The notes below the pieces were generated by a model that was not told where the DNA came from, ran no database searches, and was given only the letters and a program-made list of their open reading frames with translations. A stretch of 64,000 bases of DNA. It comes from Blastocatellia bacterium (GTDB taxonomy: Bacteria > Acidobacteriota > Blastocatellia > UBA7656). This document shows positions 1 to 64,000 of the stretch, in pieces. How positions within the stretch are numbered: position 1 is the first letter of the stretch; each line of letters starts with the position of its first letter. The translations under genes were made by a program, and so were the position numbers. The DNA lies in NCBI GenBank assembly GCA_963765495.1, contig CAVXWP010000007.1, forward strand, positions 160,001-224,000, in the 5' to 3' direction.

Positions 1-2531
1 AGATAAGCCAGATGACGGCTCCGCGCTGCGCGCCGAGCGCCATACGGATACCGATCTCATTTGTGCGGCGCGCTACCGAATAAGAGAGCGTACCGTAGAG
101 ACCTACGCAGACGAGCAGAAGCGCGAGCAATCCGAAGAAAGCGGCAAGCCAGGCGACAAGTCTTTGCTGAACAAGCGACCGGCCTATGTGTTCCGAAAGT
201 GTCACGACTTCATCAATGGGGAGGTTGGAATTTACATCCTGGATGGAGCGTCTTATCAGCGGAATGACAGCCGCAGGTGAACCCGAGTAACGCACGATAA
301 AATTGCTGAGATTTCCTCCGCCCTGAGCGTGCGGATAATAAGCCATGGCTTGCGGGTCTTCGGTCAGGCTCATGGATTTGGAATCTTTCACAACGCCGAT
401 GATTTCGATCTCTTCTCTGGATTCGGGGCCGTCGATGCCAAAACGCCTGCCGAGCGGAGACTGGTTGGGAAAGAAACGTTCAGCCATCGTCTCACTTATC
501 ACGGCGACCTTCTGAGATTTAAACGTGTCCTGCGTGCCAAAGCTTCGACCGAGCACAAGCGGGATGCCCATCGCTGTGAAATAATCCGGGCCGATGGTGT
601 TATTCCTGATGACCTGGCTCCGGCCTTCGAATGTGGGTTTTTCACGCGTGAATGCAGGGGTTGTCCATGTGCCCTGATTAAATGTCATCATTGAAAATGA
701 AGCCGCCTCGACGCCCGGCACCGTCTCTACCTTCTCTTCAACCTCGCGGAGCATTTCGGCGAGTTGAGCGTCTTTATAGCCCGTTGGACTGGTATCGATT
801 TTAAATTGCAATGCGTTGTTTGTATTGAATCCTGTTGGAACATTCTCAAGATTTGTCAGAGTGCGGACAAACAATCCGGCTCCCACAAGCAATAGAAGCG
901 AAAGCGACACCTGCGCTATAACGAGCGCCCTGCCGAGCGGGCTCTGCGAAATGGCCTGCGCCGTGCCTCGCCCTCCTTTCAGCGATGTATAGGGTTCGAT
1001 TCGGGCAGCGCGCAGCGCCGGGGCCGTCCCAAAGATGACGGCCGATAGCAGCGATGCAAGCAAGGTGAAACCTAAAACGCGGGCGTTGGGGGATACGTCC
1101 AGAGGGAGCGGCTCGGAGCTTGCGGAAACCATGAGGACGAGCAAACGGCTGCCCCACCACGCAAGAAAGACGCCCGCGATGCCCCCGAGAGAGGCAAGCA
1201 GAATGCTTTCCGTCAGCAACTGGCGGATGAGGCGTATGCGGCCCGCGCCCAGAGCCAGCCGCACTGCGAACTCCTTCTGTCTGGATGCCGCGCGCGCAAG
1301 CAGGAGGTTGGCTACATTTGCGCAGGCTATCAGCAGCACAACCCCGACTACGGCCATCAGAATCCGCAACGACAGAGAGAACTCCTGGCGGAGTTCCGAC
1401 AGCCCCCGCCCGGCAGGAGTCAATACAATAAATGCTTTCTGGATGTCTTGCTGCCGCTCGGGTGAAGGTTGCGGTCCCGCTACTTCTTGAAGGAACTGTT
1501 TGAATTTCAGGTTTACGGCTGCGCTTGCCTGTTCTGTGCTCACGCCGTTTTTCAGACGAGCGATAATATTGAGCGATTGAAATAAGCCCTCATCCCGCCC
1601 GTTCCAGTGAGCGGGTGGGAACTGCTCTCCCATCGCCAGAGGCACATAGATATCGGGTGCCTGGCCGACCGTCGTGCCGAAAAACTCGCGCGGCGCGACT
1701 CCGACAATGGTGTATGCGACCTGATCAATCGTGATCGTTTTGCCGAGCGCCCGAGGGTTGCCGCCAAGCCTGTTTTCCCAGAAGGCGTGGCTCACTACGG
1801 CAATCGGATGCCCCCCGGGCGTCTGATCATCCTCGTCATTGAAGACGCGACCGAGATAAGGGGTCACCCCAAGCGTAGAGAAATAAGTGCCCGACACCAG
1901 TTGAGCATCGATCTGCTCCTGATTGCCGCTCGCTCCATTTGTATTGACGGAACCGTGTACGCTCCAGGGGATGCTCAAGGCGCCGCGACATCGGAAAAAG
2001 ACCTCATTGTGCTTCTGCACTTCTCTGTAAAAAGGATAGGAGAAGAGATCGCAGCTTTCGTTTGGGAAGCCGCCTGACACCCCCATCCCCTCGCCTCTCC
2101 CGAAGAGGATGAGCCGCTCAGGCTGCTCGACCGGAAGCGACTTGAGCAGCACTACATCGAGCAGGCTGAAGATCGCGGTGTTCGCCCCTATGCCGAGCGC
2201 GAGCGAAAGCACTGCAATCAGAGTGAACCCAGGTTTCTTGAGCAGCATTCGCGCGCCGTAACGTAAATCTTGAAACATATCATCCTCCAAACGGTAAGAT
2301 TGCAGCCAGAGCGCATCCCAGAATGCGCCAAGTGAGCGCCCGAGCAGATCGAGCTTCGCACGCCCGTCGAGGCGGTCCCACTCCGCAAGCAACATGTTCG
2401 CGGTAACGGAGTTCGGCCTCCCATTCATCGCGCCAATCTGCGGCGAAGACGGCGCAGGCACGAGCACGCCGATCAGACGGATCAGCCACAGCCAGAATCT
2501 GAAATCGAGTTTCAGTCGTCGGGTCAGACAT
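1..2531 (-). pseudogene. Frameshifted fifth ADOP (MacB/FtsX-like duplicated) permease, running to the window edge; true pseudogene or low-coverage sequencing error
   Basis: Fragments in shifting frames read like the intact neighbours: ADWRDEWEAELRYRE leader, GGAGG-atgat-ATG then FQDLRYGARMLLKKPGF, and [22 protein letters not shown] near 1200-1270. There are single-base insertions relative to the paralogs. Confidence 0.8.
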
Positions 2532-2545
2532 CAATTTCCACGGCC

Positions 2546-5221
2546 TCACTCGTGACGCAGGGCGACCATCGGGTCAACCTTTGTAGCTCTCCGCGCAGGC
2601 AGATAGCAGGCCAGTAGAGTGACCGACGTAAGGAGAAGAGAGATAACCGCAAATGTTACGGGATCGGTCGCGCTCACGCCGAAAAGCAGACTCTTCATCA
2701 ATCGCGTCAGCGCAAGGGCCGCTCCCAGACCAATCGCGACACCGATAAGGGTCAGCCGTATACCCCGCCCAATCACCAGCTTTAAGACATCCGATTTTTG
2801 CGCGCCCAAAGCCATGCGAACCCCGATCTCGTGTGTGCGCCGCGTGACCGAATAAGACATCACGCCGTAGATGCCTATGGCGGCAAGCAGAAGCGCAAGC
2901 AACCCGAAGCCGCCCAGGATCGAAGCCGCTATTCGCGCAGGGAGCATCGGAAGACTCAACTTCTCGACGAGCGTGTCGGAAGAGACCGGCATGTGCGGAT
3001 CGAGTTCCTGCACTTCGCGGCTCACGGCGGCCATCATCGTCTGTAAATCGCCCCTGGTGCGGACGATCACACTCGTAGCCCCTGTGTCGGACTGCCAGAT
3101 CGGACGAGCTACATAGGGGAGCGGGTCTTCATTCAAGCCCGCGTACTTGCCGTCTTCGACCACGCCGATGATCTTTGTCTTTGCCGCTTCGGGTCTGCCC
3201 AGACGAAATTGTCTGCCGAGCGGGTCTTCGCCGGGGAAGAGGCGGCGCGCGAATGTCTCGTTGATGATCGCCACACGTTCTCCCTGTTCATCGTCCTGAG
3301 GGGTGAAATCGCGGCCTTCGAGCATGCGCGTGCCCATCGCCTGGAAGTAGCCGGGGCCTACCCGGTTGTACATAGCCACGGGTACTTTTGCGTTTCGCTC
3401 CGGCGTTTGCCCTTCGGTAAAAATTTGAGTGCGCGAAAAATGAAGATCGACCGGGATGGTGTCGCCTATGCCTGTGGATTCGATGCCGGGCAGGGCGCGG
3501 ACGCGCTCAAGCAAACGTTTCTGAAACTCTTTGCCCTGAGCGTTCTCGTACCCTTGCAACCGAAGATCGAAAGAGACTTCGGCGGCGCGCTCGGGTTCGA
3601 ATCCGAGCTTGAGCGTCTGCGCCTTTTCGAGCGCCCGCATCATCAGCCCGCCGCCAACCAGCAGCATAAGCGACAGGGCGATCTGTAAGACGATCAGCCC
3701 GCTTTTCCAGAATGTGCGAGAGCTTCTGCCAAATAAAGACTCGCCTTTGAGCGCCGGGATCAGATCGGTCTTCGTGGTCTGTAAGGCTGGCAACAACCCG
3801 AAGACCACGCCGGTCACAAGCGAGAGCAGGAAGGTAAAGAGATACACTCTATAATCGACAGAGATACCAATCGTCACCGGAACATTGACCGGCATCTTGA
3901 TCGCCCCGGCCAGATTCACAAGCCACAGCGCAGGCAGCAAACCAAGCGCGCCGCCAAAGAGAGCAAGCAAGAGGCTTTCAGTCAGCAGTTGCCGCACGAG
4001 CCGGAAGCGGGTTGCGCCCAATGCCAGCCGCACGGCGATCTCTTTCTGTCGTTCCGCCGTTCGAGCCAGAAGCAGATTGGCCAGATTGATGCAGGCCAGC
4101 AACAGGACTACTCCAACCACAGCCATCAACAGCCCGAGAAAACCGAGCACGGGGCCGCGCATTGCATTGCCTATCAAACCGGGAGGCGACAGGGCGATAC
4201 GTTTGCCTTCGTTGACATCCGGGTATTCGCGCTCAAGCTGGGCGGCAATCGTGTTGAGCGCCGTTTCCGCCTGAGCTACGCTTATGCCGGGTTTGAGGCG
4301 GCCCTGCACAAAGATATTGTCATTGCCACGCTCGTCGAGCCAGTTGTTGCCCAGTTCGAGTTGCGCCTGCATCGCCATGGGGAAAAACAGGTCGGGCGCA
4401 GCGATGATTTCGGTTCCGAAAAAAGATTTTGGCGCTACACCTATGACGGTGTAACTGCGACCGTTGACAATCAAATCTCTGCCGATGATTTCCGGGTCTC
4501 CGCCAAAGCTGCTCTGCCAGTATTTGTAGCTCAATACGGTCACGGGATGCGCGCCCGCCGCCCGGTCGTCGTCAGGCGTGATCATCTGTCCGAGCGCCGC
4601 GTTTACGCCGAGAACATCAAAGTAATTGCCCGTCACCTCATAACCCCAGAGCCGTTTGTTGATCCCGTCGTGGCTCAGGCTGAGCGGCGTAAAGCGATAG
4701 CCGATGAGACCGGAAAACGCCTCGTTGCGATCACGCAGATCCTTGTAATTCGGATAAGAGAATGAAGGGAAAATATGGCGTTCCGCCATGTTGTTGAGCG
4801 CCACAATCTGGCCCGGCCCCCGGACAGGCAACGGACGCAACAAAACGGTATTGATCAAACTGAAGATGGCGGTATTTGCGCCCGTGCCAAGCGCAAGCGA
4901 GAGCACCGCAACAAGCGTAAAGCCTCTGTTCTTGAGCAGCATTCGCACGCCGTAACGTATGTCTTGAATCATCTCGTCCTCCCAACGATAAGTTTGCAAC
5001 CAGAGCGCATCCCAGAACGCGCCAAGTGAGCGCCTGAGCAGATCAAGCCGTGCACGCCAGCCGAGGCGGTCCCACTCCGCAAGCAACAGTTCGCGGTAAC
5101 GGAGTTCGGCTTCCCACTCTTCGCGCCAATCAGCGCGAACCCTGCCGGGCACGATCACGCCGATCAAACGGATCAGCCACAGCCAGAATCGAAACCGGTT
5201 TGATTGAGCCGTGTCGGTCAT
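2546..5221 (-). CDS. ADOP-family duplicated ABC-type permease (MacB_PCD+FtsX x2) with N-terminal leader
   Basis: 891 aa; [65 protein letters not shown]. Confidence 0.93.
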   Translation of the reverse strand: MTDTAQSNRFRFWLWLIRLIGVIVPGRVRADWREEWEAELRYRELLLAEWDRLGWRARLDLLRRSLGAFWDALWLQTYRWEDEMIQDIRYGVRMLLKNRGFTLVAVLSLALGTGANTAIFSLINTVLLRPLPVRGPGQIVALNNMAERHIFPSFSYPNYKDLRDRNEAFSGLIGYRFTPLSLSHDGINKRLWGYEVTGNYFDVLGVNAALGQMITPDDDRAAGAHPVTVLSYKYWQSSFGGDPEIIGRDLIVNGRSYTVIGVAPKSFFGTEIIAAPDLFFPMAMQAQLELGNNWLDERGNDNIFVQGRLKPGISVAQAETALNTIAAQLEREYPDVNEGKRIALSPPGLIGNAMRGPVLGFLGLLMAVVGVVLLLACINLANLLLARTAERQKEIAVRLALGATRFRLVRQLLTESLLLALFGGALGLLPALWLVNLAGAIKMPVNVPVTIGISVDYRVYLFTFLLSLVTGVVFGLLPALQTTKTDLIPALKGESLFGRSSRTFWKSGLIVLQIALSLMLLVGGGLMMRALEKAQTLKLGFEPERAAEVSFDLRLQGYENAQGKEFQKRLLERVRALPGIESTGIGDTIPVDLHFSRTQIFTEGQTPERNAKVPVAMYNRVGPGYFQAMGTRMLEGRDFTPQDDEQGERVAIINETFARRLFPGEDPLGRQFRLGRPEAAKTKIIGVVEDGKYAGLNEDPLPYVARPIWQSDTGATSVIVRTRGDLQTMMAAVSREVQELDPHMPVSSDTLVEKLSLPMLPARIAASILGGFGLLALLLAAIGIYGVMSYSVTRRTHEIGVRMALGAQKSDVLKLVIGRGIRLTLIGVAIGLGAALALTRLMKSLLFGVSATDPVTFAVISLLLTSVTLLACYLPARRATKVDPMVALRHE
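4965..5088. repeat. 124-bp block identical to 7652..7775 (ADOP leader repeat)
   Basis: Direct base-by-base comparison; related copies lie near 2270-2500, 10290-10500 and 12955-13190. Confidence 0.92.
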
Positions 5222-5226
5222 CGGGT

Positions 5227-7881
5227 TTACTCGTGCCGTAAGGCAGTCAGCGGGTCAACCTTCGTAGCTCGCCAGGCCGGCACGAAACAGGCCAGCAGCG
5301 CCACTATCATCAGAAGCAGGGTAATAACTCCGAAAGTCGCCGGATCGGTCGTGCTCACGCCATACAGCATTTTTACCATCAGCCTGGTCAGCACCAGCGC
5401 GGCTGCCAATCCGAGCGCCACCCCGCTCAACGCCATCTTCAATCCGTGACCCAGGACCAGACGCAGCACGTCCGCGCGCTGTGCGCCAAGCGCCAGGCGG
5501 ATGCCCAGTTCGTGTGTGCGCTGGCCGATGAGGTATGAGATGACGCCGTAAAGACCCAGGCTCGCAAGCAGCAGCGCCACTACGGCGAAGGCATCGAGGA
5601 GGATCATCGAGAAGCGCCGCGCCGCAAGCGAGTCGGCGATTACCTCATCCATCGTTTGAGGTCTGAAGATGACATTCTGGCTGTTCTGACTTTGCACGAC
5701 TCCGCGGATCGAGTCAAAAAGCGAGGGAGGCACGGCTCCTGCTTCTCCGGCTAACCCTTCGGTACGCATTATTACGTCCACGCCCGAAGGGCTGCCCGAT
5801 AATTGTCTGAACGGTTCGTAGAGTTGAGCCTGAAGCGATGTCTGATCATCCGAATCGAGACCCCACTGTTTCACGTGCCCGACCACCCCGACGATCTGCG
5901 CCTGATCGCCCTCCAGATTTATTCGCTTGCCGATGGGGTCTGTGTCAGGGAAGTATTTGAGGGCAAAAGCCTCGTCAATCACCACGACATTCGGAGATCG
6001 TTCATCATCCTGTTCGGTGAAGAAACGGCCCTGCTTGAGCGGGATGTCCATCGCCGTCAGATAGGCAGGTTCGACCCTGTATACAAGCGCCATGTTCATC
6101 TCGCTGTTGCTCGCAGGTTTCGGCTGGCCTTCGATCCAGAAGAACAGGTCATCCTCGCTCTGCATGGGAGATGCGCCCACTGAAAATGAGGCGGCCCGGA
6201 CACCCGGCATGGAGTTGAGCCTGTCGCTCAGTTCGCGCAGGTTGGCGCGAGCCGCTTCCGGGGTTGCCGTCTTCATTGACGGCGGAAAGCCGAGTCCAAA
6301 CGTCAACACCTCATCCGAGCGAAATCCCGGATCGACATCCCAGAGCGCGCTCAGGCTGCGGATCATCAAGCCCGCGCCGATAAGCAAAACGACCGCCAGC
6401 CCCATCTCAACCGCGACCAGGACGGCCTGCGCCCGCCCGCGCCCGCCGCTTACGCCGCGCCCGCCCTCCTTTAGCGTTTCCGATAACCGCCACTGCGAAG
6501 TCTTCAGCGCCGGAACCATCCCCGCCACTATCCCTGTGAGCAGCGAAACGGCCAGCGTGAAAAGCAGTACGCGTCCGTCCAGCCCAACCTCTTCCGAGCG
6601 GGGCAACGCTGTGGGCAGCACGCCAAGCGCGGCGCGTGTTCCCCATCCAGCAAGCAACACCCCGAGCCCCCCGCCTGCAAGCGACAGCAGTATGCTTTCG
6701 GTGAGCAGTTGACGGAGCAAGCGCCACTGCCCGGCGCCAAGGGCGGCGCGGATGGCGAATTCGCGTCTCCTGCCGGTCGAGCGCGCAAGCAGCAGATTGC
6801 TGACGTTTACGCAGGCAATCAGCAGCACAAACCCGACCGCGCCAAATAACATCCACAGGGTAGGCCCGATGTCGCCAACCATCCTTTCCTTGAGCGGTAT
6901 GAGCTTCGCGCCGTTGCCCTTGTTGGCATCAGGATAAGTGGCGGCGAGATTCTCCATCACTCTATCCATGTCGGCCTGCGCCTGCGCGACACTGATGCCG
7001 GGTTTGATTCGGCCAATGCCGTGCAGCCCCAAGGCGGCGCTGCGGTTTTGCAGGGCGGGGGTATTCCACTGGCCAATCGGCACATAGACATCGGTGCCGC
7101 GATACAGATTGAAGCTTGCGGGGAGCACGCCTATGATCGTGTAGCTCTTGTCATCAAGGGTCAGGCTTTTTCCAAGCACATCCGGCGCGGCATCGAATTT
7201 GCGCTGCCAGAGGGCCGTGCTGATCATCACCACGGGGCTTGCGCCGCGCTCATCTTCGCCCGGCTCAAAGGCGCGCCCCAGCGCGGGCTCGACACCGAGA
7301 ACAGAGAAAAAATCCGCCGAGATCATCCTTCCATCCAGGCGCTCGGCTTCGCCCGTGCCGATCAGACTGAAACCGTACCCGCGCGAGATGGCCATAGCGG
7401 AGAAGGTCTGGTTCTCTTTTTGCCAGTCACGAAAATTCGGATAGGGGATTGCGCCGGTTTCGAAATTCGGTTTGCTCTGATGCAGCGTCACGATCTGCTC
7501 GGGCTGCGGGTAGGGCAGCGGATTGAGCAGCACGCCGTTGACTACGGAAAAGAGCGCCGCGTTAGCCCCAATGCCGAGCGCAAGCGTTATCACTATCATC
7601 CCGGTGAAGCCGGGGTTCTTGAGCAGCATCCGCACGCCGTAACGTATGTCCTGAATCATCTCGTCCTCCCAACGATAAGTTTGCAACCAGAGCGCATCCC
7701 AGAACGCGCCAAGTGAGCGCCTGAGCAGATCAAGCCGTGCACGCCAGCCGAGGCGGTCCCACTCCGCAAGCAACATTTCGCGGTAACGGAGTTCGGCTTT
7801 CCATTCCTCGCGCCAATTGGCGCGGAGCCGCCTCGGGACAATCAAACCGATAAATCGAATCAGCGACAGATGCGGTTTCAC
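5227..7881 (-). CDS. ADOP-family duplicated permease with N-terminal leader
   Basis: 884 aa; same ADOP motifs; ends [11 protein letters not shown]. Confidence 0.93.
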   Translation of the reverse strand: MKPHLSLIRFIGLIVPRRLRANWREEWKAELRYREMLLAEWDRLGWRARLDLLRRSLGAFWDALWLQTYRWEDEMIQDIRYGVRMLLKNPGFTGMIVITLALGIGANAALFSVVNGVLLNPLPYPQPEQIVTLHQSKPNFETGAIPYPNFRDWQKENQTFSAMAISRGYGFSLIGTGEAERLDGRMISADFFSVLGVEPALGRAFEPGEDERGASPVVMISTALWQRKFDAAPDVLGKSLTLDDKSYTIIGVLPASFNLYRGTDVYVPIGQWNTPALQNRSAALGLHGIGRIKPGISVAQAQADMDRVMENLAATYPDANKGNGAKLIPLKERMVGDIGPTLWMLFGAVGFVLLIACVNVSNLLLARSTGRRREFAIRAALGAGQWRLLRQLLTESILLSLAGGGLGVLLAGWGTRAALGVLPTALPRSEEVGLDGRVLLFTLAVSLLTGIVAGMVPALKTSQWRLSETLKEGGRGVSGGRGRAQAVLVAVEMGLAVVLLIGAGLMIRSLSALWDVDPGFRSDEVLTFGLGFPPSMKTATPEAARANLRELSDRLNSMPGVRAASFSVGASPMQSEDDLFFWIEGQPKPASNSEMNMALVYRVEPAYLTAMDIPLKQGRFFTEQDDERSPNVVVIDEAFALKYFPDTDPIGKRINLEGDQAQIVGVVGHVKQWGLDSDDQTSLQAQLYEPFRQLSGSPSGVDVIMRTEGLAGEAGAVPPSLFDSIRGVVQSQNSQNVIFRPQTMDEVIADSLAARRFSMILLDAFAVVALLLASLGLYGVISYLIGQRTHELGIRLALGAQRADVLRLVLGHGLKMALSGVALGLAAALVLTRLMVKMLYGVSTTDPATFGVITLLLMIVALLACFVPAWRATKVDPLTALRHE
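7652..7775. repeat. 124-bp block identical to 4965..5088
   Basis: Direct comparison. Confidence 0.92.
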
Positions 7882-7893
7882 AATCGCCCCCGG

Positions 7894-10575
7894 TCATTCC
7901 TGCCTTAGCGCCGTCAACGGGTCGACCTTTGTCGCTCTGCGCGCGGGCAGATAACAGGCAAACAAGGCGACGCTCAACAACAGGAGCGCAACGCCTGCAA
8001 ACGTCAGCGGATCGGTTGCGCTCACATCATAAAGCAGCCCGATTAACAGGCGTGTCACCGCCCACGCAGAGAGCAATCCGATGCCTACGCCGACGAGTGT
8101 GAGTTTTATGCCTTGCCGCAAAATCAGATTGAGCACATCGCTTGTTTGCGCGCCCAATGCCAGCCGCACCCCGATCTCTTGCGTGCGCTCGGTGACGTTG
8201 CCGGAGAGTACGCCATAGATGCCGATGGTTGCGAGCGCGAGCGCCACGAGTCCGAACATCTCGAACAGTATCATCGCAAAATGTCGCTCGGCGGCTGATG
8301 CCGCGAGCAGGTCATCCATCGTGACGATCCGCGCAATTGACTGATCTTTGTCAACAGACCAGATCGCCTTTTTGATGGCGGGGGCAAGCGCCGCCGCATC
8401 ACCGCTCGTGCGGACCACAAGCGACATCGCCCTGTCGGCGAAGGGCCACTGATCGGTCGGGACATACACGGCATCCGACTGGCTCACCGCGAGCGATGCC
8501 TGCTTTACGTCGCCGACCACGCCCACGATTGTGTATAACGGTCCGTCTATCGGTCCGATGCGCAGACGCTGACCAATCGGGTCAACTCCGGGGAACTTGC
8601 GATTTGCGAAAGACTCGCTGATCTGCGCGACGAGCAGAGCATTCGCGCGGTCGTGTTCGTCGAGCAGACGGCCCTGACGGAGAGGGATTCCTGTCGTTTC
8701 GAAATAGCCCGGGCTTACCGCGTATCGAAACGCGCTGTGATCTTCTTCGGGGCTTTCATTCGGGCTTGATTCGAAGTGCACGCCGTATTGATCCAGATCG
8801 CCGCTCAAGGGCAACTGGCTGGTGAAGGCCGCCCGAGTGACACCGGGAATCTGACGCACCGCCTCCAGGGTCTGGCTGAAGAACCGATGAGTGGCTGCGT
8901 TGTCAAAGCGGTGCCCCGATGTCTGCACCTGCATTGTGAGCAGGTGTGAAGCGTCGAACCCCGGATCAACCGCAAAGAGTCGCTGCATACTACGCAACAG
9001 CAATCCCGCGCTCACAAGCAGCACAAAGGCGAGCGCCACCTCCGCGACGACGAGCGTTCCGCGCGTCAGCCTGTGACCGCCGGTCACGCGCCTCGAACTT
9101 TGCTGTATCCCCGTGTGGAGGTCAGCCCGAGATACGTGTAGGGCCGGAATCAGCCCCGTCAAAAGCCCGATCAGCGTGGTGAGGCCCAATCCGAAGGCGA
9201 ATACATTTCCATTGATGACTATCGCATTTACCCGGGGAAGACCGGGTGGGCTGAGCGCCACCAGTGCTCCTACACCGAACTGCGCCACCAGCATCCCGAG
9301 AGCGCCGCCGAGTATGGCAAGCAGCAGACTCTCGGTGAGGAGTTGCCGGATTATCCGAGTACGCCCGGCACCAAGCGCGGCGCGAACCGTAAATTCGCCG
9401 CGCCGCTGTGTGCCGCGAGCCAGCAACAGATTCGTCACGTTTACGCAGGCTATCGTGAGCACCAGCAGTACCGCGCCGAGGACGGCAACGAGCGCAGGCC
9501 TTACGCCGCGTGTGATTTCGTCCTTGAGCGAATTCACTATGAGCCCATCTTTGAGTGCCGCCCAGGGCGCTCTGGGAAAATCGGGCACAGGGGAGTGGGC
9601 GATGGAGTCAATCTCTAATCCGGCCTGGTCTGTTGTGATGCCCGGGCGCAATCGGCCTACTATGTGAAGGTGATGCCCCCACGCCTGCGGGAGCGACATG
9701 TCATATTGCATCGGCGTCCACAGTTCCGCCGCAGGAGACAGGACATTTTCGAAGGCAACCGGCATCACTCCGATGACCGTATAGCTGTTGTCGTCGAGCG
9801 TGATCTGCCGCCCGATAATCGTGTGATCACCGCCGAAGCGCCGTTGCCAGAGCCCGTTGCCGAGGATGGCTACTCTGGGGCCGCCCAGCCGATCATCGGA
9901 TGAATCGAAGTCCCGTCCAATCATCGGCGGCACTCCCAATACCTGAAAATAACTCGCGCTCACGCGCTGCCCATCCAGGCGCTCGGGCTCGGTTTGCCCG
10001 GTCATGGTCGGTTGCCAGGGTTTTACTACCGCGATTGCGTCGAAGGCGCTACTCCGTTCCGCCAGTTCGCGATAGGTGCCGAAGGTGCCGTCAAGGTGCG
10101 AGCCTTCGGGGCCGTGGTCCCAGATCATCTGTATACGGTCGGCTGAAGGATAGGGCAAGGGCTCGAATAGAACGGGTTTCACCGCACTGAAGATCGCGGT
10201 GCTTGCGCCAATCCCAAGCGCAAGCGTTAAGACGGCAATTAGAGTGAACGCGGGGTTTTTCCAAAGCATTCGAATACCAAAACGCAGGTCCTGAATCATC
10301 TCGTCCTCCCAACGGTAAGTTTGCAGCCAGAGCGCATCCCAAAACGCGCCTATGCTTCGCCTGAGCAGATCGAGTTTCGCAAGCCATCCGAGACGGTCCC
10401 ACTCTGAAAGCATCGCTTCGCGGTAACGGAGTTCGGCCTGCCACTCTGCGCGCCAGTCTCGGCGAAGACGGCGGGGCACGATCACGCCTATGAATGCGAT
10501 CAACCAGAGATGAAGCTTTAAGGGGACTCTTTTGCCGTTTTGCATTCCGCACTCTGCCTTCCGCGCTCGAATCAC
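7894..10575 (-). CDS. ADOP-family duplicated permease with N-terminal leader (start uncertain: GTG 10575 or ATG 10545)
   Basis: 893 aa; ADOP motifs; the GTG overlaps the upstream stop (GTGA). Confidence 0.92.
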
Positions 10576-13241
10576 TCGTGCCTCAAGGCCACCAGTGGAT
10601 CAACCCGCATCGCGCGGCGCGCGGGCAGATAGCAGGCCAGCAACGCTGTGCCCGTCAGCAAAAGCGTAATGGCTGCGAAGGTAATCGGGTCGCTTGCGCT
10701 GACACCAAACAACAGCCCTTTCAGCATCCGCGTCACAACCAGTGACGCCGCCAACCCGCCGGCCACGCCTATCAAGACCAGCCGCATGCCGTAACCGAGG
10801 ACCAGCTTGAGAACATCTCCTGTCTGCGCGCCAAGCGCCAGGCGAATGCCGAGTTCGTGCGTGCGCTCTGTGACTGACCAGGCGAGCACGCCGTAAATGC
10901 CCGTTGTGGCCAGCAACAGCGCAAGCCCCGCAAACATCCCGGTCAACCACACCGACAACCGGCGGCGGGCAAGCACCGCCGAAAGCGCCTCTTCCATCGT
11001 CCGCATCTGGTGGATGGGTTGCTCGCTGTCGGTTGCAAATACCGCCTGCCGCACGGCGGCGGCAAGCCCCGCCGGATCGCCTGCGCTGCGAATCATCAAC
11101 ATCTGCTGGTTGCTGAATCCGGGTGCATAAATTTCCGGCTCGACCTGAGTGTCAAGACCGAGGTCTTTGACATCAGCGACGACGCCGATAACGGGAACCG
11201 CGATCGGGTTAGGGAACATCACGCCCATCAGGATATTTTTGCCGACCGGGTCTTCGTTCGGGAAATAGCGGCGGGCCATGGTCTCGTTGATGATAAAGAA
11301 GTTGCGGTTGTTGGCGATGTCGTCGGTCGTGAATACGCGCCCGCCTTTCACGGCTATCCCCATCACCTGGAAATAGTCCTGACTGACGTTACGAATTTGC
11401 GCGACCGGGAAATGGCCCGGCGCAGAAGGCGGCGCGCCTTCCACCGCGAACCGCGTTTTGGCATTGAAGGGAGTCAGCGGAAAATAGTCAATCGTGGCTA
11501 CCCCTTGCACGCCGGGCAGCGCCGCTATGCGCGGTAACAGGTCCCGGTCGAAATTGTTTACCTGCTGAAACTGCTGATATTTCACGGCGGGCAGTGTCAG
11601 TTGCGCGGTCAGTAGATGTTCGGCGCGAAACCCCGGCTCCACCTGTAAGAGGTTTTGAAAGCTCCTGAGCAACAGGCCCGCGCCGACAAGCGCAACCATC
11701 GTGAATGCGACCTCTGCAATCACCAGAAGACGGCTGGTCCGCTGGCGGCCTTTCCCGGCGGAAGATTTCCCGCCATCTTTGAGCGTTTGATTGAGATTGA
11801 GCCGCGAGAGTTGAAAGGCCGGGATCAGCCCAAACAACACGCCGGTCAGCATTGTCACAAACAGAGTGAAGCCCAGCAGTCTCAGATCAAGCCCGACCTC
11901 GTTTAGCGCCGGAAGCTGTTCGCTTGCCATGTGCGGCAGGATGACGCGCAACAACGGCAGGCTCCAGACGGCCAGCAACAGCCCGCCCAGCCCGCCCAGC
12001 AAAGCCAGCATCAGGCTTTCCGTCAGGAACTGCCGGAACAAACGCCCGCGCCCTGCGCCCAGTGCCGCGCGCATTGCCACCTCCCTTTGCCGGTGCGCCG
12101 CGCGTGCCAACAGCAGGTTGGAAACATTTACGCAGGTGATGAGCAGCACGAGCCCAACAGTGCCAAATAGCGCCAGCAGAGCGGGTTTTAACTCGCCGGT
12201 CATTTGCTCGTGCAAAGAGGTGAGCGTGACGCCGATAGTCTTGTTGGTATCCGGGTAGGATTGTTGGAGCCGTCCGGCGATGGATTCCAACTCCGCTCGC
12301 GCCTGGTCGAGTGTGACGCCGGGTTTGAGCCGTCCAACCACTTCAAGCGGATGGCGCACCCGATTTGTCAAATAATCGGTCCCCAGTTGCGAGAGCGGCA
12401 ACCAGACATTCGCATCAAACGGGAACTGCGCGCCCTGCGGCAGTACGCCGACTACGATGTGTGGTTCGCCGTTCAGCCGTATAGTCTTTCCCACGATTCC
12501 CGGGTCTGCGGCAAAGCGGCGCTGCCACAGCCCGTAACTCACCAGCGCAACGCGATCACGTCCTGCCCGATTCTCCTCCGGCAGGAAATTGCGGCCCAGC
12601 GCCGGCTCGATACCGAGCAGCGGCAGGAGGTTTGGCGTGATACAGGTGCCCTGTAATTGCTCCGGCTCGCCGACATCGGTGAGCACATAATTGCCCAGAG
12701 CCTTGAATGAATAAGCCGCCAACCCTGAGAAACTCACTGCCTGTTGTTGCCAATCCTCGAAATCGGGCGTCGCCACCTGGAGCCGTGGCACTTCCGGGTG
12801 CGTCTCGGTTATCGCCACCAGCCGCCCGGGTTCGGCAAACGGCAGCGGACGTAACAGGACGGCATTGATAACGCTGAAGATGGCCGTATTTGCGCCTATG
12901 CCGAGCGCGAGCGTGATGATTGCTATCAATGTGAAACCGGGCGTCTTGAGTAACATTCGCACGCCGTAACGTATGTCTTGAATCATCTCGTCCTCCCAAC
13001 GATAAGTTTGCAACCAGAGCGCATCGCGGAGCGCGCCAAAGGAACGCCTGAGCAGATCGAGTTTCGTAAGCCACCCGAGACGATCCCACTCCGAAAGCAA
13101 CAGTTCGCGATAACGCAACTCGGCCTGCCATTCTTCGCGCCAGTCTCGGCGAACCCTGCCGGGCACGATCACGCCTATGAGCGCGATCAGCCAGTAGCAG
13201 GGATTGGAGCGCCTGGCTTTGAGGCGGTGGAAAAACGCCAT
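10572..13241 (-). CDS. ADOP-family duplicated permease, first after PadR
   Basis: ADOP motifs; start moved to ATG 13241, 4 nt after the PadR stop. Confidence 0.92.
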
Positions 13242-13245
13242 GGTT

Positions 13246-13572
13246 TCAGCCTTGCTCTTCAATAGTCTTTCCGACCTTTGCAGGCCCGGTCTGTTCAAGC
13301 ATCTTGTATCGCTTCGCCGCCTCTATCAGCGCATCCTCTCCGCTGCGGGTGAGTTGATAGTATTTTCGTGGGGGTCGCAATTCCTGCTGCGCGATTGTCG
13401 ACTTTTCCCATTTCGAGGTTACAAACCCCGCTTCCTCCAGACGACGCAGCGCCGGATAGATCGTGCCGCTCGGCAAACCCGTTATGTCCATTATGTCGAA
13501 ACCATACCGATAGCCGTTTGCCAGAGCCTGCAATATCACCGTAGCCGAAAATGATAAATATCCTTTCCCCAT
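13246..13572 (-). CDS. PadR-family transcriptional regulator
   Basis: [38 protein letters not shown]; GAGGAG Shine-Dalgarno before ATG 13572. Confidence 0.93.
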
Positions 13573-13592
13573 ATGTCTCCTCACTAAATCGT

Positions 13593-13637
13593 ATGTCGTT
13601 TGCTATTTATATAGTTTGCTACATAGGTAAATGTCAA
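13593..13637 (-). promoter_or_regulatory. Sigma70-like promoter of the padR-ADOP operon overlapped by two tandem PadR-type boxes
   Basis: Minus strand TTGACA-N18-TATATA. Tandem 16-mers ATGT-agcaaact-ATAT and AAAT-agcaaacg-ACAT resemble ATGT-N8-ACAT PadR operators. Confidence 0.7.
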
Positions 13638-13722
13638 GCACTTTTTGGCCGGCTTGAGGCGAAAAATTTCCCGCGCGAATTTTGCCCGCACAGGAATGGA
13701 GAACTGAGTTAAGATTTCAATC

Positions 13723-14871
13723 ATGAGTTTTACGCCCGCAGAGCGATTCAGAAACATCAGAAAGAGTGCGATCCGCAGGCTCTATGAGCGCGCGCCTCAA
13801 GGCTCTATAAATATGGGGCTGGGCGAGCCTGGTTTTCAGACCCCCGAAGCGGTGCGCCGCGCGGCCACACGCGCCATAGAAGAGGGCGGGAACGGATATA
13901 CCTCAAACGCCGGGCTTGTGGCGCTTCGCCGTCGGATAGCCGATTATCACAATCGGGACGCTCGCGCCGTTCTTACCCCCGATTCGATCTGTGTGACCAA
14001 CGGGTCGGCCGAGGCGTTGTTTGCGATAGTTATGGCTATGGCAGGGCCTGGGGATGAAGTGCTGATGCCAGACCCTGGCTATCTCGCCTATCCTGTGCTG
14101 ACCGAGATTGCCGGCGCGCGCGCGGTTCGTTACTCGCTTCCGGCGGCGCGTGGCTTTGCGTTTGACCGGGATAGTTTTCAGACCGGGGTTTCGCAGGCGA
14201 CACGGCTTGTCTTTGTGCTGTCGCCGTCGAATCCCACGGGCCGCGTGATCGAGCGCGAAGACCTGCGCTTTATAGCGGAGTGTCTTGCGGGGACTGACGC
14301 CTATGTGGTTTCCGACGAGATATACCGCGAGCTTTATTTCGGTGAGCGGCCCTCTTCGATAGCCGAGTTTTTTGACAGGACCATAATCATATCGGGTCTG
14401 TCAAAGATGATGAGCATGACGGGCTGGCGACTGGGCTGGGCCGCCGGTCCCACGGATGTGATCTCGCAGGTGACGGTGATGCATCAATACGTCTCTACGT
14501 GCGCGTCGGCCATCTCGCAGAAAGCCGCGCTCGCCGCATTCAGCGAAGAAGGGCGCGAGGCAACCGCGCAGATGAGAGAGGAGCTTCGCAGCCGCCGCGA
14601 TGTAATAGAGCGAACCATCGAGCGTGAGTTGAAGTTGCCTTTCGTCGGCGGGGAAGGCGCTTTCTATATTATGCTGGATGTGTCGAAATTTGGCTGTTCC
14701 GAAGCAGTAGCCGAGGCGTTACTTGATGAGCGGGTAATCACCGTGCCCGGTTCGGCATTCGGCTCAGAGAGTGAGGGCTACTTGCGGCTCTCTTTTTCAA
14801 TCGAACCGGAGCGGATAAAAGAAGGGATACGCCGCATTGCGAGAGGGCTCCGCGTGATGCGTGATGCATAG
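13723..14871 (+). CDS. PLP-dependent aminotransferase, class I/II
   Basis: GEPGF, SPSNPTG, SDEIY, SGLSKMMSMTGWRLGW (PLP lysine), GYLRLSF. Confidence 0.93.
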   Translation: MSFTPAERFRNIRKSAIRRLYERAPQGSINMGLGEPGFQTPEAVRRAATRAIEEGGNGYTSNAGLVALRRRIADYHNRDARAVLTPDSICVTNGSAEALFAIVMAMAGPGDEVLMPDPGYLAYPVLTEIAGARAVRYSLPAARGFAFDRDSFQTGVSQATRLVFVLSPSNPTGRVIEREDLRFIAECLAGTDAYVVSDEIYRELYFGERPSSIAEFFDRTIIISGLSKMMSMTGWRLGWAAGPTDVISQVTVMHQYVSTCASAISQKAALAAFSEEGREATAQMREELRSRRDVIERTIERELKLPFVGGEGAFYIMLDVSKFGCSEAVAEALLDERVITVPGSAFGSESEGYLRLSFSIEPERIKEGIRRIARGLRVMRDA

Positions 14872-14887
14872 GAAGCACCGGGTTTTT

Positions 14888-14940
14888 GACAGGATTAACG
14901 GGATTTCCGTAGATGGTTGGGAAATCCCGTTAATCCTGTC
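14888..14940. repeat. Perfect 21-bp inverted repeat (GACAGGATT nonamer family) between convergent genes; likely bidirectional terminator
   Basis: GACAGGATTAACGGGATTTCC-N11-GGAAATCCCGTTAATCCTGTC. Confidence 0.85.
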
Positions 14941-14950
14941 TAAAGCCTTC

Positions 14951-17941
14951 TTAGAAGGTGAACTTTGCCGAAAGCTGAACCTGGCGCGGGTCGCCTACGC
15001 CCTGTCTCAGGAACCCGTCGAAGTTGAACAGCCCGGGCGTGGTCAGCGGGTTGATGTTGTTCTTGTTGTTAAAGGTATTGAACATTTCGAATGTCGGGGT
15101 CAAAGCGAAACGTTCGCCGAACCTGAACGGACGCATCACCCGCCAATCGAATGAGAAGAACTTGTTGTCTTTGCGTATGCTGTTGCGGCCAAGATCAACA
15201 CCGTTTACTACGCGAGGGTTCGGTGTGATCGGCTGCGCCGATCTTGCCTGAATCCGCACGTTTGCCGAAAAGCCTCCCGGCAGTTCCATATAAGTATAGA
15301 AGTTGAACTTGTGACGGATGTCTCTGTCAGACAGCGAATAGTCTTTTGAGAAATCCGTGTGATCGAAGATGCGGTCTGTGAACGGATCGCGCTCATTCGA
15401 ATCGTCGTCGAGGTCTTTCGACAACACGTAGTTGCCTTCAAGCTGGAACCCGTCGCTGAAACGTTTTCGCACGCCTATAGTGAATCCGCGATAGAGCGAT
15501 TTGGCCGAGCTTTGCGTGACAAACACATCGCCAAGCGAGGGGAACATCACCGGGTTGACGTTTATGTTTATAAAACGCGTAAGGTGAACACCCTTCGACC
15601 AGGTGAAATCCGCGTACACCGCGAGATTTGGATAAAGCTCCTGTTCGTAGCCGATGTTGCCTGTATAGATGCGCGGGTTGGCGTAGTCTTTGCTGAATAC
15701 GCGGACGCCCGCTCCGGGCGGTATCACGCCGGGCGCTGACGGTGGCGGTATAGTCCCCGGGAAGGTCGGCGGCAAGGGGGTGAATCCAAGGGCGAAGAGT
15801 TGCGTATTTGTGAAGAGGCTGAACTGCTGGACGCCGTTATCGGTGATCGAACCGACCTGCGTCAGCATGTTCTGGCGGGCGTTATAGATTCCCGCGCTCG
15901 CTCTCAGCACCGATTTCTGATTGTTGAACAGATCCCAGGCAAATCCGAGGCGGGGCTGAAACATCTTCTTTTGACTCGGCAGCGTGCCGTCGGAAGGGAA
16001 GCGGGGATCGCTCAGCAACGGCCCGTACGCGGTCATCGACGGGTCTATTGTGGGATCGGGGAATATCTGCGCTTCCCATCGCAGCCCGTAGCTCAGCGTG
16101 AAATTCGGAGCGATCTGCCACTTGTCCTGAATAAACAGGGCATACTCTTCGTTATCGATTTTCGATGCGCCTGGAGGAATATCCGATAACCCTGTGGGGA
16201 TTCCGCCCTGTAGATAAAAGATCAGCGGGCCGACGGGCAGGTTGCCTCCCGGGCAGCTTGCCGGAAGCGTGACATAGCTGCCGTCAGGGCATTCGGCAGC
16301 GCGCGGGCCAAAGCCGCCGGGCGCTGCCGGCGAGGCGTAGCGAAGGAAGCCCGATACGCTGTCGAAAAGATACCGTCCCTCAAAGAATCCTCGGAAGACC
16401 TGATCGTTGAGGCTGTGTATCCACTCGCCGCCCGCCTTGACCGTGTGCGTTCCCTTGATTATCGAGAAGTTGTCTTTGATCTGCGTGCGCCAGAAAATCT
16501 CGTCAACAGTCGGAGCCAGGAAGAACGGATTGCCAAACCGGAAGGTGTCGACAAATCCCATGGCCACATCGGCGGGCACGTTTGAATCCACTGCCGAGCG
16601 CGGGCGGTTCTCGCGCGAATAGGTGAAGTGAGCTTCGTTCAACTTTGTAGGCGAGATCGTGCTGAAGAGATTCAGATTGAATACGTGTATCTTTGACGGG
16701 CCTTCGATGCCGTTTGCGGAATTGCCGTAGGTGGCAACGTCAAAGGTCTGATTCTCGTTTCTGGAACGATCGAAGCTGTATGAGAGTCCCAGTTTATTTG
16801 CCGCCGAGAGATTCCAGTCAAGCTTGGCCAGAGTCGCCGTATTCCTTACGGGGTGCTTGACGGGCAAGCCCTCTTCCTGATTCAGGCTTGACTTGAAGAA
16901 ATCGACAAGCGCGAGCCTCTGACAATCCGCGTTGCCGTTTATCAGCGCCTCGTTTCCCCTGACTGTAGGGTTTGAGACGGGGCAGGGCGTCGAGCCTCGT
17001 TGAACGCTCAGGTTTGGTCGCGAGAGATTTTCGATGATTTGCTCGAAGGCCCCGAAGAAAAATACCTTGTCTTTGATGATTGGGCCGCCGATCGTTCCGC
17101 CGAATTGCTCTCGATGAAAATCTTTGAGCGGCTGTCCGTCTGAGGTATTGGCCGCAAGCGCTTCGAGTCTTTGATAATGGAACAGACTGCCGTGAAGGTC
17201 ATTGGTACCGGATTTGGTAATGACGTTGACGACGCCGCTTGCGGTGCGCCCAAACTCGGCGCTCGCCCCTGTAGCCACTACCTGAAACTCTTTGACCGCC
17301 TCCAGCGTGATGTCGATCGCGGCTCGCTGGCCGCCCACCTGTTCGCCGAAGAAACCGTTGTTGTAATCGCCGCCGTCGAGGCTGATGTTGTTAAAGATGC
17401 CGCGCTGACCCGAGAAGGTTATCTCGTCGCCGTCAGGCCCCTGTACCACGCTCACGCCGGGGGTCAATGTCAACAGGTCTTCAAATTTTCTTCCGAGAAT
17501 AGGTGTCGTGCTTATAGACAGTTCGTTGAGAGTGCTGCTTGATTCGGTCTTAACCGTATCAATGGTCGGGGCAGCCGCGATTGTTATGCGCTCTTCAAGC
17601 TGAGAGACTTTCATGTTTAAGGTCAGGGATATGGTCTGGCCTACTGTGAGAGTCAGGTTTTCCTGAACCAGAGTGGCAAATCCCTGCTTTGCGACGGTAA
17701 GCGTGTAGCGACCGGAAGGCAATTGAAGAAAGACAAACCGGCCGTCTGTATTTGTGTTCAAAGTTCTTTCGAAATTCGTATCGAGATTCTTTACCTCGAT
17801 GAGGGCATCGGCGACAACGGCATTCGACTCATCCACCACCACGCCCTGAATAACGCCTGTGGTGATCTGAGTTTGAGCTTTCGCTACGAACGCCAACGCC
17901 ATTATGCCAAGTAAACAAAATGCAACCAGCCTCATCTTCAT
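14951..17941 (-). CDS. TonB-dependent receptor, Oar-like, with N-terminal carboxypeptidase-regulatory-like domain
   Basis: 996 aa; signal peptide; plug motif EFQVV..SAEFGRTASGVVNVITKSGTN; C-terminal PRQVQLSAKFTF. Confidence 0.92.
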   Translation of the reverse strand: MKMRLVAFCLLGIMALAFVAKAQTQITTGVIQGVVVDESNAVVADALIEVKNLDTNFERTLNTNTDGRFVFLQLPSGRYTLTVAKQGFATLVQENLTLTVGQTISLTLNMKVSQLEERITIAAAPTIDTVKTESSSTLNELSISTTPILGRKFEDLLTLTPGVSVVQGPDGDEITFSGQRGIFNNISLDGGDYNNGFFGEQVGGQRAAIDITLEAVKEFQVVATGASAEFGRTASGVVNVITKSGTNDLHGSLFHYQRLEALAANTSDGQPLKDFHREQFGGTIGGPIIKDKVFFFGAFEQIIENLSRPNLSVQRGSTPCPVSNPTVRGNEALINGNADCQRLALVDFFKSSLNQEEGLPVKHPVRNTATLAKLDWNLSAANKLGLSYSFDRSRNENQTFDVATYGNSANGIEGPSKIHVFNLNLFSTISPTKLNEAHFTYSRENRPRSAVDSNVPADVAMGFVDTFRFGNPFFLAPTVDEIFWRTQIKDNFSIIKGTHTVKAGGEWIHSLNDQVFRGFFEGRYLFDSVSGFLRYASPAAPGGFGPRAAECPDGSYVTLPASCPGGNLPVGPLIFYLQGGIPTGLSDIPPGASKIDNEEYALFIQDKWQIAPNFTLSYGLRWEAQIFPDPTIDPSMTAYGPLLSDPRFPSDGTLPSQKKMFQPRLGFAWDLFNNQKSVLRASAGIYNARQNMLTQVGSITDNGVQQFSLFTNTQLFALGFTPLPPTFPGTIPPPSAPGVIPPGAGVRVFSKDYANPRIYTGNIGYEQELYPNLAVYADFTWSKGVHLTRFININVNPVMFPSLGDVFVTQSSAKSLYRGFTIGVRKRFSDGFQLEGNYVLSKDLDDDSNERDPFTDRIFDHTDFSKDYSLSDRDIRHKFNFYTYMELPGGFSANVRIQARSAQPITPNPRVVNGVDLGRNSIRKDNKFFSFDWRVMRPFRFGERFALTPTFEMFNTFNNKNNINPLTTPGLFNFDGFLRQGVGDPRQVQLSAKFTF

Positions 17942-18031
17942 TACTTTTCCCTCCGGCTGAAATTAACGGTGTCCTAACCTAAGTGGCTGGACGAATCTAT
18001 AGAATAACCGGGGTCATAAAGTCAACAGAAA

Positions 18032-18254
18032 ATGGGGGTCAGGGGCCGGGGACCGGGGGCCGGGGATGGTTATTAATCGCACTTGTCTTTCTCATCCGAG
18101 GTTTCTGATTGGGATAAGCGCAATGGATATGAACAGACGCGGATGCGACGGAAAAATGCGAAACAAATTTGCGCTGATCGGGTATTTGCCGGCCCCGGTC
18201 CCTGGCCCCTGACAACCGATCACCGGCCCCCGGCCCCCGGCCCCCGGCCCCCAT
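18032..18254. repeat. Inverted heptamer-array element (GGGGCCG/GGGGTCA)n...(CGGCCCC)n
   Basis: Arms at about 18032-18065 and 18189-18254; related to 25711..25845; overlaps the HAD 3' end. Confidence 0.85.
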
Positions 18255-18909
18255 CTAAGAGGTGTTCGCGGATGAATTCGGCTACGCCGTCTCCGCTAGG
18301 CAAGGTGGTTACGAAATCGGCATCCTTTTTGATTGAATCAAGTGCGTTGGCTACGGCCACGGCAAAACCGGAGGCTTGCAGGAATGCGTGGTCATTTTCG
18401 GCATCGCCCACGGCTATCAATTCGCGGGGCTGAACGCCTGCTTTTTTTAGCCCCGCTTCAAGCCCTGTGGCTTTGTTGACGCCCGTAGGCAAAACCATGA
18501 CATCCTGTTTGTTAAAGATGATTTCCAGTTCCAATCCGAGCGTTGAGATGGCCGAAAGCACTTCGTGTTCGTGGGGTCTGACGGTCCCGATTATGATGCG
18601 ACCGGCTGAGAATGGAACTCTTCGACGTTCAAGTTCCCGAATAAACTCAGGCGGCGGCGGTACGGCAAGGTCTTCGATTTCATCCGTTGCGGGGCAGTAG
18701 AGCACCGCTCCGTTTTCAGCTACTACCATGTCGAAGAGCGGGATTTGAGGGCAAGCCTCTAAAAGATTTTCAAACTCGCGGCCCGTAACAAGCCCCAGCA
18801 AATATCCCGCTTTTTTTGCCTCGGCCAGCGCCTCTGCGGCGGCGGGAACAACTACGCCGAGGTTGGCCAGTGTGCGATCATAGTCGCAGGCCAGCATCTT
18901 GTATTGCAA
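18220..18909 (-). CDS. HAD-IIB (Cof-like) hydrolase
   Basis: DYDRT motif I, VTGR, AENGA, NKATG, GDAEND; the GGRGPGAGGR tail derives from the repeat. Confidence 0.9.
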   Translation of the reverse strand: MQYKMLACDYDRTLANLGVVVPAAAEALAEAKKAGYLLGLVTGREFENLLEACPQIPLFDMVVAENGAVLYCPATDEIEDLAVPPPPEFIRELERRRVPFSAGRIIIGTVRPHEHEVLSAISTLGLELEIIFNKQDVMVLPTGVNKATGLEAGLKKAGVQPRELIAVGDAENDHAFLQASGFAVAVANALDSIKKDADFVTTLPSGDGVAEFIREHLLDGGRGPGAGGR

Positions 18910-19082
18910 ATCAAGTCTCCTTTCGTCTGATTATTTTAGCATTCAATTCTGTTAGCTCGGCGCTTGCAGTGTCAACCGGTCGGGGCAGAGGCCGCCGGGA
19001 CCGGACGAGCAAAATAAGGCATCTTCGTTGTAGAATGTACCCGCAATTTCGGAACATATCTGTTCGGAGAGAGGATGAATTT

Positions 19083-19149
19083 GCCACAGAGCCGCGAAGA
19101 GGCAGAGATTTTTTACAATCTTTTCTCTGTGCCTCTGTGCCTCTGTGGC
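19083..19149. repeat. Inverted nonamer-type element GCCACAGAG...CTCTGTGCCTCTGTGGC
   Basis: Related copies at 43731 and 58358. Confidence 0.82.
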
Positions 19150-19241
19150 TGCTGCTGAACTCTTACATCAAAGCCTCACTCTTTAGCGATGAGCTACAAT
19201 CTGAGACAATACCCCGGTTGCCGAAAGTCGGCACAGGTTGA

Positions 19242-21941
19242 ATGCTGGAGGAGTTAATGGCGAAACGAGCTAGACTCACGGGCCAGGTGCTTGATGGAAA
19301 ATATCATCTCGACAAACGGCTCGGACGCGGAGGCATGGGAGCCGTCTATCTTGCCACGCATCTGGGCACAAAGCGCCCGGTCGCGCTGAAGGTGATCGCG
19401 CCGCAGTTTATGGCCAACACGGAATTCGTCGAGCGGTTCAGGCGCGAGGCCGAAGCGGCGGGACGCCTGCGTCATCCAAACGTCGTCAACGTTACCGATT
19501 TCGGTTTTGCCCGCGTAGGCGAAAACGATCTCGCCTATCTTGTGATGGAGTATCTGGACGGCGCAACGCTCGGCGAAACGCTCAAACAGAGAGGCCGCCT
19601 GCCTCTCGAGATGGTCGTGGACATTGTGGAACAGGTTTGCCTGGCCATAGACGACGCTCATCAGCAGGGGGTGATACACAGAGACTTGAAGCCCGATAAC
19701 ATCTGGCTCGAACCCGACCGTCGAGGCGGATACAACGTCAAGGTGCTCGATTTCGGACTCGCCAAACTCCGCGATGCGGCTGTGACCGATACCGAAACTG
19801 AATTGCCGCGCGAGGAACTTCCCCGTATGATGACGCGCGCGGGAGCAGACAATCGGCCCGAGACGCTCGGCCTGAAACGGGCGACCGCCGCTCCATCATC
19901 TGATCTGGCCGAAGGGGAAGCCGCCACGCGGATACAATCAATTGCTGAGAGCGAACAGGAGCAAACCGCTTTATTCGATCATCCTCCCGACGATGATGAT
20001 GCCGAATATGACATCGAAGATTATGGGGAACAACAGACCGCTTTGTTTGATCAACAGACCGAATCGGCTGACTCTGATCTCGAAGCCGCCACGCAGATAC
20101 AATCAATCACCGAGAGCCGGTCAGCCAATGAGACAGATGAAGAGAGCGGCGGCGAAACAGGCAGTGAAATCAGCAGTGAAATCAGCAGTGAAATCAGCGC
20201 GAGTTCCTCTCGGCAGCGATCATCAACAGGCGCGTTCGACCTCAGCACCTCCTCAACATCGAACCTCACTCGCATAGGCGCGGTCATGGGCACGCCGCTT
20301 TACATGTCGCCCGAACAATGTCGTGGCCAGGCGCTCGACTACGGTTCCGACATATACAGTCTTGGTGTGGTCGTCTATCAGATGCTGGCCGGAGAGCCGC
20401 CTTTTGACGGAAGCATGAACGAGCTAATACTCAAGCACACCGAAGAAGCGCCTCCTCCGCTCTCGGACCGAATGAGCGATATTCCAAAACCTGTCGAAGC
20501 CGTCGTGATGTCGGCGCTCGCAAAAAGGGTGTCGGACCGCCCTCAAAGCGCGCAATCCTTTGCCGATGCATTTCGTGCCACAGCCGAAGACGACGCGGCG
20601 ATATTGCGACAGGCAAAGCAAATCTATTACGGCAATATACCGAATTTTCTGTCGGCCACTTTTCTTGCTTACACACCTTTCATACTGCTTACGGTTGTGT
20701 TGAGCGGGGCGCTTTCGCTTGCGCAGGTGAATCCGCTGGGCGTCACTGCCTTATGTTTCTGGCCGTTGTTTGTCCTGATAATCATAGTCGCAAACCATAT
20801 CAAGACAGCCGTCTTTACAAGGGTAATTTACTTGCTTCGGGTTTCGCCTGACACGCGCCCTACTGCTCGACAAAACCTGACCGCCTTGATCGCAAGCGCG
20901 GGCCCTCTTTTGAAGACGACTTTGCAGAGCATGCTCGCTACCGTCGCGGGGCTTGTGAAACTCGTTGTGCCGGGTGTTCGGACCTCGATAAAACATGCGC
21001 TCTTTCCCTCCGTAGTGATTGTGGAAGGAAAAGAAGGAACGGCGGCGCTCGTGCGTTCCGAGCAACTGGTCAAGCCTCTGCAATCGGTCGCGGCGGCGCT
21101 CGACATGCGCCATATGGGCATCGCGCTTGCGGCGTTTTTAGCCCTTCCATTTTTCGGGATGGTTGGGATTGTGGCCTCGGGCGGCCCGCCCGAGTTGTGG
21201 TTCTATACTACGCTGAGATCGAGATATGTCACCATCGGCTATACGTGGTTTATGCTCTTCATAATCCATTCCGTTTACGGCACGATCCCTCTTGTCCTGC
21301 TCTATTTCAGAGCGCGGCAGGCAAGGGGCGAGGCGCTTGAGCGAACCGCCGACCAGCAGTCGCTTGCCGAGAAGCCGCGCAAACGCCAGAGCGCGTTTGG
21401 CAAATCCACACTGGTGTGGATCATAGCGCCGTTTCTGATGCTTGCCGTCTTTCTGCTCCCGCCTTTGACTATGGGGCGACCGCCCCTCGTTGAGGCCGCG
21501 CGAACCGGGCGCAGCGGCGAAGTCAGGAAACTGATCGAGGCGGGCGCAAACGTAAACACGAAAACCACAAACGACATCACGTCATTGATGTTTGCGGCAA
21601 GAGAGGGATACCCCGACATAATAAAGGCCTTGCTAGATGCGGGCGCGGACCCGAAGGCCAGAGACGGCGACGGCGATACGGCGCTGTTATACGCGGCAGA
21701 GCAGGGGCGCGAGGATACTTTGAAATTGTTGCTCGAAGCGGGGGCAGACCCTAACGCTGCCAATAAGGAAGGGCAGACACCGCTGATGGTAGCTTCGGGC
21801 AAGGGGCGGGTTGATGTTATTCGGACTCTGCTTGCCGCCGGGGCCGATCCACACGCGACAGACAAGAAAGGCAAATCCGCATCGAGCTACGCTAAGGAGG
21901 AAGGCCACGACGAAGCGGTCGAGGCGCTAACAGGGAAGTGA
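19242..21941 (+). CDS. Hanks-type Ser/Thr kinase with transmembrane region and C-terminal ankyrin repeats
   Basis: GRGGMG, VALK, HRDLKPDN, DFG, GTPLYMSPE; several hydrophobic helices; GDTALLYAA/GQTPLMVAS ankyrin repeats. Confidence 0.92.
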   Translation: MLEELMAKRARLTGQVLDGKYHLDKRLGRGGMGAVYLATHLGTKRPVALKVIAPQFMANTEFVERFRREAEAAGRLRHPNVVNVTDFGFARVGENDLAYLVMEYLDGATLGETLKQRGRLPLEMVVDIVEQVCLAIDDAHQQGVIHRDLKPDNIWLEPDRRGGYNVKVLDFGLAKLRDAAVTDTETELPREELPRMMTRAGADNRPETLGLKRATAAPSSDLAEGEAATRIQSIAESEQEQTALFDHPPDDDDAEYDIEDYGEQQTALFDQQTESADSDLEAATQIQSITESRSANETDEESGGETGSEISSEISSEISASSSRQRSSTGAFDLSTSSTSNLTRIGAVMGTPLYMSPEQCRGQALDYGSDIYSLGVVVYQMLAGEPPFDGSMNELILKHTEEAPPPLSDRMSDIPKPVEAVVMSALAKRVSDRPQSAQSFADAFRATAEDDAAILRQAKQIYYGNIPNFLSATFLAYTPFILLTVVLSGALSLAQVNPLGVTALCFWPLFVLIIIVANHIKTAVFTRVIYLLRVSPDTRPTARQNLTALIASAGPLLKTTLQSMLATVAGLVKLVVPGVRTSIKHALFPSVVIVEGKEGTAALVRSEQLVKPLQSVAAALDMRHMGIALAAFLALPFFGMVGIVASGGPPELWFYTTLRSRYVTIGYTWFMLFIIHSVYGTIPLVLLYFRARQARGEALERTADQQSLAEKPRKRQSAFGKSTLVWIIAPFLMLAVFLLPPLTMGRPPLVEAARTGRSGEVRKLIEAGANVNTKTTNDITSLMFAAREGYPDIIKALLDAGADPKARDGDGDTALLYAAEQGREDTLKLLLEAGADPNAANKEGQTPLMVASGKGRVDVIRTLLAAGADPHATDKKGKSASSYAKEEGHDEAVEALTGK

Positions 21942-22030
21942 AGCGTGATGCGTGATTTATCCGGTTTGCAAATTGTCGTTTATAGGTGGTCTGCCTGATA
22001 ATCACGGATCACGGATCACGCTTCACGCAT
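21938..22030. repeat. Inverted heptamer element (GTGATGC)n-core-(GCATCAC)n; contains the stop codons of both convergent genes
   Basis: TGA 21939-41 and TCA 22023-25 lie in the arms; core resembles those at 39716, 42361 and 60097. Confidence 0.85.
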
Positions 22031-24518
22031 TAAGTTTATTTCTGACCGGATCGCCCAACCCGTTTTGTCGCGTCTCTTTTATCAACTCTCTGACCGATTC
22101 GGCGTCCATAGGTTTTGATAGCAGGAACCCCTGTACATATTCGCAATTCATGCCGGTAAGCTGGATGATCTGTTCGCCCGTTTCTACGCCCTCCGCGATC
22201 ACATCCATCCCGAGGTTGCTTGCAAGCGTCACGATAGTGCGGACGATTTCGGAATTTTTGGGCAGGTTCATACGGGTGATGAACGAGCGATCTATCTTCA
22301 ATGTGTCTATGGGAAAGCGGTGCAGATAACTGAGCGATGAATAGCCGGTGCCGAAATCATCGAGAGAGACCTTTATGCCAAGCTGTTTGAGTTGTTTGAG
22401 CATCGCGGTTGCCGATTCTATGTTTTCGATAATCGCGCTCTCCGTAATTTCGATCTTCAGGCTGCTGGCCTCGACCCCGGTCTCGGCCAGTATCTGTTTT
22501 ATATCTTCGATAAGGGTTGGTTGTAGGAACTGCTTGCCCGACAGATTGACGCTGATGAAGAGGGGCGGGGTCGAAGGGAATTCCTGCTGCCAGGCGCGCA
22601 GTTGGCTACAGGCTTCAAAGAGCACCCACTGGCCTATTTGCAGGATGAGCCCTGTGTCTTCGGCCACGGGGATAAACTCCAGAGGCGAGATGAAACCCTG
22701 TTGAGGGTGCTCCCATCTGAGGAGCGCCTCAAGCCCCGTTATCTGCCACGAAGCAAGCGAAATGATGGGCTGATAATCGACCATGAACTCGTCTCGTTCG
22801 ATTGCGCGGCGCAAATCCGTCTCCAGTTGCAAAAGCGCCACCACGCGCGCGCGCATTCCCTTATCGAACAATTCAAATCCGCCGCGCCCGCGCTCCTTCG
22901 CGCGATACATCGCGGTGTCGGCATTGCGGAGCAAATCTTCGGGCTGATCGTTTGGCGTCAGGCTCAGGGCTATGCCGATGCTTGCCGAAGCGAACACTTC
23001 GTGGTCGTTCAGGTTGTAAGGCTGCGCGAGTTCCTTGTGAATGCGTTCGGCCGCCTGTGTGGCATCGTTTACATGTTTGAGATGATCCAGTATGACGGCA
23101 AATTCATCGCCTCCGAGTCGCGCCACCATATCGCCCGGACGGAGTGATGCCTCAAGCCTGCGCCCGACGACTTTGAGGAGATGGTCCCCGATTTCGTGTC
23201 CGAGGCTGTCGTTGACCACTTTGAAACGGTCCAGGTCGAGAAACAGCACCGCAAACAGATAATCTGGACAGTCGCGCGCGCGGTCGAGCGCTCGCTTGAG
23301 CCTGTCCATAAAAAGGGCGCGGTTTGGCAGTTCCGTCAGCGCGTCGTAAAAGGCGTTATGCAGGAGCTGTTGTTCAGTCTCTTTTTGATCGTTTATGTCG
23401 ATAAGCGAGCCGGCCATGCGGTAAAGCTCGCGTCTGCTGTTCCAGACGGCCACGCCCCGGCAGAGCATCCAGCGATACTCGCCTGTTCGGGTTCTGAGGC
23501 GATGCTCGTTCTGAAAATGAGGCGTCAGATTCAACAGGTGAGCCATTAACTCGGAGTGGACCTGCTCCACCTCTTCGGGGTGAATGCGACTGAACCACTC
23601 GTCGGGGCGGCTGCTCATCTCGTCTTCCCTGTATCCGAGCATGGCTTTCCAGCGAGGGCAGAAATGAATCTCGTTTGTTTGCACGTCCCAGTCCCACATG
23701 CCATCGTTGCCGCCTCGCACAAGCAGGGCATAGCGCTCTTCGCTTTCGGCAAGCGAGGCGAACGCTCTTTTATCATCGTCGCTTTCTCGTTTGAGCAGAG
23801 AGTTTATGCTCAACAGTTCGGCATTTCGCTCTTCGGCTCTCGTAAGCAATGTCTCGCTCAACCGCAGCATCTCTTCCTTGTGGTCGCGTTCGGCGATTGC
23901 CACATCCAGTTCCGCGTTTCTGCTTTCCAGTTCGAAATGGGCCATCGCGGCTGCGGCAATCGTCAACAGCGCCTTCGTTTGAGAGGGCTTCAGGTTCCTC
24001 GGCCTGTGATCCATCACAGAGAGCGTACCTATAATACGGCCTGTTGATGTCGCAATCGGCACTCCTGCGTAGAAACGGATTCCGGGATCGGATGCGACCA
24101 GAGAAAGGGCGCTGAATCTTTTATCTTTCCGAGCATCAGCAACGATGAAGAGCCCCTCATGTTCGATGGTGAGAGAGCAGAAAGACTCTTTCAATGGCGT
24201 CTCGGTCGATGCAAGTCCTATTTTGGATTTATGCCAGAGGAGATCGCCGTCAATAATGCTCAACAGCGCCACGGGACAACCGCAGACCTCCGACGCAAGA
24301 GATGTGAGACCATCGAATACTTCTTTCTGCTCGATGTTGGCTACACTGTATCCCCGAGAGGGCGCGAACCCGGTCGATCTGTCATCAGACATCGGCAATT
24401 TGATCACGGGCATTTCGGTTGCCGAGCCTGTAATCAATTTTTCCATCGTCAGTATCGGGATATTTTCAACGAGCCGATATAGAGAACGGCCGTCAAATCT
24501 GCGAGCACAGACCAACAT
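22023..24518 (-). CDS. GAF-PAS-GGDEF-EAL c-di-GMP signalling protein (start uncertain)
   Basis: IRFYAGVP GAF; GMWDWD PAS; DLDRFK..RLGGDEF; EALLRW, DDFGTGYSS. Confidence 0.94.
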   Translation of the reverse strand: MLVCARRFDGRSLYRLVENIPILTMEKLITGSATEMPVIKLPMSDDRSTGFAPSRGYSVANIEQKEVFDGLTSLASEVCGCPVALLSIIDGDLLWHKSKIGLASTETPLKESFCSLTIEHEGLFIVADARKDKRFSALSLVASDPGIRFYAGVPIATSTGRIIGTLSVMDHRPRNLKPSQTKALLTIAAAAMAHFELESRNAELDVAIAERDHKEEMLRLSETLLTRAEERNAELLSINSLLKRESDDDKRAFASLAESEERYALLVRGGNDGMWDWDVQTNEIHFCPRWKAMLGYREDEMSSRPDEWFSRIHPEEVEQVHSELMAHLLNLTPHFQNEHRLRTRTGEYRWMLCRGVAVWNSRRELYRMAGSLIDINDQKETEQQLLHNAFYDALTELPNRALFMDRLKRALDRARDCPDYLFAVLFLDLDRFKVVNDSLGHEIGDHLLKVVGRRLEASLRPGDMVARLGGDEFAVILDHLKHVNDATQAAERIHKELAQPYNLNDHEVFASASIGIALSLTPNDQPEDLLRNADTAMYRAKERGRGGFELFDKGMRARVVALLQLETDLRRAIERDEFMVDYQPIISLASWQITGLEALLRWEHPQQGFISPLEFIPVAEDTGLILQIGQWVLFEACSQLRAWQQEFPSTPPLFISVNLSGKQFLQPTLIEDIKQILAETGVEASSLKIEITESAIIENIESATAMLKQLKQLGIKVSLDDFGTGYSSLSYLHRFPIDTLKIDRSFITRMNLPKNSEIVRTIVTLASNLGMDVIAEGVETGEQIIQLTGMNCEYVQGFLLSKPMDAESVRELIKETRQNGLGDPVRNKLNA

Positions 24519-24683
24519 CGTGGGGGCAGGCGTTCCGCCAGTAAATTTAACCCAACTCTCGATTTATTCAAGAATTAATTTCCTCTCCGCCAAATCGGAT
24601 CGGAATAGACAGGGCCGTTCAGTATTTATTCTACGGGCATCAGGCGACAATAGTATTAGCGGGTCATTTGTCCGAAAGGCGAA

Positions 24684-24718
24684 TAGGAATAGGCCGCGGA
24701 TTCCGCGGCCTATTCCTA
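24684..24718. repeat. Perfect 17-bp palindrome, minimal member of the AATAGGCC-ended family; possible pfkB terminator
   Basis: TAGGAATAGGCCGCGGA-T-TCCGCGGCCTATTCCTA; same ends as 43827..43927. Confidence 0.8.
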
Positions 24719-24774
24719 CCTCCTATTCTAAATTTTGTGGAGGCGATGAGATCACGCGGATCATCCGTATTGAT

Positions 24775-25707
24775 TTACGCGGTCGCAATCAAACGATGGA
24801 CTTCATCAAGCGAGGGCAGACCTGCGCGCGCGCCCAGGTCGCGGCATTTCAGCGCCGCTACGGCATTTGCAAACCTGAGCGTCTCTTCCACGGAAAGCCC
24901 TTCGAGCAGTCCGTAAATGAAGCCGCCGTGGAAGGCATCTCCGGCACCCGTAGTATCTCGGCACTCGACGGCGAAGGCAGGCGAATGTATATAGCTCCCT
25001 CGGAAGTATGCAAGGACTCCCCGGCTTCCAAGTGTGGCGGCAATGAAGAGAGAACCCGACATCTCGGCCAGCTTCCTGAACGCGGCCCTTAAATCAGCCT
25101 CTCCGGTCATTCTTTCGGGAAAGGTGCTTGAAGATATCAGGAAATCAATCAACGGCAGCAGATGTTCGGTTCCCGGATAGATGTTGTCTATATCGAGCAC
25201 CGTAGGAATTCCGGCCCGTCGCGCAAATCGAGCCGCCGCGATTGCCGCTCCTACGTCGTGACCGTCCACAAGCAGAACGCGACCCGAAGTGACCTGCGTC
25301 TGATCCACCTCTTGCTCTTCGATAGTCAGACGGTCGTCACGGTCCCAGATGATAGTCCGCTCGCCGCTCTTCTGATCTATGATAATGAACGCGGTTTGAG
25401 TTTCGGCTCCTTCGACCGTTGCCACTCCCCCGGCTTCCACCCCCTCGCCGACAAGCGAGGCAATCTGTATTCGCCCGGCTTCGTCCGATCCGACCTTGCC
25501 GATGTAGCGGGCGCGCAATCCCAGCCGGGCAAGCGCCACCATAGCGGTGGCCGACTGGCCTCCGGGCGCGATCCGGTGTGAGAGAAATCTGATCTTGCTG
25601 TCGAATTGAGGATAAGCCGGGACGACTATCAGATGATCAACCGCGTTCAATCCCAGAGCCACGGCGTCATAGGGTTTGTCCTGCGGCAATTCGATTCCGA
25701 AATCCAT
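24775..25707 (-). CDS. PfkB-family carbohydrate kinase
   Basis: PGGQSATA..ARLG..GKVGSD; DTTGAGDAF anion hole. Confidence 0.93.
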   Translation of the reverse strand: MDFGIELPQDKPYDAVALGLNAVDHLIVVPAYPQFDSKIRFLSHRIAPGGQSATAMVALARLGLRARYIGKVGSDEAGRIQIASLVGEGVEAGGVATVEGAETQTAFIIIDQKSGERTIIWDRDDRLTIEEQEVDQTQVTSGRVLLVDGHDVGAAIAAARFARRAGIPTVLDIDNIYPGTEHLLPLIDFLISSSTFPERMTGEADLRAAFRKLAEMSGSLFIAATLGSRGVLAYFRGSYIHSPAFAVECRDTTGAGDAFHGGFIYGLLEGLSVEETLRFANAVAALKCRDLGARAGLPSLDEVHRLIATA

Positions 25708-25710
25708 AAA

Positions 25711-25845
25711 ATGGGGGTCAGGGGTCGGGGGCCGGGGGCCGGTGACAGGTTATTGATGTCTGTAAATTTCAGCCCGGAAACGCCAGTCATGGCTAAGAGC
25801 CGTCTGCCTGCTAATGAATAACCGGCCCCCGGCCCCCGGCCCCTG
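25711..25845. repeat. Inverted heptamer-array element (GGGGTCA/GGGGCCG family)
   Basis: atgggggtcaggggtcgggggccgggggccgg..GGTTATT / AATAACCggcccccggcccccggcccc. Confidence 0.85.
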
Positions 25846-25846
25846 T

Positions 25847-26530
25847 TTACTGTCCGACCGCGTTGTTTGTGAGCAATCGGACTTCGACGCGGCGGTTCTG
25901 CTGTCTGCCCTCGCGCGTGTCATTGTCTGCGACGGGGCGGTTCTCGCCAAAGCCCAGGATGTAGAGACGAAACAGCGGTATGTTGTGCTGCTCGGCCAGG
26001 TATCTGCGTACAGACTCGCTTCGTTCCTGGCTCAACCGTTCATTCAACGCCGTAGGCCCGTCCGATGAGGCGAATCCCTGAATCTCCATCAGATAGCCGT
26101 TGCGGTCCGTGATCTGGCTGGCCAGTTCGTCAAGCGATGACATGGCTTCGGGGGTCAGTTCGGATCTGCCTACCTTAAACCACACGGTCACGGTCTTTTG
26201 CACCGTGTACTTGTCGAGGTTAGACCGCAAATCGCTTATTGACTGTTCGACGCCCGTCACGCGGGTATTGGCCTGCTCGGCGGAAGAGGCTGCGCGGTCG
26301 GCCTGCTGTTGAGCGCGGTCGGCCCGCAGTCGCACGTCTTCGACATCGCGCGAGATACGGCTTATTTCCTGAGTGTTGCGCCGCGAGGTTTCTTCCAATT
26401 CACCGGTTCGATTTTCGAGCGGGGTGACTCGCTCGTTGACGCGGTTGCGAACATATTTCTTTGTCGCGCACGCGTTGCCCAGCGGAACCAGTGCCGCCAG
26501 GGCGATTATCGTTATCGCTTTGAGCTTCAT
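25847..26530 (-). CDS. OmpA-family peptidoglycan-binding lipoprotein with coiled-coil linker
   Basis: Lipobox-like GNAC; NERLSQERS..NRRVEV OmpA C-terminal domain; GGAGG before ATG 26530. Confidence 0.9.
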   Translation of the reverse strand: MKLKAITIIALAALVPLGNACATKKYVRNRVNERVTPLENRTGELEETSRRNTQEISRISRDVEDVRLRADRAQQQADRAASSAEQANTRVTGVEQSISDLRSNLDKYTVQKTVTVWFKVGRSELTPEAMSSLDELASQITDRNGYLMEIQGFASSDGPTALNERLSQERSESVRRYLAEQHNIPLFRLYILGFGENRPVADNDTREGRQQNRRVEVRLLTNNAVGQ

Positions 26531-26724
26531 ACTGTCCTCCATAGGATGTCATCATATCAGAAGTTTCCAATTGTTTTTACCCGTGGTAGAAGTGAGGCGA
26601 GCCGACGCGGGCCAGAGCTGGATATGCCACAAATGATGCCATTTGCCGTGATTTCACGAACTAACTTATACTGTATTTCAGTGACGCTAAGTTATTACAT
26701 GAAAGCCGATGAGGAGTCAAGAAG

Positions 26725-27492
26725 TTGATGAGATATGTTTTGATGCTAATTCTGGTCGTCGGAGCCTTGATGCCGCTTTCGGCCTCGGCCGATGATTGCA
26801 ACGCGCCCGACCTGATCTGCAAGGCCGCAGCCAATCAGGATCGCTCGCTTTATTTCCGCGACCACTGCCGCTATCAGCAGAAACTGCACGTCGAGCGCTT
26901 CAAGCTCAAGAACGGAAAAGAGAATATGCAGGAACTCCGCGAAACTATCGTCGAGATCGAACCCGCCGGACAACCGGACAAGACCGGCAATACCCCCGTG
27001 TCGGTTCGAGTCGTGGGCGATACCGATAAGAAAGGCAATCCAAAAGACAGGGTGAATGAAGATGAGCGCACTATGCTCTCCTTTGGAAACGTGTGGGATC
27101 TGGCATTCTTTCCGCTGTTGCCTGAAAAGATAAAGTATTACAGCTTTCAGGAGGTCGTTGCCGACCGCCCAAATGAAAAATGGTATCGCTTCATTCCGAA
27201 ACCAGAAGCCAGCGACGAGCCGCTCGCTTCTGGCGTAGTTCAACTCGACCCTCGAACCGGCGAGGTGCTGACGATAAAGATAGAAGCTCTTCACAATCTG
27301 GACGCGCTCGACAAGGAAGCGCAAAAGCTCAGAGTCTTCACCGCGACAATCGATTACTCTCAATTCGAAGGCGCGCTTCGAATGCCTACGCTTGCTTCGG
27401 GCGGGGGCGTATCAAACGTCCGCCGCTTCGAAGGAGACTTTCGGTTCCGCTTCGAAGAGAGCAAATATGTGCTTGTGAGCAAGATCGAATAG
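26725..27492 (+). CDS. Secreted hypothetical protein (beta-rich)
   Basis: 255 aa; signal peptide ending ASA; GAGGAG Shine-Dalgarno. Confidence 0.75.
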   Translation: MMRYVLMLILVVGALMPLSASADDCNAPDLICKAAANQDRSLYFRDHCRYQQKLHVERFKLKNGKENMQELRETIVEIEPAGQPDKTGNTPVSVRVVGDTDKKGNPKDRVNEDERTMLSFGNVWDLAFFPLLPEKIKYYSFQEVVADRPNEKWYRFIPKPEASDEPLASGVVQLDPRTGEVLTIKIEALHNLDALDKEAQKLRVFTATIDYSQFEGALRMPTLASGGGVSNVRRFEGDFRFRFEESKYVLVSKIE

Positions 27493-27498
27493 GAGACA

Positions 27499-27539
27499 GT
27501 GATGCGCTCACGTGAGCGCATCACGCATCACGCATCACT
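27499..27539. repeat. Minimal GTGATGC/GCATCAC heptamer hairpin before uvrC
   Basis: gtgatgcgctcacgtgagcgcatcacgcatcacgcatcac. Confidence 0.8.
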
Positions 27540-27544
27540 CTGCT

Positions 27545-29395
27545 ATGACGTTATCTGAAAAACTCGCCAACCTGCCGACCGAGCCCGGCTGCTATATCTA
27601 TCGCGATGAGCGGGAGAAGATTCTCTATGTCGGCAAGGCGAAGAATCTCCGCAATCGCGTGCGGCAGTACTTTCAGTCCTATCGCTCGCACGATGCCAAA
27701 ACGAATGAACTGGTATCGCGCATAAACGATGTGGAGTTGATAGTCACCGACAACGAGATAGAGGCCCTTGCGCTTGAATGCAACCTGATAAAGAAGCACA
27801 AGCCCCCCTTTAACGTCCTGCTCAAAGACGATAAGCAATACCCGCACATCAAGATCACAAATGAGGGTGCGCCTCGCGCCGTCATCGCTCGAAAGATCGT
27901 AAAGGACGGCTCGCGTTACTACGGCCCTTTTCTGCCGCCTTCGCTCGCGTGGCAGACGCTCGATTTGATCAACAAATATTTTCAGCTCCGCACCTGTACG
28001 ATGGAGATAGACGGGCGCGCCGACCGGCCCTGCCTCGAATATCACATAAAGCGATGTCTCGGCCCGTGCGTCAAGGAGCTTTGCTCGATGGAGCATTACC
28101 TTGAGGCCGTTCGCGATGTCGAGCTTCTGCTTGAAGGCAAGACGGCTGACCTCGAAGTGGCGCTGAAAGATCGAATGCAACAGGCTTCTGATGAACTCCG
28201 ATTCGAAGCGGCGGCCCGCTACCGCGATCAGCTAAAGACCATCAGCCGGCTGGGCGAGCAGCAAAAAATGATGTCGGTTTCAGGCGAAGACATAGACATT
28301 TTCGGGTACTACCGCGAGGGCTTTCAACTGGCGCTTGCGCTCTTTACGATGCGCGATGGCAAGGTGGTCGGCAAGCGCGAGTTCTACTGGGAAGATATAA
28401 CCGACCCGTTCGACCCGGGCGCATTCATAGGGCAGGCGCTCAAGCAGTATTACACGACCGGAGATTACGCGCCGGGCGAGGTCCACGTCCCCGTAGATTT
28501 CGAAGACAGAGAGTTGCTGGAAGAGTATCTTTCCGAGCAGCGCGGTCGCCGGGTTCACATCACCTCGCCGCAGCGCGGAGTAAAACGCGATCTGATAGAC
28601 CTGGTGGAAAAAAATGCCCGCCTCAATTTCGATCAGCGATTCCGCGTTCAGCGACCCGATATGCAGAAGGTCTTGCAGGAGCTACAGGAGGCGCTCGAAT
28701 TGCCCGAACTGCCCGACCGCATAGAGTCGTTCGACATCTCGAACATTCAGGGAGACGAGAACGTCGCCTCGATGGTGGTCTGCGAACACGGCGAGATGAA
28801 AAAGAGCGACTATCGCAAATTCAAAGTGCGCTCGGTCGAAGGACGCGCCGACGATTTTCAGTCGATGTATGAAGTCGTGGGGCGGAGGTATTCCAGGTTG
28901 CTCCGCGAAGACAGACCGCTGCCGAGTCTCGTGTTGATCGACGGCGGCAAGGGGCAGCTTGCGGCTGCGGCCCGCGCACTGCACGAACTCGGGCTTGAAG
29001 CCCTGCCCACGGCCTCGATTGCCAAGCGCGAAGAATTACTATTCATAAAAGGCCGCGCCGAGCCCGTCAGAATAGATCATCATTCGCCCGTGCTTCACCT
29101 GATACAGGTGATCCGCGACGAGACCCACCGCTTCGCCGTCACCTATCACCGCAAACGGCGAGCTATGCGCGATTTCAAATCCGAGCTTACCTCGATTCCC
29201 GGCGTAGGCGAAAAGCTGAAGGCCCGCCTGCTTCGCAATTTCGGCAGCCTCAAGCGTGTCTCGGAAGCAAGCTACGCCGAGTTGAAGCCCTTTGTCGGAG
29301 CGCGTCAGGCCGAGCGCATCATAGAGCATTTTGCCAACCTGCGCGCCCTTGAACTCGAAGCCGCCGAGTCTTCGGCTTCGTATGAAGCGGAATAA
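27545..29395 (+). CDS. uvrC: Excinuclease ABC subunit C
   Basis: GIY-YIG (PGCY..YVGKAKNLRNRV), FEAAARYRD UVR, FDISN, IDGGKGQL, RDETHRFA, HhH. Confidence 0.97.
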   Translation: MTLSEKLANLPTEPGCYIYRDEREKILYVGKAKNLRNRVRQYFQSYRSHDAKTNELVSRINDVELIVTDNEIEALALECNLIKKHKPPFNVLLKDDKQYPHIKITNEGAPRAVIARKIVKDGSRYYGPFLPPSLAWQTLDLINKYFQLRTCTMEIDGRADRPCLEYHIKRCLGPCVKELCSMEHYLEAVRDVELLLEGKTADLEVALKDRMQQASDELRFEAAARYRDQLKTISRLGEQQKMMSVSGEDIDIFGYYREGFQLALALFTMRDGKVVGKREFYWEDITDPFDPGAFIGQALKQYYTTGDYAPGEVHVPVDFEDRELLEEYLSEQRGRRVHITSPQRGVKRDLIDLVEKNARLNFDQRFRVQRPDMQKVLQELQEALELPELPDRIESFDISNIQGDENVASMVVCEHGEMKKSDYRKFKVRSVEGRADDFQSMYEVVGRRYSRLLREDRPLPSLVLIDGGKGQLAAAARALHELGLEALPTASIAKREELLFIKGRAEPVRIDHHSPVLHLIQVIRDETHRFAVTYHRKRRAMRDFKSELTSIPGVGEKLKARLLRNFGSLKRVSEASYAELKPFVGARQAERIIEHFANLRALELEAAESSASYEAE

Positions 29396-29603
29396 ACCGA
29401 AACGCCGCAACGAAAATCCGCCGCATCCGTGTCATCCGTGGGCTGTTTCTTCATACCCCATTTTGAAAATCCTGGCCGATTTGTCTGTGCCGATCCCGTA
29501 CGCTTTGATTTAGAAGGGGCAACACACCAGACGATGCGAGACATCTCAGGGCTGTACCCAGACGAGCCTGTATAAAGGGTATCGAGAAAGAAGAGGAAGC
29601 ATC

Positions 29604-30413
29604 ATGAAGAGAAACCTTATCAATTCTTTTATAGCACTGGCGATGCTGGTCGCGGCCGGGTCGCCGCTTTCACAGTCAACGGCTCTAGCGCAGACAAAAC
29701 GGTCTACGAGCCGCAAACCCGTATTACATCGGAAGGCGGCCCCGGCAAAGACTCGCGCGGTGCAACATGCCAAAGTTGACCCTTCGCCCGCCCGTGGCGG
29801 GATCAATGCCGAGGTAATCGGGCCGGTCTTTGTTACCTACACCTTGCCGCAAAACGAATATTTCAGACTGAGAATGAACCAGAATATCAGTTCCGCCACG
29901 GCTCGAACGGGCGACCGTTTCAAGGCGACCGTGACCATCCCTGTTTACGCAAGCGGAGTTGAGGTAGTACCGGCAGGCTCTATAGTCGAAGGGCGCGTAA
30001 CATCGGTCCAGCCCGCTCGCACGCGTGGCCGCGAAGGGCAGATAGCCGTGGCGTTTGACGCTCTCACACTCCCCGATGGGACGAGGCGCAGCATCGAAGG
30101 CGAGTTGACCGAGTTACAGGATAAGAACGCGGGCGAGGTCGAAGGCGAAAACGAGGTGAGCGGGCGTTCGTCCGATACGCGCAAGATCGTCTACATAGGC
30201 GGCGGCGGCGCGGGCGGCGCAATTCTGGGCGGCGCAATAGGAGGCGCGAAGGGCGCAGCCATAGGCGCGATCCTCGGTGCAGGTGCGGGTGTTGCGGGGA
30301 CGATTTTGACAAAGGGCAACGAGGCCGAGCTTAGAAGCGGCACAGAAATCGGAATGACGACTACGAAAACCATAGTCTTTTCCGTCCGCTCGGATCGCTT
30401 CGACCGGCGATGA
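29604..30413 (+). CDS. Secreted TrbI/VirB10-like beta-domain protein with glycine zipper
   Basis: Signal peptide; PAGSIVEGRVT; GGAILGGAIGGAKGAAIGA. Confidence 0.7.
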   Translation: MKRNLINSFIALAMLVAAGSPLSQSTALAQTKRSTSRKPVLHRKAAPAKTRAVQHAKVDPSPARGGINAEVIGPVFVTYTLPQNEYFRLRMNQNISSATARTGDRFKATVTIPVYASGVEVVPAGSIVEGRVTSVQPARTRGREGQIAVAFDALTLPDGTRRSIEGELTELQDKNAGEVEGENEVSGRSSDTRKIVYIGGGGAGGAILGGAIGGAKGAAIGAILGAGAGVAGTILTKGNEAELRSGTEIGMTTTKTIVFSVRSDRFDRR

Positions 30414-30446
30414 AATACCGGCAGTGATTTGCAAGAAAACCCGTTT

Positions 30447-30489
30447 TTTAGACAGGATTGACAGGATTATCCCGTTGATCCTGTCTAAA
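30447..30489. repeat. Inverted nonamer hairpin (GACAGGATT family); probable terminator
   Basis: TTTAGACAGGATTGACAGGAT..ATCCCGTTGATCCTGTCTAAA. Confidence 0.8.
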
Positions 30490-30580
30490 TCTTTTCATGG
30501 ATCAGGCATCACTAAATACCTGAAAAAATTCTTTCCAGAGGGGCAACGTAAACGGGGGGGGCAATGTATCTAACCTAAGA

Positions 30581-30650
30581 ACAGCGACCCGATAGTTAAT
30601 AACGCTGGTAGAATCATCCTTTCGAGGCAGTCCGACACTCGGGTCGCTGT
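30581..30650. ncRNA. Candidate structured small RNA of about 70 nt
   Basis: Perfect 12-bp closing stem ACAGCGACCCGA/TCGGGTCGCTGT with inner CCT-TTCG-AGG hairpin; ECF-like GGCAAC..ATCT motif just upstream. Confidence 0.4.
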
Positions 30651-30652
30651 CT

Positions 30653-31285
30653 CTATATCTCCCTCAACAAGTTCAATCCTCCGGCAATGCGGGTGCGCCT
30701 TCCTTCAATCTTAAAACCTTCACTTAACACCAGAGCGACCGCGCGAGGATAAATCGAGTGTTCCTGTTCGAGAATGCGTGCCGATAATCGCTCGACCGTA
30801 TCGTCATCGAGCACCTCTACGGCCTGCTGCATCACTATGGGGCCGTGGTCGAGTTCTTCATCAACGATGTGGACGGTGCAACCCGTGATCTTGACCCCGT
30901 GTTCCAGCGCCTGGCGCTGCGCATCGAGGCCGGGAAAGGCCGGAAGCAGCGAAGGGTGAATGTTTAGAATACGACCATCGAACTCGCGGATCATCGCCCC
31001 GCTCACAAGCCTCATATATCCGGCAAGGCAGACGAGAGTGACGCCGCGCCGCTTCAATTCTGTGACCATCAACTGGTCGTGCTCCTGACGCGTATGCCCT
31101 TTGTGACTGATAAAGAGCGTCTCGATCCCGCGCGCTCGGGCCTTCTTCAAACCTTCGGCGGATTCAATATTGCTTATGACGAGGGCTATCTCCGCGTCGA
31201 GCCGTCCGGCTGCTGCGGCCCCAATCAACGCCAGCATGTTCGATCCCCGCCCAGAGATCAATATCCCGATTTTTTGCTTGTTCAT
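30653..31285 (-). CDS. purN: Phosphoribosylglycinamide formyltransferase
   Basis: ISGRGSN, LAGYMR, NIHPSLLPAFPG, GCTVH..DHGPI. Confidence 0.97.
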   Translation of the reverse strand: MNKQKIGILISGRGSNMLALIGAAAAGRLDAEIALVISNIESAEGLKKARARGIETLFISHKGHTRQEHDQLMVTELKRRGVTLVCLAGYMRLVSGAMIREFDGRILNIHPSLLPAFPGLDAQRQALEHGVKITGCTVHIVDEELDHGPIVMQQAVEVLDDDTVERLSARILEQEHSIYPRAVALVLSEGFKIEGRRTRIAGGLNLLREI

Positions 31286-31330
31286 ACGGCGCGGAAAATA
31301 CCTCATTGCCGACATGTCGCGCAAGCCCTC

Positions 31331-31447
31331 TGAGGGATGAGGGATGAAAAGGACTGTCGGGGAACTCTTCGGTAATTGGTTAAATCAATTAATCGGAATT
31401 TACCCTTGGATTCTTTTTCATCCCTCATCCCTCATCCCTCATCCCTC
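31331..31447. mobile_element. Empty (non-coding) GGGATGA inverted-heptamer element
   Basis: GGGATGAGGGATGAAAAGGA, about 57 nt AT-rich core, then ATTCTTTT(TCATCCC)x4; same ends as 33583..34034. Confidence 0.75.
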
Positions 31448-31491
31448 CTATGTTGCTTCCGGCCCCTAAAACAAGTATCTTTATCTCCGCG

Positions 31492-33585
31492 ATGGAGTCC
31501 GACCAGATTTTCCCAGATGACAAACCTGATATCTCATCCGAGGAGATCGGTGAGCCGGAAGTGCTCGTCCGCAGTTCGGATGAAGATATAGCGATTTTCG
31601 ATTCGCAGCGTATAGTCGAAGCGCTCGTGCGCGAGGCCAACATAGATGCCGATCTGGCCGCGCAGATCGGGCTCGAAGTGCGCGAGTTTATTCAAAAGCT
31701 CGGATTCCGCACCCTCAGTTCTTCGCTCATACGCGGGCTGGTAGACGCAAAGCTCCTTGAGCTTGGTCTTGAGGACGCGCACAGGTCGCACACCCGGCTG
31801 GGCGTTCCCTTTTATGATGTAGATCGCATAATTCACAATTCGTTTCGCGAATCGATCTCGCAGTCCTACGGGCCGGAGGGCACTAGCCTGATGCTGGCCG
31901 AGTCCATCAAACGCGAGTACGCCATCTTAAGCGTCTTCTCCGAACAGATTGCAAACGCTCACCTTGTAGGCGACATACACATACACGGTATTGGGGCCGT
32001 AGACCGCCCGCACTCGTTGATCTCGGCCGTCGATTATGTCAAGCAGTTCGGCATCACGCTGCCTCAGGGGTTCGCAAGCTCGCGGCCTGCCCGCCGGGCC
32101 GAAGTGCTGGTCGCGCATCTTGTAAAGCTGTCGGCCGCGCTGCAAGGCTATCTGGCAGGCCCGGTCATCTGGGACTCGCTCAATTTCGCGCTTGCGCCTT
32201 ATCTGGTCGATCTGGAAGACCGCGATATAAAGCAACTGGCGCAAACGCTTGTCTTCGAGTTTTCCGCCCCGGCCGTGGCGCGAGGCGGGCAGACCGTTTT
32301 TGCGGACCTGCACCTTGATTGGGATGCGCCGTCTTATATGAAATCGCGCCCGCTGATAGGCGCGGGCGGCCTGCCTATGAACGAGACCTACGGCGATTTT
32401 ACAAGCGAAGCCCATCGCTTTCTGCAAGCCCTGCTTGAAGTCTACATCGAGGGCGACGGACAGGGCCGCTCGTTTTTGACCCCCCGCCTGGTGCTTCACA
32501 TAAATCCTCACTTCAACGAAATTGCAGGCTATCGCGCGGTCCTCGAACTGGCCAGCCGTCTTGCGGTTGAGCGCGGCGGGCTCTCGATAGTCTTTGACCG
32601 TGACGAGGACGCCTTCTTTCGCCGTTACGGCATCAAGGACGACAAGGCGCTTTCGCGTGCCGAAAGCCACGCGTTGCGCTCATCTCAGTTTCAGATCGTA
32701 TCGCTGAATCTGCCGCGCGTCGGATACCTGGCCGGGGGCAATCAGGTAAAGGTCTTTGAGGAGTTGACCCGGCTGATGGAAACGGCCGCGCAGGCCCATC
32801 TGGAAAAGCGAGTCTTTCTTGAGAAACTGCTTGCGCTTGGCGAGCGCGGGCCGTTGTCTGCGCTTACGACCAGAGCGAGCGGCACCCCTTTCCTCAAACT
32901 CAACTGGGCGACCCACGCCATCAGTCTCGTGGGTCTGAACGAGCTTTGCCGCGCCGTGCTTCAATCGGATCTGCACGATTCGCAGGCGACTATGGAGTTT
33001 GCCTTAAAAGTGCTGACGCATTTGAAGCGCGAGGCCGAGCGATTGTCGAACAAACACAAGGTGCGTTTTTTGTTGAGCGGGCAGTCAACCGAAGTGACCT
33101 CGCACAGACTTGCGCGGCTCGATTTGAGATTTTTCGGCGACACGGCAGCAAGCGTGGTCTGCGGCGATGCGGATACGGACGCAGGTTACTACACCGAGGG
33201 AGTGCAGTTGTCGGCTACAAGCGATGTGCCTGTGCTCGACCGCGTTCGCACCGAAGGCGTATTTCACGAGTTTGGATTCATAGACGCAATGACATCCATC
33301 TGGCTCGGAGAGTCGATCCCCTCGGCCGACGATCTGGGTCGATTGATCTCTCAGGCATTTTATCAATCATCCTGTGCGGGTCTGATCTTCTGCCCCGAAT
33401 TCACGATATGCGCGAGTTGCGGCGGGACTACCAGAGGGCTGCATCTTTCCTGCTCTATTTGCGGATCGAATCGGGTTGACGGATTGGCCTATGCCGGAGA
33501 CCGCTACGGACACACTTCATCCTGGGACACGGGGCGGCTGGCCGAATTAAGCGACCGCCGCCGCGTGCGCGGAACAGACATGTGA
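31492..33585 (+). CDS. Anaerobic ribonucleotide reductase NrdD-like protein (ATP cone + C-terminal Zn ribbon), apparently lacking catalytic residues
   Basis: ATP cone (FDSQRIVEALVRE..IRGLVDAKL), AHLVGDIHIH, SLNLPR, GLNEL, RLARLD, CASC..CSICGS, WDTGRLAELSDR. No RxxGY glycyl motif and no finger-loop Cys. Confidence 0.85.
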   Translation: MESDQIFPDDKPDISSEEIGEPEVLVRSSDEDIAIFDSQRIVEALVREANIDADLAAQIGLEVREFIQKLGFRTLSSSLIRGLVDAKLLELGLEDAHRSHTRLGVPFYDVDRIIHNSFRESISQSYGPEGTSLMLAESIKREYAILSVFSEQIANAHLVGDIHIHGIGAVDRPHSLISAVDYVKQFGITLPQGFASSRPARRAEVLVAHLVKLSAALQGYLAGPVIWDSLNFALAPYLVDLEDRDIKQLAQTLVFEFSAPAVARGGQTVFADLHLDWDAPSYMKSRPLIGAGGLPMNETYGDFTSEAHRFLQALLEVYIEGDGQGRSFLTPRLVLHINPHFNEIAGYRAVLELASRLAVERGGLSIVFDRDEDAFFRRYGIKDDKALSRAESHALRSSQFQIVSLNLPRVGYLAGGNQVKVFEELTRLMETAAQAHLEKRVFLEKLLALGERGPLSALTTRASGTPFLKLNWATHAISLVGLNELCRAVLQSDLHDSQATMEFALKVLTHLKREAERLSNKHKVRFLLSGQSTEVTSHRLARLDLRFFGDTAASVVCGDADTDAGYYTEGVQLSATSDVPVLDRVRTEGVFHEFGFIDAMTSIWLGESIPSADDLGRLISQAFYQSSCAGLIFCPEFTICASCGGTTRGLHLSCSICGSNRVDGLAYAGDRYGHTSSWDTGRLAELSDRRRVRGTDM

Positions 33586-34034
33586 AGGGATGAGGGATGA
33601 AAAGGAAAAACTGGAAAACGCGCCGGTAAAGAAACAAGACTTACGCGAAAGAACAAAGCAGTATGCACTTCGAATACTCCGGCTTTATGCGGCCTTGCCC
33701 AAAAGCACCGAAGCGCAGGTTCTTGGAAAACAAATACTGAGGTCTGGGACATCCGTAGGCGCGCAATATCGCGAAGCCTGTCGCGCAAAATCCAATCTGG
33801 ACTTCATCAGCAAGATGGAAGGCGCTCTACAGGAATTGGAGGAAACCTGTTATTGGCTTGAACTATTAAGTGAAGCCGAGATAGTTTCAAAGGAACGGTT
33901 GAATTCGCTATACGGCGAAACTGAGGAGTTAATTTCGATGTTTGTGACAATGGTAAGAAACGTCAAAGACAAACAAAAATAGGAGGTTTGACGGATAATT
34001 CTTTTTCATCCCTCATCCCTCATCCCTCATCCCT
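33583..34034 (+). mobile_element. Coding GGGATGA inverted-heptamer element carrying a four-helix-bundle gene
   Basis: Left arm TGAAGGGATGAGGGATGAAAAGGA; right arm ATTCTTTT(TCATCCC)x4; AT-richer interior. Confidence 0.75.
33590..33982 (+). CDS. Four-helix-bundle protein (TIGR02436 / 23S rRNA IVS protein family)
   Basis: DLRERTKQYALRI..QILRSGTSVGAQYREACRAKS..DFISK..ELEETCYWLELL. Confidence 0.92.
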   Translation: MRDEKEKLENAPVKKQDLRERTKQYALRILRLYAALPKSTEAQVLGKQILRSGTSVGAQYREACRAKSNLDFISKMEGALQELEETCYWLELLSEAEIVSKERLNSLYGETEELISMFVTMVRNVKDKQK

Positions 34035-34040
34035 TAGATT

Positions 34041-34565
34041 ATGCCTGATGGACGCACACACGATCTGATCACGATTCTTCTTGCCGCGCCGACGGCGGCT
34101 GTCACCTATCAGATTACAAATGACTGGACGATGACTGCGATCACGACCGGAGGGATGGTATTCGGCGGGTTGATGTTTGGGCCCGATCTCGATATTCAAA
34201 GCCGCCAGTACACGCGCTGGGGACCGCTCAGGTTTTTGTGGTGGCCTTATAAGGTAGTACTGCCGCATCGCTCGCGCTTCTCTCACGGCATAGTCTTTGG
34301 CACGCTCGTTCGAGTCATATACTTCGTCATCATCTGCGCCCTGACGCTCGCCGTGGCGCTCTATGCACGCGATATGTATCTCTACCGGGCGAAGTGGGGG
34401 TTCGGCGAATTTACCGACGCGTTTGCGCGCGTATGGGAAATCCTGACGCCGATCAGACGCAGTTATCTGCTGGCGGCCTTTATCGGATTGTGGATAGGCG
34501 CAACCAGCCACACGGTAACGGATGTCCTTGGGTCTTTCTTTAAGAGCGTGCGAAAATCTATCTGA
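34041..34565 (+). CDS. DUF2227-like membrane metal-binding protein
   Basis: MPDGRTHD, PDLD, RWG..WWPY..HRS..SHG, SH..D. Confidence 0.8.
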   Translation: MPDGRTHDLITILLAAPTAAVTYQITNDWTMTAITTGGMVFGGLMFGPDLDIQSRQYTRWGPLRFLWWPYKVVLPHRSRFSHGIVFGTLVRVIYFVIICALTLAVALYARDMYLYRAKWGFGEFTDAFARVWEILTPIRRSYLLAAFIGLWIGATSHTVTDVLGSFFKSVRKSI

Positions 34566-34573
34566 AGGGGAAG

Positions 34574-35269
34574 ATGGAGTTGAGCGAAAGCGGCGGTTTC
34601 AAGCGACTTGAATTCGAGCGCCTCGAACCACACGACCAGATGGATCGAGCCAGAAGGTTTCTGGACTTGATGCGCAGACGACGGAGCGTGCGCGCTTTTG
34701 CCCCGGACCCGGTTCCATTCGAACTGATACGGCTGGCGATAGAGACAGCCGGAAGCGCCCCTTCGGGTGCGAACCAGCAGCCGTGGCAGTTTGTCGTGGT
34801 GAGCGATGCGAAACTCAAACACAAGATCAGACTCGCCGCCGAAGAGGAAGAGCGCATAAATTACGAGCGTCGCTTTCCCGATGAATGGAAATCGGCGCTT
34901 GCGCCGCTGGGCACCGACTGGCACAAAGAGTTCCTCGACATAGCCCCGTATCTTATCGTCGTCTTTAAGATCGATTACGGAGTCGTGCCCTCGCCTGTGG
35001 ATGACGGCACGCTCGTGCATGCGAAACACTATTATGTAAATGAATCGGTGGGAATCGCCTCCGGGCTGTTGCTTGCGGCGCTTCACAACGCGGGGCTTGC
35101 TACGCTCACGCACACGCCAAGCCCTATGGGATTTCTCGCAGAGATACTCGGACGACCTAAGAACGAAAAGCCTTATTTGCTTATCCCTGTGGGATACCCC
35201 GAAGTAGACGCGCTTGTGCCTGACATTACAAAAAAGGGGCTCGATGAAATCATGACCCTGTTCGATTGA
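34574..35269 (+). CDS. Iodotyrosine deiodinase-type flavoprotein (nitroreductase superfamily)
   Basis: RRSVR, APSGANQQPW, lid AEEEE..NY, LGTDWHK, YYVNESVGI, TLTHTP. Confidence 0.85.
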   Translation: MELSESGGFKRLEFERLEPHDQMDRARRFLDLMRRRRSVRAFAPDPVPFELIRLAIETAGSAPSGANQQPWQFVVVSDAKLKHKIRLAAEEEERINYERRFPDEWKSALAPLGTDWHKEFLDIAPYLIVVFKIDYGVVPSPVDDGTLVHAKHYYVNESVGIASGLLLAALHNAGLATLTHTPSPMGFLAEILGRPKNEKPYLLIPVGYPEVDALVPDITKKGLDEIMTLFD

Positions 35270-35292
35270 TGATGGAAGCGAGGTGATCACAG

Positions 35293-35844
35293 ATGGCCTG
35301 GATAAAAATCATCGAAGAAGACGAAGCCGACCCTGAGCTTAAACAGATGTACGACCGTATGCGAAATCCTCGCAGCCCCGTAGACAACATACTCAAGATA
35401 CACAGCCTGAACCCGCGCGGATTACGCGCCCATTTCGATTTTTATAAGACCGTCATGTACGCGCCGTCCGCGCTTTCCCGCATCGAACGCGAAGCGATAG
35501 CCGTGGTCGTCTCAAGCATCAACCGCTGTCATTACTGAGTGATCCATCACGCGGAGGGGCTCCGCCGACTCACGAGAGACGAGAAACTGGTCGAACAACT
35601 CAAAACCGATTATCGGAGCGCCTCGCTTGAGCCCCGATTGCGTGCGATGCTCGATTATGCAAGGAAGCTGACGCTCACGCCTCACGAAATGGAGCAATCC
35701 GATATAGACCCTTTGCGCGGTGCCGGGTTGTCGGACGCAGCCGTACTCGACCTCAATATGGTGGTCGGATATTTCGCCTTCGTAAATCGCCTGGCCGACG
35801 GCCTCGGCGTAGAGCTTGAGGCCAGATGGGGAGAGGAAGGGTGA
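35293..35844 (+). CDS. AhpD/CMD-like peroxidase-related selenoprotein (183 aa; in-frame TGA 35536-38 read as Sec)
   Basis: Two ORF-track halves share one frame and join as REAIAVVVSSINRCHY-U-VIHH (CxxU); C-terminal FAFVNRLADGLGV. Confidence 0.85.
35536..35572 (+). promoter_or_regulatory. Putative bacterial SECIS hairpin
   Basis: GCGGAG-GGG-CTCCGC stem-loop 12 nt after TGA; TGAGT can also pair with ACTCA at 35568-72. Confidence 0.65.
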
Positions 35845-35874
35845 TTTAAGATTTAAGATTTCCTGTATTAGAGT

Positions 35875-37590
35875 TCAGGGCCGGGCAGTCTCCAAAAACG
35901 CTTTGAGCTTGCGGGAGCGCGACGGGTGGCGCAGTTTTCTGAGCGCCTTCGCCTCGATCTGGCGAATGCGCTCGCGCGTGACGGCAAAGTGCTGACCCAC
36001 TTCTTCGAGCGTGTGCTCGCTGCCGTTCGGGCCGAGGCCGAAGCGCATCTTTATGACTTTCTCTTCGCGTGGCGTGAGCGACTTCAGCACTTCGTCGGTG
36101 ATTTCGCGCAGGTTGGAATTTATCACCGCTTCCGAGGGATTTGTAATGGTCTTGTCTTCGATGAAATCGCCGAGATGCGAATCCTCTTCTTCTCCGATGG
36201 GCGTCTCAAGCGAGATCGGTTCCTGCGCGATCTTAAGCACCTTTCGCACCTTCGAGACGGGGATGTCCATCTTCTTTGCGATCTCTTCCGAGCTTGGCTC
36301 CCGGCCAAGCTCCTGGACAAGTGCGCGCGAGGTGCGGATCAACTTGTTGATGGTTTCGATCATGTGGACGGGTATGCGGATGGTGCGCGCCTGATCGGCT
36401 ATGGCCCGAGTTATTGCCTGGCGTATCCACCACGTCGCGTAGGTGGAAAATTTATAGCCTCGCCGCCACTCGAATTTATCGACCGCCTTCATCAATCCGA
36501 TATTCCCTTCCTGGATAAGATCCAGAAATTGCAATCCGCGATTCGTGTACTTCTTGGCTATCGAGACGACAAGCCTCAGGTTTGCTTCTATCAATTCCCG
36601 CTTGGCGATGTCGGCTTCTTCTTCGCCGCTGTTGATCGAGGCAAGCGAGCGTTCGAGTTCGACCGATGTGATGTGCCAGCAATCTTCAAGCTCACCGAGG
36701 CGGCGTTCGGCGTCTCGGAGGTTTCGCTTGAGTTCGCGTTCGTCCTCGTTCCATTTCTTCTTTTCAATCGCGCGCCGGGCCTTCTCGATTGCGGCGCGCG
36801 CCTCGCGCGACTCCCTCACGCATTCGAGTATAAGCTCGGTGAGTCGCTCGTGCTGATGCACGGCGAGGTCGAGCGCCCGCGCCTGCCGACTGACCTCGAC
36901 GCGCGCCCGCGCGAGCTTTCGGCGCAGGCGCGGCAGCTTCGATGATTTGCGTGGTTCGGCCCGCAATTGATCGTGAATTTTGAGCGTTCGCGTATAGCTC
37001 TTTTTTAGTTCTGTGATCGAATCGAGAATAGCAGTCAGGTACTCTTCGAGGCGTTCTTCGACGACGCCTTCCTGCTCGCTGAAGACGACTACTTCGCGTA
37101 TGTGCAATTCGCCCCGGCGCAACCGCTCGCCTATCTTTATCAATTCGTCTATACAGATCGGCGAGCGCGAAATCGCCCTGAGCGCTCGCTTCCGTCCTCG
37201 CTCGATGCGGCGGGCTATCGAGACCTCTCCGTCGCGTGTCAGCAGAGGCACTATCGCCATCTCTCGCAGGTAGAGGCGTACGGGGTCATTAGTCTTATCG
37301 AGCGTGCCGGGTGTGAGATCGAGGTCGAGCCCTTCGGCGAATTCGTCGTCGTCTTTTACGTCTCCGTTTTCGGCCGCCGCCGCCGCCGCCGCAATAAATT
37401 TTTCATCCGTGTCTGAAATCGAGATGCCTTCCGCGCCGATGGCATCGAATATTGCTTCGATGTCGTCGGCCGAATTCATGTCGGGTGGCAACAGCCGATT
37501 GATATCGTCGTAGGTCAGGTACTCCTTCTCTTTGCCGATCTCGAGAAGTTTCTCTACTTCGTTTTGATATTTCTCGTTAAGCTCTGACAC
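35875..37590 (-). CDS. rpoD: RNA polymerase primary sigma factor RpoD
   Basis: Region 1.1, [50 protein letters not shown]; GTG 37590 after GGGAG; follows dnaG. Confidence 0.96.
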
Positions 37591-37689
37591 GTTCGGCACT
37601 CCCGGGCAACTCATTTCGAAGTGGGTCTTGTGGCCACTCAGAATTGGTACCCTCATTCATAGAATCTGTCAAGACGCGAGTTTGAAATT

Positions 37690-37793
37690 AGTCACTTGTC
37701 CGTGGTCAATTGCCCGTTCTCATTACATCAATTTTACATATATTCGTAAATTTAGTTGATTGATAACAATGCTACGGACAACGGACAAATGAC
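37690..37793. repeat. Degenerate inverted heptamer element (TGTCCGT / ACGGACA type) between dnaG and rpoD
   Basis: gtcacttgtccgtggtcaattg, AT-rich core, acggacaacggacaaatgac. Confidence 0.6.
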
Positions 37794-37803
37794 AGCGAAT
37801 AAG

Positions 37804-39600
37804 TCATGAAGCCGACAGCGATAACTTTCTTTTTTTGATGTCGGTCTTTTCCTGATACAGACGCATCACCCGTTCCAGGTCCTGATCCTGTTCGGCCTGG
37901 CCGAGTTCGATCTGTATCTGATCGAGTCGGCGTTCCAACTGTCGCTGCCTGAGCGAAGTGAGCGCCTCGGTCGCCTTCTTAAAAAGCGTATCGAAATCGT
38001 AGCCGCCGGCCCACGCCAGATCGCTTATCAAAAGCTCAGGCAGAAGCGCGCGTTCCGCTTCGCCCTCGATGCGCTCGCTCAGGTGGGCCAGATCGGGCTC
38101 AATCTCTTCACCTTCGAGATCGATTATCGCGGCAAACAGAGTGCCGGTCGCAAGACCCGAATAAACATCCTCGCTCAGATTCGGGACGATGGCCCGCCGC
38201 ACATCCGAGTTTGCGAGGATGAGTTCGAGCAGTTGGCGCTCTCCCGGCGTCATATTTTCGGCAGCGCGTATACGCTTCGGGTCGAGCGACTGCTGCCGAT
38301 TTGTGGCTACGCGTTTCAGTTCGTCGCGGATTACGCGGCTGTCAACCCTGAGGCGATTCGATATCTGCTCGGCATACTCCATCCGCTCGACTTTGTCTCG
38401 CATCCGCGCCAGATGCGGCAGCATCGCGTTTATGGCTTCGACCTTGCCCGAAGGGCGCGAGGTGTCGTATCGGCCCATTGTCATGTCAATGATGTATTCG
38501 ATATAAGGCTGCGTAGTCTTAAAGAGAGCCTTAAATGCCTCGGCGCCGTGTGCGCGGACGTATTCGTCCGGGTCTTCGTCGGTGGGCATTCGCAGTATAT
38601 TCGCCTTGAAGCCCTCGGCAAGCAGCAACTCGATTGATCTCATGGTTGCCGCCTGACCCGCCGAATCGGGATCGAAATTAACGATGATTTGCGGGCGGTC
38701 CATATAACGCCGCAGCAGTCGGACCTGGCTGTCGGTCAGAGCCGTGCCAAGACTTGCGACTACGTTATGGATGCCCTCTTGAAATGGAATTATGCAGTCA
38801 AGGTAGCCCTCTACCAGTATGGAGTAGCCCGTGCGGCGAATCTCGTCTTTCGATTGTGAAAGCCCGAAAAGGTTTCGCCCCTTTGTGTAGAGGGCGGTTT
38901 CAGGCGAGTTGAGATATTTGGGTTCGCCCTCACCCATCACCCTTCCGCCGAAGGCTATGATGCGGCCCTGCGAATCGGTGATGGGAAACATAACGCGCCC
39001 GCGAAATCTGTCGTAAAGACCGCCCTGCTCTTTGAGCACGCCAAGCCCGCTGCTTTCGATCTCGTCAAGGGTTGCGCCGCGCTCTTTCAGAAATGTGAGA
39101 AGCGCATCCCAGCGGTCCGGCGCATAGCCTATGCGAAACAGCCGCCGGGTCTCTTCCGTGATGCCGCGCGACTTGATGTAGAGGCGGGCCTGTTCGCCAA
39201 CGGCTTCATCTTCAAGTTGAAGCTCGAAAAATTCCGCCGCCAAATCATTTAATCGCTGAGTAGTTTCGCGGTCGCGAGCCAGCTTCTTATGATCTTCCGT
39301 CTCTTCGACTACCGGGATGGGGATGCCGTTTTTATCGGCAACGATTCTGACCGCTTCGGGAAACGAGCAGCCTTCGATCTGCATTACGAAATCGAATACG
39401 CCGCCGCCCGCGCCACATCCAAAACACTTATAGATCCCCTTGCCCGAGTGGACGTTGAATGAAGGAGTCTTTTCGGAATGGAAAGGGCAGCAGGCAATAT
39501 GGTTCGCTCCACGCTTTTTCAGCGTGACATAGTCCGACACGACGCGAACTATATCGGTCTGATTCTTTACGTCGTCAGCAAACCCTCGGGGGAATCGCAT
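37804..39600 (-). CDS. dnaG: DNA primase
   Basis: CPFHSEKTPSF..CFGC zinc finger, KYLNSPET, VEGYLD, DPDSAG TOPRIM. Confidence 0.97.
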   Translation of the reverse strand: MRFPRGFADDVKNQTDIVRVVSDYVTLKKRGANHIACCPFHSEKTPSFNVHSGKGIYKCFGCGAGGGVFDFVMQIEGCSFPEAVRIVADKNGIPIPVVEETEDHKKLARDRETTQRLNDLAAEFFELQLEDEAVGEQARLYIKSRGITEETRRLFRIGYAPDRWDALLTFLKERGATLDEIESSGLGVLKEQGGLYDRFRGRVMFPITDSQGRIIAFGGRVMGEGEPKYLNSPETALYTKGRNLFGLSQSKDEIRRTGYSILVEGYLDCIIPFQEGIHNVVASLGTALTDSQVRLLRRYMDRPQIIVNFDPDSAGQAATMRSIELLLAEGFKANILRMPTDEDPDEYVRAHGAEAFKALFKTTQPYIEYIIDMTMGRYDTSRPSGKVEAINAMLPHLARMRDKVERMEYAEQISNRLRVDSRVIRDELKRVATNRQQSLDPKRIRAAENMTPGERQLLELILANSDVRRAIVPNLSEDVYSGLATGTLFAAIIDLEGEEIEPDLAHLSERIEGEAERALLPELLISDLAWAGGYDFDTLFKKATEALTSLRQRQLERRLDQIQIELGQAEQDQDLERVMRLYQEKTDIKKRKLSLSAS

Positions 39601-39715
39601 CACTTTATCCCATGCTTGATCGTCACCATAGAAGGGGCGTCCGTCACCAGGACGAATTATTAACAACAAAGCTCAAATCGCGCAAGTACCTTTTCCAGAT
39701 CGGAGCCATCAAGAA

Positions 39716-39812
39716 GTGATGCGTGATGCGTGATTTTTAGACAGCCGCCTGTTTAAGTCACCTTGCAATCCTGGCAGGTCACGGATCACTCATCACGCAT
39801 TAAGCATCACGC
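39716..39812. repeat. GTGATGC inverted-heptamer element; close reverse-complement relative of 60097..60196
   Basis: Core tttttaga..gcctgtttaagtcaccttgcaatcctggcaggtcacg. Confidence 0.88.
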
Positions 39813-39814
39813 TG

Positions 39815-42283
39815 CTACTTCTTAAGCACGACTATAGTCGCGCCCGTGCCGCCTTCGTTTGGCGGCGCTTGATTGAAACTTTCGACGTGCGGATGTCCCG
39901 TCAGAAGCTCGGAGATGGCCCGCCGCAATGCCCCTTTGCCGTGGCCGTGCACTATGCGCGCGCGTTCGACCCCGGCGAGAAATGCCTCGTCGAGAAACTT
40001 GTCTACGCGGTCGGTGGCTTCATCCGTATTCGTGCCGATAACGTTTATCTCGGAAGCGAAATCTTCATCCACGTTTACCTGGGCGCTTACGCCACGGGGC
40101 AGGTTTGCGGCGTGTTTTGACGAGAGCGGAGCCGCCCGGCTGATGAGTTGCAATTCATCGCGGCGGGCGCGAAATCTGAGCGAGCCTACAAGTACCGTGT
40201 AGGTTCCGTCACTGACAGATTCGACGGTGCCTTCTCGATTGAGAGATTTGATCTGCACCCGGTCGCGTTCGCGAATCTCGTCCGTTTCGTCTGTAAACAG
40301 AGCAGCACTCTGAACCGATGCGGTGCTCTCGCTCGCCTGTGAAGCGGTGGCCGCAAGACTGGCCTGTGCGCCTACGGCTGTGCTTGTCGTAGGCGCGTTT
40401 TGGGTCTGCTTGCGCAGTCGCACGCTTGCCGAGCGGCGCAATTCGGCGGCCTGCGCCTCGGCCTCTTTCTTGAGCCTGACAGCCGCGGCTCTGTCTTTTA
40501 GCGAAGCGATCAGGTCGTTGCTTTCGCTTGTGAATTCTCGAATTACCTCGGCGAGTTCGGCTTCGAATTCCGCCCTGCGCTTTACCTCGCGCTGCGCGAA
40601 TTCGATGTCGAGCCGCGCATACTTTTCAGCCGTCACCTGTCGCTCTTCTTCAAGCGCCGCGCGCAGCGCCTCCTGTTCTTCGACCGTGTTTTTCAACTTC
40701 TTCAGATAATCGCTCGCCTGCGTGTGCGCCGGATCAAGAAGCTCTTTTGCCTCCTCAAGGACATCTGCCGGTATATTCATGCGGCGGGCGATTTCGAGAC
40801 CGGATGATGCGCCCGCCACACCTACTATCAGACGATAAGTAGGCCGGAGCGTCTTCTCATCAAATTCGACCGACGCGTTCAACACCCCCGAGGTCTCAGA
40901 CGCCCACATCTTCAGCGGATTGTAGTGAGTCGAGGCTATCGTGGTCGCGCCTTTGCGGAGGAAGTGATCGACTATGGCCACGCCGAGGGCCGCGCCTTCG
41001 TCCGGGTCAGTGCCCGTGCCTACTTCGTCTATCAGAATGAGGGCGGGAGGGCGAACGGTAGCGGCCATCTCGGATATGTTTCGCATGTGAGCGGTGAAGG
41101 TAGACAGGTTTGCCGCGATTGACTGCTGATCGCCTATGTCTGCCAGCACCTGATCGAAGACGGGGAGCGCGGCCTGGCGTGCGGGCACGTGAAGACCCAT
41201 CTGAGCCATCAGCGTCACGAGCCCCACGGTCTTTATCGCCACGGTTTTTCCGCCCGCATTTGGCCCACTGATTACCATCGTCTGATACTCGTCATCCATC
41301 TCAAGCGAGATGGGGACGACCTTTCCGCCCGTCTGTTTGAGCATGTGTTCGAGCAGAGGGTGGCGAGCCTCTACAAGCAATATCCGTCTGGACTCGGTCA
41401 TCTCGGGACGCGCGCATTTGAATTCGATTGAGAGCCTCGCTTTTGCCTGCGCGAAGTCGATCTCTGCGATGGCCTGGACTATGCCGAGTATGCCCGCGAG
41501 ATTGGCTCTGAGGGTTTCGGTCAGCGAAAAAAGTATCTGGGCTATCTCGATCTCTTCCTGCTCGCGCAGGCGGACAAGTTCGTTGTTTTGATCTATGGTT
41601 GCAAGCGGCTCGACATAAGTGGTTTGACCGCTTGAGGACATGCCGTGCATCACGCCGGGAACATGGCTTCGCGCATCCGTGCGAACCGGGATGACGAAGC
41701 GCCCGTTGCGGATCGTGACTATCTCTTCCTGAATCGTCGTCGCCCCGCGATCTTGCATGAGCGATTCAAGGCTGCGATATATGCGCGAGCGCCGTTCATT
41801 TATTTCGCGGCGTATGCGGCGGAGCCCGGGGCTTGCGTTGTCGTCAATCTCACCCGTAGGCAGAATCTTGCCCTGCAATGATGCGAGCATTCTTCGCAGA
41901 TCCGCGACTCTATTTGTAATGGCCGCGAGATTCGGGTAACGATTGCGGATTTCATCCGCGCTGAATTGTGCCCGCAAATCGAGACCCGAAGCGATCAGGC
42001 TCTGCATCGCCAGTATCTCTCGCGGGTCAAGGCTCGTGCCCGCGACCTGAAGCTGCGCGAGCGAGTTTGCCGGATCATTAATCTCTCCGAGGCCAAAAGC
42101 GCCGCCCGAAGTCAGGTAGTCGCTTGCCTCGGTCGTGAGGTCAAGCTCGCGATTTATGTGCTCTCGATCCACCGACGGGGTGAGGGCGCGCGCGCGTCTG
42201 CGCCCCAGCGGAGACTGAACGTGACGCGCAAGCAGATTTACCAGCCCGTCCAGTTCGAGCGTTTGAAAAGTACGTTCATCCAT
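39815..42283 (-). CDS. mutS2: MutS2 (RqcU-like ATPase with Smr domain)
   Basis: SGPNAGGKT, DIGDQQSI..LSTF, DEVGTGTDP, C-terminal Smr IVHGHGKGALR. Confidence 0.96.
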   Translation of the reverse strand: MDERTFQTLELDGLVNLLARHVQSPLGRRRARALTPSVDREHINRELDLTTEASDYLTSGGAFGLGEINDPANSLAQLQVAGTSLDPREILAMQSLIASGLDLRAQFSADEIRNRYPNLAAITNRVADLRRMLASLQGKILPTGEIDDNASPGLRRIRREINERRSRIYRSLESLMQDRGATTIQEEIVTIRNGRFVIPVRTDARSHVPGVMHGMSSSGQTTYVEPLATIDQNNELVRLREQEEIEIAQILFSLTETLRANLAGILGIVQAIAEIDFAQAKARLSIEFKCARPEMTESRRILLVEARHPLLEHMLKQTGGKVVPISLEMDDEYQTMVISGPNAGGKTVAIKTVGLVTLMAQMGLHVPARQAALPVFDQVLADIGDQQSIAANLSTFTAHMRNISEMAATVRPPALILIDEVGTGTDPDEGAALGVAIVDHFLRKGATTIASTHYNPLKMWASETSGVLNASVEFDEKTLRPTYRLIVGVAGASSGLEIARRMNIPADVLEEAKELLDPAHTQASDYLKKLKNTVEEQEALRAALEEERQVTAEKYARLDIEFAQREVKRRAEFEAELAEVIREFTSESNDLIASLKDRAAAVRLKKEAEAQAAELRRSASVRLRKQTQNAPTTSTAVGAQASLAATASQASESTASVQSAALFTDETDEIRERDRVQIKSLNREGTVESVSDGTYTVLVGSLRFRARRDELQLISRAAPLSSKHAANLPRGVSAQVNVDEDFASEINVIGTNTDEATDRVDKFLDEAFLAGVERARIVHGHGKGALRRAISELLTGHPHVESFNQAPPNEGGTGATIVVLKK

Positions 42284-42360
42284 ACAAGCCCACCGCCCTT
42301 TACGACAAAGAAAAATGTTACGCTCTGATGAGCGGCGAGGTCAACGAGAGGGACGTGGTT

Positions 42361-42454
42361 CGTGATGCGTGATGTGTGATGTGTGACCCGGAGATTGGCA
42401 ATTGACTGTTAATAGCCTTATGCCTGAAAATCACGCATCACGCATCACGCATCA
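42361..42454. repeat. GTGATGC inverted-heptamer element in the divergent mutS2/GNAT region
   Basis: cgtgatgcgtgatgtgtgatgtgtga..aaaatcacgcatcacgcatcacgcatca. Confidence 0.85.
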
Positions 42455-42512
42455 ATTTGTATAGGACGCACAATTTCCATATAATCCGCTTCACGCACTG
42501 AGCGGAACCGGG

Positions 42513-43667
42513 ATGGGTAAAGCGAGCGCCGAAAATATAAAAGTTCACAGAGTTCGCGCACTACGCGACCGCAAGCGGTTTCTGGATTTTCCTTATAAAC
42601 ACTACCGCGATGACCCGCACTGGGTCGCGCCGCTTCGGATGGCGCAAAAAGACATACTCGACACCGGCCGACATCCGTTTTACAAGACTTCGGATGTCGA
42701 GATGTTTCTGGCTACGCGCGGGGAACGCGTAGTGGGCCGGATAATGGCTATACTCAATCGCGCGCACAACGAATATCACGCCGAGCACGCCGGTTTCTTC
42801 GGATTCTTTGAGGTGGAAGATGATTTCGAAGCCGCTTCCGTGCTGCTCGAAAGGGCGGCCGATTGGCTGCGCTCGCGCGGGGCGGATGTCATGCGCGGCC
42901 CCATGAATCCTTCGACCAATTATGAATGCGGGTTGCTTGTTGATAACTTCGATGAAGCCCCGGCCGTGATGATGACCTATAACCCGCCTTATTACGCTCG
43001 ATTGCTTGAACGTTACGGCATGCGGAAGGCGATGGACATGTACGCCTACTCGATTCATTATGAGACGTTCACGCATTCGGAGAAGCTTGAGCGCGTGGCC
43101 AGGCGAACCAGAGAGAGAACCGGCATCCACGTGCGGACTGTGAACCTTAAGGATTTCAATAACGAGGTCGAGGCCGTGCGGCGCATCTATAACGATGCGT
43201 GGAGCGACAACTGGGGTTTTGTTCCCGTATCTGCCGAAGAGTTCGAACATCTGGCCAAGGACCTCAAACAGATAATCGACCCGCAGGTTGTCTATATCGG
43301 TGAGAAGCGCCAGGAGGGTCACGCAAGCTTACCCGTAGCGTTCTTTCTGGCTGTGCCCGACATCAATCGCGCGCTCAAGAAAATTAATGGCCGGTTGTTT
43401 CCTTTCGGTTTACTGAAACTGCTCTGGCATTCGCGCAAGATAAAAGCGGTTCGGGTAATCACTATGGGTGTCGTAAAGGAGTATCAAAACCTCGGGATCG
43501 CAGCCATCTTTTACGACCAGATATATCGAACCGTCCCCGAGCACGGATACCCCGAAGCCGAAATGAGCTGGGTTCTGGAAAGCAATCTGTTGATGAACCG
43601 GGCGGCTGATCTGATAGGCGGACGCCGCTCAAAGACTTACCGCATCTATGAAATGCCGCTCAATTGA
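42513..43667 (+). CDS. GNAT-fold N-acetyltransferase (YghO-like)
   Basis: WVAPL, VGRI, GFFGFFE, YNPPYY, AWSDNWGF, EMSWVLESN. Confidence 0.8.
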   Translation: MGKASAENIKVHRVRALRDRKRFLDFPYKHYRDDPHWVAPLRMAQKDILDTGRHPFYKTSDVEMFLATRGERVVGRIMAILNRAHNEYHAEHAGFFGFFEVEDDFEAASVLLERAADWLRSRGADVMRGPMNPSTNYECGLLVDNFDEAPAVMMTYNPPYYARLLERYGMRKAMDMYAYSIHYETFTHSEKLERVARRTRERTGIHVRTVNLKDFNNEVEAVRRIYNDAWSDNWGFVPVSAEEFEHLAKDLKQIIDPQVVYIGEKRQEGHASLPVAFFLAVPDINRALKKINGRLFPFGLLKLLWHSRKIKAVRVITMGVVKEYQNLGIAAIFYDQIYRTVPEHGYPEAEMSWVLESNLLMNRAADLIGGRRSKTYRIYEMPLN

Positions 43668-43730
43668 TTCGAATCGAAGATTGATCAACGACGATCAAGG
43701 GCGTATCTGTTCAGAGAGTAAGAAAAGTTT

Positions 43731-43780
43731 GCCACAGAGACATAAAGACAGAGAGATTATTTACGATATTTTCTCTGTGC
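43731..43780. repeat. GCCACAGAG nonamer-type inverted element (partial)
   Basis: gccacagagacataaagacagagag..ctctgtgc. Confidence 0.7.
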
Positions 43781-43826
43781 CTTTGCAGGGCCATTCAGTT
43801 TTCAAAGTGTAGATAAGGAAGCTGGG

Positions 43827-43927
43827 AATAGGCCGGGACGGACGCGGATGCGGCGGATTTACGCGGATTAAACCTAATTGGGTCAGATCCGCGTATATCC
43901 GTCCATCCGCGTCCGTCCCGGCCTATT
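43827..43927. repeat. Perfect 24-bp inverted repeat with inner GCGGAT nonamer units
   Basis: AATAGGCCGGGACGGACGCGGATG / CATCCGCGTCCGTCCCGGCCTATT. Confidence 0.88.
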
Positions 43928-43991
43928 TCAAGCAATCTAACCAGCATGTTGAAAATCATTATGATTTTACGAATTCAAGTGTCAAACCTCA

Positions 43992-46900
43992 TCATCTGAC
44001 AGGTGCGCGCCTTTCGCCATAACCCCACGCGACTCTTACTACCGATGTGCGCGTCACTAAGCCGCGCCATGGCTCTCCTAACCTGAGCGACAGCGGAGCT
44101 ATATCTCCCACTCCATCGAGCACGCCGTTTCCATTTATCGTCAACCGGTCGCAGAACACCGTCCCTTTCAGCAGACTGTTTCCGTTGATTATTACCGTCC
44201 CTGCTGGCGCGATCACTACACCGTTTATCGTGCTTCCTCCGTTTAGTGTAAAGCCACCTGTAGCCACCTTCACTGTCAGCCACAGTGGATTTCCTGTACT
44301 TCCCATCGAGCCATTGAGCGTCACCGCTGTTCCAACTGTGAGTGTGACCGGTCCTACGATTTCCAAATGGCTCTGGCCATTCAAAATCAGGCTCCTCAGA
44401 TTATAGACTGCCGGTTGCGTAGAGCCTGCGATTCCAAACACAAAACCATTATTGCCGTTGGCGATAAAGTTTCGATACGTGCCGGGAGGAACGCTGAACG
44501 TCCCCGCATTCCCGTTGAGGGTCAGGTCGCGAAGCGTGGCGAAGTCACCCACGTTCCCGCCCGGCCCGTTCAATGCAACATCGCGAGTGCCCGTTGCTGC
44601 GGGAGGCGCGGTGACAACGGGCATAGCGATGGGGTCTGTTCGGGTCACAAGTCTGCCGAGTTGAGCATTGCCATTTAGTCTTATCTGGTAGCCGGAGGGC
44701 TGCGCGCTGCCTGTACCCTCGACAGTGGATCCCAGTGTCGGATGGCCGTTTAATCTCACGGTCGGGGTTCCGGGAACGAGCAGGTCTGTGGTGATGACTG
44801 CGCCACCGTTCAATGTGACATTTTCTCCGGTCAAAAGGCGAACCGACCCCTGAACGCGCGAGTTGCCATTGATCTGCGGGGCGTGGCGGACGACCGCACC
44901 TCCAACTGTGGGACTTGCAGAGGGGGTGATCTTCAAGAATGTGGAGTCTACGGTCTGGCTTGCGCCGCTGCTCTCGCCCTGCAAGATGACAAGATAGTCG
45001 CCTGCCTCGACACCTGAACTGCTGAAGGTCATGGAGTTAGTGAAGGATTGACCTCTGTTTAATGAAATTTGATCAGTCAAGGTTTGAGAAACAATGCTGG
45101 TTGACGCATCGACGACAAGGGCTCTCAGGGTAAGAGCGGAAAGGTCGAGATTGCCGACATTTGTGACCTGGTAGCTGAAAGTGGAGTTGTTGCCGCGTTC
45201 GATCTCAGCAGGAATTGCGTCAATGTTGCCTGTGAGGGACTTACCCTGAGAGTCGCTTGAAAGGATGGCAAACGATACCTGCGAGCCGCAGACCACCGAA
45301 GAGCCGAATCTGAGTTCCAGCGTCGTCTGATAGCTGCCCGGCTGGTGAGTTTGGGTGCTGAAGGCAACAGTGGCTTTGAAGCGGCCATTGGGCGACAGAG
45401 CATCGACGGGCAGCGCGGTAGTAAATACATTCTGTTCACTCGGGTCTGTCACAGTCAAAAGCGCATCAAGCCCCGCCAGTGTGAGATCGGGACTGAGATT
45501 GCTCACTCTTACGGTAAGCTGCGCGAGCGAGTTGGAGTTGTAGTTGCGTTTGTCGCTAACGATGGAGCAGGAGGCGGAATTTTGGGAAAGGACATCCGGT
45601 GTAGTGGGATTGCAGTCATCATCGAGACCGTTGCCGGGAATTTCTGCTCGGCCCGGATTGACATCGGGATTAGTGTCGTCGCAGTCAACCGTCTCATCAA
45701 AACCGTCGAGGTCGGCGTCCTGAGGAGAAGGGGGAAGAGGAGTAGTGCTGGGCAAGACATCAACAGTAAAGGATTGAAGCGCGCGTCCTCCGCGTCCGTC
45801 CTGAGCCTCAAGGGTGAAGAACTGTGCGCCGGTCTGAGATGGGTCGGGTGTCCACGATACAAGGCCGCTGAACTGATCAACCGCAGCCCCTGCCGGGGAT
45901 TGCAGCATTGAGAAGATCAACACATCATCGTCAGGGTCTGTTGCCTCGACATCATACTGATAGGACTGCCCGAGCACGATGGATGTCACAGGAGTCGAAA
46001 TGATTAGCGGGGCACTGTTTGTGCCCGCAGGGGCGGTGACCGAAATGATGAATGATTGTTCGGCTGTGCCTCCCCGGCCATCCGACACCTGCACTGTGAC
46101 GGCAAAGTCGCCGAATTGATTATCGGCGGGAGTCCAGTTTATCAGCCCGGTCGCGTTGATCGTCATACCCGAAGGAGCGGCAAGAAGCGAGGGCGAAAGC
46201 GGGTCGTTGTTGGAATCGGTTGACTCCACCTGGTAGCTATAAGCGACTCCTGTGGAGGCTGAGATCACAGGGGCTGATGTGATGATCGGAGGTTGATTTG
46301 CCGCTGCATCGCAAGGCGAAGTGACAAGAGGAGAGGCGGCTTTGTTATTGCCCAATCGTCCCGCGCCTTCGTTGATGCGGAACTGCGGCTCCGCGTATGA
46401 GCCCGCAACTATGAACTCAGAAAGCCCCGCGCCCTGGCTTTTTGTCGAAGTGCTGGTCAGTCTGATCCATGAGATGTCTTGCTGCTCTGAGAACGACACC
46501 GAGCCTTCGCCACTTGCGTCGAGGGTGAAGTTTACGCTAAAGCCATTCGAGAATGTCAGCGTAGCCTCGCCCTGGAACGCTTCGTTGAGTGACGGGGCAA
46601 GGTTGTTTTCGATCTGCACAGACGCGGCATTGACCGGGAATGGGAATCGCACTTCGAAAAACGTTGGACCGGTGGGCACATAGTTCGTTCCTGCGGGCCG
46701 CTCCTGCCAGTGAGTGTTCAGATTGCCGTCGATGCCTAGCCACGCGTTGCGATTAAACCCTGTAACTACATTTGTGAGATACCCGCTCCCCTGTGCCCAG
46801 GTGTTAGGGATATGTTCGAGGTTGTTCGACTGCACTAAGGTCGTATCGGGCGGGTCGTTGACCGTGACAAATATCTGCCCCGCTACCGGCGCATTCCAAT

Positions 46901-49900
46901 CCAGCGTCACGTCCTCGAAATCACCCGGATAGAGCGCTCGGCTCGTTTGCCGGGTTCCGATCAAAGCCCCTCCCGCCGATGGATCGCCTAAAAAATAATT
47001 CACGCGAACGCCCGGGCCCGCGTGGAGACTGCCGCCGTTGCCTATGCGCGCAGTGATGCCTGCGGTGGCCGGGCAACCCTGCGAGTTGATCCTCACGCGC
47101 GAAACCGTCAGATCGCGCGCGGCCAGCGGTTTGACTCCGTCGATAGGCGATTGCGCGAGGTGAGTGTTGAATATCTGCCAGTTTGGCTTCTGCTCGCGCG
47201 GGATGCTCGCGTCTTCGTTGACGTTTGTGATGTAGTAGCGGTTCTGGTTCCATATCCTCCGCGCGTTGAGCCAGTTGTCCTTCGTATCCTTGAGCGCAAT
47301 GAATCCCTTGCGTGGTGGAGACCCCGCCTCCGGACCCTGAAACGTTGGCACTATGATTTCAGCGCTGCCGTCGTTGTCGACATCCGCGATAGCAGGGTAA
47401 CGGCTGGTGACCGCAGGCTCGTTGGCGCGATCAACTCCTATCTCAAAGAGCGTTGACCCGTCACCCCCGTTCAAAACATAGAGCCTGTGCTGATCTAAGA
47501 CGACGGGCTCCGCCGCTCCGTCGCCGTCGAAATCGAAGGCTGATACCTGAAATGCTCGCGAGGCGTTAGAGTCCCCGAGAAGTTCTTTCTGCCATTTCAA
47601 CTGGAGTGTGTTGTCGCTTTGGTATTCATACACATTCAGAAACGGCCTGCGTATCTGGATGCCTGACGGCACCACCTGTACGACTATAGCGATCTCCGGC
47701 CGGCCATCACCATCAAAATCGGCTACGGTTGGCGGGCCGAGCGTGTAGCTGTTTCCCCCGTTCTCGTTGATAAACAGCGGGGATACCGACTTCAAGCGAC
47801 CATCGTGTTCAAAGACGACAATCGAGTGGCCATAGACACCGGACGCGACAAATGCCCCGGGGTTGGTGATCACGCAGATTATCTCCGGGTTCGGGTCATC
47901 GTCCAGGTTGGCGACGGCAGTGTAGCAATCGTCTAGCAGAACGTTCGACTGCACGTTGACCGTGGTCGCGCCGCGATCGAGAGTGCCGACAAGGGTTGTT
48001 TGACCGATGGTGACCCCGGTCGAATACCACACCCATATCAAGTTGCCGTCGCTGTCCCAGGCACTTGGACCGACGACGATCTCCTGCTTGCCGTCACCAT
48101 CGAGGTCAGCCGCGATCTGCGCCGCGTTGCCGATGCTGGGGCCACCTAAATAGTCCCGGCCAGCCGGATCGGTTCTTCTGTTGAACCGTAATGAGCCGTC
48201 TGAGTTGTAGACTGCGGAGCCGAACATTATTTCAGCGTGCCCGTCGCCATCGAGATCGGCAATCGAGATACCGCTCAGGCGCAAGACCGGAGGCGTGGCC
48301 GACCATTTGAGACTACCGTCGTTGTTGAAACAGTAAAGCGTGGTGTTATTTGACGCCACTATCTCAGGCCGTCCGTCACCGTCGATATCGCCAACCGCCG
48401 GGGGATGTGTTGCAGCAATAAGCGAGCGGTTGCCGGAGGTCTGAGCAATAATGGGCGCGCCCGTATCGCCCCGCACGGCGAGCGGCGAATTGGCTCCTTC
48501 GGGCACCGCGACTACCGCAGGCACGTCGCGTTCGTTTATCAAGCCATCATTGTTTGTGTCGATGAGCGGCACTACCATCGGAGTATGCAGAATGCCTTGC
48601 TGAATGGGCGTAGTCCATTCCCACTCTATCTTCGGCTCGAAATCGCCGGGCGCTGGCTGGTACAGGCTTTCAGCGCCACTCGATCCGATGTTGTTGGTCT
48701 CGTCAAGCTCCGGAATCTGAGAAGCGCTATCGACGAAAGCGTAGATCAGGTTGTCGCGGAACGTCACGATGCCCGATACAGGCACGTCGAGTGACGCCGC
48801 GCCGCTCGAAGCGATGTTCCCGTTGAATGCGCGAGCGCCAAGCGCCTTATCCACACCGCTTTGATAAGCTCCGTCGTTATTTTGGTCTTCGAATAAAAGC
48901 ACCTGGAAGCCGCCGTCAAAGAAACTGCCTCCGCGATTTTCGATATTAACGCGGACATTTCCGGTAATGACCAAAGTATCGGTATCGGTGGCGGTCTGTG
49001 ATACGTCTACACCCGCGACTGTAAAATCAATGCCGAGCGCAAGCGCGTTTAACTTGTACTGCTGAAGCGCAGAGCCTCCTCGCCCGTCGCTGATTTTGAC
49101 TATCACGTTGAAGTTGCCGAGTTGATTCGACGCGGGCGTCCATTGAACGAGGCCGGTTGGCGAGATCGTCATGCCGTCTGGCGCTTGAAGCAACTCGAAC
49201 GAAATCGGATCGCCGTCAGGGTCTGTAGCAAGCGCCTGATAGCTGTAGGTCTGCTGCTCGCTCGCCGAGACGACGGGTTGCGATGTGATGACCGGGGCGC
49301 GGTTATGGCTTGCAGGGTCGCGCGGGTCGCTGCCGTTGGCGAGTTCGTCCATGTCTTCGACGCCGTCGCCATCGGTGTCACGGTTATTGGGATCGGTGCC
49401 GCTTCGAAATTCCGCGAGGTTGGCCAGACCGTCGCCGTCATTGTCGAGAGTTGCATCCGAAGGATCGTTCGGGTTCAGACCGTTAGCTATCTCGAAATCA
49501 TCCGGCATACCGTCGGCATCTGTGTCGCGAGGGAAGGCGATGGCACGAAGCGCGAGCGCTGTTGAATAAGCGTCATCTACCCAACTCCCGTTTGCGAGTT
49601 GTGAATTGAGAAGGAAGTTGGTTGCGGCGGCATCGGCGGGCGTAAGCGGCTGACCCGATCCGAGAATGGCTAACAAGGTTGAGGCGGTTTCGAAGGCGGT
49701 GCTCGAAGGAGCGCCATATCCGCCATCTGCGTTTTGGCGTCCGCGCAAGTAACCGATGGTGCGGGCCTGATTGTTGGAGACAAAGAACTGGAGCCGCCAG
49801 CCGTTGAGCGCCTCAAGAGCGATTGCGGAATAGAAGACCTGGCTATCCTCACCTTTTATAAGCGCCCATCCGCCGTCTGCGTTTTGAGAGCGAGTGAGAA

Positions 49901-50405
49901 AGTTGAGCGCCTTGATGATTATCGTGTTGTCGGAGACGTTTGCGGCCTTGAGCGCCATCAGCACATAAGCCGTATCGAGCGCATCGCTTTCGTAATCCTC
50001 AGCGGTGCCCCATCCGCCGTCTGCGTTTTGAGAGGCAATCAGGACCGTGAGATCGGCTGACGTATCGCTCGTAGTACCCGTGAGCGCCGTGATTCGTTGA
50101 GCGTGAAACGGAGTGACTTCGACTGCTTGTGAAGCGAGAAATTGAATCGCGCTGGTCTGATTAGCCGAGGTCGTTGCCTCAAGCGCGCGCAGCGTCTCGA
50201 GCGCGGCAGCGGTAGTCGGCAGGCCATCGTTTAACGAGATAGCCGTGCCGCCCCAACTGCCGTCGGAGTTTTGGGTAACCCTGAGATAACTCAAGCCGCT
50301 GGATGTTGGTAATGACCGGCTGAAAATCTCATGCCCAGCGAGCAGAATCGAGATACTCACGAGTACGGCGATAGAAACAAGTGTAATTCTGCCATTTGAG
50401 TACAT
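43992..50405 (-). CDS. Giant secreted multidomain protein: prenyltransferase/squalene-cyclase repeats, Ca-binding DxDGDG repeats, Ig-like and CARDB domains, FG-GAP propeller, MopE-like motif, C-terminal beta-helix-like region
   Basis: 2137 aa; QNADGGW repeats; DTDADGMPD; PVITSQP..WTP repeats; DLDGDG repeats; DCDDTNPDVNPGRAEIPGNGLDDDC; repeated (T/I)LNG. Confidence 0.85.
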   Translation of the reverse strand: MYSNGRITLVSIAVLVSISILLAGHEIFSRSLPTSSGLSYLRVTQNSDGSWGGTAISLNDGLPTTAAALETLRALEATTSANQTSAIQFLASQAVEVTPFHAQRITALTGTTSDTSADLTVLIASQNADGGWGTAEDYESDALDTAYVLMALKAANVSDNTIIIKALNFLTRSQNADGGWALIKGEDSQVFYSAIALEALNGWRLQFFVSNNQARTIGYLRGRQNADGGYGAPSSTAFETASTLLAILGSGQPLTPADAAATNFLLNSQLANGSWVDDAYSTALALRAIAFPRDTDADGMPDDFEIANGLNPNDPSDATLDNDGDGLANLAEFRSGTDPNNRDTDGDGVEDMDELANGSDPRDPASHNRAPVITSQPVVSASEQQTYSYQALATDPDGDPISFELLQAPDGMTISPTGLVQWTPASNQLGNFNVIVKISDGRGGSALQQYKLNALALGIDFTVAGVDVSQTATDTDTLVITGNVRVNIENRGGSFFDGGFQVLLFEDQNNDGAYQSGVDKALGARAFNGNIASSGAASLDVPVSGIVTFRDNLIYAFVDSASQIPELDETNNIGSSGAESLYQPAPGDFEPKIEWEWTTPIQQGILHTPMVVPLIDTNNDGLINERDVPAVVAVPEGANSPLAVRGDTGAPIIAQTSGNRSLIAATHPPAVGDIDGDGRPEIVASNNTTLYCFNNDGSLKWSATPPVLRLSGISIADLDGDGHAEIMFGSAVYNSDGSLRFNRRTDPAGRDYLGGPSIGNAAQIAADLDGDGKQEIVVGPSAWDSDGNLIWVWYSTGVTIGQTTLVGTLDRGATTVNVQSNVLLDDCYTAVANLDDDPNPEIICVITNPGAFVASGVYGHSIVVFEHDGRLKSVSPLFINENGGNSYTLGPPTVADFDGDGRPEIAIVVQVVPSGIQIRRPFLNVYEYQSDNTLQLKWQKELLGDSNASRAFQVSAFDFDGDGAAEPVVLDQHRLYVLNGGDGSTLFEIGVDRANEPAVTSRYPAIADVDNDGSAEIIVPTFQGPEAGSPPRKGFIALKDTKDNWLNARRIWNQNRYYITNVNEDASIPREQKPNWQIFNTHLAQSPIDGVKPLAARDLTVSRVRINSQGCPATAGITARIGNGGSLHAGPGVRVNYFLGDPSAGGALIGTRQTSRALYPGDFEDVTLDWNAPVAGQIFVTVNDPPDTTLVQSNNLEHIPNTWAQGSGYLTNVVTGFNRNAWLGIDGNLNTHWQERPAGTNYVPTGPTFFEVRFPFPVNAASVQIENNLAPSLNEAFQGEATLTFSNGFSVNFTLDASGEGSVSFSEQQDISWIRLTSTSTKSQGAGLSEFIVAGSYAEPQFRINEGAGRLGNNKAASPLVTSPCDAAANQPPIITSAPVISASTGVAYSYQVESTDSNNDPLSPSLLAAPSGMTINATGLINWTPADNQFGDFAVTVQVSDGRGGTAEQSFIISVTAPAGTNSAPLIISTPVTSIVLGQSYQYDVEATDPDDDVLIFSMLQSPAGAAVDQFSGLVSWTPDPSQTGAQFFTLEAQDGRGGRALQSFTVDVLPSTTPLPPSPQDADLDGFDETVDCDDTNPDVNPGRAEIPGNGLDDDCNPTTPDVLSQNSASCSIVSDKRNYNSNSLAQLTVRVSNLSPDLTLAGLDALLTVTDPSEQNVFTTALPVDALSPNGRFKATVAFSTQTHQPGSYQTTLELRFGSSVVCGSQVSFAILSSDSQGKSLTGNIDAIPAEIERGNNSTFSYQVTNVGNLDLSALTLRALVVDASTSIVSQTLTDQISLNRGQSFTNSMTFSSSGVEAGDYLVILQGESSGASQTVDSTFLKITPSASPTVGGAVVRHAPQINGNSRVQGSVRLLTGENVTLNGGAVITTDLLVPGTPTVRLNGHPTLGSTVEGTGSAQPSGYQIRLNGNAQLGRLVTRTDPIAMPVVTAPPAATGTRDVALNGPGGNVGDFATLRDLTLNGNAGTFSVPPGTYRNFIANGNNGFVFGIAGSTQPAVYNLRSLILNGQSHLEIVGPVTLTVGTAVTLNGSMGSTGNPLWLTVKVATGGFTLNGGSTINGVVIAPAGTVIINGNSLLKGTVFCDRLTINGNGVLDGVGDIAPLSLRLGEPWRGLVTRTSVVRVAWGYGERRAPVR

Positions 50406-50426
50406 ATTGCATCGTGCCTCCGGTTG

Positions 50427-53400
50427 CTACCGTAGGAACACCAGCCAAGCCCCCAGACCGGTGAACCTCAAGTCGAAAGCCAGCAGCTCTCGGGCGCAGG
50501 TCGCATGAGGCGGTTTTGGACCTTCGACAAGACAAACGCCCAAATCGAATAGGACGGCAAATAACGCCGCATCGCTGCCGACAACTACTGCCAATTTCAG
50601 TAGCGTGGTTGTTAGCTCAGACACGGCGAGCAGCGCTCCTCCGATGGATGCTGCGATCAGGAATCCTACGGTCGCCACGGCTAGAAGAATAAAGCCCAGA
50701 GTCTCCCAGAACTCGGCATTGGCTAGGGCCTGCTGGCACAGTACCATGTCTGTGGGAGAAAGGTCAGGCAAGCACTCCAACCGACCTCCATGCGCTCGTC
50801 CGACAAGGTAAGCGGCATCTCCGGAAATTGGGTCCATGGTGATGTAGCCGTCTATTAGTTCTCCATCCATCACGGGGGGCCGTTGAGGGACGATTACGAC
50901 CCTGCCCGCATTCACTGCGTCGGAAATCGCTTCACTGGGATAGCTTTGGTCTATATGTGCCAGAGACATGTCGACGTTTTGAGAGTCTATTGCGTATATT
51001 GGTATTCCCTGCTGTGATGCTGAATTAATGGCGTTTGCCGCGCTAATCCCACCCGACGATGGTTCCTGTCCGAACACAATTTGAGGAATGACCTTTCCTT
51101 CCAGAAGCGATGAAATCAGACCTGCTGAAATATTGAAGTTCATCTCTTTGACAATGTCGCCATCGAGAGCGGTGGCTATGTGCAATTGTCGAGCGACGTC
51201 GAGAAAATATCCGCCAACTAGACCGCGTACTGGAACGCCCAATATTGACGAGAAAGTATAATCCGCGTAAGAGAACGCTAAAGAGGGGTACCGGGTGAAG
51301 CGAATTCCGAACCCTCTCGCGATTATGTTCGACCGGTTGTCGGCGGATAGAAACCAAGCAGATCGTATAAGATCATGGTATCTGCTATCTATGGCACCTG
51401 CGCTCAAGCCCTGACCATTTGCTGCCTCATATTGCTGCGCAAGTAAGTGCAGCCTATCTACACGGGTGAGGAAGGGTGTTTTCGAGGTTCCGGCGATATC
51501 CATGGTTATCCCATATTGTCCCCAGGCGACGAGATCAAGGGTGACAGGAGGAGTCTGAATTGTAGGTGCTGTAAACCCAATGGTGATCGTCTGCGCTTCA
51601 CCCATACCGACCCGATCCCCGGCATTGACAGTAATCCCGTCCAGCTTGATGAGAGGCCGGACGCTCACAAGGTAGGCTGGAATCGCATCCAACACATGCT
51701 GTGGGCTGGGTGGCGTAACAGAATTGACAATGTCAGATGGGAGAACACTCCTCACCAGATCGACATCCGCTTGTGTAGAAAATGTATAGTTGACAGAGAT
51801 GCTTTTGGAGCCAATTTCAGGCAGTGTCGTGGCAAATGTCAGGATCGCCCTTCCATCTTTGTCGGCGACAGTCAGTAAAAGCAAATGCCGCATTGCCGAT
51901 GTCAACTCCGAAACCGCGGGCCCCTTCGAGATGACTCTGTAGGGGCCGCTGTTGGGAACAACAGGAAGTTCTTTGGCGATAATAGAGCGCGTTACCAGAA
52001 GCGTGTCTGGATCGTTGCCCGGAAACGCGGCTGAAAACTTGTCGGCAATCGAATTGACCGTTGTTACTATGAATGCCTGGTCGATTCCGGTTACGAAACC
52101 TTCAGCTTCGTTTGTGATTGCAGTTGATTCTAAGTGATTGTTGAAGGCGGTCGGATCAAACCCGCTGGCTGCTAATAGATCGCTTCCGGAAGTGGATACA
52201 TGGAGTTTGAAGCTTGCGTCAATGTCAACCCAGCCATCTCCGTGAGCGTTGACGGCAGCTTCGGAAGGAGCATAATCTAAATACGCTTTAACCCAGACAT
52301 GCTCCATCCGCAGCGACCTCAAAACCCCACCTTGCTCCACAGTTCCAGCAGATGGCACCCCACCACTTGCCGCAAACCGCGCAGCGGCGCGAGAATCTGT
52401 GAAGCCGCCCAGCCAGTTCATCGCCTTATCTATCGGCACGTCAATCGTCCCCATCTGATAGCGAGCAGGAATGCCTGAATAGCGGAGCAAAGCAATCAGC
52501 AAGGATGATGTGTCGAAGGCATTGCCCGTGCGGTTCTCCATGCAAAGCTCGGCACCCTGTATGCTCCCCCATGTAGGCACGAACTCTATGTTGTTGCGAA
52601 CCCAGTTGAATATCTTTACGGGGTTGCGACCGAGGCTATCGGCCAGCTGCTGAATCTCAGGCGTGAACTTCACCTCTATTGTCTCTGCCAGATCGGCGGG
52701 CGTCGGCGGTGCGGTTGCCGCAAGTGTGATTGAGCCTTGTGCCTTGACGGACGATGGTTGAGCGGAGGCTGACGGGGCGGCTTCTTTCGCAAAGGCATTG
52801 AGCCATTCCTCCCGCGTGAGCTTGGGCGGGATAGGCTTGTCTGCTTTGAGCGCGCGGTGCGGCAGATTCTTTGGATCAAAATTGCTCTTGTGCGGGCGAG
52901 GGGTGTTCTCTTCCAGAAAGTTCAGGGTCTTTCCAATGACTCCGTCCCAATCCACTTTCTTGTTTGCGCCTGTGAATTTCGACCAGAAACCTGTAGCAGC
53001 TTCGTGTGCTGATTCGATACCATCGAGGTCGGCCATCAATGCTTCATACCTGGCCCTGTATTCGCTGGCGAACTGTTTATGCCGACTCAGGATTTCATCG
53101 GGGAGCTTTTTCCGCTCCATGAAATCTTCGAGACCGTCGAAATACTCCTGAATCTTTTCGTCTTCCTCGGCCAGGCGCTCCTTTAACCTGATGACCTTTT
53201 CGATGTCCGCGAATCCTTTCTCTGGTGCTGTCTTCGCCTTAGCGCCTCCCTGTCTGACCACCTCTTTGAGTTCCGAGAGCAGATCGTCGAAACGGCTCTC
53301 CAGACTTGAGAGAGGAACTGTGCGATTCGCGTGGGCGGCGTAATTCTCTGCATTAATGCGACCGCCGCCATACAGCCAGATCATCAAAACTAAGAGAACC

Positions 53401-53438
53401 CAGATGGTGGATTTAACTCGGTGCGAAGTGCGTTTCAT
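50427..53438 (-). CDS. Secreted transglutaminase-like domain protein (catalytic Cys position = Ala) with hydrophobic C-terminal tip
   Basis: IFNWVRNNIEF..GNAFDTSSLLIALLR..GIPARY..EHVWV..WVDID; start ATG 53438 after AGGAG. Confidence 0.82.
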   Translation of the reverse strand: MKRTSHRVKSTIWVLLVLMIWLYGGGRINAENYAAHANRTVPLSSLESRFDDLLSELKEVVRQGGAKAKTAPEKGFADIEKVIRLKERLAEEDEKIQEYFDGLEDFMERKKLPDEILSRHKQFASEYRARYEALMADLDGIESAHEAATGFWSKFTGANKKVDWDGVIGKTLNFLEENTPRPHKSNFDPKNLPHRALKADKPIPPKLTREEWLNAFAKEAAPSASAQPSSVKAQGSITLAATAPPTPADLAETIEVKFTPEIQQLADSLGRNPVKIFNWVRNNIEFVPTWGSIQGAELCMENRTGNAFDTSSLLIALLRYSGIPARYQMGTIDVPIDKAMNWLGGFTDSRAAARFAASGGVPSAGTVEQGGVLRSLRMEHVWVKAYLDYAPSEAAVNAHGDGWVDIDASFKLHVSTSGSDLLAASGFDPTAFNNHLESTAITNEAEGFVTGIDQAFIVTTVNSIADKFSAAFPGNDPDTLLVTRSIIAKELPVVPNSGPYRVISKGPAVSELTSAMRHLLLLTVADKDGRAILTFATTLPEIGSKSISVNYTFSTQADVDLVRSVLPSDIVNSVTPPSPQHVLDAIPAYLVSVRPLIKLDGITVNAGDRVGMGEAQTITIGFTAPTIQTPPVTLDLVAWGQYGITMDIAGTSKTPFLTRVDRLHLLAQQYEAANGQGLSAGAIDSRYHDLIRSAWFLSADNRSNIIARGFGIRFTRYPSLAFSYADYTFSSILGVPVRGLVGGYFLDVARQLHIATALDGDIVKEMNFNISAGLISSLLEGKVIPQIVFGQEPSSGGISAANAINSASQQGIPIYAIDSQNVDMSLAHIDQSYPSEAISDAVNAGRVVIVPQRPPVMDGELIDGYITMDPISGDAAYLVGRAHGGRLECLPDLSPTDMVLCQQALANAEFWETLGFILLAVATVGFLIAASIGGALLAVSELTTTLLKLAVVVGSDAALFAVLFDLGVCLVEGPKPPHATCARELLAFDLRFTGLGAWLVFLR

Positions 53439-53662
53439 TTTATCTCTCCTCGAAATCGACGGACCCGTATTGAAACCGCTACGGAACGCGTATAAGAGGG
53501 CATCAGATTTATTTTCCCTCTGTTTATTACCGCGTAAGAGGCCGGGAAAAGGTATCATTCGGCTTTAGATTTTCTTACCGGCGGGTTTATCATTAATTGA
53601 ATCTGGCAAGTAAAAATTTCGCGCCCTGACAACATTGACCTGTAACGAGGAAGTGTGCGGTT

Positions 53663-54235
53663 ATGGGTTCCAAGCAAAATGTGACCGAACTTCTCAACGC
53701 CTGGACCGACGGCGACCAGGATGCGCTCGATCAGTTAATGCCGATGGTCTACGAGGAGTTGCATCGCCTGGCTGCCAGACGCCTGCAAACCGAACGCAAA
53801 GACCACACGCTTCAAACGACGGCCCTGGTTCACGAGGCCTATTTGCGGCTCGTGGGCCAGAAGGATGTTCGCTGGAAGAATCGCGGCCATTTTTTCGCTA
53901 TAGCCGCACAATTGATGCGTCGAATACTCGTAGATTACGCTCGGAGTCACAAGGCGGAAAAGCGCGGCGCAGGCCGGACTAAGATCGCGCTCGAAAAGGC
54001 CGAAGCTCTCTCCGGTGGACCCGATGTGGATATGGTCGCGCTCGATGAGGCGATGACAAGACTCGAAGCCATTGACCCGCGCCAGGGCCGCATCGTAGAG
54101 ATGAAATTCTTTGCCGGACTGAGGATCGAAGAGATAGCCGAATTTCTGAACCTTTCAGAGATAACGGTCAAACGCGACCTGCGGATGGCAAAGGCATGGC
54201 TCAAGAGCGAAATGTCATCAACTCCCGGTCCCTAG
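53663..54235 (+). CDS. ECF sigma factor (TIGR02999-like, kinase-associated)
   Basis: VTELL, VYEELHRLA, HTLQTTALVHEAYLRL, MRRILVDYAR, TVKRDLRMAKAWL. Confidence 0.93.
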   Translation: MGSKQNVTELLNAWTDGDQDALDQLMPMVYEELHRLAARRLQTERKDHTLQTTALVHEAYLRLVGQKDVRWKNRGHFFAIAAQLMRRILVDYARSHKAEKRGAGRTKIALEKAEALSGGPDVDMVALDEAMTRLEAIDPRQGRIVEMKFFAGLRIEEIAEFLNLSEITVKRDLRMAKAWLKSEMSSTPGP

Positions 54236-54272
54236 CTCTCAGAGCTTAGCTGAATGCTCCGACCAATTACCG

Positions 54273-56963
54273 ATGAACAGAGAGCGCTGGCAAAAACTCA
54301 AAGAGATTTTTCACTCGGCCCTTGAGCTTGAAGCCGATGAGCGCGCCCGCTTTATTGAAGAAGTCTGCGCCGACGATGAAGAGTTGAAGGAAGAGGTTGA
54401 ATCCCTCCTCGCCCATGATGAAGATGGCAATGACTCGATTGAAGAGATTGCCCTCGAAATCGCTGCGAGGCTGGTTTCGGACAATGCGGTTGATCGGGAC
54501 ACGGGCAGAATAATCGGCTCTTACAGGGTCATCGGCGAGATCAGCCAGGGCGGGATGGGCACCATCCTGCTCGCCGCTCGCGCCGATGACCAGTTTCAGA
54601 AGCTTGTGGCCATCAAGCTCGTCAAGCGCGGCATGGACACCGATTTCATTGTCAGCCGTTTCCTGAGCGAGCGACAGATACTCGCAGGCTTCGATCACCC
54701 GAACGTTGCGCGGCTCTTCGACGGCGGCGCGACCGATGACGGCCTGCCTTACTTCGTGATGGAGTACATCGAAGGCGTCGCGATTGATGAGTATTGCGAT
54801 GAGCAAAGGTTGAGTATAACAGAGCGATTGAAGCTCTTTCTCACGGTCTGTTCAGCCGTCGAGTACGCGCACAAAAAGCGAGTCATTCATCGAGACCTCA
54901 AACCCACTAATATTCTCGTCACGCCAGAAGGCGTGCCCAAGCTGCTCGATTTCGGCATAGCCAAGCTGCTTGAACCGGATTATGCGGAAGAAGCGGAGAA
55001 TCGCACAAAGACCGCCGCGCGTTTTGTGACGCCAAGCCACGCAAGCCCCGAGCAACTTCGCGGCGAGAGCGTCACTGTTGCAAGCGACGTATACTCGCTC
55101 GGCGTTCTGTTTTACGAATTGCTTACGGGGCATCGTCCATACGAACTGAAGAGTAAAACCGGAGAGGAGATCATCCGGGTCGTCTGCGAAGAGACGCCCG
55201 GAAATCCGAGCTCTGTAGTCACCCGCACAAGAGAGGCTATCCGGGGCGATGAAACCATCACGCTCACGCCCGAGCAGGTGAGCTTCACGCGCGCAAGCAG
55301 CGTAGAGAAACTCCGCCGAAGACTTGCGGGCGATCTGGATATGATTGCGCTGATGGCTTTGAGGAAAGAGCCTGAACGGCGATACCAATCCGTCGAAGAG
55401 TTTTCTGATGACATCCGGCGCCACCTCGAACGCTTGCCTGTTCGGGCGCAAAAAGACAGGCTCCCTTATCGCGGCATGAAGTTCATCCGCCGACACAGTG
55501 CGCTCGTGATTGCGGTCGCCTTGAGCGCGCTCGTCATCGCATCAGTCATCGTGTTTTCGCTCCTGTGGGTTTCGAGCAGGATAAACAAGGCAGCGCCCGG
55601 CAAGGCCAACTCGATAGCCGTGCTGCCATTTACAGTCGAAGGCGATGAAGAACTGGGAGAAGAGATGGCCGATGCCCTCTCTGCGCGACTGAGCCGTATC
55701 GGGCGTATAATTGTCGCTCCGGCGAGCGCCGTCACCCAATACAATAGATCAGACCAGGGCCCGGCTGAAGCGGGCAGAAGACTCGGCGTGGGGATGGCGC
55801 TTTCTGGCCGAGCAGAGTTGAAAGATCAGTGGATCAGCGTGAACTTGCAGTTGTTCGGTGTATCAGACGGGTCGCTGCTGTGGTCCGAACGGTTCGAAGA
55901 AGATTTCTCTGATAGACTGGCAGCCGAAAACGCGATTGCAGAAAGGGTCGCAGGGGCCATCGCGCTCGAACTCACAGGCGAGGAGAAGAGGCTCTTTGTA
56001 AAGAGATATACAGACAATCCAGAGGCATACCAACTTTACATGAAAGGACGCTTTTTCTGGAATAAACGCACGGAAGAGGGCATAAATAAAAGCATTGAGT
56101 ACTTCGAGAAGGCGATTGAATTAGACCCTCAATACGCTCTGGCTTATGCGGGTATGGCAGAATCCTATGCCATCACGAATCTTTACAGCGTCAACCAGAT
56201 AAAGGACGCCGATCCAAAGGCGAGAGAAGCGGCCGTAAAAGCCCTTGCCATAGATGACTCGCTGGCAGAGGCCCATACGGCGCTGGCCTATATCAAAGAG
56301 CAATATGATTGGGACTTCGCTGGCGCTGAGAGAGAATTCAAGCGGGCACTCGAATTGAACCCGAACTACGCGACGGCTCACCACTGGTATAGCGAATACC
56401 TGGCAATGATGGGCCGCACAGAAGAGAGCATCTATCATATCAGGCAGGCGCAGCGGCTCGACCCGACTTCGCTCATCATCAACACGCAGGCCGGTTTTCC
56501 TTACATCTGTGCGCGGAGATACGACGAAGCGATGCGTGAGTATCAAAAGGCGCTCGAAATGGACCCGAACTTTCCTACAGCGAGGATTTATCTGGCGCGG
56601 TGCTATGAGGTAAAAGCGATGTGCGAAGAGGCCATAGCGGAATACAAGAAGGCTTCCGGCACAGGCTCGCTCACGCTGGCGAAGCTGGGATGCGCTTACG
56701 CCGCTTGTGGGAAAAAGAGAGAGGCCAGGGAAGTATTGAACGAACTGATGAAGCTATCGAAGCAGCGTTACATCTCTCCTTACAACATAGCAGTGCTTCA
56801 CGCCGCTCTTGGAGAAAAAGACGCTGCCTTCGCGTCGCTGGCAAAAGCTTATGAAGATAGAGATGCTATGCTGGTTACGCTCAAGGTCGACAGAAGCCTT
56901 GATGGCCTGCGCTCGGACCCGCGTTTCGATGACCTGCTGCGACGTGTCGGTCTTGTGCATTGA
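54273..56963 (+). CDS. Ser/Thr kinase with TM helix, TolB_N-like domain and TPR repeats
   Basis: ERWQKLKEIF leader, VAIK, HRDLKPTN, DFG, SIAVLPF, EAYQLYMKGRFFWNKR TPRs. Confidence 0.92.
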   Translation: MNRERWQKLKEIFHSALELEADERARFIEEVCADDEELKEEVESLLAHDEDGNDSIEEIALEIAARLVSDNAVDRDTGRIIGSYRVIGEISQGGMGTILLAARADDQFQKLVAIKLVKRGMDTDFIVSRFLSERQILAGFDHPNVARLFDGGATDDGLPYFVMEYIEGVAIDEYCDEQRLSITERLKLFLTVCSAVEYAHKKRVIHRDLKPTNILVTPEGVPKLLDFGIAKLLEPDYAEEAENRTKTAARFVTPSHASPEQLRGESVTVASDVYSLGVLFYELLTGHRPYELKSKTGEEIIRVVCEETPGNPSSVVTRTREAIRGDETITLTPEQVSFTRASSVEKLRRRLAGDLDMIALMALRKEPERRYQSVEEFSDDIRRHLERLPVRAQKDRLPYRGMKFIRRHSALVIAVALSALVIASVIVFSLLWVSSRINKAAPGKANSIAVLPFTVEGDEELGEEMADALSARLSRIGRIIVAPASAVTQYNRSDQGPAEAGRRLGVGMALSGRAELKDQWISVNLQLFGVSDGSLLWSERFEEDFSDRLAAENAIAERVAGAIALELTGEEKRLFVKRYTDNPEAYQLYMKGRFFWNKRTEEGINKSIEYFEKAIELDPQYALAYAGMAESYAITNLYSVNQIKDADPKAREAAVKALAIDDSLAEAHTALAYIKEQYDWDFAGAEREFKRALELNPNYATAHHWYSEYLAMMGRTEESIYHIRQAQRLDPTSLIINTQAGFPYICARRYDEAMREYQKALEMDPNFPTARIYLARCYEVKAMCEEAIAEYKKASGTGSLTLAKLGCAYAACGKKREAREVLNELMKLSKQRYISPYNIAVLHAALGEKDAAFASLAKAYEDRDAMLVTLKVDRSLDGLRSDPRFDDLLRRVGLVH

Positions 56964-57080
56964 TTGGAGGCACTAATACACGATTTCACTATTTCTTTGC
57001 GCGCCATCCGGCCCCTCTGTATAATTGGTTGCGGCTGGTTCACAGCCTATACGTAATAACCAAGGAGTGAGATTTAGATT

Positions 57081-57500
57081 ATGCGCAAAGTAGCTGTTGT
57101 TCTGTTCCTGCTGACGATGTTTGCGAGCGCTGTAGCGGTTAAGGCCTCCGACGGTGATAAGAAAGAGAAGGCCGTCACAAACAAGAAGTGCCCCGTCATG
57201 GGTGCCTCAGTCAGCGAAAAATATCGCACCGAGTACAAAGGCCAGTACGTCTATTTCTGCTGTCAGGGTTGCATCAGCATGTTTGAAAAAGACCCTGAGA
57301 CCTATATCGCAAAGCTCTCTGCGGAGGATCAGGAAGCGATCAAGCCAAATGCGGTCTGCCCGATGACGAAAGAACCTATCGAAGACCACACGCGCTTTGT
57401 CGAATATGAAGGTCGCAAGGTCTATTTTTGCTGCGACGGCTGCGTAGAGATGTTCAAGAAACAGATGGCTGAAAAGTCTGCTGAAACGAAGACAAATTAA
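57081..57500 (+). CDS. Secreted tandem YHS-domain (metal-binding) protein
   Basis: Signal peptide; two CP(V/M)..Y.G..VYFCC..C repeats. Confidence 0.85.
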   Translation: MRKVAVVLFLLTMFASAVAVKASDGDKKEKAVTNKKCPVMGASVSEKYRTEYKGQYVYFCCQGCISMFEKDPETYIAKLSAEDQEAIKPNAVCPMTKEPIEDHTRFVEYEGRKVYFCCDGCVEMFKKQMAEKSAETKTN

Positions 57501-57630
57501 GTCATCCGCTCCCGACTTTGAAAACCTACGAAAAGATCGAATTGAAAGACGAGAGGCGGTGGGCGACCGGGGTGATGGATTTCGCAGTTTCGGTCGGCGC
57601 TCGCCGCTTTTTCTTTGGAGGTATGAATCA

Positions 57631-58275
57631 ATGAGTCAAAATCAGGCTGCGGCCCCGCCTCACTCGCGCTTGAAAATCTTATCGCTTGCAGTGGTGCTTT
57701 GCTCCGTCTGGTTTGCCGCGTGCAGCGGGGATACGGCCAATCAGAATACCGGCAATCAATCGTCTGCCCCGGCAGCAAAAGGGGCTTCTTCGGGGCCGAA
57801 TTCGACGGCGGTGATTGAGACCGATCTCGGCAACATCAAAATCGAATTGCTGAAAGATCAGGCCCCCGCAACCGCTGACAACTTCGAAGCGCTTGCAAAA
57901 AGCGGTTTCTATAACGGGCTGATATTTCATCGCACGGTCAGAGGATTTATGATTCAGGGCGGCGACCCGAACGGCAACGGTACCGGCGGACGCACCGCAA
58001 CCGGCACGCCGCTCCCGAATGAAGTGGATAGAACCTCCCCGCTTTATCAGGGCGGCTATGCTCGCGGGATGGTTGCAATGGCCAACAAGGGAAGGCCGGA
58101 AACGGCTACGAGCCAGTTCTTCATAATGCATCAGAATTACCCGCTGCCTCCGAATTACACCATATTCGGGCGCGTGACCGAGGGGATGGATGTAGTGGAC
58201 AAGATCGCCACCGCGCCGGTTAATGGTGAGCGTCCCGCAAATCCGGTCGTGATGAAAAAGGTTTACATACAGTGA
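57631..58275 (+). CDS. Cyclophilin-type peptidyl-prolyl isomerase (lipoprotein-like)
   Basis: FAAC lipobox-like; FYNGLIFHR..FMIQGGDP, AMAN, SQFFI, YTIFGRV. Confidence 0.93.
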   Translation: MSQNQAAAPPHSRLKILSLAVVLCSVWFAACSGDTANQNTGNQSSAPAAKGASSGPNSTAVIETDLGNIKIELLKDQAPATADNFEALAKSGFYNGLIFHRTVRGFMIQGGDPNGNGTGGRTATGTPLPNEVDRTSPLYQGGYARGMVAMANKGRPETATSQFFIMHQNYPLPPNYTIFGRVTEGMDVVDKIATAPVNGERPANPVVMKKVYIQ

Positions 58276-58357
58276 ACCTTGAGTGGTAAGCCCTGACCGG
58301 GATCTGCCGCTCAGGATTTGACAGTAGCTGGTATCCATTCAGAAAGGGAGGGAATTT

Positions 58358-58424
58358 GCCACCGCAGGCACAAAGACACAGAGCTTTATTAAAATCTTTC
58401 TCTGTGTCTTTGTGTCTCTGTGGC
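58358..58424. repeat. GCCACAGAG nonamer-type inverted element
   Basis: gccaccgcaggcacaaagacacagag..ctctgtgtctttgtgtctctgtggc. Confidence 0.82.
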
Positions 58425-58533
58425 TATTCTGAAACTCTTACGATGAGTGGACAGGCTCGAAATGTTCTGCTATTTTGCCATTCATTGCCGCGCGTGTGAC
58501 TCGCTTCGTCAGTGAAGGTGAAAGGGGAAAGTA

Positions 58534-58628
58534 AGAAGCGCCACCCCGTGCGCGGCCCCGCGTCAGATTACCCGGTTTCAGCAGTAAAGACCATCTGCGA
58601 CACCTGCCGTCGAGGGCCGGACGCTTCC
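58534..58628 (-). ncRNA. Structured small RNA resembling the Acido-Lenti-1 motif
   Basis: Minus strand GGAAGCGTCCGGCCCT..GGGGCCGCGCACG..GGCGCTTCT folds as nested stems; pyrimidine-rich tail; the GTCCGGCC..GGCCG match is from my recollection of the motif. Confidence 0.55.
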
Positions 58629-58638
58629 ATGTAATACC

Positions 58639-60099
58639 ATGTCCCTCACACACAGAGAGCTGGAGGCTGAAAGACAGGCTTCAAAGGTGCAAGCGGGCGA
58701 ACCCGACTGTCTTGCCCCGACGCCTGACGAGTCGCGTGTGCCCTCGCCTGATGCGCCTGATCTCACGGCTGTCTGGACGCCGAGGACGCGCCGCCGCGTG
58801 ACCTCATCGCTTTTCAGTTCGCTCGTGGCCGTATTGATCGGCAGCCTCGTCCTGCGGTTGTCTGCTCAGACCATGGGCCAGATGCTACAGTTTTATTTCG
58901 CCGAAATAGATCGCAACTATTACACTATCTCAAACACCGTCACGGGCCTCATCACGGCTTCTTTCTTTATCAGCGAATTGCTCGGCTCTCCGTTGCTTGG
59001 CGCGATGAGCGACCGGTACGGGCGCAAGCTTTTCATGCTGCTCGGGCCGTTGCTCGGCGTCGTAGCCGTGCAGATAACTTCGATGACGGTGACTATCTGG
59101 TTGCTTGTCATCACCCGCCTGCTCGAAGGCTTATCGACGGCCGCGGCCATTCCGGCCACGCTCGGTTACATATCGGAAGTCACTTCGGGGCGTCCGAAAC
59201 TGCGCGCGCGCATTATGGGTCTGTTCGAGATAACGCTTGTCGGGGGGCTGGCGCTCGGGGCGCTTGCGGGCGGCTATCTATGGACGTTTTTCGGAAACTC
59301 CGTGACTATCGCGGGCGTCCATCTGATCAGCCCGGCCTTTAGCCTCAACGGAGTTTTGTACCTCATCAGCTTTGCGATCTTTTTCTGGGGAGTCAGAGAC
59401 ATACGACGCAGGCGACGTGTGGATCGAAGCCAGCAGGCCCGGTTGAAGCACTTTCGCGAGGTGTTGAGCGCGCCGAGAGTCTGGAGGTTTATTCCCGCGT
59501 GGGTTTCGATCTTTTCTATAGTGGGGATCTGGATCAACCATAGCGTCCGGTTGCTGACGGGCAAGGATCATTACGGCTTTCAACTTCTGACTGGCAACAT
59601 CACGCCCGAAAAATTTGGCAACGGATTCGCTATACTGGCCGTCATCTTTGCCTGCGGCGTAATGGCCTGGAGCTTTCTGCTGAGCCGCTATCGCAAGACG
59701 AACGTGATGCTTGTATCAACCGGCGGATTGTTTCTCGCGCTCCTTACGGTTTACGGGCTGAATCATATGAGCACAATCAACAGCCCGCTTTATTACCCCC
59801 TGATTCTGATACTGCTTGTGGGGCTTGTCGTGCTGAGCGGATTCACCCCGGCGGCGCTTACTTATCTGGCTGATGTGACCGAATCATACAAGGAAGATCG
59901 GGGCTCGATTATGGGGTTGTATTCGGTCTTTCTCGGCGTGGGGCAACTCATAGGCACGGCCACGGGCGGGTACTTTGCCGACTGGGCGGGGCTTGACGGG
60001 CTGTTGCTGCTGAGCGCGATCTTCGGAGTAATCACCACCCTGACTCTTGTTGCGCTTCGCCGTCAGGAAACGCCCGCCCTCAGAACCATAAATATTTGA
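58639..60099 (+). CDS. MFS transporter (start uncertain)
   Basis: GAMSDRYGRK motif A; about 12 hydrophobic segments; DRGSIMGLYS. Confidence 0.9.
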   Translation: MSLTHRELEAERQASKVQAGEPDCLAPTPDESRVPSPDAPDLTAVWTPRTRRRVTSSLFSSLVAVLIGSLVLRLSAQTMGQMLQFYFAEIDRNYYTISNTVTGLITASFFISELLGSPLLGAMSDRYGRKLFMLLGPLLGVVAVQITSMTVTIWLLVITRLLEGLSTAAAIPATLGYISEVTSGRPKLRARIMGLFEITLVGGLALGALAGGYLWTFFGNSVTIAGVHLISPAFSLNGVLYLISFAIFFWGVRDIRRRRRVDRSQQARLKHFREVLSAPRVWRFIPAWVSIFSIVGIWINHSVRLLTGKDHYGFQLLTGNITPEKFGNGFAILAVIFACGVMAWSFLLSRYRKTNVMLVSTGGLFLALLTVYGLNHMSTINSPLYYPLILILLVGLVVLSGFTPAALTYLADVTESYKEDRGSIMGLYSVFLGVGQLIGTATGGYFADWAGLDGLLLLSAIFGVITTLTLVALRRQETPALRTINI

Positions 60100-60196
60100 T
60101 GATGCGTGATTCGTGATTCGTGACCTGCCAGGTTTGCAAGTTGACTTAAACAGGCAGCCCATCTAAAAATCACGCATCACGCATCACGAATCACGC
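60097..60196. repeat. GTGATGC inverted-heptamer element between convergent genes; begins at the MFS stop
   Basis: tgatgatgcgtgattcgtgattcgtga..aatcacgcatcacgcatcacgaatcacgc. Confidence 0.88.
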
Positions 60197-60200
60197 CTTA

Positions 60201-61685
60201 TTACTTCCCGTCTATCGAGAAAGCGTAGAGCTTGTTGTTGGCCTTGCCCACGCGCAGGAATGTATAGCCCGATCCCAGATAGAGCACCCCATCAACCACA
60301 GTAGGCCCGCCGCCGACCGCGCCCCCCGTGTCAAATTCCCAGAGTATCTTGCCGTCCTTTGCATCATAAGCGCGGATAAAATTCTTGTTTGTGCCCGCAA
60401 ATACCAGCCGGTTCGCGCCCGTTCCCGTGACGGTGATGGGGCCGAAATTCGATCCGTTATCGGGACTCGGCGTCTGCCACACAATCTTGCCCGTAGCACC
60501 GTCGAGCGCGGCTATAGAGCCTTGCTTCGGGAAGTTGGATATGGCGGCGTAGACTCGCTCGCCATCTGTGGCAGTGCCGAACTCTATGCCGCCGAGTTTT
60601 CCGCCCGGCCCGACTTCGGTCTTCCAGACGAGCTTGCCGTCCTTTGGGTCAACCGCGTAAAACCATCCGCTCTTTTGCCCCGCGCCTATCAAGGATTTTC
60701 CGCCCGCTCCCTTAAAGGTGATCGGGATCGTGCCGAAATCTACATCCATGTCGCTGCAATCGGGATCGTTGCGGCAGTCGAATGTCCAGATGTCTTTTGG
60801 CGTAGCCTGATTTGACCAGACCATTTTGCCCGTGTTTAAATCCAGCGCGATTATCGCGTTAGGATACTTGGAAGCAGGCCCCGTGTATTGATTGCCCGTC
60901 GAGACGTATAGCCGATTCGCTCCCGGGTTTATCGAGACCGTGGACCATACGGCTCCGCCGGCCGGGCCTATCATCGTTATATCCCGCTTGTTTTTGCCCA
61001 TCGGCGCGGGCGTTTCCGGTATCACGTAATATCGCCAGACCATCTTGCCGGTCTTCGCGTCAAAGGCCGCGACCCCTCCTCGAAACGTGCAGCATTCATA
61101 GTTGCGGTCCTTCATTATCGCGCCTTCCTCGTGCGAAGAGACGCCGATGTAAACCCGACCGTTGTGATAAAGCGGCGAGCTCGTAGCCACCGTTGCCGGG
61201 TGCTCGTCTATCTTGGCCTTCCATTTGAGCGCACCCGTCTGGGCGTCGAGAGCGTGGAGCCATCCGGCTATGTCGCCTACAAACAGCACTCCGTCGCCAT
61301 AGGCCGCGCCGCTTCGCGAAGCGTAAGAGCATTCATACTCCCATAACTTTTTGCCGGTCTTTGCGTCTACGGCATACTCTTTCCCGTCCCACGACCCGAA
61401 ATAGACTACGCCGCCCACGACCGTCGGCTGGCTTGAAACATCCGCGCCGGTTTCGAATACCCATTTGGGCTTCAGCCGGGCAACCGTCGCCGGAGTGATC
61501 TGCTTTTCGGTTGGATTATGGTGCGAGCCTGCGAGATCGCGACCATACATAGGCCAGTCCGATTGACCGATGCGACCGTTACCGGCGATTGATTTCGGTT
61601 TCTTGCTCTGCTGAGCCGATGCCTGCGGCACCATAAAGATTTGAAGCGCAAGCGCGCAAACTATTACATAGATCCTGAGGCGCAT
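60201..61685 (-). CDS. Secreted PQQ-binding beta-propeller protein (PVA-dehydrogenase-like)
   Basis: DWPMYG, repeated A.DAKTGK..W docking motifs, CCTFRG, GGAVWS, DVDFG, AGQKSG. Confidence 0.85.
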   Translation of the reverse strand: MRLRIYVIVCALALQIFMVPQASAQQSKKPKSIAGNGRIGQSDWPMYGRDLAGSHHNPTEKQITPATVARLKPKWVFETGADVSSQPTVVGGVVYFGSWDGKEYAVDAKTGKKLWEYECSYASRSGAAYGDGVLFVGDIAGWLHALDAQTGALKWKAKIDEHPATVATSSPLYHNGRVYIGVSSHEEGAIMKDRNYECCTFRGGVAAFDAKTGKMVWRYYVIPETPAPMGKNKRDITMIGPAGGAVWSTVSINPGANRLYVSTGNQYTGPASKYPNAIIALDLNTGKMVWSNQATPKDIWTFDCRNDPDCSDMDVDFGTIPITFKGAGGKSLIGAGQKSGWFYAVDPKDGKLVWKTEVGPGGKLGGIEFGTATDGERVYAAISNFPKQGSIAALDGATGKIVWQTPSPDNGSNFGPITVTGTGANRLVFAGTNKNFIRAYDAKDGKILWEFDTGGAVGGGPTVVDGVLYLGSGYTFLRVGKANNKLYAFSIDGK

Positions 61686-61822
61686 TCGTCTTTCCTTTCT
61701 ATTCCACTGATGGCTTTAGGGATTAGGTCAATGATTCTAGTAAATCGGTCCCGGTCTTTCAAGGAAGCTGAGAGGCGCTGTTGGGAATGTGAGAAACTTC
61801 TCTGATCGTTTTACCTCGGTGC

Positions 61823-61850
61823 TTGACATCACATATCGGAATGTTATAAT
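61823..61850 (+). promoter_or_regulatory. Consensus sigma70 promoter with extended -10
   Basis: TTGACA-N16-TATAAT with TG one base before the -10. Confidence 0.75.
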
Positions 61851-62241
61851 CGTTCCCGTATCTAGCAGGGTTTCCAGAAGCTCGATTTGAGAATATCAAT
61901 CGTCAGTTCTACGTTTTGTGAAGTATATGCCACATTTATGATCAATTTAGTCAGTTAAGTAGGGACCGAAGCTTAGCCAGTGCTATTTTCGACTCCTGCC
62001 AGTTTCACTCGGTCATAACATATCCATACTTGCCCGGCGAGTATAGTGTCGAAAAGATGTCTTAAACCAAAAGGGTTTGCCCCGAAGGTTTATCGGAGTT
62101 CCGCCCGTGGGAGAGTCGATAGGTCTTGAATAAGGCAAGCCAAGCTCTTCGTGTGCCCAAACAGATGAGCAAACTTGTTGAGGAATCTGATTGGACGCAG
62201 CTTATATCTCCACATGCTTTCAAAATTACTAGGAGATGGCA

Positions 62242-64000
62242 ATGATCAAGTTCCAGCTTTACAAGAGTGGCCTCTACCTGACCGAAACCGACATCAATGA
62301 TCCGAGCAAGGCGCGCATCGGTTTCATGTTTCAGAGTGCCAGTGGGAATCCAACGACTTTCGAACTTTCTCAGCAGACGTGGATCGATCCGAACCAGCAA
62401 GGATACTTCGCGTTCTTCGTGCCGTCGGCCACGCGTGACTGGGACTCTTTTTCCGCAAGCGTTCGCAACCTGTTTAGCGGAACATTTGGCGCTCAGTTTG
62501 GATGGTTTTCAGAAAGCGGCGGCAACGTCACGGCAGAGACACTGTTTCTTGTCGGCAATCAGGGCACTTCAACGCCCCGCATCCAGTCACCGGCCTCCTT
62601 TATTTTTAACAATGTCACGCTGCAGATTCAGCCCAACCCTTTTGGACAACCTGCCGTCATCTCTTTCAACGACGATACAAATACGTTCGAGATCGTCAAT
62701 CCTTCCGTCAGTGGCCAGCCAGCTGTGAGAATCGTAGCGCAGCCTCCCGTCGGAGCATCCCAGACTTACTTTTCAAATTCGCCAAGCCTCTTGCTGCCGA
62801 TGGTCGATCCGCACGCGGGCAGCGTCAATGCCGGTTTCCAGTTTGACACGCAGGCGCTGGCTCAGTTCGAGGCGGGCTTCATGTATTTCGGGCCACCGCC
62901 TCAGGCGGGACAGCCGCTTACGGCGCTCAACTATCCGCTATTGCGCGCGCCCGGCGGCGCTCCGACTGCGCTCAATTTTCAAGCCTGGCTCGATGTGTTG
63001 CAGCCGCTTGTGGGTACGCGCTCGTATTTCCAGATCACCGATACCCAAACCGGCTCTTATTATGCCAGCACATCCGGGCGCGCTTTCGCATTGCTTACGA
63101 CAGCCGATGGTGACAGCGACCAGACGAGCCGACTGGTCTTTGCCAACCGCCCGTTCCAGACCACGGATGACGCGCAATTCTATTACCTGACCCCGGCGGG
63201 CAGGTTCCAACTGGCGATGGACCAAAACGGCGCGCAGAGCGTCTCTTCGTCCGCCCCGCCTTCCTGGCTGATGTGCGGAGTGACGGGAACCGAATTCCTG
63301 AACGCAAAGGTGTCTGGAGAAGTTGCCATACCTGATGCCCTCTACTTTCTGCCTGGGCAGGCTGCATATCGCGTCATACCCCCGCCCGATCAGCCTGCGG
63401 GCAATGATCCTCAACTCCTCGACGATGTCGGAGGCAACGTAACTACATCGTGGGTCCAGTACCTTACGAGTGAAGGCGGATACATCTCGCAACCCGAAGG
63501 GTCTCCGCTCTACGAGCAGGGCACAAACGGGTCGGGGCAATTGTCGGAGCAAAGTGCTTCAAGCGGGCTTACGGTTTATGTGCTCGACTTTTTGCCGTTG
63601 CCGTCCTGGTCGCCGACAACGACCGGGGTAGCCGCAGTTCAAGCTCAGACGGCAGCCCCGGCTGTGCCGATGACTCCATACGCGGGCATCCCGTTCACGA
63701 CCGATCTGACCCCCTTTCGGGAAATGGAGTCGCGGGCGCTGAACCCGACGCGCAAGAACGCGTTCACAAATGCGCAGCCTCCTGCGCAGCCAAAGACCGC
63801 CGATGCTGCCGCTGGGAACCTGACCTTTGCTATGACGCCGCAAGGGCTGCTGGCGGGGCTGACGAGCGCTCCGGCGGTCTGGACCACCACACAGATTGCC
63901 CTGAGCAAGTCCGGGATTCTTCAGCTCACCGATATGGGCAACGCCGTCCGTCAGGCGCTACAGCAGAACCAGATATTTATCGTCATCAGCACAACCGAAA
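62242..64000 (+). CDS. Large hypothetical protein, 5' part only (absent from the ORF track because it has no stop in the window)
   Basis: AGGAG-N6-ATG; open frame of more than 580 codons: MIKFQLYKSG..YYLTPAGRF..LMCGVTGTEFL..TTSWVQY..YISQPEGSPLY..PMTPYAG..TPQGLL. Confidence 0.85.
   Translation, partial: MIKFQLYKSGLYLTETDINDPSKARIGFMFQSASGNPTTFELSQQTWIDPNQQGYFAFFVPSATRDWDSFSASVRNLFSGTFGAQFGWFSESGGNVTAETLFLVGNQGTSTPRIQSPASFIFNNVTLQIQPNPFGQPAVISFNDDTNTFEIVNPSVSGQPAVRIVAQPPVGASQTYFSNSPSLLLPMVDPHAGSVNAGFQFDTQALAQFEAGFMYFGPPPQAGQPLTALNYPLLRAPGGAPTALNFQAWLDVLQPLVGTRSYFQITDTQTGSYYASTSGRAFALLTTADGDSDQTSRLVFANRPFQTTDDAQFYYLTPAGRFQLAMDQNGAQSVSSSAPPSWLMCGVTGTEFLNAKVSGEVAIPDALYFLPGQAAYRVIPPPDQPAGNDPQLLDDVGGNVTTSWVQYLTSEGGYISQPEGSPLYEQGTNGSGQLSEQSASSGLTVYVLDFLPLPSWSPTTTGVAAVQAQTAAPAVPMTPYAGIPFTTDLTPFREMESRALNPTRKNAFTNAQPPAQPKTADAAAGNLTFAMTPQGLLAGLTSAPAVWTTTQIALSKSGILQLTDMGNAVRQALQQNQIFIVISTTE

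Follow-up and report, generated by a model that had tools for sequence, protein, structure and literature searches.

Why would a small gene for a four-helix-bundle (4HB) protein lie between inverted arrays of a heptamer, right behind the stop codon of its neighbor, and why should the same arms, without the gene, stand on that neighbor's other side? The question is raised by two copies of a hairpin element in a 64-kb stretch of Blastocatellia DNA (the window): copy A (31331-31447), which is gene-less, and copy B (33586-34034), which encloses the 4HB gene. Our preferred reading, to which we assign a probability of about two in three, is that copy B is a selfish cassette designed like the intervening sequences (IVS) of 23S rRNA but residing outside rRNA, gene and arms forming one unit, and that copy A belongs to the same arm family but has no gene.

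Two copies with identical arms on either side of an NrdD-like gene

The arms of both copies consist of GGGATGA/TCATCCC heptamers. Copy A opens with a left arm (31331..31353, + strand) of 2.4 GGGATGA units followed by a short A/G-rich inner part, continues with a 56-nt loop (31354..31409, +; 41% G+C, with a small stem inside) and closes with a right arm (31410..31447, +), in which an inner T-rich part precedes 4.3 TCATCCC units. The left arm of copy B (33586..33607, +) begins one base past the TGA of the NrdD-like gene (33583-33585) and includes the ATG of the 130-aa 4HB gene (33590..33982, +); its right arm (33998..34034, +) has the same sequence as 31410-31446. A repeat search confirmed that the two copies share their ends, as the initial annotation had proposed: the left arms are identical at 21/21 nt (31333-31353 and 33586-33606) and the right arms at 37/37 nt (31410-31446 and 33998-34034). 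The arms lie 58 nt apart in copy A and 391 nt apart in copy B, and the description of one copy as coding and the other as non-coding holds. The exact heptamer dimer occurs eight times in the window, every time within these four arms; allowing up to two mismatches raises the count to 9, where 0.47 would be expected, and 0 of 100 shuffles reached it. Apart from the arms, no long direct repeats lie near the 4HB gene.

The left and right arms of a copy pair with 95-96% complementarity across 22-23 nt. The sole non-Watson-Crick pair is the G:T noticed earlier, at 31351:31414 in copy A and 33604:34002 in copy B; it recurs at the same position because the arms are identical copies. That this pair suits an RNA or ssDNA stem is a weak argument, since stem stability by strand, taken relative to gene direction, shows no consistent bias over 26 hairpins, and on the same grounds we rejected G:U strand bias as an indicator of RNA stems. 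The + strand of copy A folds at –56.0 kcal/mol (z –7.7), and when copy B is folded as 461 nt, the stem that closes the structure is made by the arms in the MFE as well as the centroid prediction (z –3.2). We also rejected the idea that copy A arose from copy B by internal deletion: a blastn-short comparison of the copy A loop with copy B gave no gene remnant, only chance matches of 9-15 nt. An Rfam scan of the window returned no family at gathering score and no rRNA. Its sole match at E ≤ 0.5, resembling mir-H1 and present on both strands of a G+C-rich hairpin at 25718-25846, we took for chance.

Both copies sit exactly in gene junctions, and they bracket the NrdD-like gene (31492..33585, +), which lies outside the element, with copy A upstream and copy B downstream. 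This gene, which likely starts at ATG 31492, matches PF13597 at 1e-80 and falls below all NCBIfam equivalog cut-offs. Copy A occupies the purN-nrdD junction, between the putative –35 boxes of two divergent promoters; its right arm ends 6 nt upstream of the putative –35 box of the NrdD-like gene, whose conserved –35/–10 pair spans 31454-31482. The right arm of copy B ends 6 nt upstream of the ATG (34041) of a DUF2227 gene. Because copy A stands between divergent –35 boxes, it is probably outside any normal transcript, and RNA excision therefore cannot be its general rationale. The initial idea of an IVS-like pair is supported in part, by the IVS-like design and the coding/non-coding pairing.

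The 130-aa protein is the only ORF product of copy B. It belongs to the S23p family, which was discovered in rRNA intervening sequences and has an Avd-like fold: PF05635 is its only Pfam match (3.6e-22, 79 bits; cut-off 33.8), and TIGR02436, the family named initially, matches at 9.3e-28 (96.6 bits; cut-off 24). An AF2 model (pLDDT 91.2) has four helices, at residues 12-35, 40-64, 69-95 and 101-129. Sequence search matched PDB entry 2RLD, which contains five chains, at 5e-23, and Foldseek matched the model to 2RLD (TMt 0.86-0.92), to 2GSC (0.84-0.86), to Avd 4DWL and to 8UB7. Kinship with Avd is consequently borne out at the level of the fold, with a TM of 0.8 normalized to the target and 14-18% identity in the structural alignment. 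In the motif core R-x3-S-x3-N-x2-E, described as conserved (PMC3936711), R51, S55 and E62 are in register and position 59 is Q, not N; these three residues are invariant in a 30-sequence alignment. The protein has no catalytic motif, and copy B, with this helical bundle as its sole ORF, holds no transposase or recombinase. At 45.0% G+C the gene is AT-richer than the 34 other window ORFs compared (49.3-61.0%, median 56.8%), as the initial annotation had remarked, and by this measure its composition is foreign. A single-sequence search at E ≤ 0.001 returned 10,531 clusters at 50% identity. To our knowledge, the function of this large S23p/IVS family has never been established since the early 1990s.

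Heptamer arms with and without 4HB genes

Are arms of this kind a property of 4HB genes or of the genome around them? The score of a gene was its best end-to-end inverted match, with a threshold of at least 14, and it was computed for the window gene and 18 genes from 17 of 32 plasmid records matched by tblastn, the plasmid loci being chosen for taxonomic spread over five phyla and most of them cyanobacterial. Inverted period-7 arms, which the initial annotation had suggested looking for beside other TIGR02436 genes, were found at 14 of these 19 genes across the five phyla, compared with 1/296 control genes. The controls comprised 199 genes called as ORFs in the window and in relatives L001-L013, of which one, nrdD, reached the threshold, and 97 annotated CDS in two 50-kb cyanobacterial plasmid stretches, of which none did; in these two stretches three 4HB genes took ranks 1-3. 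For the first 13 4HB genes against the 199 controls, a Mann-Whitney test gave p = 3e-10. Five of the 19 4HB genes scored under the threshold, and the arrays adjoining them are complex or direct.

A further 119 close homologues (66-78% identity), whose arms are known from protein termini only, carried footprints of the same arms in 76 cases: 18 at the N-terminus, 62 at the C-terminus and 4 at both. Termini of 150 diverse family members showed no runs of 7-residue periodicity, a proxy for translated arrays that says little, since four heptamers amount to only ~9 residues. Two pairs of proteins, 90% and 85% identical within the pair, have one common heptamer per pair; between the pairs, identity is 72-79% and the heptamers are one base apart. 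Heptamer type follows protein clade. Twins like ours were also found on a Nostoc plasmid (L034), where a gene-bearing element (17524-17980) and an empty one (18754-18961) have the same arms and unrelated loops; blastn-short gave only chance matches in the search for a gene remnant in the empty twin.

The gene-less hairpins nevertheless invite another explanation, namely that they are an independent genome-wide repeat class of REP/REPIN or STRR type, one that owes its spread or upkeep to host replication and repair or to an enzyme whose gene lies elsewhere, and that 4HB genes are cargo lodging preferentially in the loops, the hairpin being a landing pad and the function of the protein, for example in defense islands, being unrelated to the arms. 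The window contains nine heptamer-armed hairpins of three heptamer types (GGGATGA, GTGATGC and GGGGGCC), only one of which carries a gene, and many more are present in relatives, nearly all gene-less; the heptamer hairpin is therefore not special to the 4HB gene, contrary to what had been implied. In 278 kb of window and relatives we counted ~25 gene-less hairpins, one whole 4HB gene and one truncated 4HB gene (L002), and such an excess of gene-less hairpins may mean that the repeats are independent of the gene. Four copies of the GTGATGC family, one in inverted orientation, share a conserved loop, heptamer arrays are nested in L005, and no 4HB partner gene was seen for the GTGATGC or GGGGGCC arm families. 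The truncated L002 gene, of another subfamily, lies downstream of a GGGGTCA array, a type that also occurs at the copy B junction in L005 and L007. When a profile HMM built from 120 close homologues was run on all ORFs of window and relatives, a scan that could miss distant 4HB genes, only the 4HB gene of the window was clear and the L002 gene appeared only at E 3.8. In addition, 9 of the 17 plasmid 4HB loci are within or adjoin defense or CRISPR genes.

Against this explanation, the arms track protein clade across phyla and are retained at only 62-78% protein identity, which would not be expected if genes dropped into any available hairpin. Moreover, in the two cyanobacterial plasmid stretches arms are present at every 4HB gene and at no other gene. 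Among the 39 ORFs scanned, the window, at 64 kb a small sample, contains no transposase, RAYT or reverse transcriptase, and no template/variable repeat pair. We consider cargo in pre-existing repeats to be rather unlikely, and continue with the cassette in which gene and arms belong together.

Presence and absence at orthologous junctions

The alignment of junctions in relatives, also suggested initially, uncovered empty or differently filled sites. Neither the GGGATGA element nor a 4HB gene is present at the nrdD-DUF2227 junction in any of the nine relatives with both flanks (9/9); by flank projection their spacers measure 1-148 nt, the distance from stop to start is 10 nt in one of them (L013), and some have hairpins of other heptamers in this place. 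At the purN-nrdD junction the element is absent from 6/6 syntenic relatives, with spacers of 7-62 nt. The gene is thus not fixed and syntenic among relatives. In a close trio (flanks 84-94% identical), two genomes have a hairpin where the third has an 11-nt spacer, and another hairpin is missing from one genome. Comparison of filled and empty junctions revealed no recognizable target-site duplication, at flanks 70-94% identical and with tiny spacers.

These data bear on the possibility that nothing here is mobile, the arms being a local regulatory structure (terminator, processing site or insulator) that evolved in place around a resident gene, and copy A being a local partial duplication of copy B. 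Evolution in place does occur: hairpins are found at one junction in many relatives and the heptamer changes quickly in place, so different heptamers at one junction need not represent separate insertions. The stems are also well preserved, with folding z-scores of –3 to –8, and at one orthologous site a heptamer hairpin has taken over from a small G+C-rich hairpin with a T-run behind it, an exchange that would suit a repeat class too. Across three close genomes, an orthologous hairpin had changes on both sides in only 1/25 pairs, which is too few to judge covariation. However, a resident gene should not be missing from all nine and six relatives with readable flanks, nor leave a 10-nt junction, and neither foreign G+C content nor the same arms with homologues in other organisms and phyla agree with local origin. 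A site scan of the arms found nothing terminator-like or promoter-like and no T-run follows them, on which grounds we rejected the arms as a terminator; the spacer between divergent promoters that holds copy A would in any case be a poor place for a terminator or processing site. We find a purely local origin highly improbable.

Relation to 23S rRNA intervening sequences and a possible mechanism

Among the closest known systems is the 23S rRNA IVS with an S23p ORF, found in Leptospira, Coxiella and others, which has the same protein family and an ORF lying within a loop that terminal inverted repeats close by a stem of 21-28 bp. A report on the Coxiella IVS (PMC4990558) describes 2-3 tandem heptamers directly before the S23p ATG, their number differing between strains, and a 28-bp terminal stem; it also reports RNase III cleavage in vitro, with ends mapped by RACE, and mentions that earlier authors suspected a selfish or mobile nature of the IVS. 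Its authors consider the Coxiella S23p probably untranslated and decaying. Tandem heptamers, stem and S23p ORF have therefore been published together, and calling the element type new was too strong. Copy B differs from the 23S rRNA IVS in lying between NrdD-like and DUF2227 genes rather than in rRNA helix 25 or 45, in having heptamers in both arms and in having a gene-less twin 2.2 kb away; and the RNase III cut, reported for the IVS, is predicted here by analogy. The heptamer packaging of related 4HB genes in five phyla suggests that selfish cassettes of this sort are common and have been little described.

Other repeats are similar in part. Pairs of MITEs and autonomous transposons resemble copies A and B in having common terminal inverted repeats around unrelated insides and in varying in presence among related genomes, but no transposase or target-site duplication was recognized here, and our arms are tandem repeats of varying copy number. 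REP/REPIN sequences (PMC3116915) are short, intergenic, dense and in both orientations like the heptamer hairpins, whereas our arms are tandem heptamers and not a single imperfect palindrome; no RAYT (Y1 transposase) is among the 39 window ORFs scanned, and the associated gene encodes a non-catalytic bundle. Beggiatoaceae have intergenic heptamers (e.g. TAACTGA) that are almost all direct, with 1/170 sets inverted, in contrast to the inverted arms around the 4HB gene. Tandem heptamer arrays in cyanobacterial intergenic DNA, which we take to be STRR, form the arms of 4HB cassettes in the plasmids examined. We found no published link between intergenic heptamer arrays and PF05635 genes in the literature searched.

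In the mechanism that we propose, gene and arms would be inherited and moved together, between loci, genomes and phyla, the cassette inserting into, or replacing, very short intergenic spacers; gene-less hairpins with the same arms would accompany gene-bearing ones as MITEs do their parent transposon. Copy B would be co-transcribed with nrdD and DUF2227, and its arms would close a stem of ~21-23 bp. RNase III may cut this stem, as it does in the 23S IVS of the same design, which would release the loop bearing the 4HB message. Tolerance through RNA cutting would explain why such cassettes can reside inside operons and rRNA. The 4HB protein may in turn bind the repeated stem of its own element and aid its retention or spread. 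Here the analogy is with Avd, which a preprint (bioRxiv 10.1101/2023.10.23.563531) describes as a pentameric barrel with an RNA stem-loop bound by all five protomers and as required by its reverse transcriptase; Xcc0516 is also described as a pentamer (PMC4990558). A reverse transcriptase encoded elsewhere might even use the 4HB protein as an Avd-like accessory subunit, the excised hairpin RNA being copied and reinserted, and the fold shared with Avd and the DGR ribonucleoprotein, the RNA binding by Avd and the release of IVS RNA by RNase III would fit, but this seems very improbable, since Avd of DGRs works beside a reverse transcriptase and template/variable repeats that the window lacks, identity to Avd is so low, and copy A, where insertion would be possible, lies in a probably untranscribed spacer that offers no RNA source.

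More broadly, and tentatively, S23p/Avd-like genes and inverted tandem-heptamer arrays may together form cassettes mobile across phyla, in which a ring protein recognizes its own stem with one protomer per repeat. The intergenic hairpins of Acidobacteriota and the cyanobacterial arrays would then be gene-less derivatives, and the rRNA IVS a special case that landed in rRNA. If gene and arms are one unit, the function of S23p, the origin of rRNA IVS and the origin of intergenic heptamer arrays come down to whether the ring protein binds the heptamer stem of its element and thereby drives retention or spread, which is one testable question. Recognizing the cassettes would also improve annotation, since genes can be split by them and assemblies break at their repeats, and since the cassettes sit inside operons, including plasmid CRISPR, restriction and DISARM/BREX loci. 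Two weak matches to the protein came from a phage collection, both in unannotated records of human fecal samples.

Anatomy of the two GGGATGA hairpins

The NrdD-like gene lies between two hairpins that share the same ends, one with a gene and one empty, as the initial annotation had claimed: copy A (31331-31447), which is gene-less with a 56-nt loop, and copy B (33586-34034), which encloses a 130-aa ORF (33590-33982). The two copies match without a difference across 21 nt of the left arm and 37 nt of the right arm, and arm-to-arm complementarity inside each copy is 95-96%. The arms consist of ~2.4 GGGATGA copies on the left, ~4.3 complement copies on the right and a short A/T-rich inner part. 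The exact GGGATGA dimer is confined, within the window, to these four arms; allowing up to 2 mismatches, we obtained 9 matches against 0.47 expected, a number reached in 0/100 shuffles. The ATG of the ORF lies inside the left arm of copy B, also as annotated, 4 nt past the TGA of the upstream gene, and the right arm stops 6 nt short of the ATG that opens the next gene downstream, encoding DUF2227. Hairpin folding of either copy is much better than that of shuffled sequence, and in copy B (461 nt folded) the closing stem of both the MFE and the centroid structure is made by the arms.

The ORF product is a clear member of the four-helix-bundle (4HB) family PF05635/TIGR02436 by profile match and was modelled with confidence (pLDDT 91) as a four-helix bundle; the protein lacks a catalytic motif. 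The nearest solved relative is 2RLD, a Bacteroides 'S23 ribosomal protein family' protein deposited with five chains; the model also matches Xcc0516 (2GSC) and the diversity-generating retroelement protein Avd (4DWL, 8UB7), which agrees with the kinship to Avd noted initially for TIGR02436. The ORF has 45.0% G+C, lower than any other gene in the window (34 other ORFs, 49.3-61.0%), which confirms its description as an AT-richer four-helix-bundle gene. The best-supported reading is that copy B is a selfish cassette resembling an rRNA intervening sequence (IVS) but located outside rRNA, its gene and arms forming one unit, with gene-less relatives alongside.

Packaging of 4HB genes in inverted heptamer arms

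A tblastn search of a plasmid collection with the 4HB protein matched 32 records, 17 of which were picked for taxonomic spread prior to inspection of their flanks; two 50-kb cyanobacterial plasmid stretches, one containing a further 4HB gene, served as controls. For each gene, 125 nt around the start were compared with 125 nt around the stop, and the best ungapped match in inverted orientation was taken as the score. The 19 4HB genes, including that of the window, scored 10-35, and the inverted period-7 arrays sought beside TIGR02436 homologues were present (score ≥14) at 14/19. Among 199 genes called from ORFs in the window and at 13 related loci, only one reached 14, namely nrdD, because it is bracketed by copies A and B (first 13 4HB genes versus the 199, Mann-Whitney p = 3e-10). 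In the two cyanobacterial stretches, 0/97 annotated CDS exceeded 12 and the three 4HB genes scored 35, 33 and 26. The five low-scoring 4HB genes have tandem arrays alongside, but these are complex or direct. Packaging in inverted heptamer arms is general for the 4HB gene family, the scored genes coming from Cyanobacteriota, Chloroflexota, Bacteroidota, Spirochaetota and Bacillota in addition to the Acidobacteriota of the window.

Among 119 homologues with 66-78% identity, the peptide encoded by the left arm is found at the beginning of 18 and that encoded by the right arm at the end of 62, one residue apart. An arm footprint is thus present in 76/119 homologues, at both ends in 4, and since neutral DNA would be saturated at this protein identity, the arms must be under maintenance. 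Among the plasmid genes, the repeat unit tracks the protein clade. The window protein clusters with Pseudanabaena and Chlorohelix proteins (62-71% identity), all three having arms with a GATGA core, and a second clade (61-71% identity) has a common GATT core. Two protein pairs, 90% and 85% identical, each have one heptamer in common; between pairs the proteins are 72-79% identical and the heptamers differ by one base. Such tracking is what inheritance as a unit would predict, and it also fits specific recognition by the protein without proving it. The twin pattern recurs on a Nostoc flagelliforme plasmid, where a gene-bearing element (17524-17980) and an empty one (18754-18961) lie 0.8 kb apart, with identical arm type but unrelated interiors; two further empty hairpins in this stretch have a heptamer that matches the arms of an Aulosira element with a gene.

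PF05635 genes have been described inside cas loci, for example in the cmr3-cmr2 gap (PMC3936711). Nine of the 17 plasmid 4HB loci (L022-L026, L028, L031, L038 and L039) lie in or beside defence or CRISPR genes, mostly in the same orientation as the operon: upstream of cas1, in a cas2-cas1 gap, at DrmD-PglX, hsdS-hsdR and helicase-N6 methylase pairs, twice at DUF1156-Swt1 HEPN (one cyanobacterium, one Chloroflexota member), and at a helicase-related gene and a cytosine methyltransferase. The last (L028, Nostoc sp. ATCC 53789 plasmid pNsp_c) looks like a gene split by a 4HB cassette: the cassette (359-1255, four-copy heptamer arms) is flanked by two short ORFs that extend across its arms, and the annotation of the ORF on the upstream side is DNA cytosine methyltransferase.

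Junctions in relatives and the wider hairpin class

A genome scan with the NrdD-like protein as query gave 21 loci, 13 of which (L001-L013, 71-85% identity) belong to MAGs of Blastocatellia, Chloracidobacterium or other Acidobacteriota. Within this set, L012 (CAZTUB010000011.1) is titled 'uncultured Clostridia bacterium', yet its NrdD-like locus is 82% identical to that of the window and syntenic with Blastocatellia MAGs; the bin is probably mislabelled. At the nrdD-DUF2227 junction, 0/9 relatives with both flanks have a GGGATGA element or a 4HB gene: stop-to-start spacing is 10 nt in L013 and 39 nt in L010 and L012, and the remaining six have 76-157-nt hairpins of other repeat units, one with an octamer unit and one enclosing a further array. 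In L002, a truncated 4HB gene from a different subfamily comes after a GGGGTCA array, a case to which we give little weight because the contig then leaves synteny. At the purN-nrdD junction, the GGGATGA hairpin is found in 0/6 syntenic relatives (spacers 7-62 nt), and L001 carries a different kind of hairpin there, 139 nt long. In the genomes sampled, neither GGGATGA copy occurs outside the window's lineage, and a target duplication was not observed. The sites anticipated to be empty in relatives lack the GGGATGA element (9/9 and 6/6) and are either short spacers or filled with hairpins of other repeat units.

In the close trio L004, L005 and L010 (flanks 84-94% identical), one hairpin is present in 2/3 genomes, the third having an 11-nt spacer inside a short G+C-rich hairpin; a second hairpin is missing from one genome; and one site has three different hairpins. 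This last site shows that arrays also change fast in place, so that differing heptamers at one junction alone are no proof of separate insertions. In orthologous hairpins of the trio (L004 4245-4309, L005 4025-4090, L010 4009-4076), all right-arm heptamer copies change in unison between genomes (CAGCACT versus CAGGACT, each being one of two left-arm variants), a sign that the copies of an array change in concert. In L005, the nrdD-DUF2227 junction (12140-12290) has a TCAAATC array nested within a GGGGTCA-armed hairpin, which suggests insertion of one element in the loop of another; TCAAAT-related arrays also occur alone in L010 (12134-12172) and beside a GGGGTCG remnant in L007 (10760-10838).

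The hairpins form a class spread through the genome. Tandem-repeat search and inspection by eye gave 9 with inverted tandem-heptamer arms in the window: 2 GGGATGA, 2 GGGGGCC and 5 GTGATGC. The GGGGGCC-type hairpins (18034-18252, loop ~157 nt; 25713-25843, with a chance-level Rfam mir-H1 match on both strands) have the same lead-in at their start. None of the five GTGATGC hairpins (21938-22027, 27499-27538, 39716-39812, 42361-42454 and 60100-60196) contains a gene; four align with 75% mean column identity, including a ~45-nt conserved loop that is inverted relative to the arms in one copy, and thus form a true dispersed family. Across the window and the 13 related loci (278,293 nt), paired Tandem Repeats Finder arrays comprise 36 inverted and 8 direct pairs, and many different repeat units are used by those inverted pairs whose period is 7 or 8 and whose gap is <200 nt. 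Hairpins occupy spacers between tandem, convergent and divergent gene pairs, typically 1-20 nt from either neighbor. The 64-kb window is ordinary chromosome (rpoD, dnaG, mutS2, uvrC, purN) in which no transposase, RAYT, integrase or reverse transcriptase was found. It also contains a perfect, non-heptamer ~21-bp palindrome (14868-14945) just past a solitary GCGTGAT array, flanked by genes for an aminotransferase and a TonB-dependent receptor-like protein; a solitary 2.7-copy GATTTAA array without inverted partner (35843-35861), in the gap that separates a small ORF from the end of rpoD; and four tandem minus-strand genes (2546-13298), each with a product of ~890 aa that has FtsX permease as well as MacB-like periplasmic core domains.

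In the main rival explanation, the hairpins would form an independent class of repeats that carries the 4HB gene as cargo. This view is strengthened by the ~25:1 excess of gene-less over gene-bearing hairpins in the Blastocatellia sample and by the two arm families seen in the window without a partner 4HB gene; the arm footprints and the heptamer-clade tracking argue for a single unit of gene and arms.

Likeness to rRNA intervening sequences and the position of copy A

The Coxiella 23S IVS is described as 428 nt long with a 28-bp terminal stem and 2-3 tandem heptamers plus a degenerate one right before the S23p ATG, their number varying by strain; it is cut by RNase III in vitro, with RACE ends mapping to the start of the first repeat, and its authors judged S23p to be probably untranslated (PMC4990558). 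The same paper cites older suggestions that the IVS is left over from transposition, or is itself mobile and has an ORF serving mobility. PF05635 genes are also reported in rRNA insertions of CPR bacteria (bioRxiv 10.1101/2024.02.27.582315), and the family is said to resemble Avd (PMC10053308), a positively charged pentamer whose five protomers all contact an 11-bp RNA stem-loop (bioRxiv 10.1101/2023.10.23.563531). In open full text, we found no paper connecting PF05635 genes located outside rRNA with gene-less twins or with inverted heptamer arrays; a Beggiatoaceae heptamer study concerns direct repeats. Copy B is IVS-like in build but lies outside rRNA, the location that defines the class, and is therefore not assigned to rRNA IVSs. 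By analogy it probably works like one: RNase III would cut the closing stem once copy B is transcribed, and a ring of the protein would bind the repeated stem. The Coxiella-like design and the junction positions of both copies support the initial proposal of a coding/non-coding pair of IVS-like elements at gene junctions.

Insertion probably reaches untranscribed spacers. Upstream of ATG 31492, relatives retain -35-like and -10-like hexamers 17 nt apart, a spacing held despite a 4-nt length difference further upstream, which excludes coding there; the NrdD-like gene thus most likely starts at 31492, not 31450. Copy A ends 6 nt from the putative -35 box. For purN, across copy A, the most likely start is ATG 31286, and a similar hexamer pair can be read that ends ~5 nt from the left arm. 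A consensus promoter scan called neither the nrdD-side nor the purN-side promoter, so both are proposed from conservation. Copy A probably sits, untranscribed, between two divergent promoters; if so, excision or processing as RNA, suggested initially for both copies, fails as the reason why copy A is tolerated there. Within 31454-31492, a 15-nt stretch with the -10-like hexamer is identical in 12/12 relatives retaining the region and differs in L001; it could alternatively be a regulator's box.

Follow-up and report, generated by a model that had tools for sequence, protein, structure and literature searches.

A conserved NrdD-like protein family of Blastocatellia without the residues of class III ribonucleotide reductase radical chemistry

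Within the analyzed window, i.e., a stretch of 64,000 nucleotides of a Blastocatellia bacterium (contig CAVXWP010000007.1, positions 160,001 to 224,000 of the forward strand), a long gene encodes a protein resembling NrdD, the class III (anaerobic) ribonucleotide reductase. The question raised by this locus is whether its product is still a reductase and, if not, what kind of protein has been maintained there. The gene and the parts of its product that place it among the NrdD proteins are as follows.

31492..33585, plus strand: radical-less NrdD-like coding sequence, 697 aa plus stop; its ATG matches the N-termini of orthologs
31864..33561, plus strand: NRDD alpha/beta-barrel core and C-terminal domain, residues 125-690 (PF13597, hhalign)
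32707..32718, plus strand: NLPR, residues 406-409, a barrel-strand motif kept from canonical NrdD (alignments)

The longest open frame (31450..33585, plus strand) comprises 711 aa, and its internal ATG at 31492 gives the 697-aa form, whose start coincides with the M-[ED]-x-[DE] N-termini of the orthologs. The preliminary description of this DNA had proposed an intact NrdD frame of about 700 aa, which was confirmed, as the Pfam NRDD profile (PF13597) matched residues 125-690 with 272.5 bits (E 1e-80), and hhalign of the window-protein profile against canonical relatives returned a probability of 100. For the curated equivalog TIGR02487 of NCBIfam, the score of 235.8 bits was below the cut-off of 326.35. 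Screening of the protein with Pfam and NCBIfam profiles revealed the NRDD models and a sub-threshold Pfam ATP-cone match, and nothing else. N406 of the NLPR motif is invariant in a 115-sequence alignment (A3), with a frequency of 1.00 in all three groups. In databases, members of the family are labelled "anaerobic ribonucleoside-triphosphate reductase", some entries with the addition "(formate)". A scan of positions 31200-34100 for promoters and terminators gave no signal above shuffled sequences, and a mir-H1 match on an inverted-repeat hairpin (Rfam, 29000-36000 scanned) was dismissed as a chance hit (30.2 bits versus 97). Among sequencing runs searched for the window stretch, there was no RNA run and one soil-metagenome DNA run.

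The closest comparison was provided by a canonical NrdD with a CC finger loop (thioredoxin type), P0122, which shares 44% identity with the window protein over 680 residues with 5 gaps, and whose cluster labels include Methylomirabilia and Methanoperedens. Column conservation was assessed in 63 canonical rows, and the catalytic columns in 187 family rows, the latter being proteins and loci that overlap in part. Of 69 columns with a conservation of ≥0.9 in the canonical rows, 42 persist, and the 27 altered ones include H165, TPAE, N569-S570 of YYTNS, H572, H602, G670, and Y671. Three altered sites are those of radical chemistry itself.

32002..32016, plus strand: DRPHS, residues 171-175, with Ser175 at the beta-strand Cys position (alignments)
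32593..32643, plus strand: finger (Cys) loop remnant FDRDEDAFFRRYGIKDD, residues 368-384, shortened and Cys-free (alignments)
33478..33507, plus strand: Gly-loop remnant DGLAYAGDRY, residues 663-672, with Asp670 at the radical-Gly position and Arg671 at that of the conserved Tyr

Ser175 takes the place of the Cys of the first barrel strand (Tm Cys125, Pc Cys171), as had been suspected from the RPHS motif, and this column holds Cys in none of the 187 family rows. The thiyl Cys (St Cys400) aligns with Ile381, and the CC pair of close relatives corresponds to a deletion of 3-5 residues at Phe376/Arg377. The suggestion that the finger loop is Cys-free was likewise borne out: residues 368-390 of the window protein contain no Cys, and only 6 of the 187 rows have any Cys in these columns, at scattered positions. 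As to the glycyl radical, the coordinates given earlier for DGLAYAGDRY were correct, and the placement of Asp at the radical Gly was reproduced in three gap-free alignments (profile-profile against 16 canonical relatives, BLASTP against P0122, and profile against T. maritima NrdD), in which Asp670 is paired with the radical Gly, Arg671 with the Tyr after it, and Gly669 with Thr or Val. Only alignments with P. copri NrdD are shifted by one residue, pairing Gly669 with the radical Gly; that placement is ambiguous, because GY and the conserved Trp are one residue further apart in the P. copri chain. Column 670 is occupied by D in 116 rows, N in 30, G in 10, Q in 8, H and E in 7 each, S in 5, and Y in 1, while in column 669 Gly is not conserved (G 124, T 38, A 18, others 7). 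It had been proposed to look for orthologs with the same losses, and these losses are family-wide, as the catalytic columns hold no conserved Cys or Gly across the 187 rows. We therefore conclude that the window protein is almost certainly not a reductase.

The regions that bind substrate and effectors in class III enzymes were affected as well.

31846..31860, plus strand: NxN flap remnant RESIS, residues 119-123, both Asn replaced by Ser (BLASTP versus P0122)
31978..31989, plus strand: HIHG, residues 163-166, degenerate HxHD triphosphate-binding motif (T. maritima alignment)
33082..33096, plus strand: QSTEV, residues 531-535, where canonical NrdD has the TPAES phosphate-binding loop (BLASTP and column conservation)
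33187..33201, plus strand: YYTEG, residues 566-570, where canonical NrdD has the conserved YYTNS (BLASTP and column conservation)
31567..31779, plus strand: N-terminal cone-like domain, residues 26-96, a degenerate ATP-cone (sub-threshold PF03477)

BLASTP pairs KENAN of P0122 with RESIS, a stretch that varies among orthologs; the role of the NxN flap has been described for PcNrdD. Y112, H114, D115, and R116 of the T. maritima enzyme align with H163, H165, G166, and I167, and at column 165, where His has a frequency of 0.98 in canonical rows, the commonest residue of the clade is Gln (0.39). The phosphate-binding loop of Pc NrdD comprises residues 577-581, including Glu581. Within the radical-less clade, the HxHD, NxN flap, and TPAE columns are unconserved. 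With regard to the ATP cone of the preliminary description, a cone-like domain is indeed present but a bona fide match is not, as the degenerate domain scored 18.1 bits (E 0.0041) against a PF03477 gathering score of 25.8. Its homology to the ATP-cone is indicated by precomputed PF03477 matches in about 20 more distant orthologs, and the domain is conserved in canonical P0122, too. The basic residues by which PcNrdD binds (d)ATP phosphates, Lys7, Arg8, and Arg11, are matched by Ser28, Ser29, and Asp32 in the window protein. The region of the specificity-site hairpin and helix alphaA (residues ~180-215, SRPARR..EVL..H..K) is conserved with canonical relatives, and the stretch of the solved chains that contains the specificity-site residues Pc Glu290 and Asn298 is unaligned to the window protein.

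The C-terminal part has retained two further elements of canonical NrdD, both of which had been noted earlier.

33409..33462, plus strand: four-Cys Zn ribbon C640, C643, C654, and C657, retained (ortholog and canonical alignments)
33526..33564, plus strand: C-terminal tail WDTGRLAELSDRR, residues 679-691, retained (conserved residues)

The Zn-ribbon Cys residues are invariant in 18 of 18 orthologs and also conserved with canonical relatives. The tail described before (SWDTGRLAELSDRRR) is present in the window protein, and its residues E685 and R689 are shared with canonical relatives.

The reductase complement of the host genome, which is 97.94% complete, was then considered. It contains exactly one NRDD match, and the absence of nrdG from the vicinity, already noted in the preliminary description, extends to the entire genome: TIGR02491 gave no match, the best TIGR02495 score was 39 bits versus a cut-off of 131, and the radical-SAM proteins that come closest are SPASM maturases, QueE, and MoaA. 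Hence, neither a second NRDD protein nor an NrdG above the cut-off was found elsewhere in the genome. The Gly_radical domain (PF01228) had no match in the whole genome and NrdB was not found there, while two class II-like reductases (PF02867), both without an ATP-cone, and NrdR are encoded elsewhere. Of the 14 holder genomes in the phylum sample, 11 have the dead copy only (no second NrdD at E <= 1e-20), and 26 other genomes yielded canonical NrdDs with the same query. Coexistence of the dead paralog with a canonical nrdD-nrdG pair is confined to the genus g22, in which three genomes have a second NrdD match, with an NrdG above the cut-off adjoining the second copy in both of the two tested.

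Differences from the canonical relatives were also visible in the gene neighborhood, the nearest genes in the window being the following.

30653..31324, minus strand: purN (formyl transferase), the divergent upstream neighbor, also present in 13 related loci
34041..34565, plus strand: DUF2227, the downstream neighbor, separated here by an inserted element and directly adjacent in orthologous loci

The canonical loci (L097-L111, from Thermodesulfobacteriota and Nitrospirota) have a radical-SAM gene in 13 of 15 cases and a thioredoxin-like gene downstream in 11 of 15; neither was found within four genes in the 76 loci of the dead clade for which a gene was called. In 45 of these 76 loci, which come from related genomes and are not independent samples, thiD, carB, purN, thiE, or folD is located within two genes. 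Such neighbors are housekeeping genes differing among subgroups, and they indicate no single partner. NrdR-box-like sites (with the canonical loci as the positive control) were found between -300 and +60 in 14 of 15 canonical loci versus 1 of 60 dead loci, the inside-gene control giving 0 of 15 and 2 of 60, respectively; in the window, no NrdR box with up to 3 mismatches occurs between 31251 and 31520. The dead clade has thus moved out of the genomic surroundings (NrdR, NrdG, thioredoxin) in which its relatives occur. Seemingly fused proteins of 1112-1165 aa, noted in some orthologous loci, proved to be open frames running antisense to divergent genes that resemble metK and ahcY (names based on N-terminal sequences only), and not fusions.

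Sampling of 401 genomes of the class revealed full-length orthologs in 144 (one unpublished genome, G520, included), and their distribution follows families: 82/87 genomes in f2, 13/14 in f4, 5/5 in f90, 8/8 in f92, 3/3 in f5, 31/52 in f1, 1/9 in f93, and 0/220 in f3. In some genomes of the class, the ortholog shares 44-46% identity with the window protein. Analysis of dN/dS revealed strong purifying selection, with values of 0.02-0.07 in unsaturated ortholog pairs; for the two least diverged pairs, the Nei-Gojobori omega was 0.023 (dS 0.53) and 0.047 (dS 0.51). The window copy compared with 12 orthologs gave 0.06-0.13 with saturated dS. Omega is at most 0.15 in every region but the first 22 residues, ranging from 0.02 to 0.06 in the cone-like domain and from 0.06 to 0.15 in the former finger loop and the Zn/Gly-loop region. 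Moreover, 150 columns are invariant among 18 orthologs of 50-86% identity, and several polar residues (D181, H274, D276, R332, R361, H475, E514, R517, and H522) are fixed in the clade and missing from canonical relatives; R378 and G380 of the finger loop are also clade-fixed. Strong purifying selection therefore maintains the gene across several families of the class.

Outside Acidobacteriota, an NrdD-like family of Hydrogenedentota (~750 aa; P0157, P0160, P0164, and others) resembles the window protein in having no catalytic Cys, shares 31-38% identity with it, and falls into the same radical-less clade. It differs in two respects: P0157, P0160, and P0164 have two bona fide ATP-cones (77-84 bits), and the family stops near window-protein residue 633, so that the Zn ribbon and the whole glycyl-radical domain are absent. 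In trees, 40 dead rows, which are long-branched, form one clade (SH-aLRT 100), and forcing the Hydrogenedentota dead family together with the canonical NrdDs of Hydrogenedentota, a grouping named after the tree was seen, cost 45.2 lnL (p-AU 0.049). The idea that T131, K140, E142, D171, W227, W277, and G589 are shared derived residues of the Blastocatellia and Hydrogenedentota dead clades was dropped, because the closest canonical relatives carry these residues too. Hydrogenedentota proteins of 944-952 aa, considered as fusions of the dead form, were rejected as such, being canonical NrdDs.

How, then, is the persistence of such a protein to be explained? A decaying pseudogene whose frame happens to be open still could be invoked from the single in-frame stop found in six listed orthologous matches (G016, G478, G406, G309, G350, and G325), but nearly all 144 holder genomes have an intact frame, and the low omega values and invariant columns refute this reading, to which we give practically no credence. 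The family-wide losses combined with strong purifying selection thus speak for a retained and repurposed protein and not for decay, as had been surmised from the sequence. The accompanying suggestion of a non-catalytic partner or dominant-negative subunit of a true NrdD fared worse. Class III reductases are dimers according to published work, and the three g22 genomes offer a possible active counterpart; in the host genome, however, no second NRDD, NrdG, or Gly_radical protein is available to be partnered, most holders in the phylum sample have no second NrdD either, and the proposal, which fails here, is very unlikely. Very unlikely, too, is a ribonucleotide reductase operating via an unconventional radical path, e.g., with Gly669 and an unrecognised activase. 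Gly669 adjoins the canonical position and is the residue chosen by the P. copri alignment, and the T. maritima enzyme is reported to be active though its crystal form has no pre-positioned Cys. On the other hand, the T. maritima sequence has both Cys residues that are missing from the finger loop and beta-strand site here, Gly669 varies within the family, the genome has neither an activase nor another glycyl-radical protein, and none of the NxN flap, HxHD, and TPAE motifs has survived.

More weight, although still with considerable doubt, may be given to a new enzyme, in which a remodelled barrel with charged tips of the former Gly and Cys loops would catalyze a non-radical reaction, with a nucleotide or a one-carbon-related metabolite as a possible substrate. 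Selection of housekeeping strength over the whole length, the former finger and Gly loops included, would fit such an activity, as would the clade-fixed polar residues and the recurrent proximity of thiD, carB, purN, thiE, or folD. Yet the Pfam and NCBIfam profiles revealed no catalytic motif of known families, the neighbors are subgroup-specific housekeeping genes in related genomes, and the Hydrogenedentota relatives are devoid of the C-terminal domain, so the former Gly loop could have no part in any active site common to both.

Since all residues of radical chemistry are lost and the protein is strongly conserved, it must have some other job. In the most far-reaching reading, to which we assign a probability of roughly 0.55, one old class III branch dropped radical chemistry, crossed several phyla, and now acts as a radical-independent sensor or a new enzyme. 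The phyla meant are represented by Blastocatellia and other Acidobacteriota, Hydrogenedentota, and lineages labelled Deltaproteobacteria, and the sensor would respond to a nucleotide or metabolite at the old effector site, whereas the new enzyme would make use of the old barrel. In our main reading, the window protein descends from a thioredoxin-type reductase with a CC finger loop. The ten-stranded barrel, cone-like domain, helix and hairpin region of the specificity site at the dimer interface, Zn ribbon, and tail have been kept, and the radical Gly with the following Tyr, both active-site Cys, NxN flap, and phosphate-binding motifs have been lost. There is about an even chance that the protein contains Zn, probably forms dimers, and binds a ligand in order to regulate or to act as a scaffold; the putative ligand may be a nucleotide that occupies the former effector site, and deoxyribonucleotide supply would be left to the two class II-like reductases.

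Several observations are relevant to the regulatory role. The cone-like domain is without the basic (d)ATP-phosphate-binding residues of PcNrdD, which speaks against it, as does the variation of neighbors by subgroup with no single partner, and the missing NrdR-box-like sites argue against tight coupling to the reductase regulon. Many of the clade-fixed polar residues would fit a new catalytic site just as well.

If the most far-reaching reading is true, this would be the first bacterial pseudo-reductase family. As databases label the family as a reductase, genome-based claims of anaerobic class III synthesis of DNA precursors in Blastocatellia, Chloracidobacterium, and Hydrogenedentota would be wrong as far as they concern it. 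For enzymologists, it is a natural experiment in which a ten-stranded radical barrel has stayed under strong selection after the loss of every radical residue, with the glycyl-radical domain kept in one lineage and deleted in another. Identification of the ligand might uncover nucleotide-linked regulation of a new kind or an activity that is new for the RNR/PFL fold. In the accessible parts of the literature on ribonucleotide reductase evolution, there is no mention of such a family, and the accessible literature on a radical-less NrdD contains just one line of a table, "NrdD-like paralog (no NrdG)"; supplementary files might bear on both. This published paralog and the window protein probably belong to the same family; in the accessible part of that source, its presence and lack of NrdG are given, without residue analysis, family definition, or function.

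Compared with known systems, the window protein has in common with canonical CC-type NrdD the cone-like N-terminus, barrel, NLPR strand, Zn ribbon, and tail. It differs in having none of the motifs DRPYC, ..ECCRL.., ENAN, TPAES, YYTNS, and RITGY of these enzymes, whose thioredoxin-like and radical-SAM neighbors and NrdR-box-like sites are absent from the window locus.

Catalytically dead homologs are known from class I reductases, i.e., the betaherpesvirus R1 homologs (UL45/M45) and yeast Rnr4, in which the reductase fold was kept, catalytic or cofactor residues were lost, and selection acted for another role, Rnr4 being a partner of an active subunit. The present case differs from them in the class of reductase and the organisms concerned, and in that an active partner is absent from this genome.

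A parallel of a different kind is offered by NrdR, described as a nucleotide-sensing repressor of reductase genes composed of an ATP-cone and a Zn ribbon. Unlike the window protein, NrdR is small (a 147-position model) and barrel-free, but the two are alike in the combination of a cone-type domain with a four-Cys Zn ribbon.

The NrdD-like gene lies within a single open frame, and the start of its orthologs, an internal ATG, gives a protein of 697 residues. The following features were distinguished in the window:

31331–31447: first inverted-repeat pair, around a 58-nt spacer that immediately precedes the NrdD-like gene
31450–33585 (+): single open frame of the NrdD-like gene, with the start of orthologs at ATG 31492
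33478–33507: former Gly loop, DGLAYAGDRY (residues 663–672)
33585–34035: second inverted-repeat pair, flanking a 391-nt segment
33590–33982: PF05635 ORF ('23S rRNA-intervening sequence protein') within that segment
35293–35847 (+): two adjoining ORFs, candidate selenoprotein
35536–35538: in-frame TGA of the candidate selenoprotein

An NRDD match was obtained for residues 125–690 (Pfam; E 1e-80, 272.5 bits), and the equivalog model TIGR02487 (NCBIfam) scored 235.8 bits, below its cut-off of 326.35. Every motif quoted in the preliminary description was located in the protein where it had been placed.

The closest canonical relative, P0122, aligned with the window protein over 680 residues with 44% identity and 5 gaps (BLASTP), and its DRPYC, ..SECCRL.. 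(finger loop) and VDGITRITGY (Gly loop) faced DRPHS, ..FFR---RYG.. and VDGLAYAGDR, respectively. In the register without gaps, which was obtained from three sources (P0122, the profile-profile alignment of 18 orthologs against 16 canonical relatives, and the T. maritima chain), the radical Gly is replaced by Asp670 and the next conserved Tyr by Arg671, with Gly669 facing Thr or Val. The P. copri alignments were shifted by one residue, pairing Gly669 with Gly711, which is an alignment ambiguity, because the P. copri chain has one extra residue between GY and the conserved Trp. The thiyl Cys400 of S. thermophilus (numbering as in part of PMC12662201) aligned with Ile381, and the beta-strand Cys (Cys125 of T. 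maritima and Cys171 of P. copri, their roles being covered in parts of PMC4493059 and PMC11226230, respectively) was replaced by Ser175 in both profile-profile and chain alignments. Judging from sequence and profile alignments, the catalytic residues are gone, and the losses listed in the preliminary description (Asp670, Ser175 and a finger loop without Cys) were borne out. As read from the sequence, they extend further: RESIS stands where canonical proteins have ENAN in the NxN flap, which closes over the substrate in canonical NrdD (residue roles from parts of PMC11226230, PMC12662201 and PMC4493059), HIHG at the HxHD triphosphate motif, QSTEV at the TPAE(S) phosphate loop, and YYTEG at YYTNS. 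Among 69 columns conserved at ≥0.9 in 63 canonical rows, the radical-less clade keeps 42 and changes 27. The window protein is incapable of glycyl-radical nucleotide reduction.

The gene is a member of a family and not a broken copy. The word-indexed protein search gave 1129 matches (E ≤ 0.001), the best 120 of which were nearly all full-length (52–100% identity) and mostly labelled Blastocatellia or Acidobacteriota. Eighteen orthologs (50–86% identity) share 150 invariant columns, the four Zn-ribbon Cys among them, and no conserved Cys or Gly was found in these orthologs at the catalytic sites. Orthologs with the same losses, which the preliminary description had proposed to look for, were found family-wide: in 187 rows (proteins and loci, partly overlapping), column 175 is S126, T24, A21 and never Cys, column 670 is D116, N30, G10, Q8, H7, E7, S5, Y1, column 669 is G124, T38, A18 and 7 others, and just 6 rows have any finger-loop Cys. 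By the Nei–Gojobori method, dN/dS was 0.023 and 0.047 in the two pairs with the least divergence (dS about 0.5); comparisons of the window copy with 12 orthologs, in which dS is saturated, gave 0.06–0.13. Except in the first 22 residues, omega was ≤0.15 in every region, also in the former finger loop and in the domain of the Zn ribbon and Gly loop. This strong constraint does not agree with the decay considered earlier; the protein is under selection for some role.

The gene was present in 144 of the 401 sampled genomes of the same class (one holder, G520, is unpublished). Almost all sampled genomes of five families carry it (f2 82/87, f4 13/14, f90 5/5, f92 8/8 and f5 3/3), as do 31 of 52 in the family to which the window belongs; the 220 sampled genomes of family f3 gave no match. 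A single in-frame stop was seen in six orthologous matches (genomes G016, G478, G406, G309, G350 and G325; four TGA, two TAA), which may reflect sequencing errors, recent pseudogene formation or recoding.

In the assembly (7.3 Mb, 17 contigs, 97.94% complete), the window gene was the sole NRDD match of the profile search, and neither a Gly_radical domain nor NrdB was found. The previously noted lack of a nearby nrdG extends to the whole 97.94% complete assembly, in which no NrdG match exceeded the cut-off; SPASM maturases, QueE and MoaA were the top radical-SAM candidates. The organism is therefore without any glycyl-radical system, and the suggested partnership with a true NrdD has to be abandoned for this genome. 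The assembly also encodes two PF02867 reductases that we take to be class II; both are without an ATP-cone, and one carries a TSCPD domain. NrdR is present. A perfect NrdR-box-like palindrome, ACAATATATTGT, was observed at the TSCPD reductase locus (L003; G000:C1:745125-749567). This reductase is contained in a 942-aa open frame, and the palindrome precedes the first start codon of that frame by 325 nt; with the patterns used, none was seen upstream of the other class II-like reductase (L002).

Downstream of the 15 canonical loci (L097–L111), a radical-SAM gene was present in 13 and a thioredoxin-like gene in 11, and neither occurred within four genes in any of 76 radical-less loci with a called gene. 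NrdR-box-like palindromes, scored with up to three mismatches against the NrdR-box consensus, were found at positions −300 to +60 in 14/15 canonical versus 1/60 radical-less loci (inside-gene control: 0/15 and 2/60), and none was seen in the window gene's own upstream region. Thus, the clade has departed from its ancestral setting of activase, reductant and NrdR. The window protein functions independently of NrdD, NrdG or NrdR control. Neighbours in the radical-less clade differ by subgroup: divergent purN and downstream DUF2227 (including the window locus), thiD upstream and carB downstream, both in the orientation of the gene, and gltX with H+-PPase, or polA, in others. In 45 of 76 loci, thiD, carB, purN, thiE or folD is at most two genes away, which is only a weak hint, because the loci come from related genomes and these are housekeeping genes.

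Beside the gene, the two inverted-repeat pairs consist of 22–23 nt repeats of GAGGGAT heptamers (TGAGGGATGAGGGATGAAAAGGA), a pattern with eight matches in the window against 0 expected. In orthologous loci, no PF05635 ORF separates the NrdD-like gene from DUF2227, and the pairs look like a small mobile cassette and its empty copy. Further downstream, the two adjoining ORFs would form one 183-aa peroxidase-related (AhpD/CMD-type) protein, a candidate selenoprotein, if the TGA at the second position of a C-H-Y-x redox motif is read through. TIGR01926 matched across the TGA (169 bits, cut-off 81.8), selA is present in the genome (566 bits), and the 6-bp GC stem 3' of the TGA gave a fold not better than shuffles (z 0.14).

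An exhaustive profile-free search gave 2081 representatives (E ≤ 0.001), and many canonical NrdDs among them carry inteins. Many canonical relatives (P0125–P0132, P0141, P0166, P0183 and others) are 1000–1700 aa long, and their matches are split into two to four stretches, as expected of intein hosts; a Pfam intein splicing domain was present in all three scanned (P0125, P0127 and P0128), with a LAGLIDADG domain clear in P0127 and marginal in P0125. In several of the long ones, the alignment breaks directly past DRPY, at the catalytic beta-strand Cys. The top matches also include a large family of ~750-aa proteins (P0157, P0160, P0164 and about 120 relatives), where labelled mostly Hydrogenedentes/Hydrogenedentota, with two good ATP-cones and no catalytic Cys. 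Its proteins stop near the position of residue 633 in the window protein and hence have neither the Zn ribbon nor the glycyl-radical domain. ATP-cone matches in two stretches were also seen in ~950-aa canonical NrdDs, at least some labelled Hydrogenedentota.

In a 160-row FastTree, the full Cys/Cys/Gly triad was found in 0/78 rows outside the canonical clade and in 36/82 inside it, 28 more being unscorable from inteins or fragments. In quick IQ-TREE trees, built after removal of the trait columns, 40 radical-less rows (12 Blastocatellia-type, 10 Hydrogenedentota-type and 18 others, including other Acidobacteriota classes) formed one clade (SH-aLRT 100) nested among CC-type canonical NrdDs, and canonical Hydrogenedentota NrdDs grouped away from it. 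Derivation of the Hydrogenedentota family from its own canonical NrdD was only borderline rejected (p-AU 0.049), in a test chosen post hoc and with long branches in the radical-less rows. A single origin of the radical-less clade is favoured by these trees but not shown.

The protein keeps its barrel, its cone-like domain and the Zn ribbon together with the tail. Also kept is a stretch (SRPARR..EVL..H..K) whose counterparts in solved NrdDs are the specificity-site hairpin and helix alphaA (parts of PMC11226230 and PMC4493059), P148–H158 of T. maritima aligning with residues 199–209. These parts would suit a protein that binds a ligand as a dimer and serves in regulation or as a scaffold, a reading to which we assign a probability of about 0.5. 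The previously described ATP cone persists as a cone-like N-terminal domain with a sub-threshold Pfam score (E 0.0041, 18.1 bits, gathering score 25.8). A classical ATP/dATP sensor is harder to reconcile with this domain, which is without the basic phosphate-binding residues of the PcNrdD cone (part of PMC11226230). The main rival is that the remodelled barrel houses a new enzyme with non-radical chemistry; polar residues newly fixed in the clade favour it, but we consider it less likely than the dimeric ligand-binding protein.

Radical-less NrdD homologs are not described in the parts considered of the RNR evolution papers PMC9531940 and PMC4390871. In genus g22, belonging to another class of the phylum, a radical-less paralog exists alongside a canonical nrdD-nrdG pair, confirmed in both tested genomes of three; the paralog has a separate locus adjoining folD (G042:C9:2529823-2531811 with G042:C1:437132-439901, and likewise in G007). 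This lineage could serve to test for a possible interaction of the radical-less paralog with canonical NrdD.
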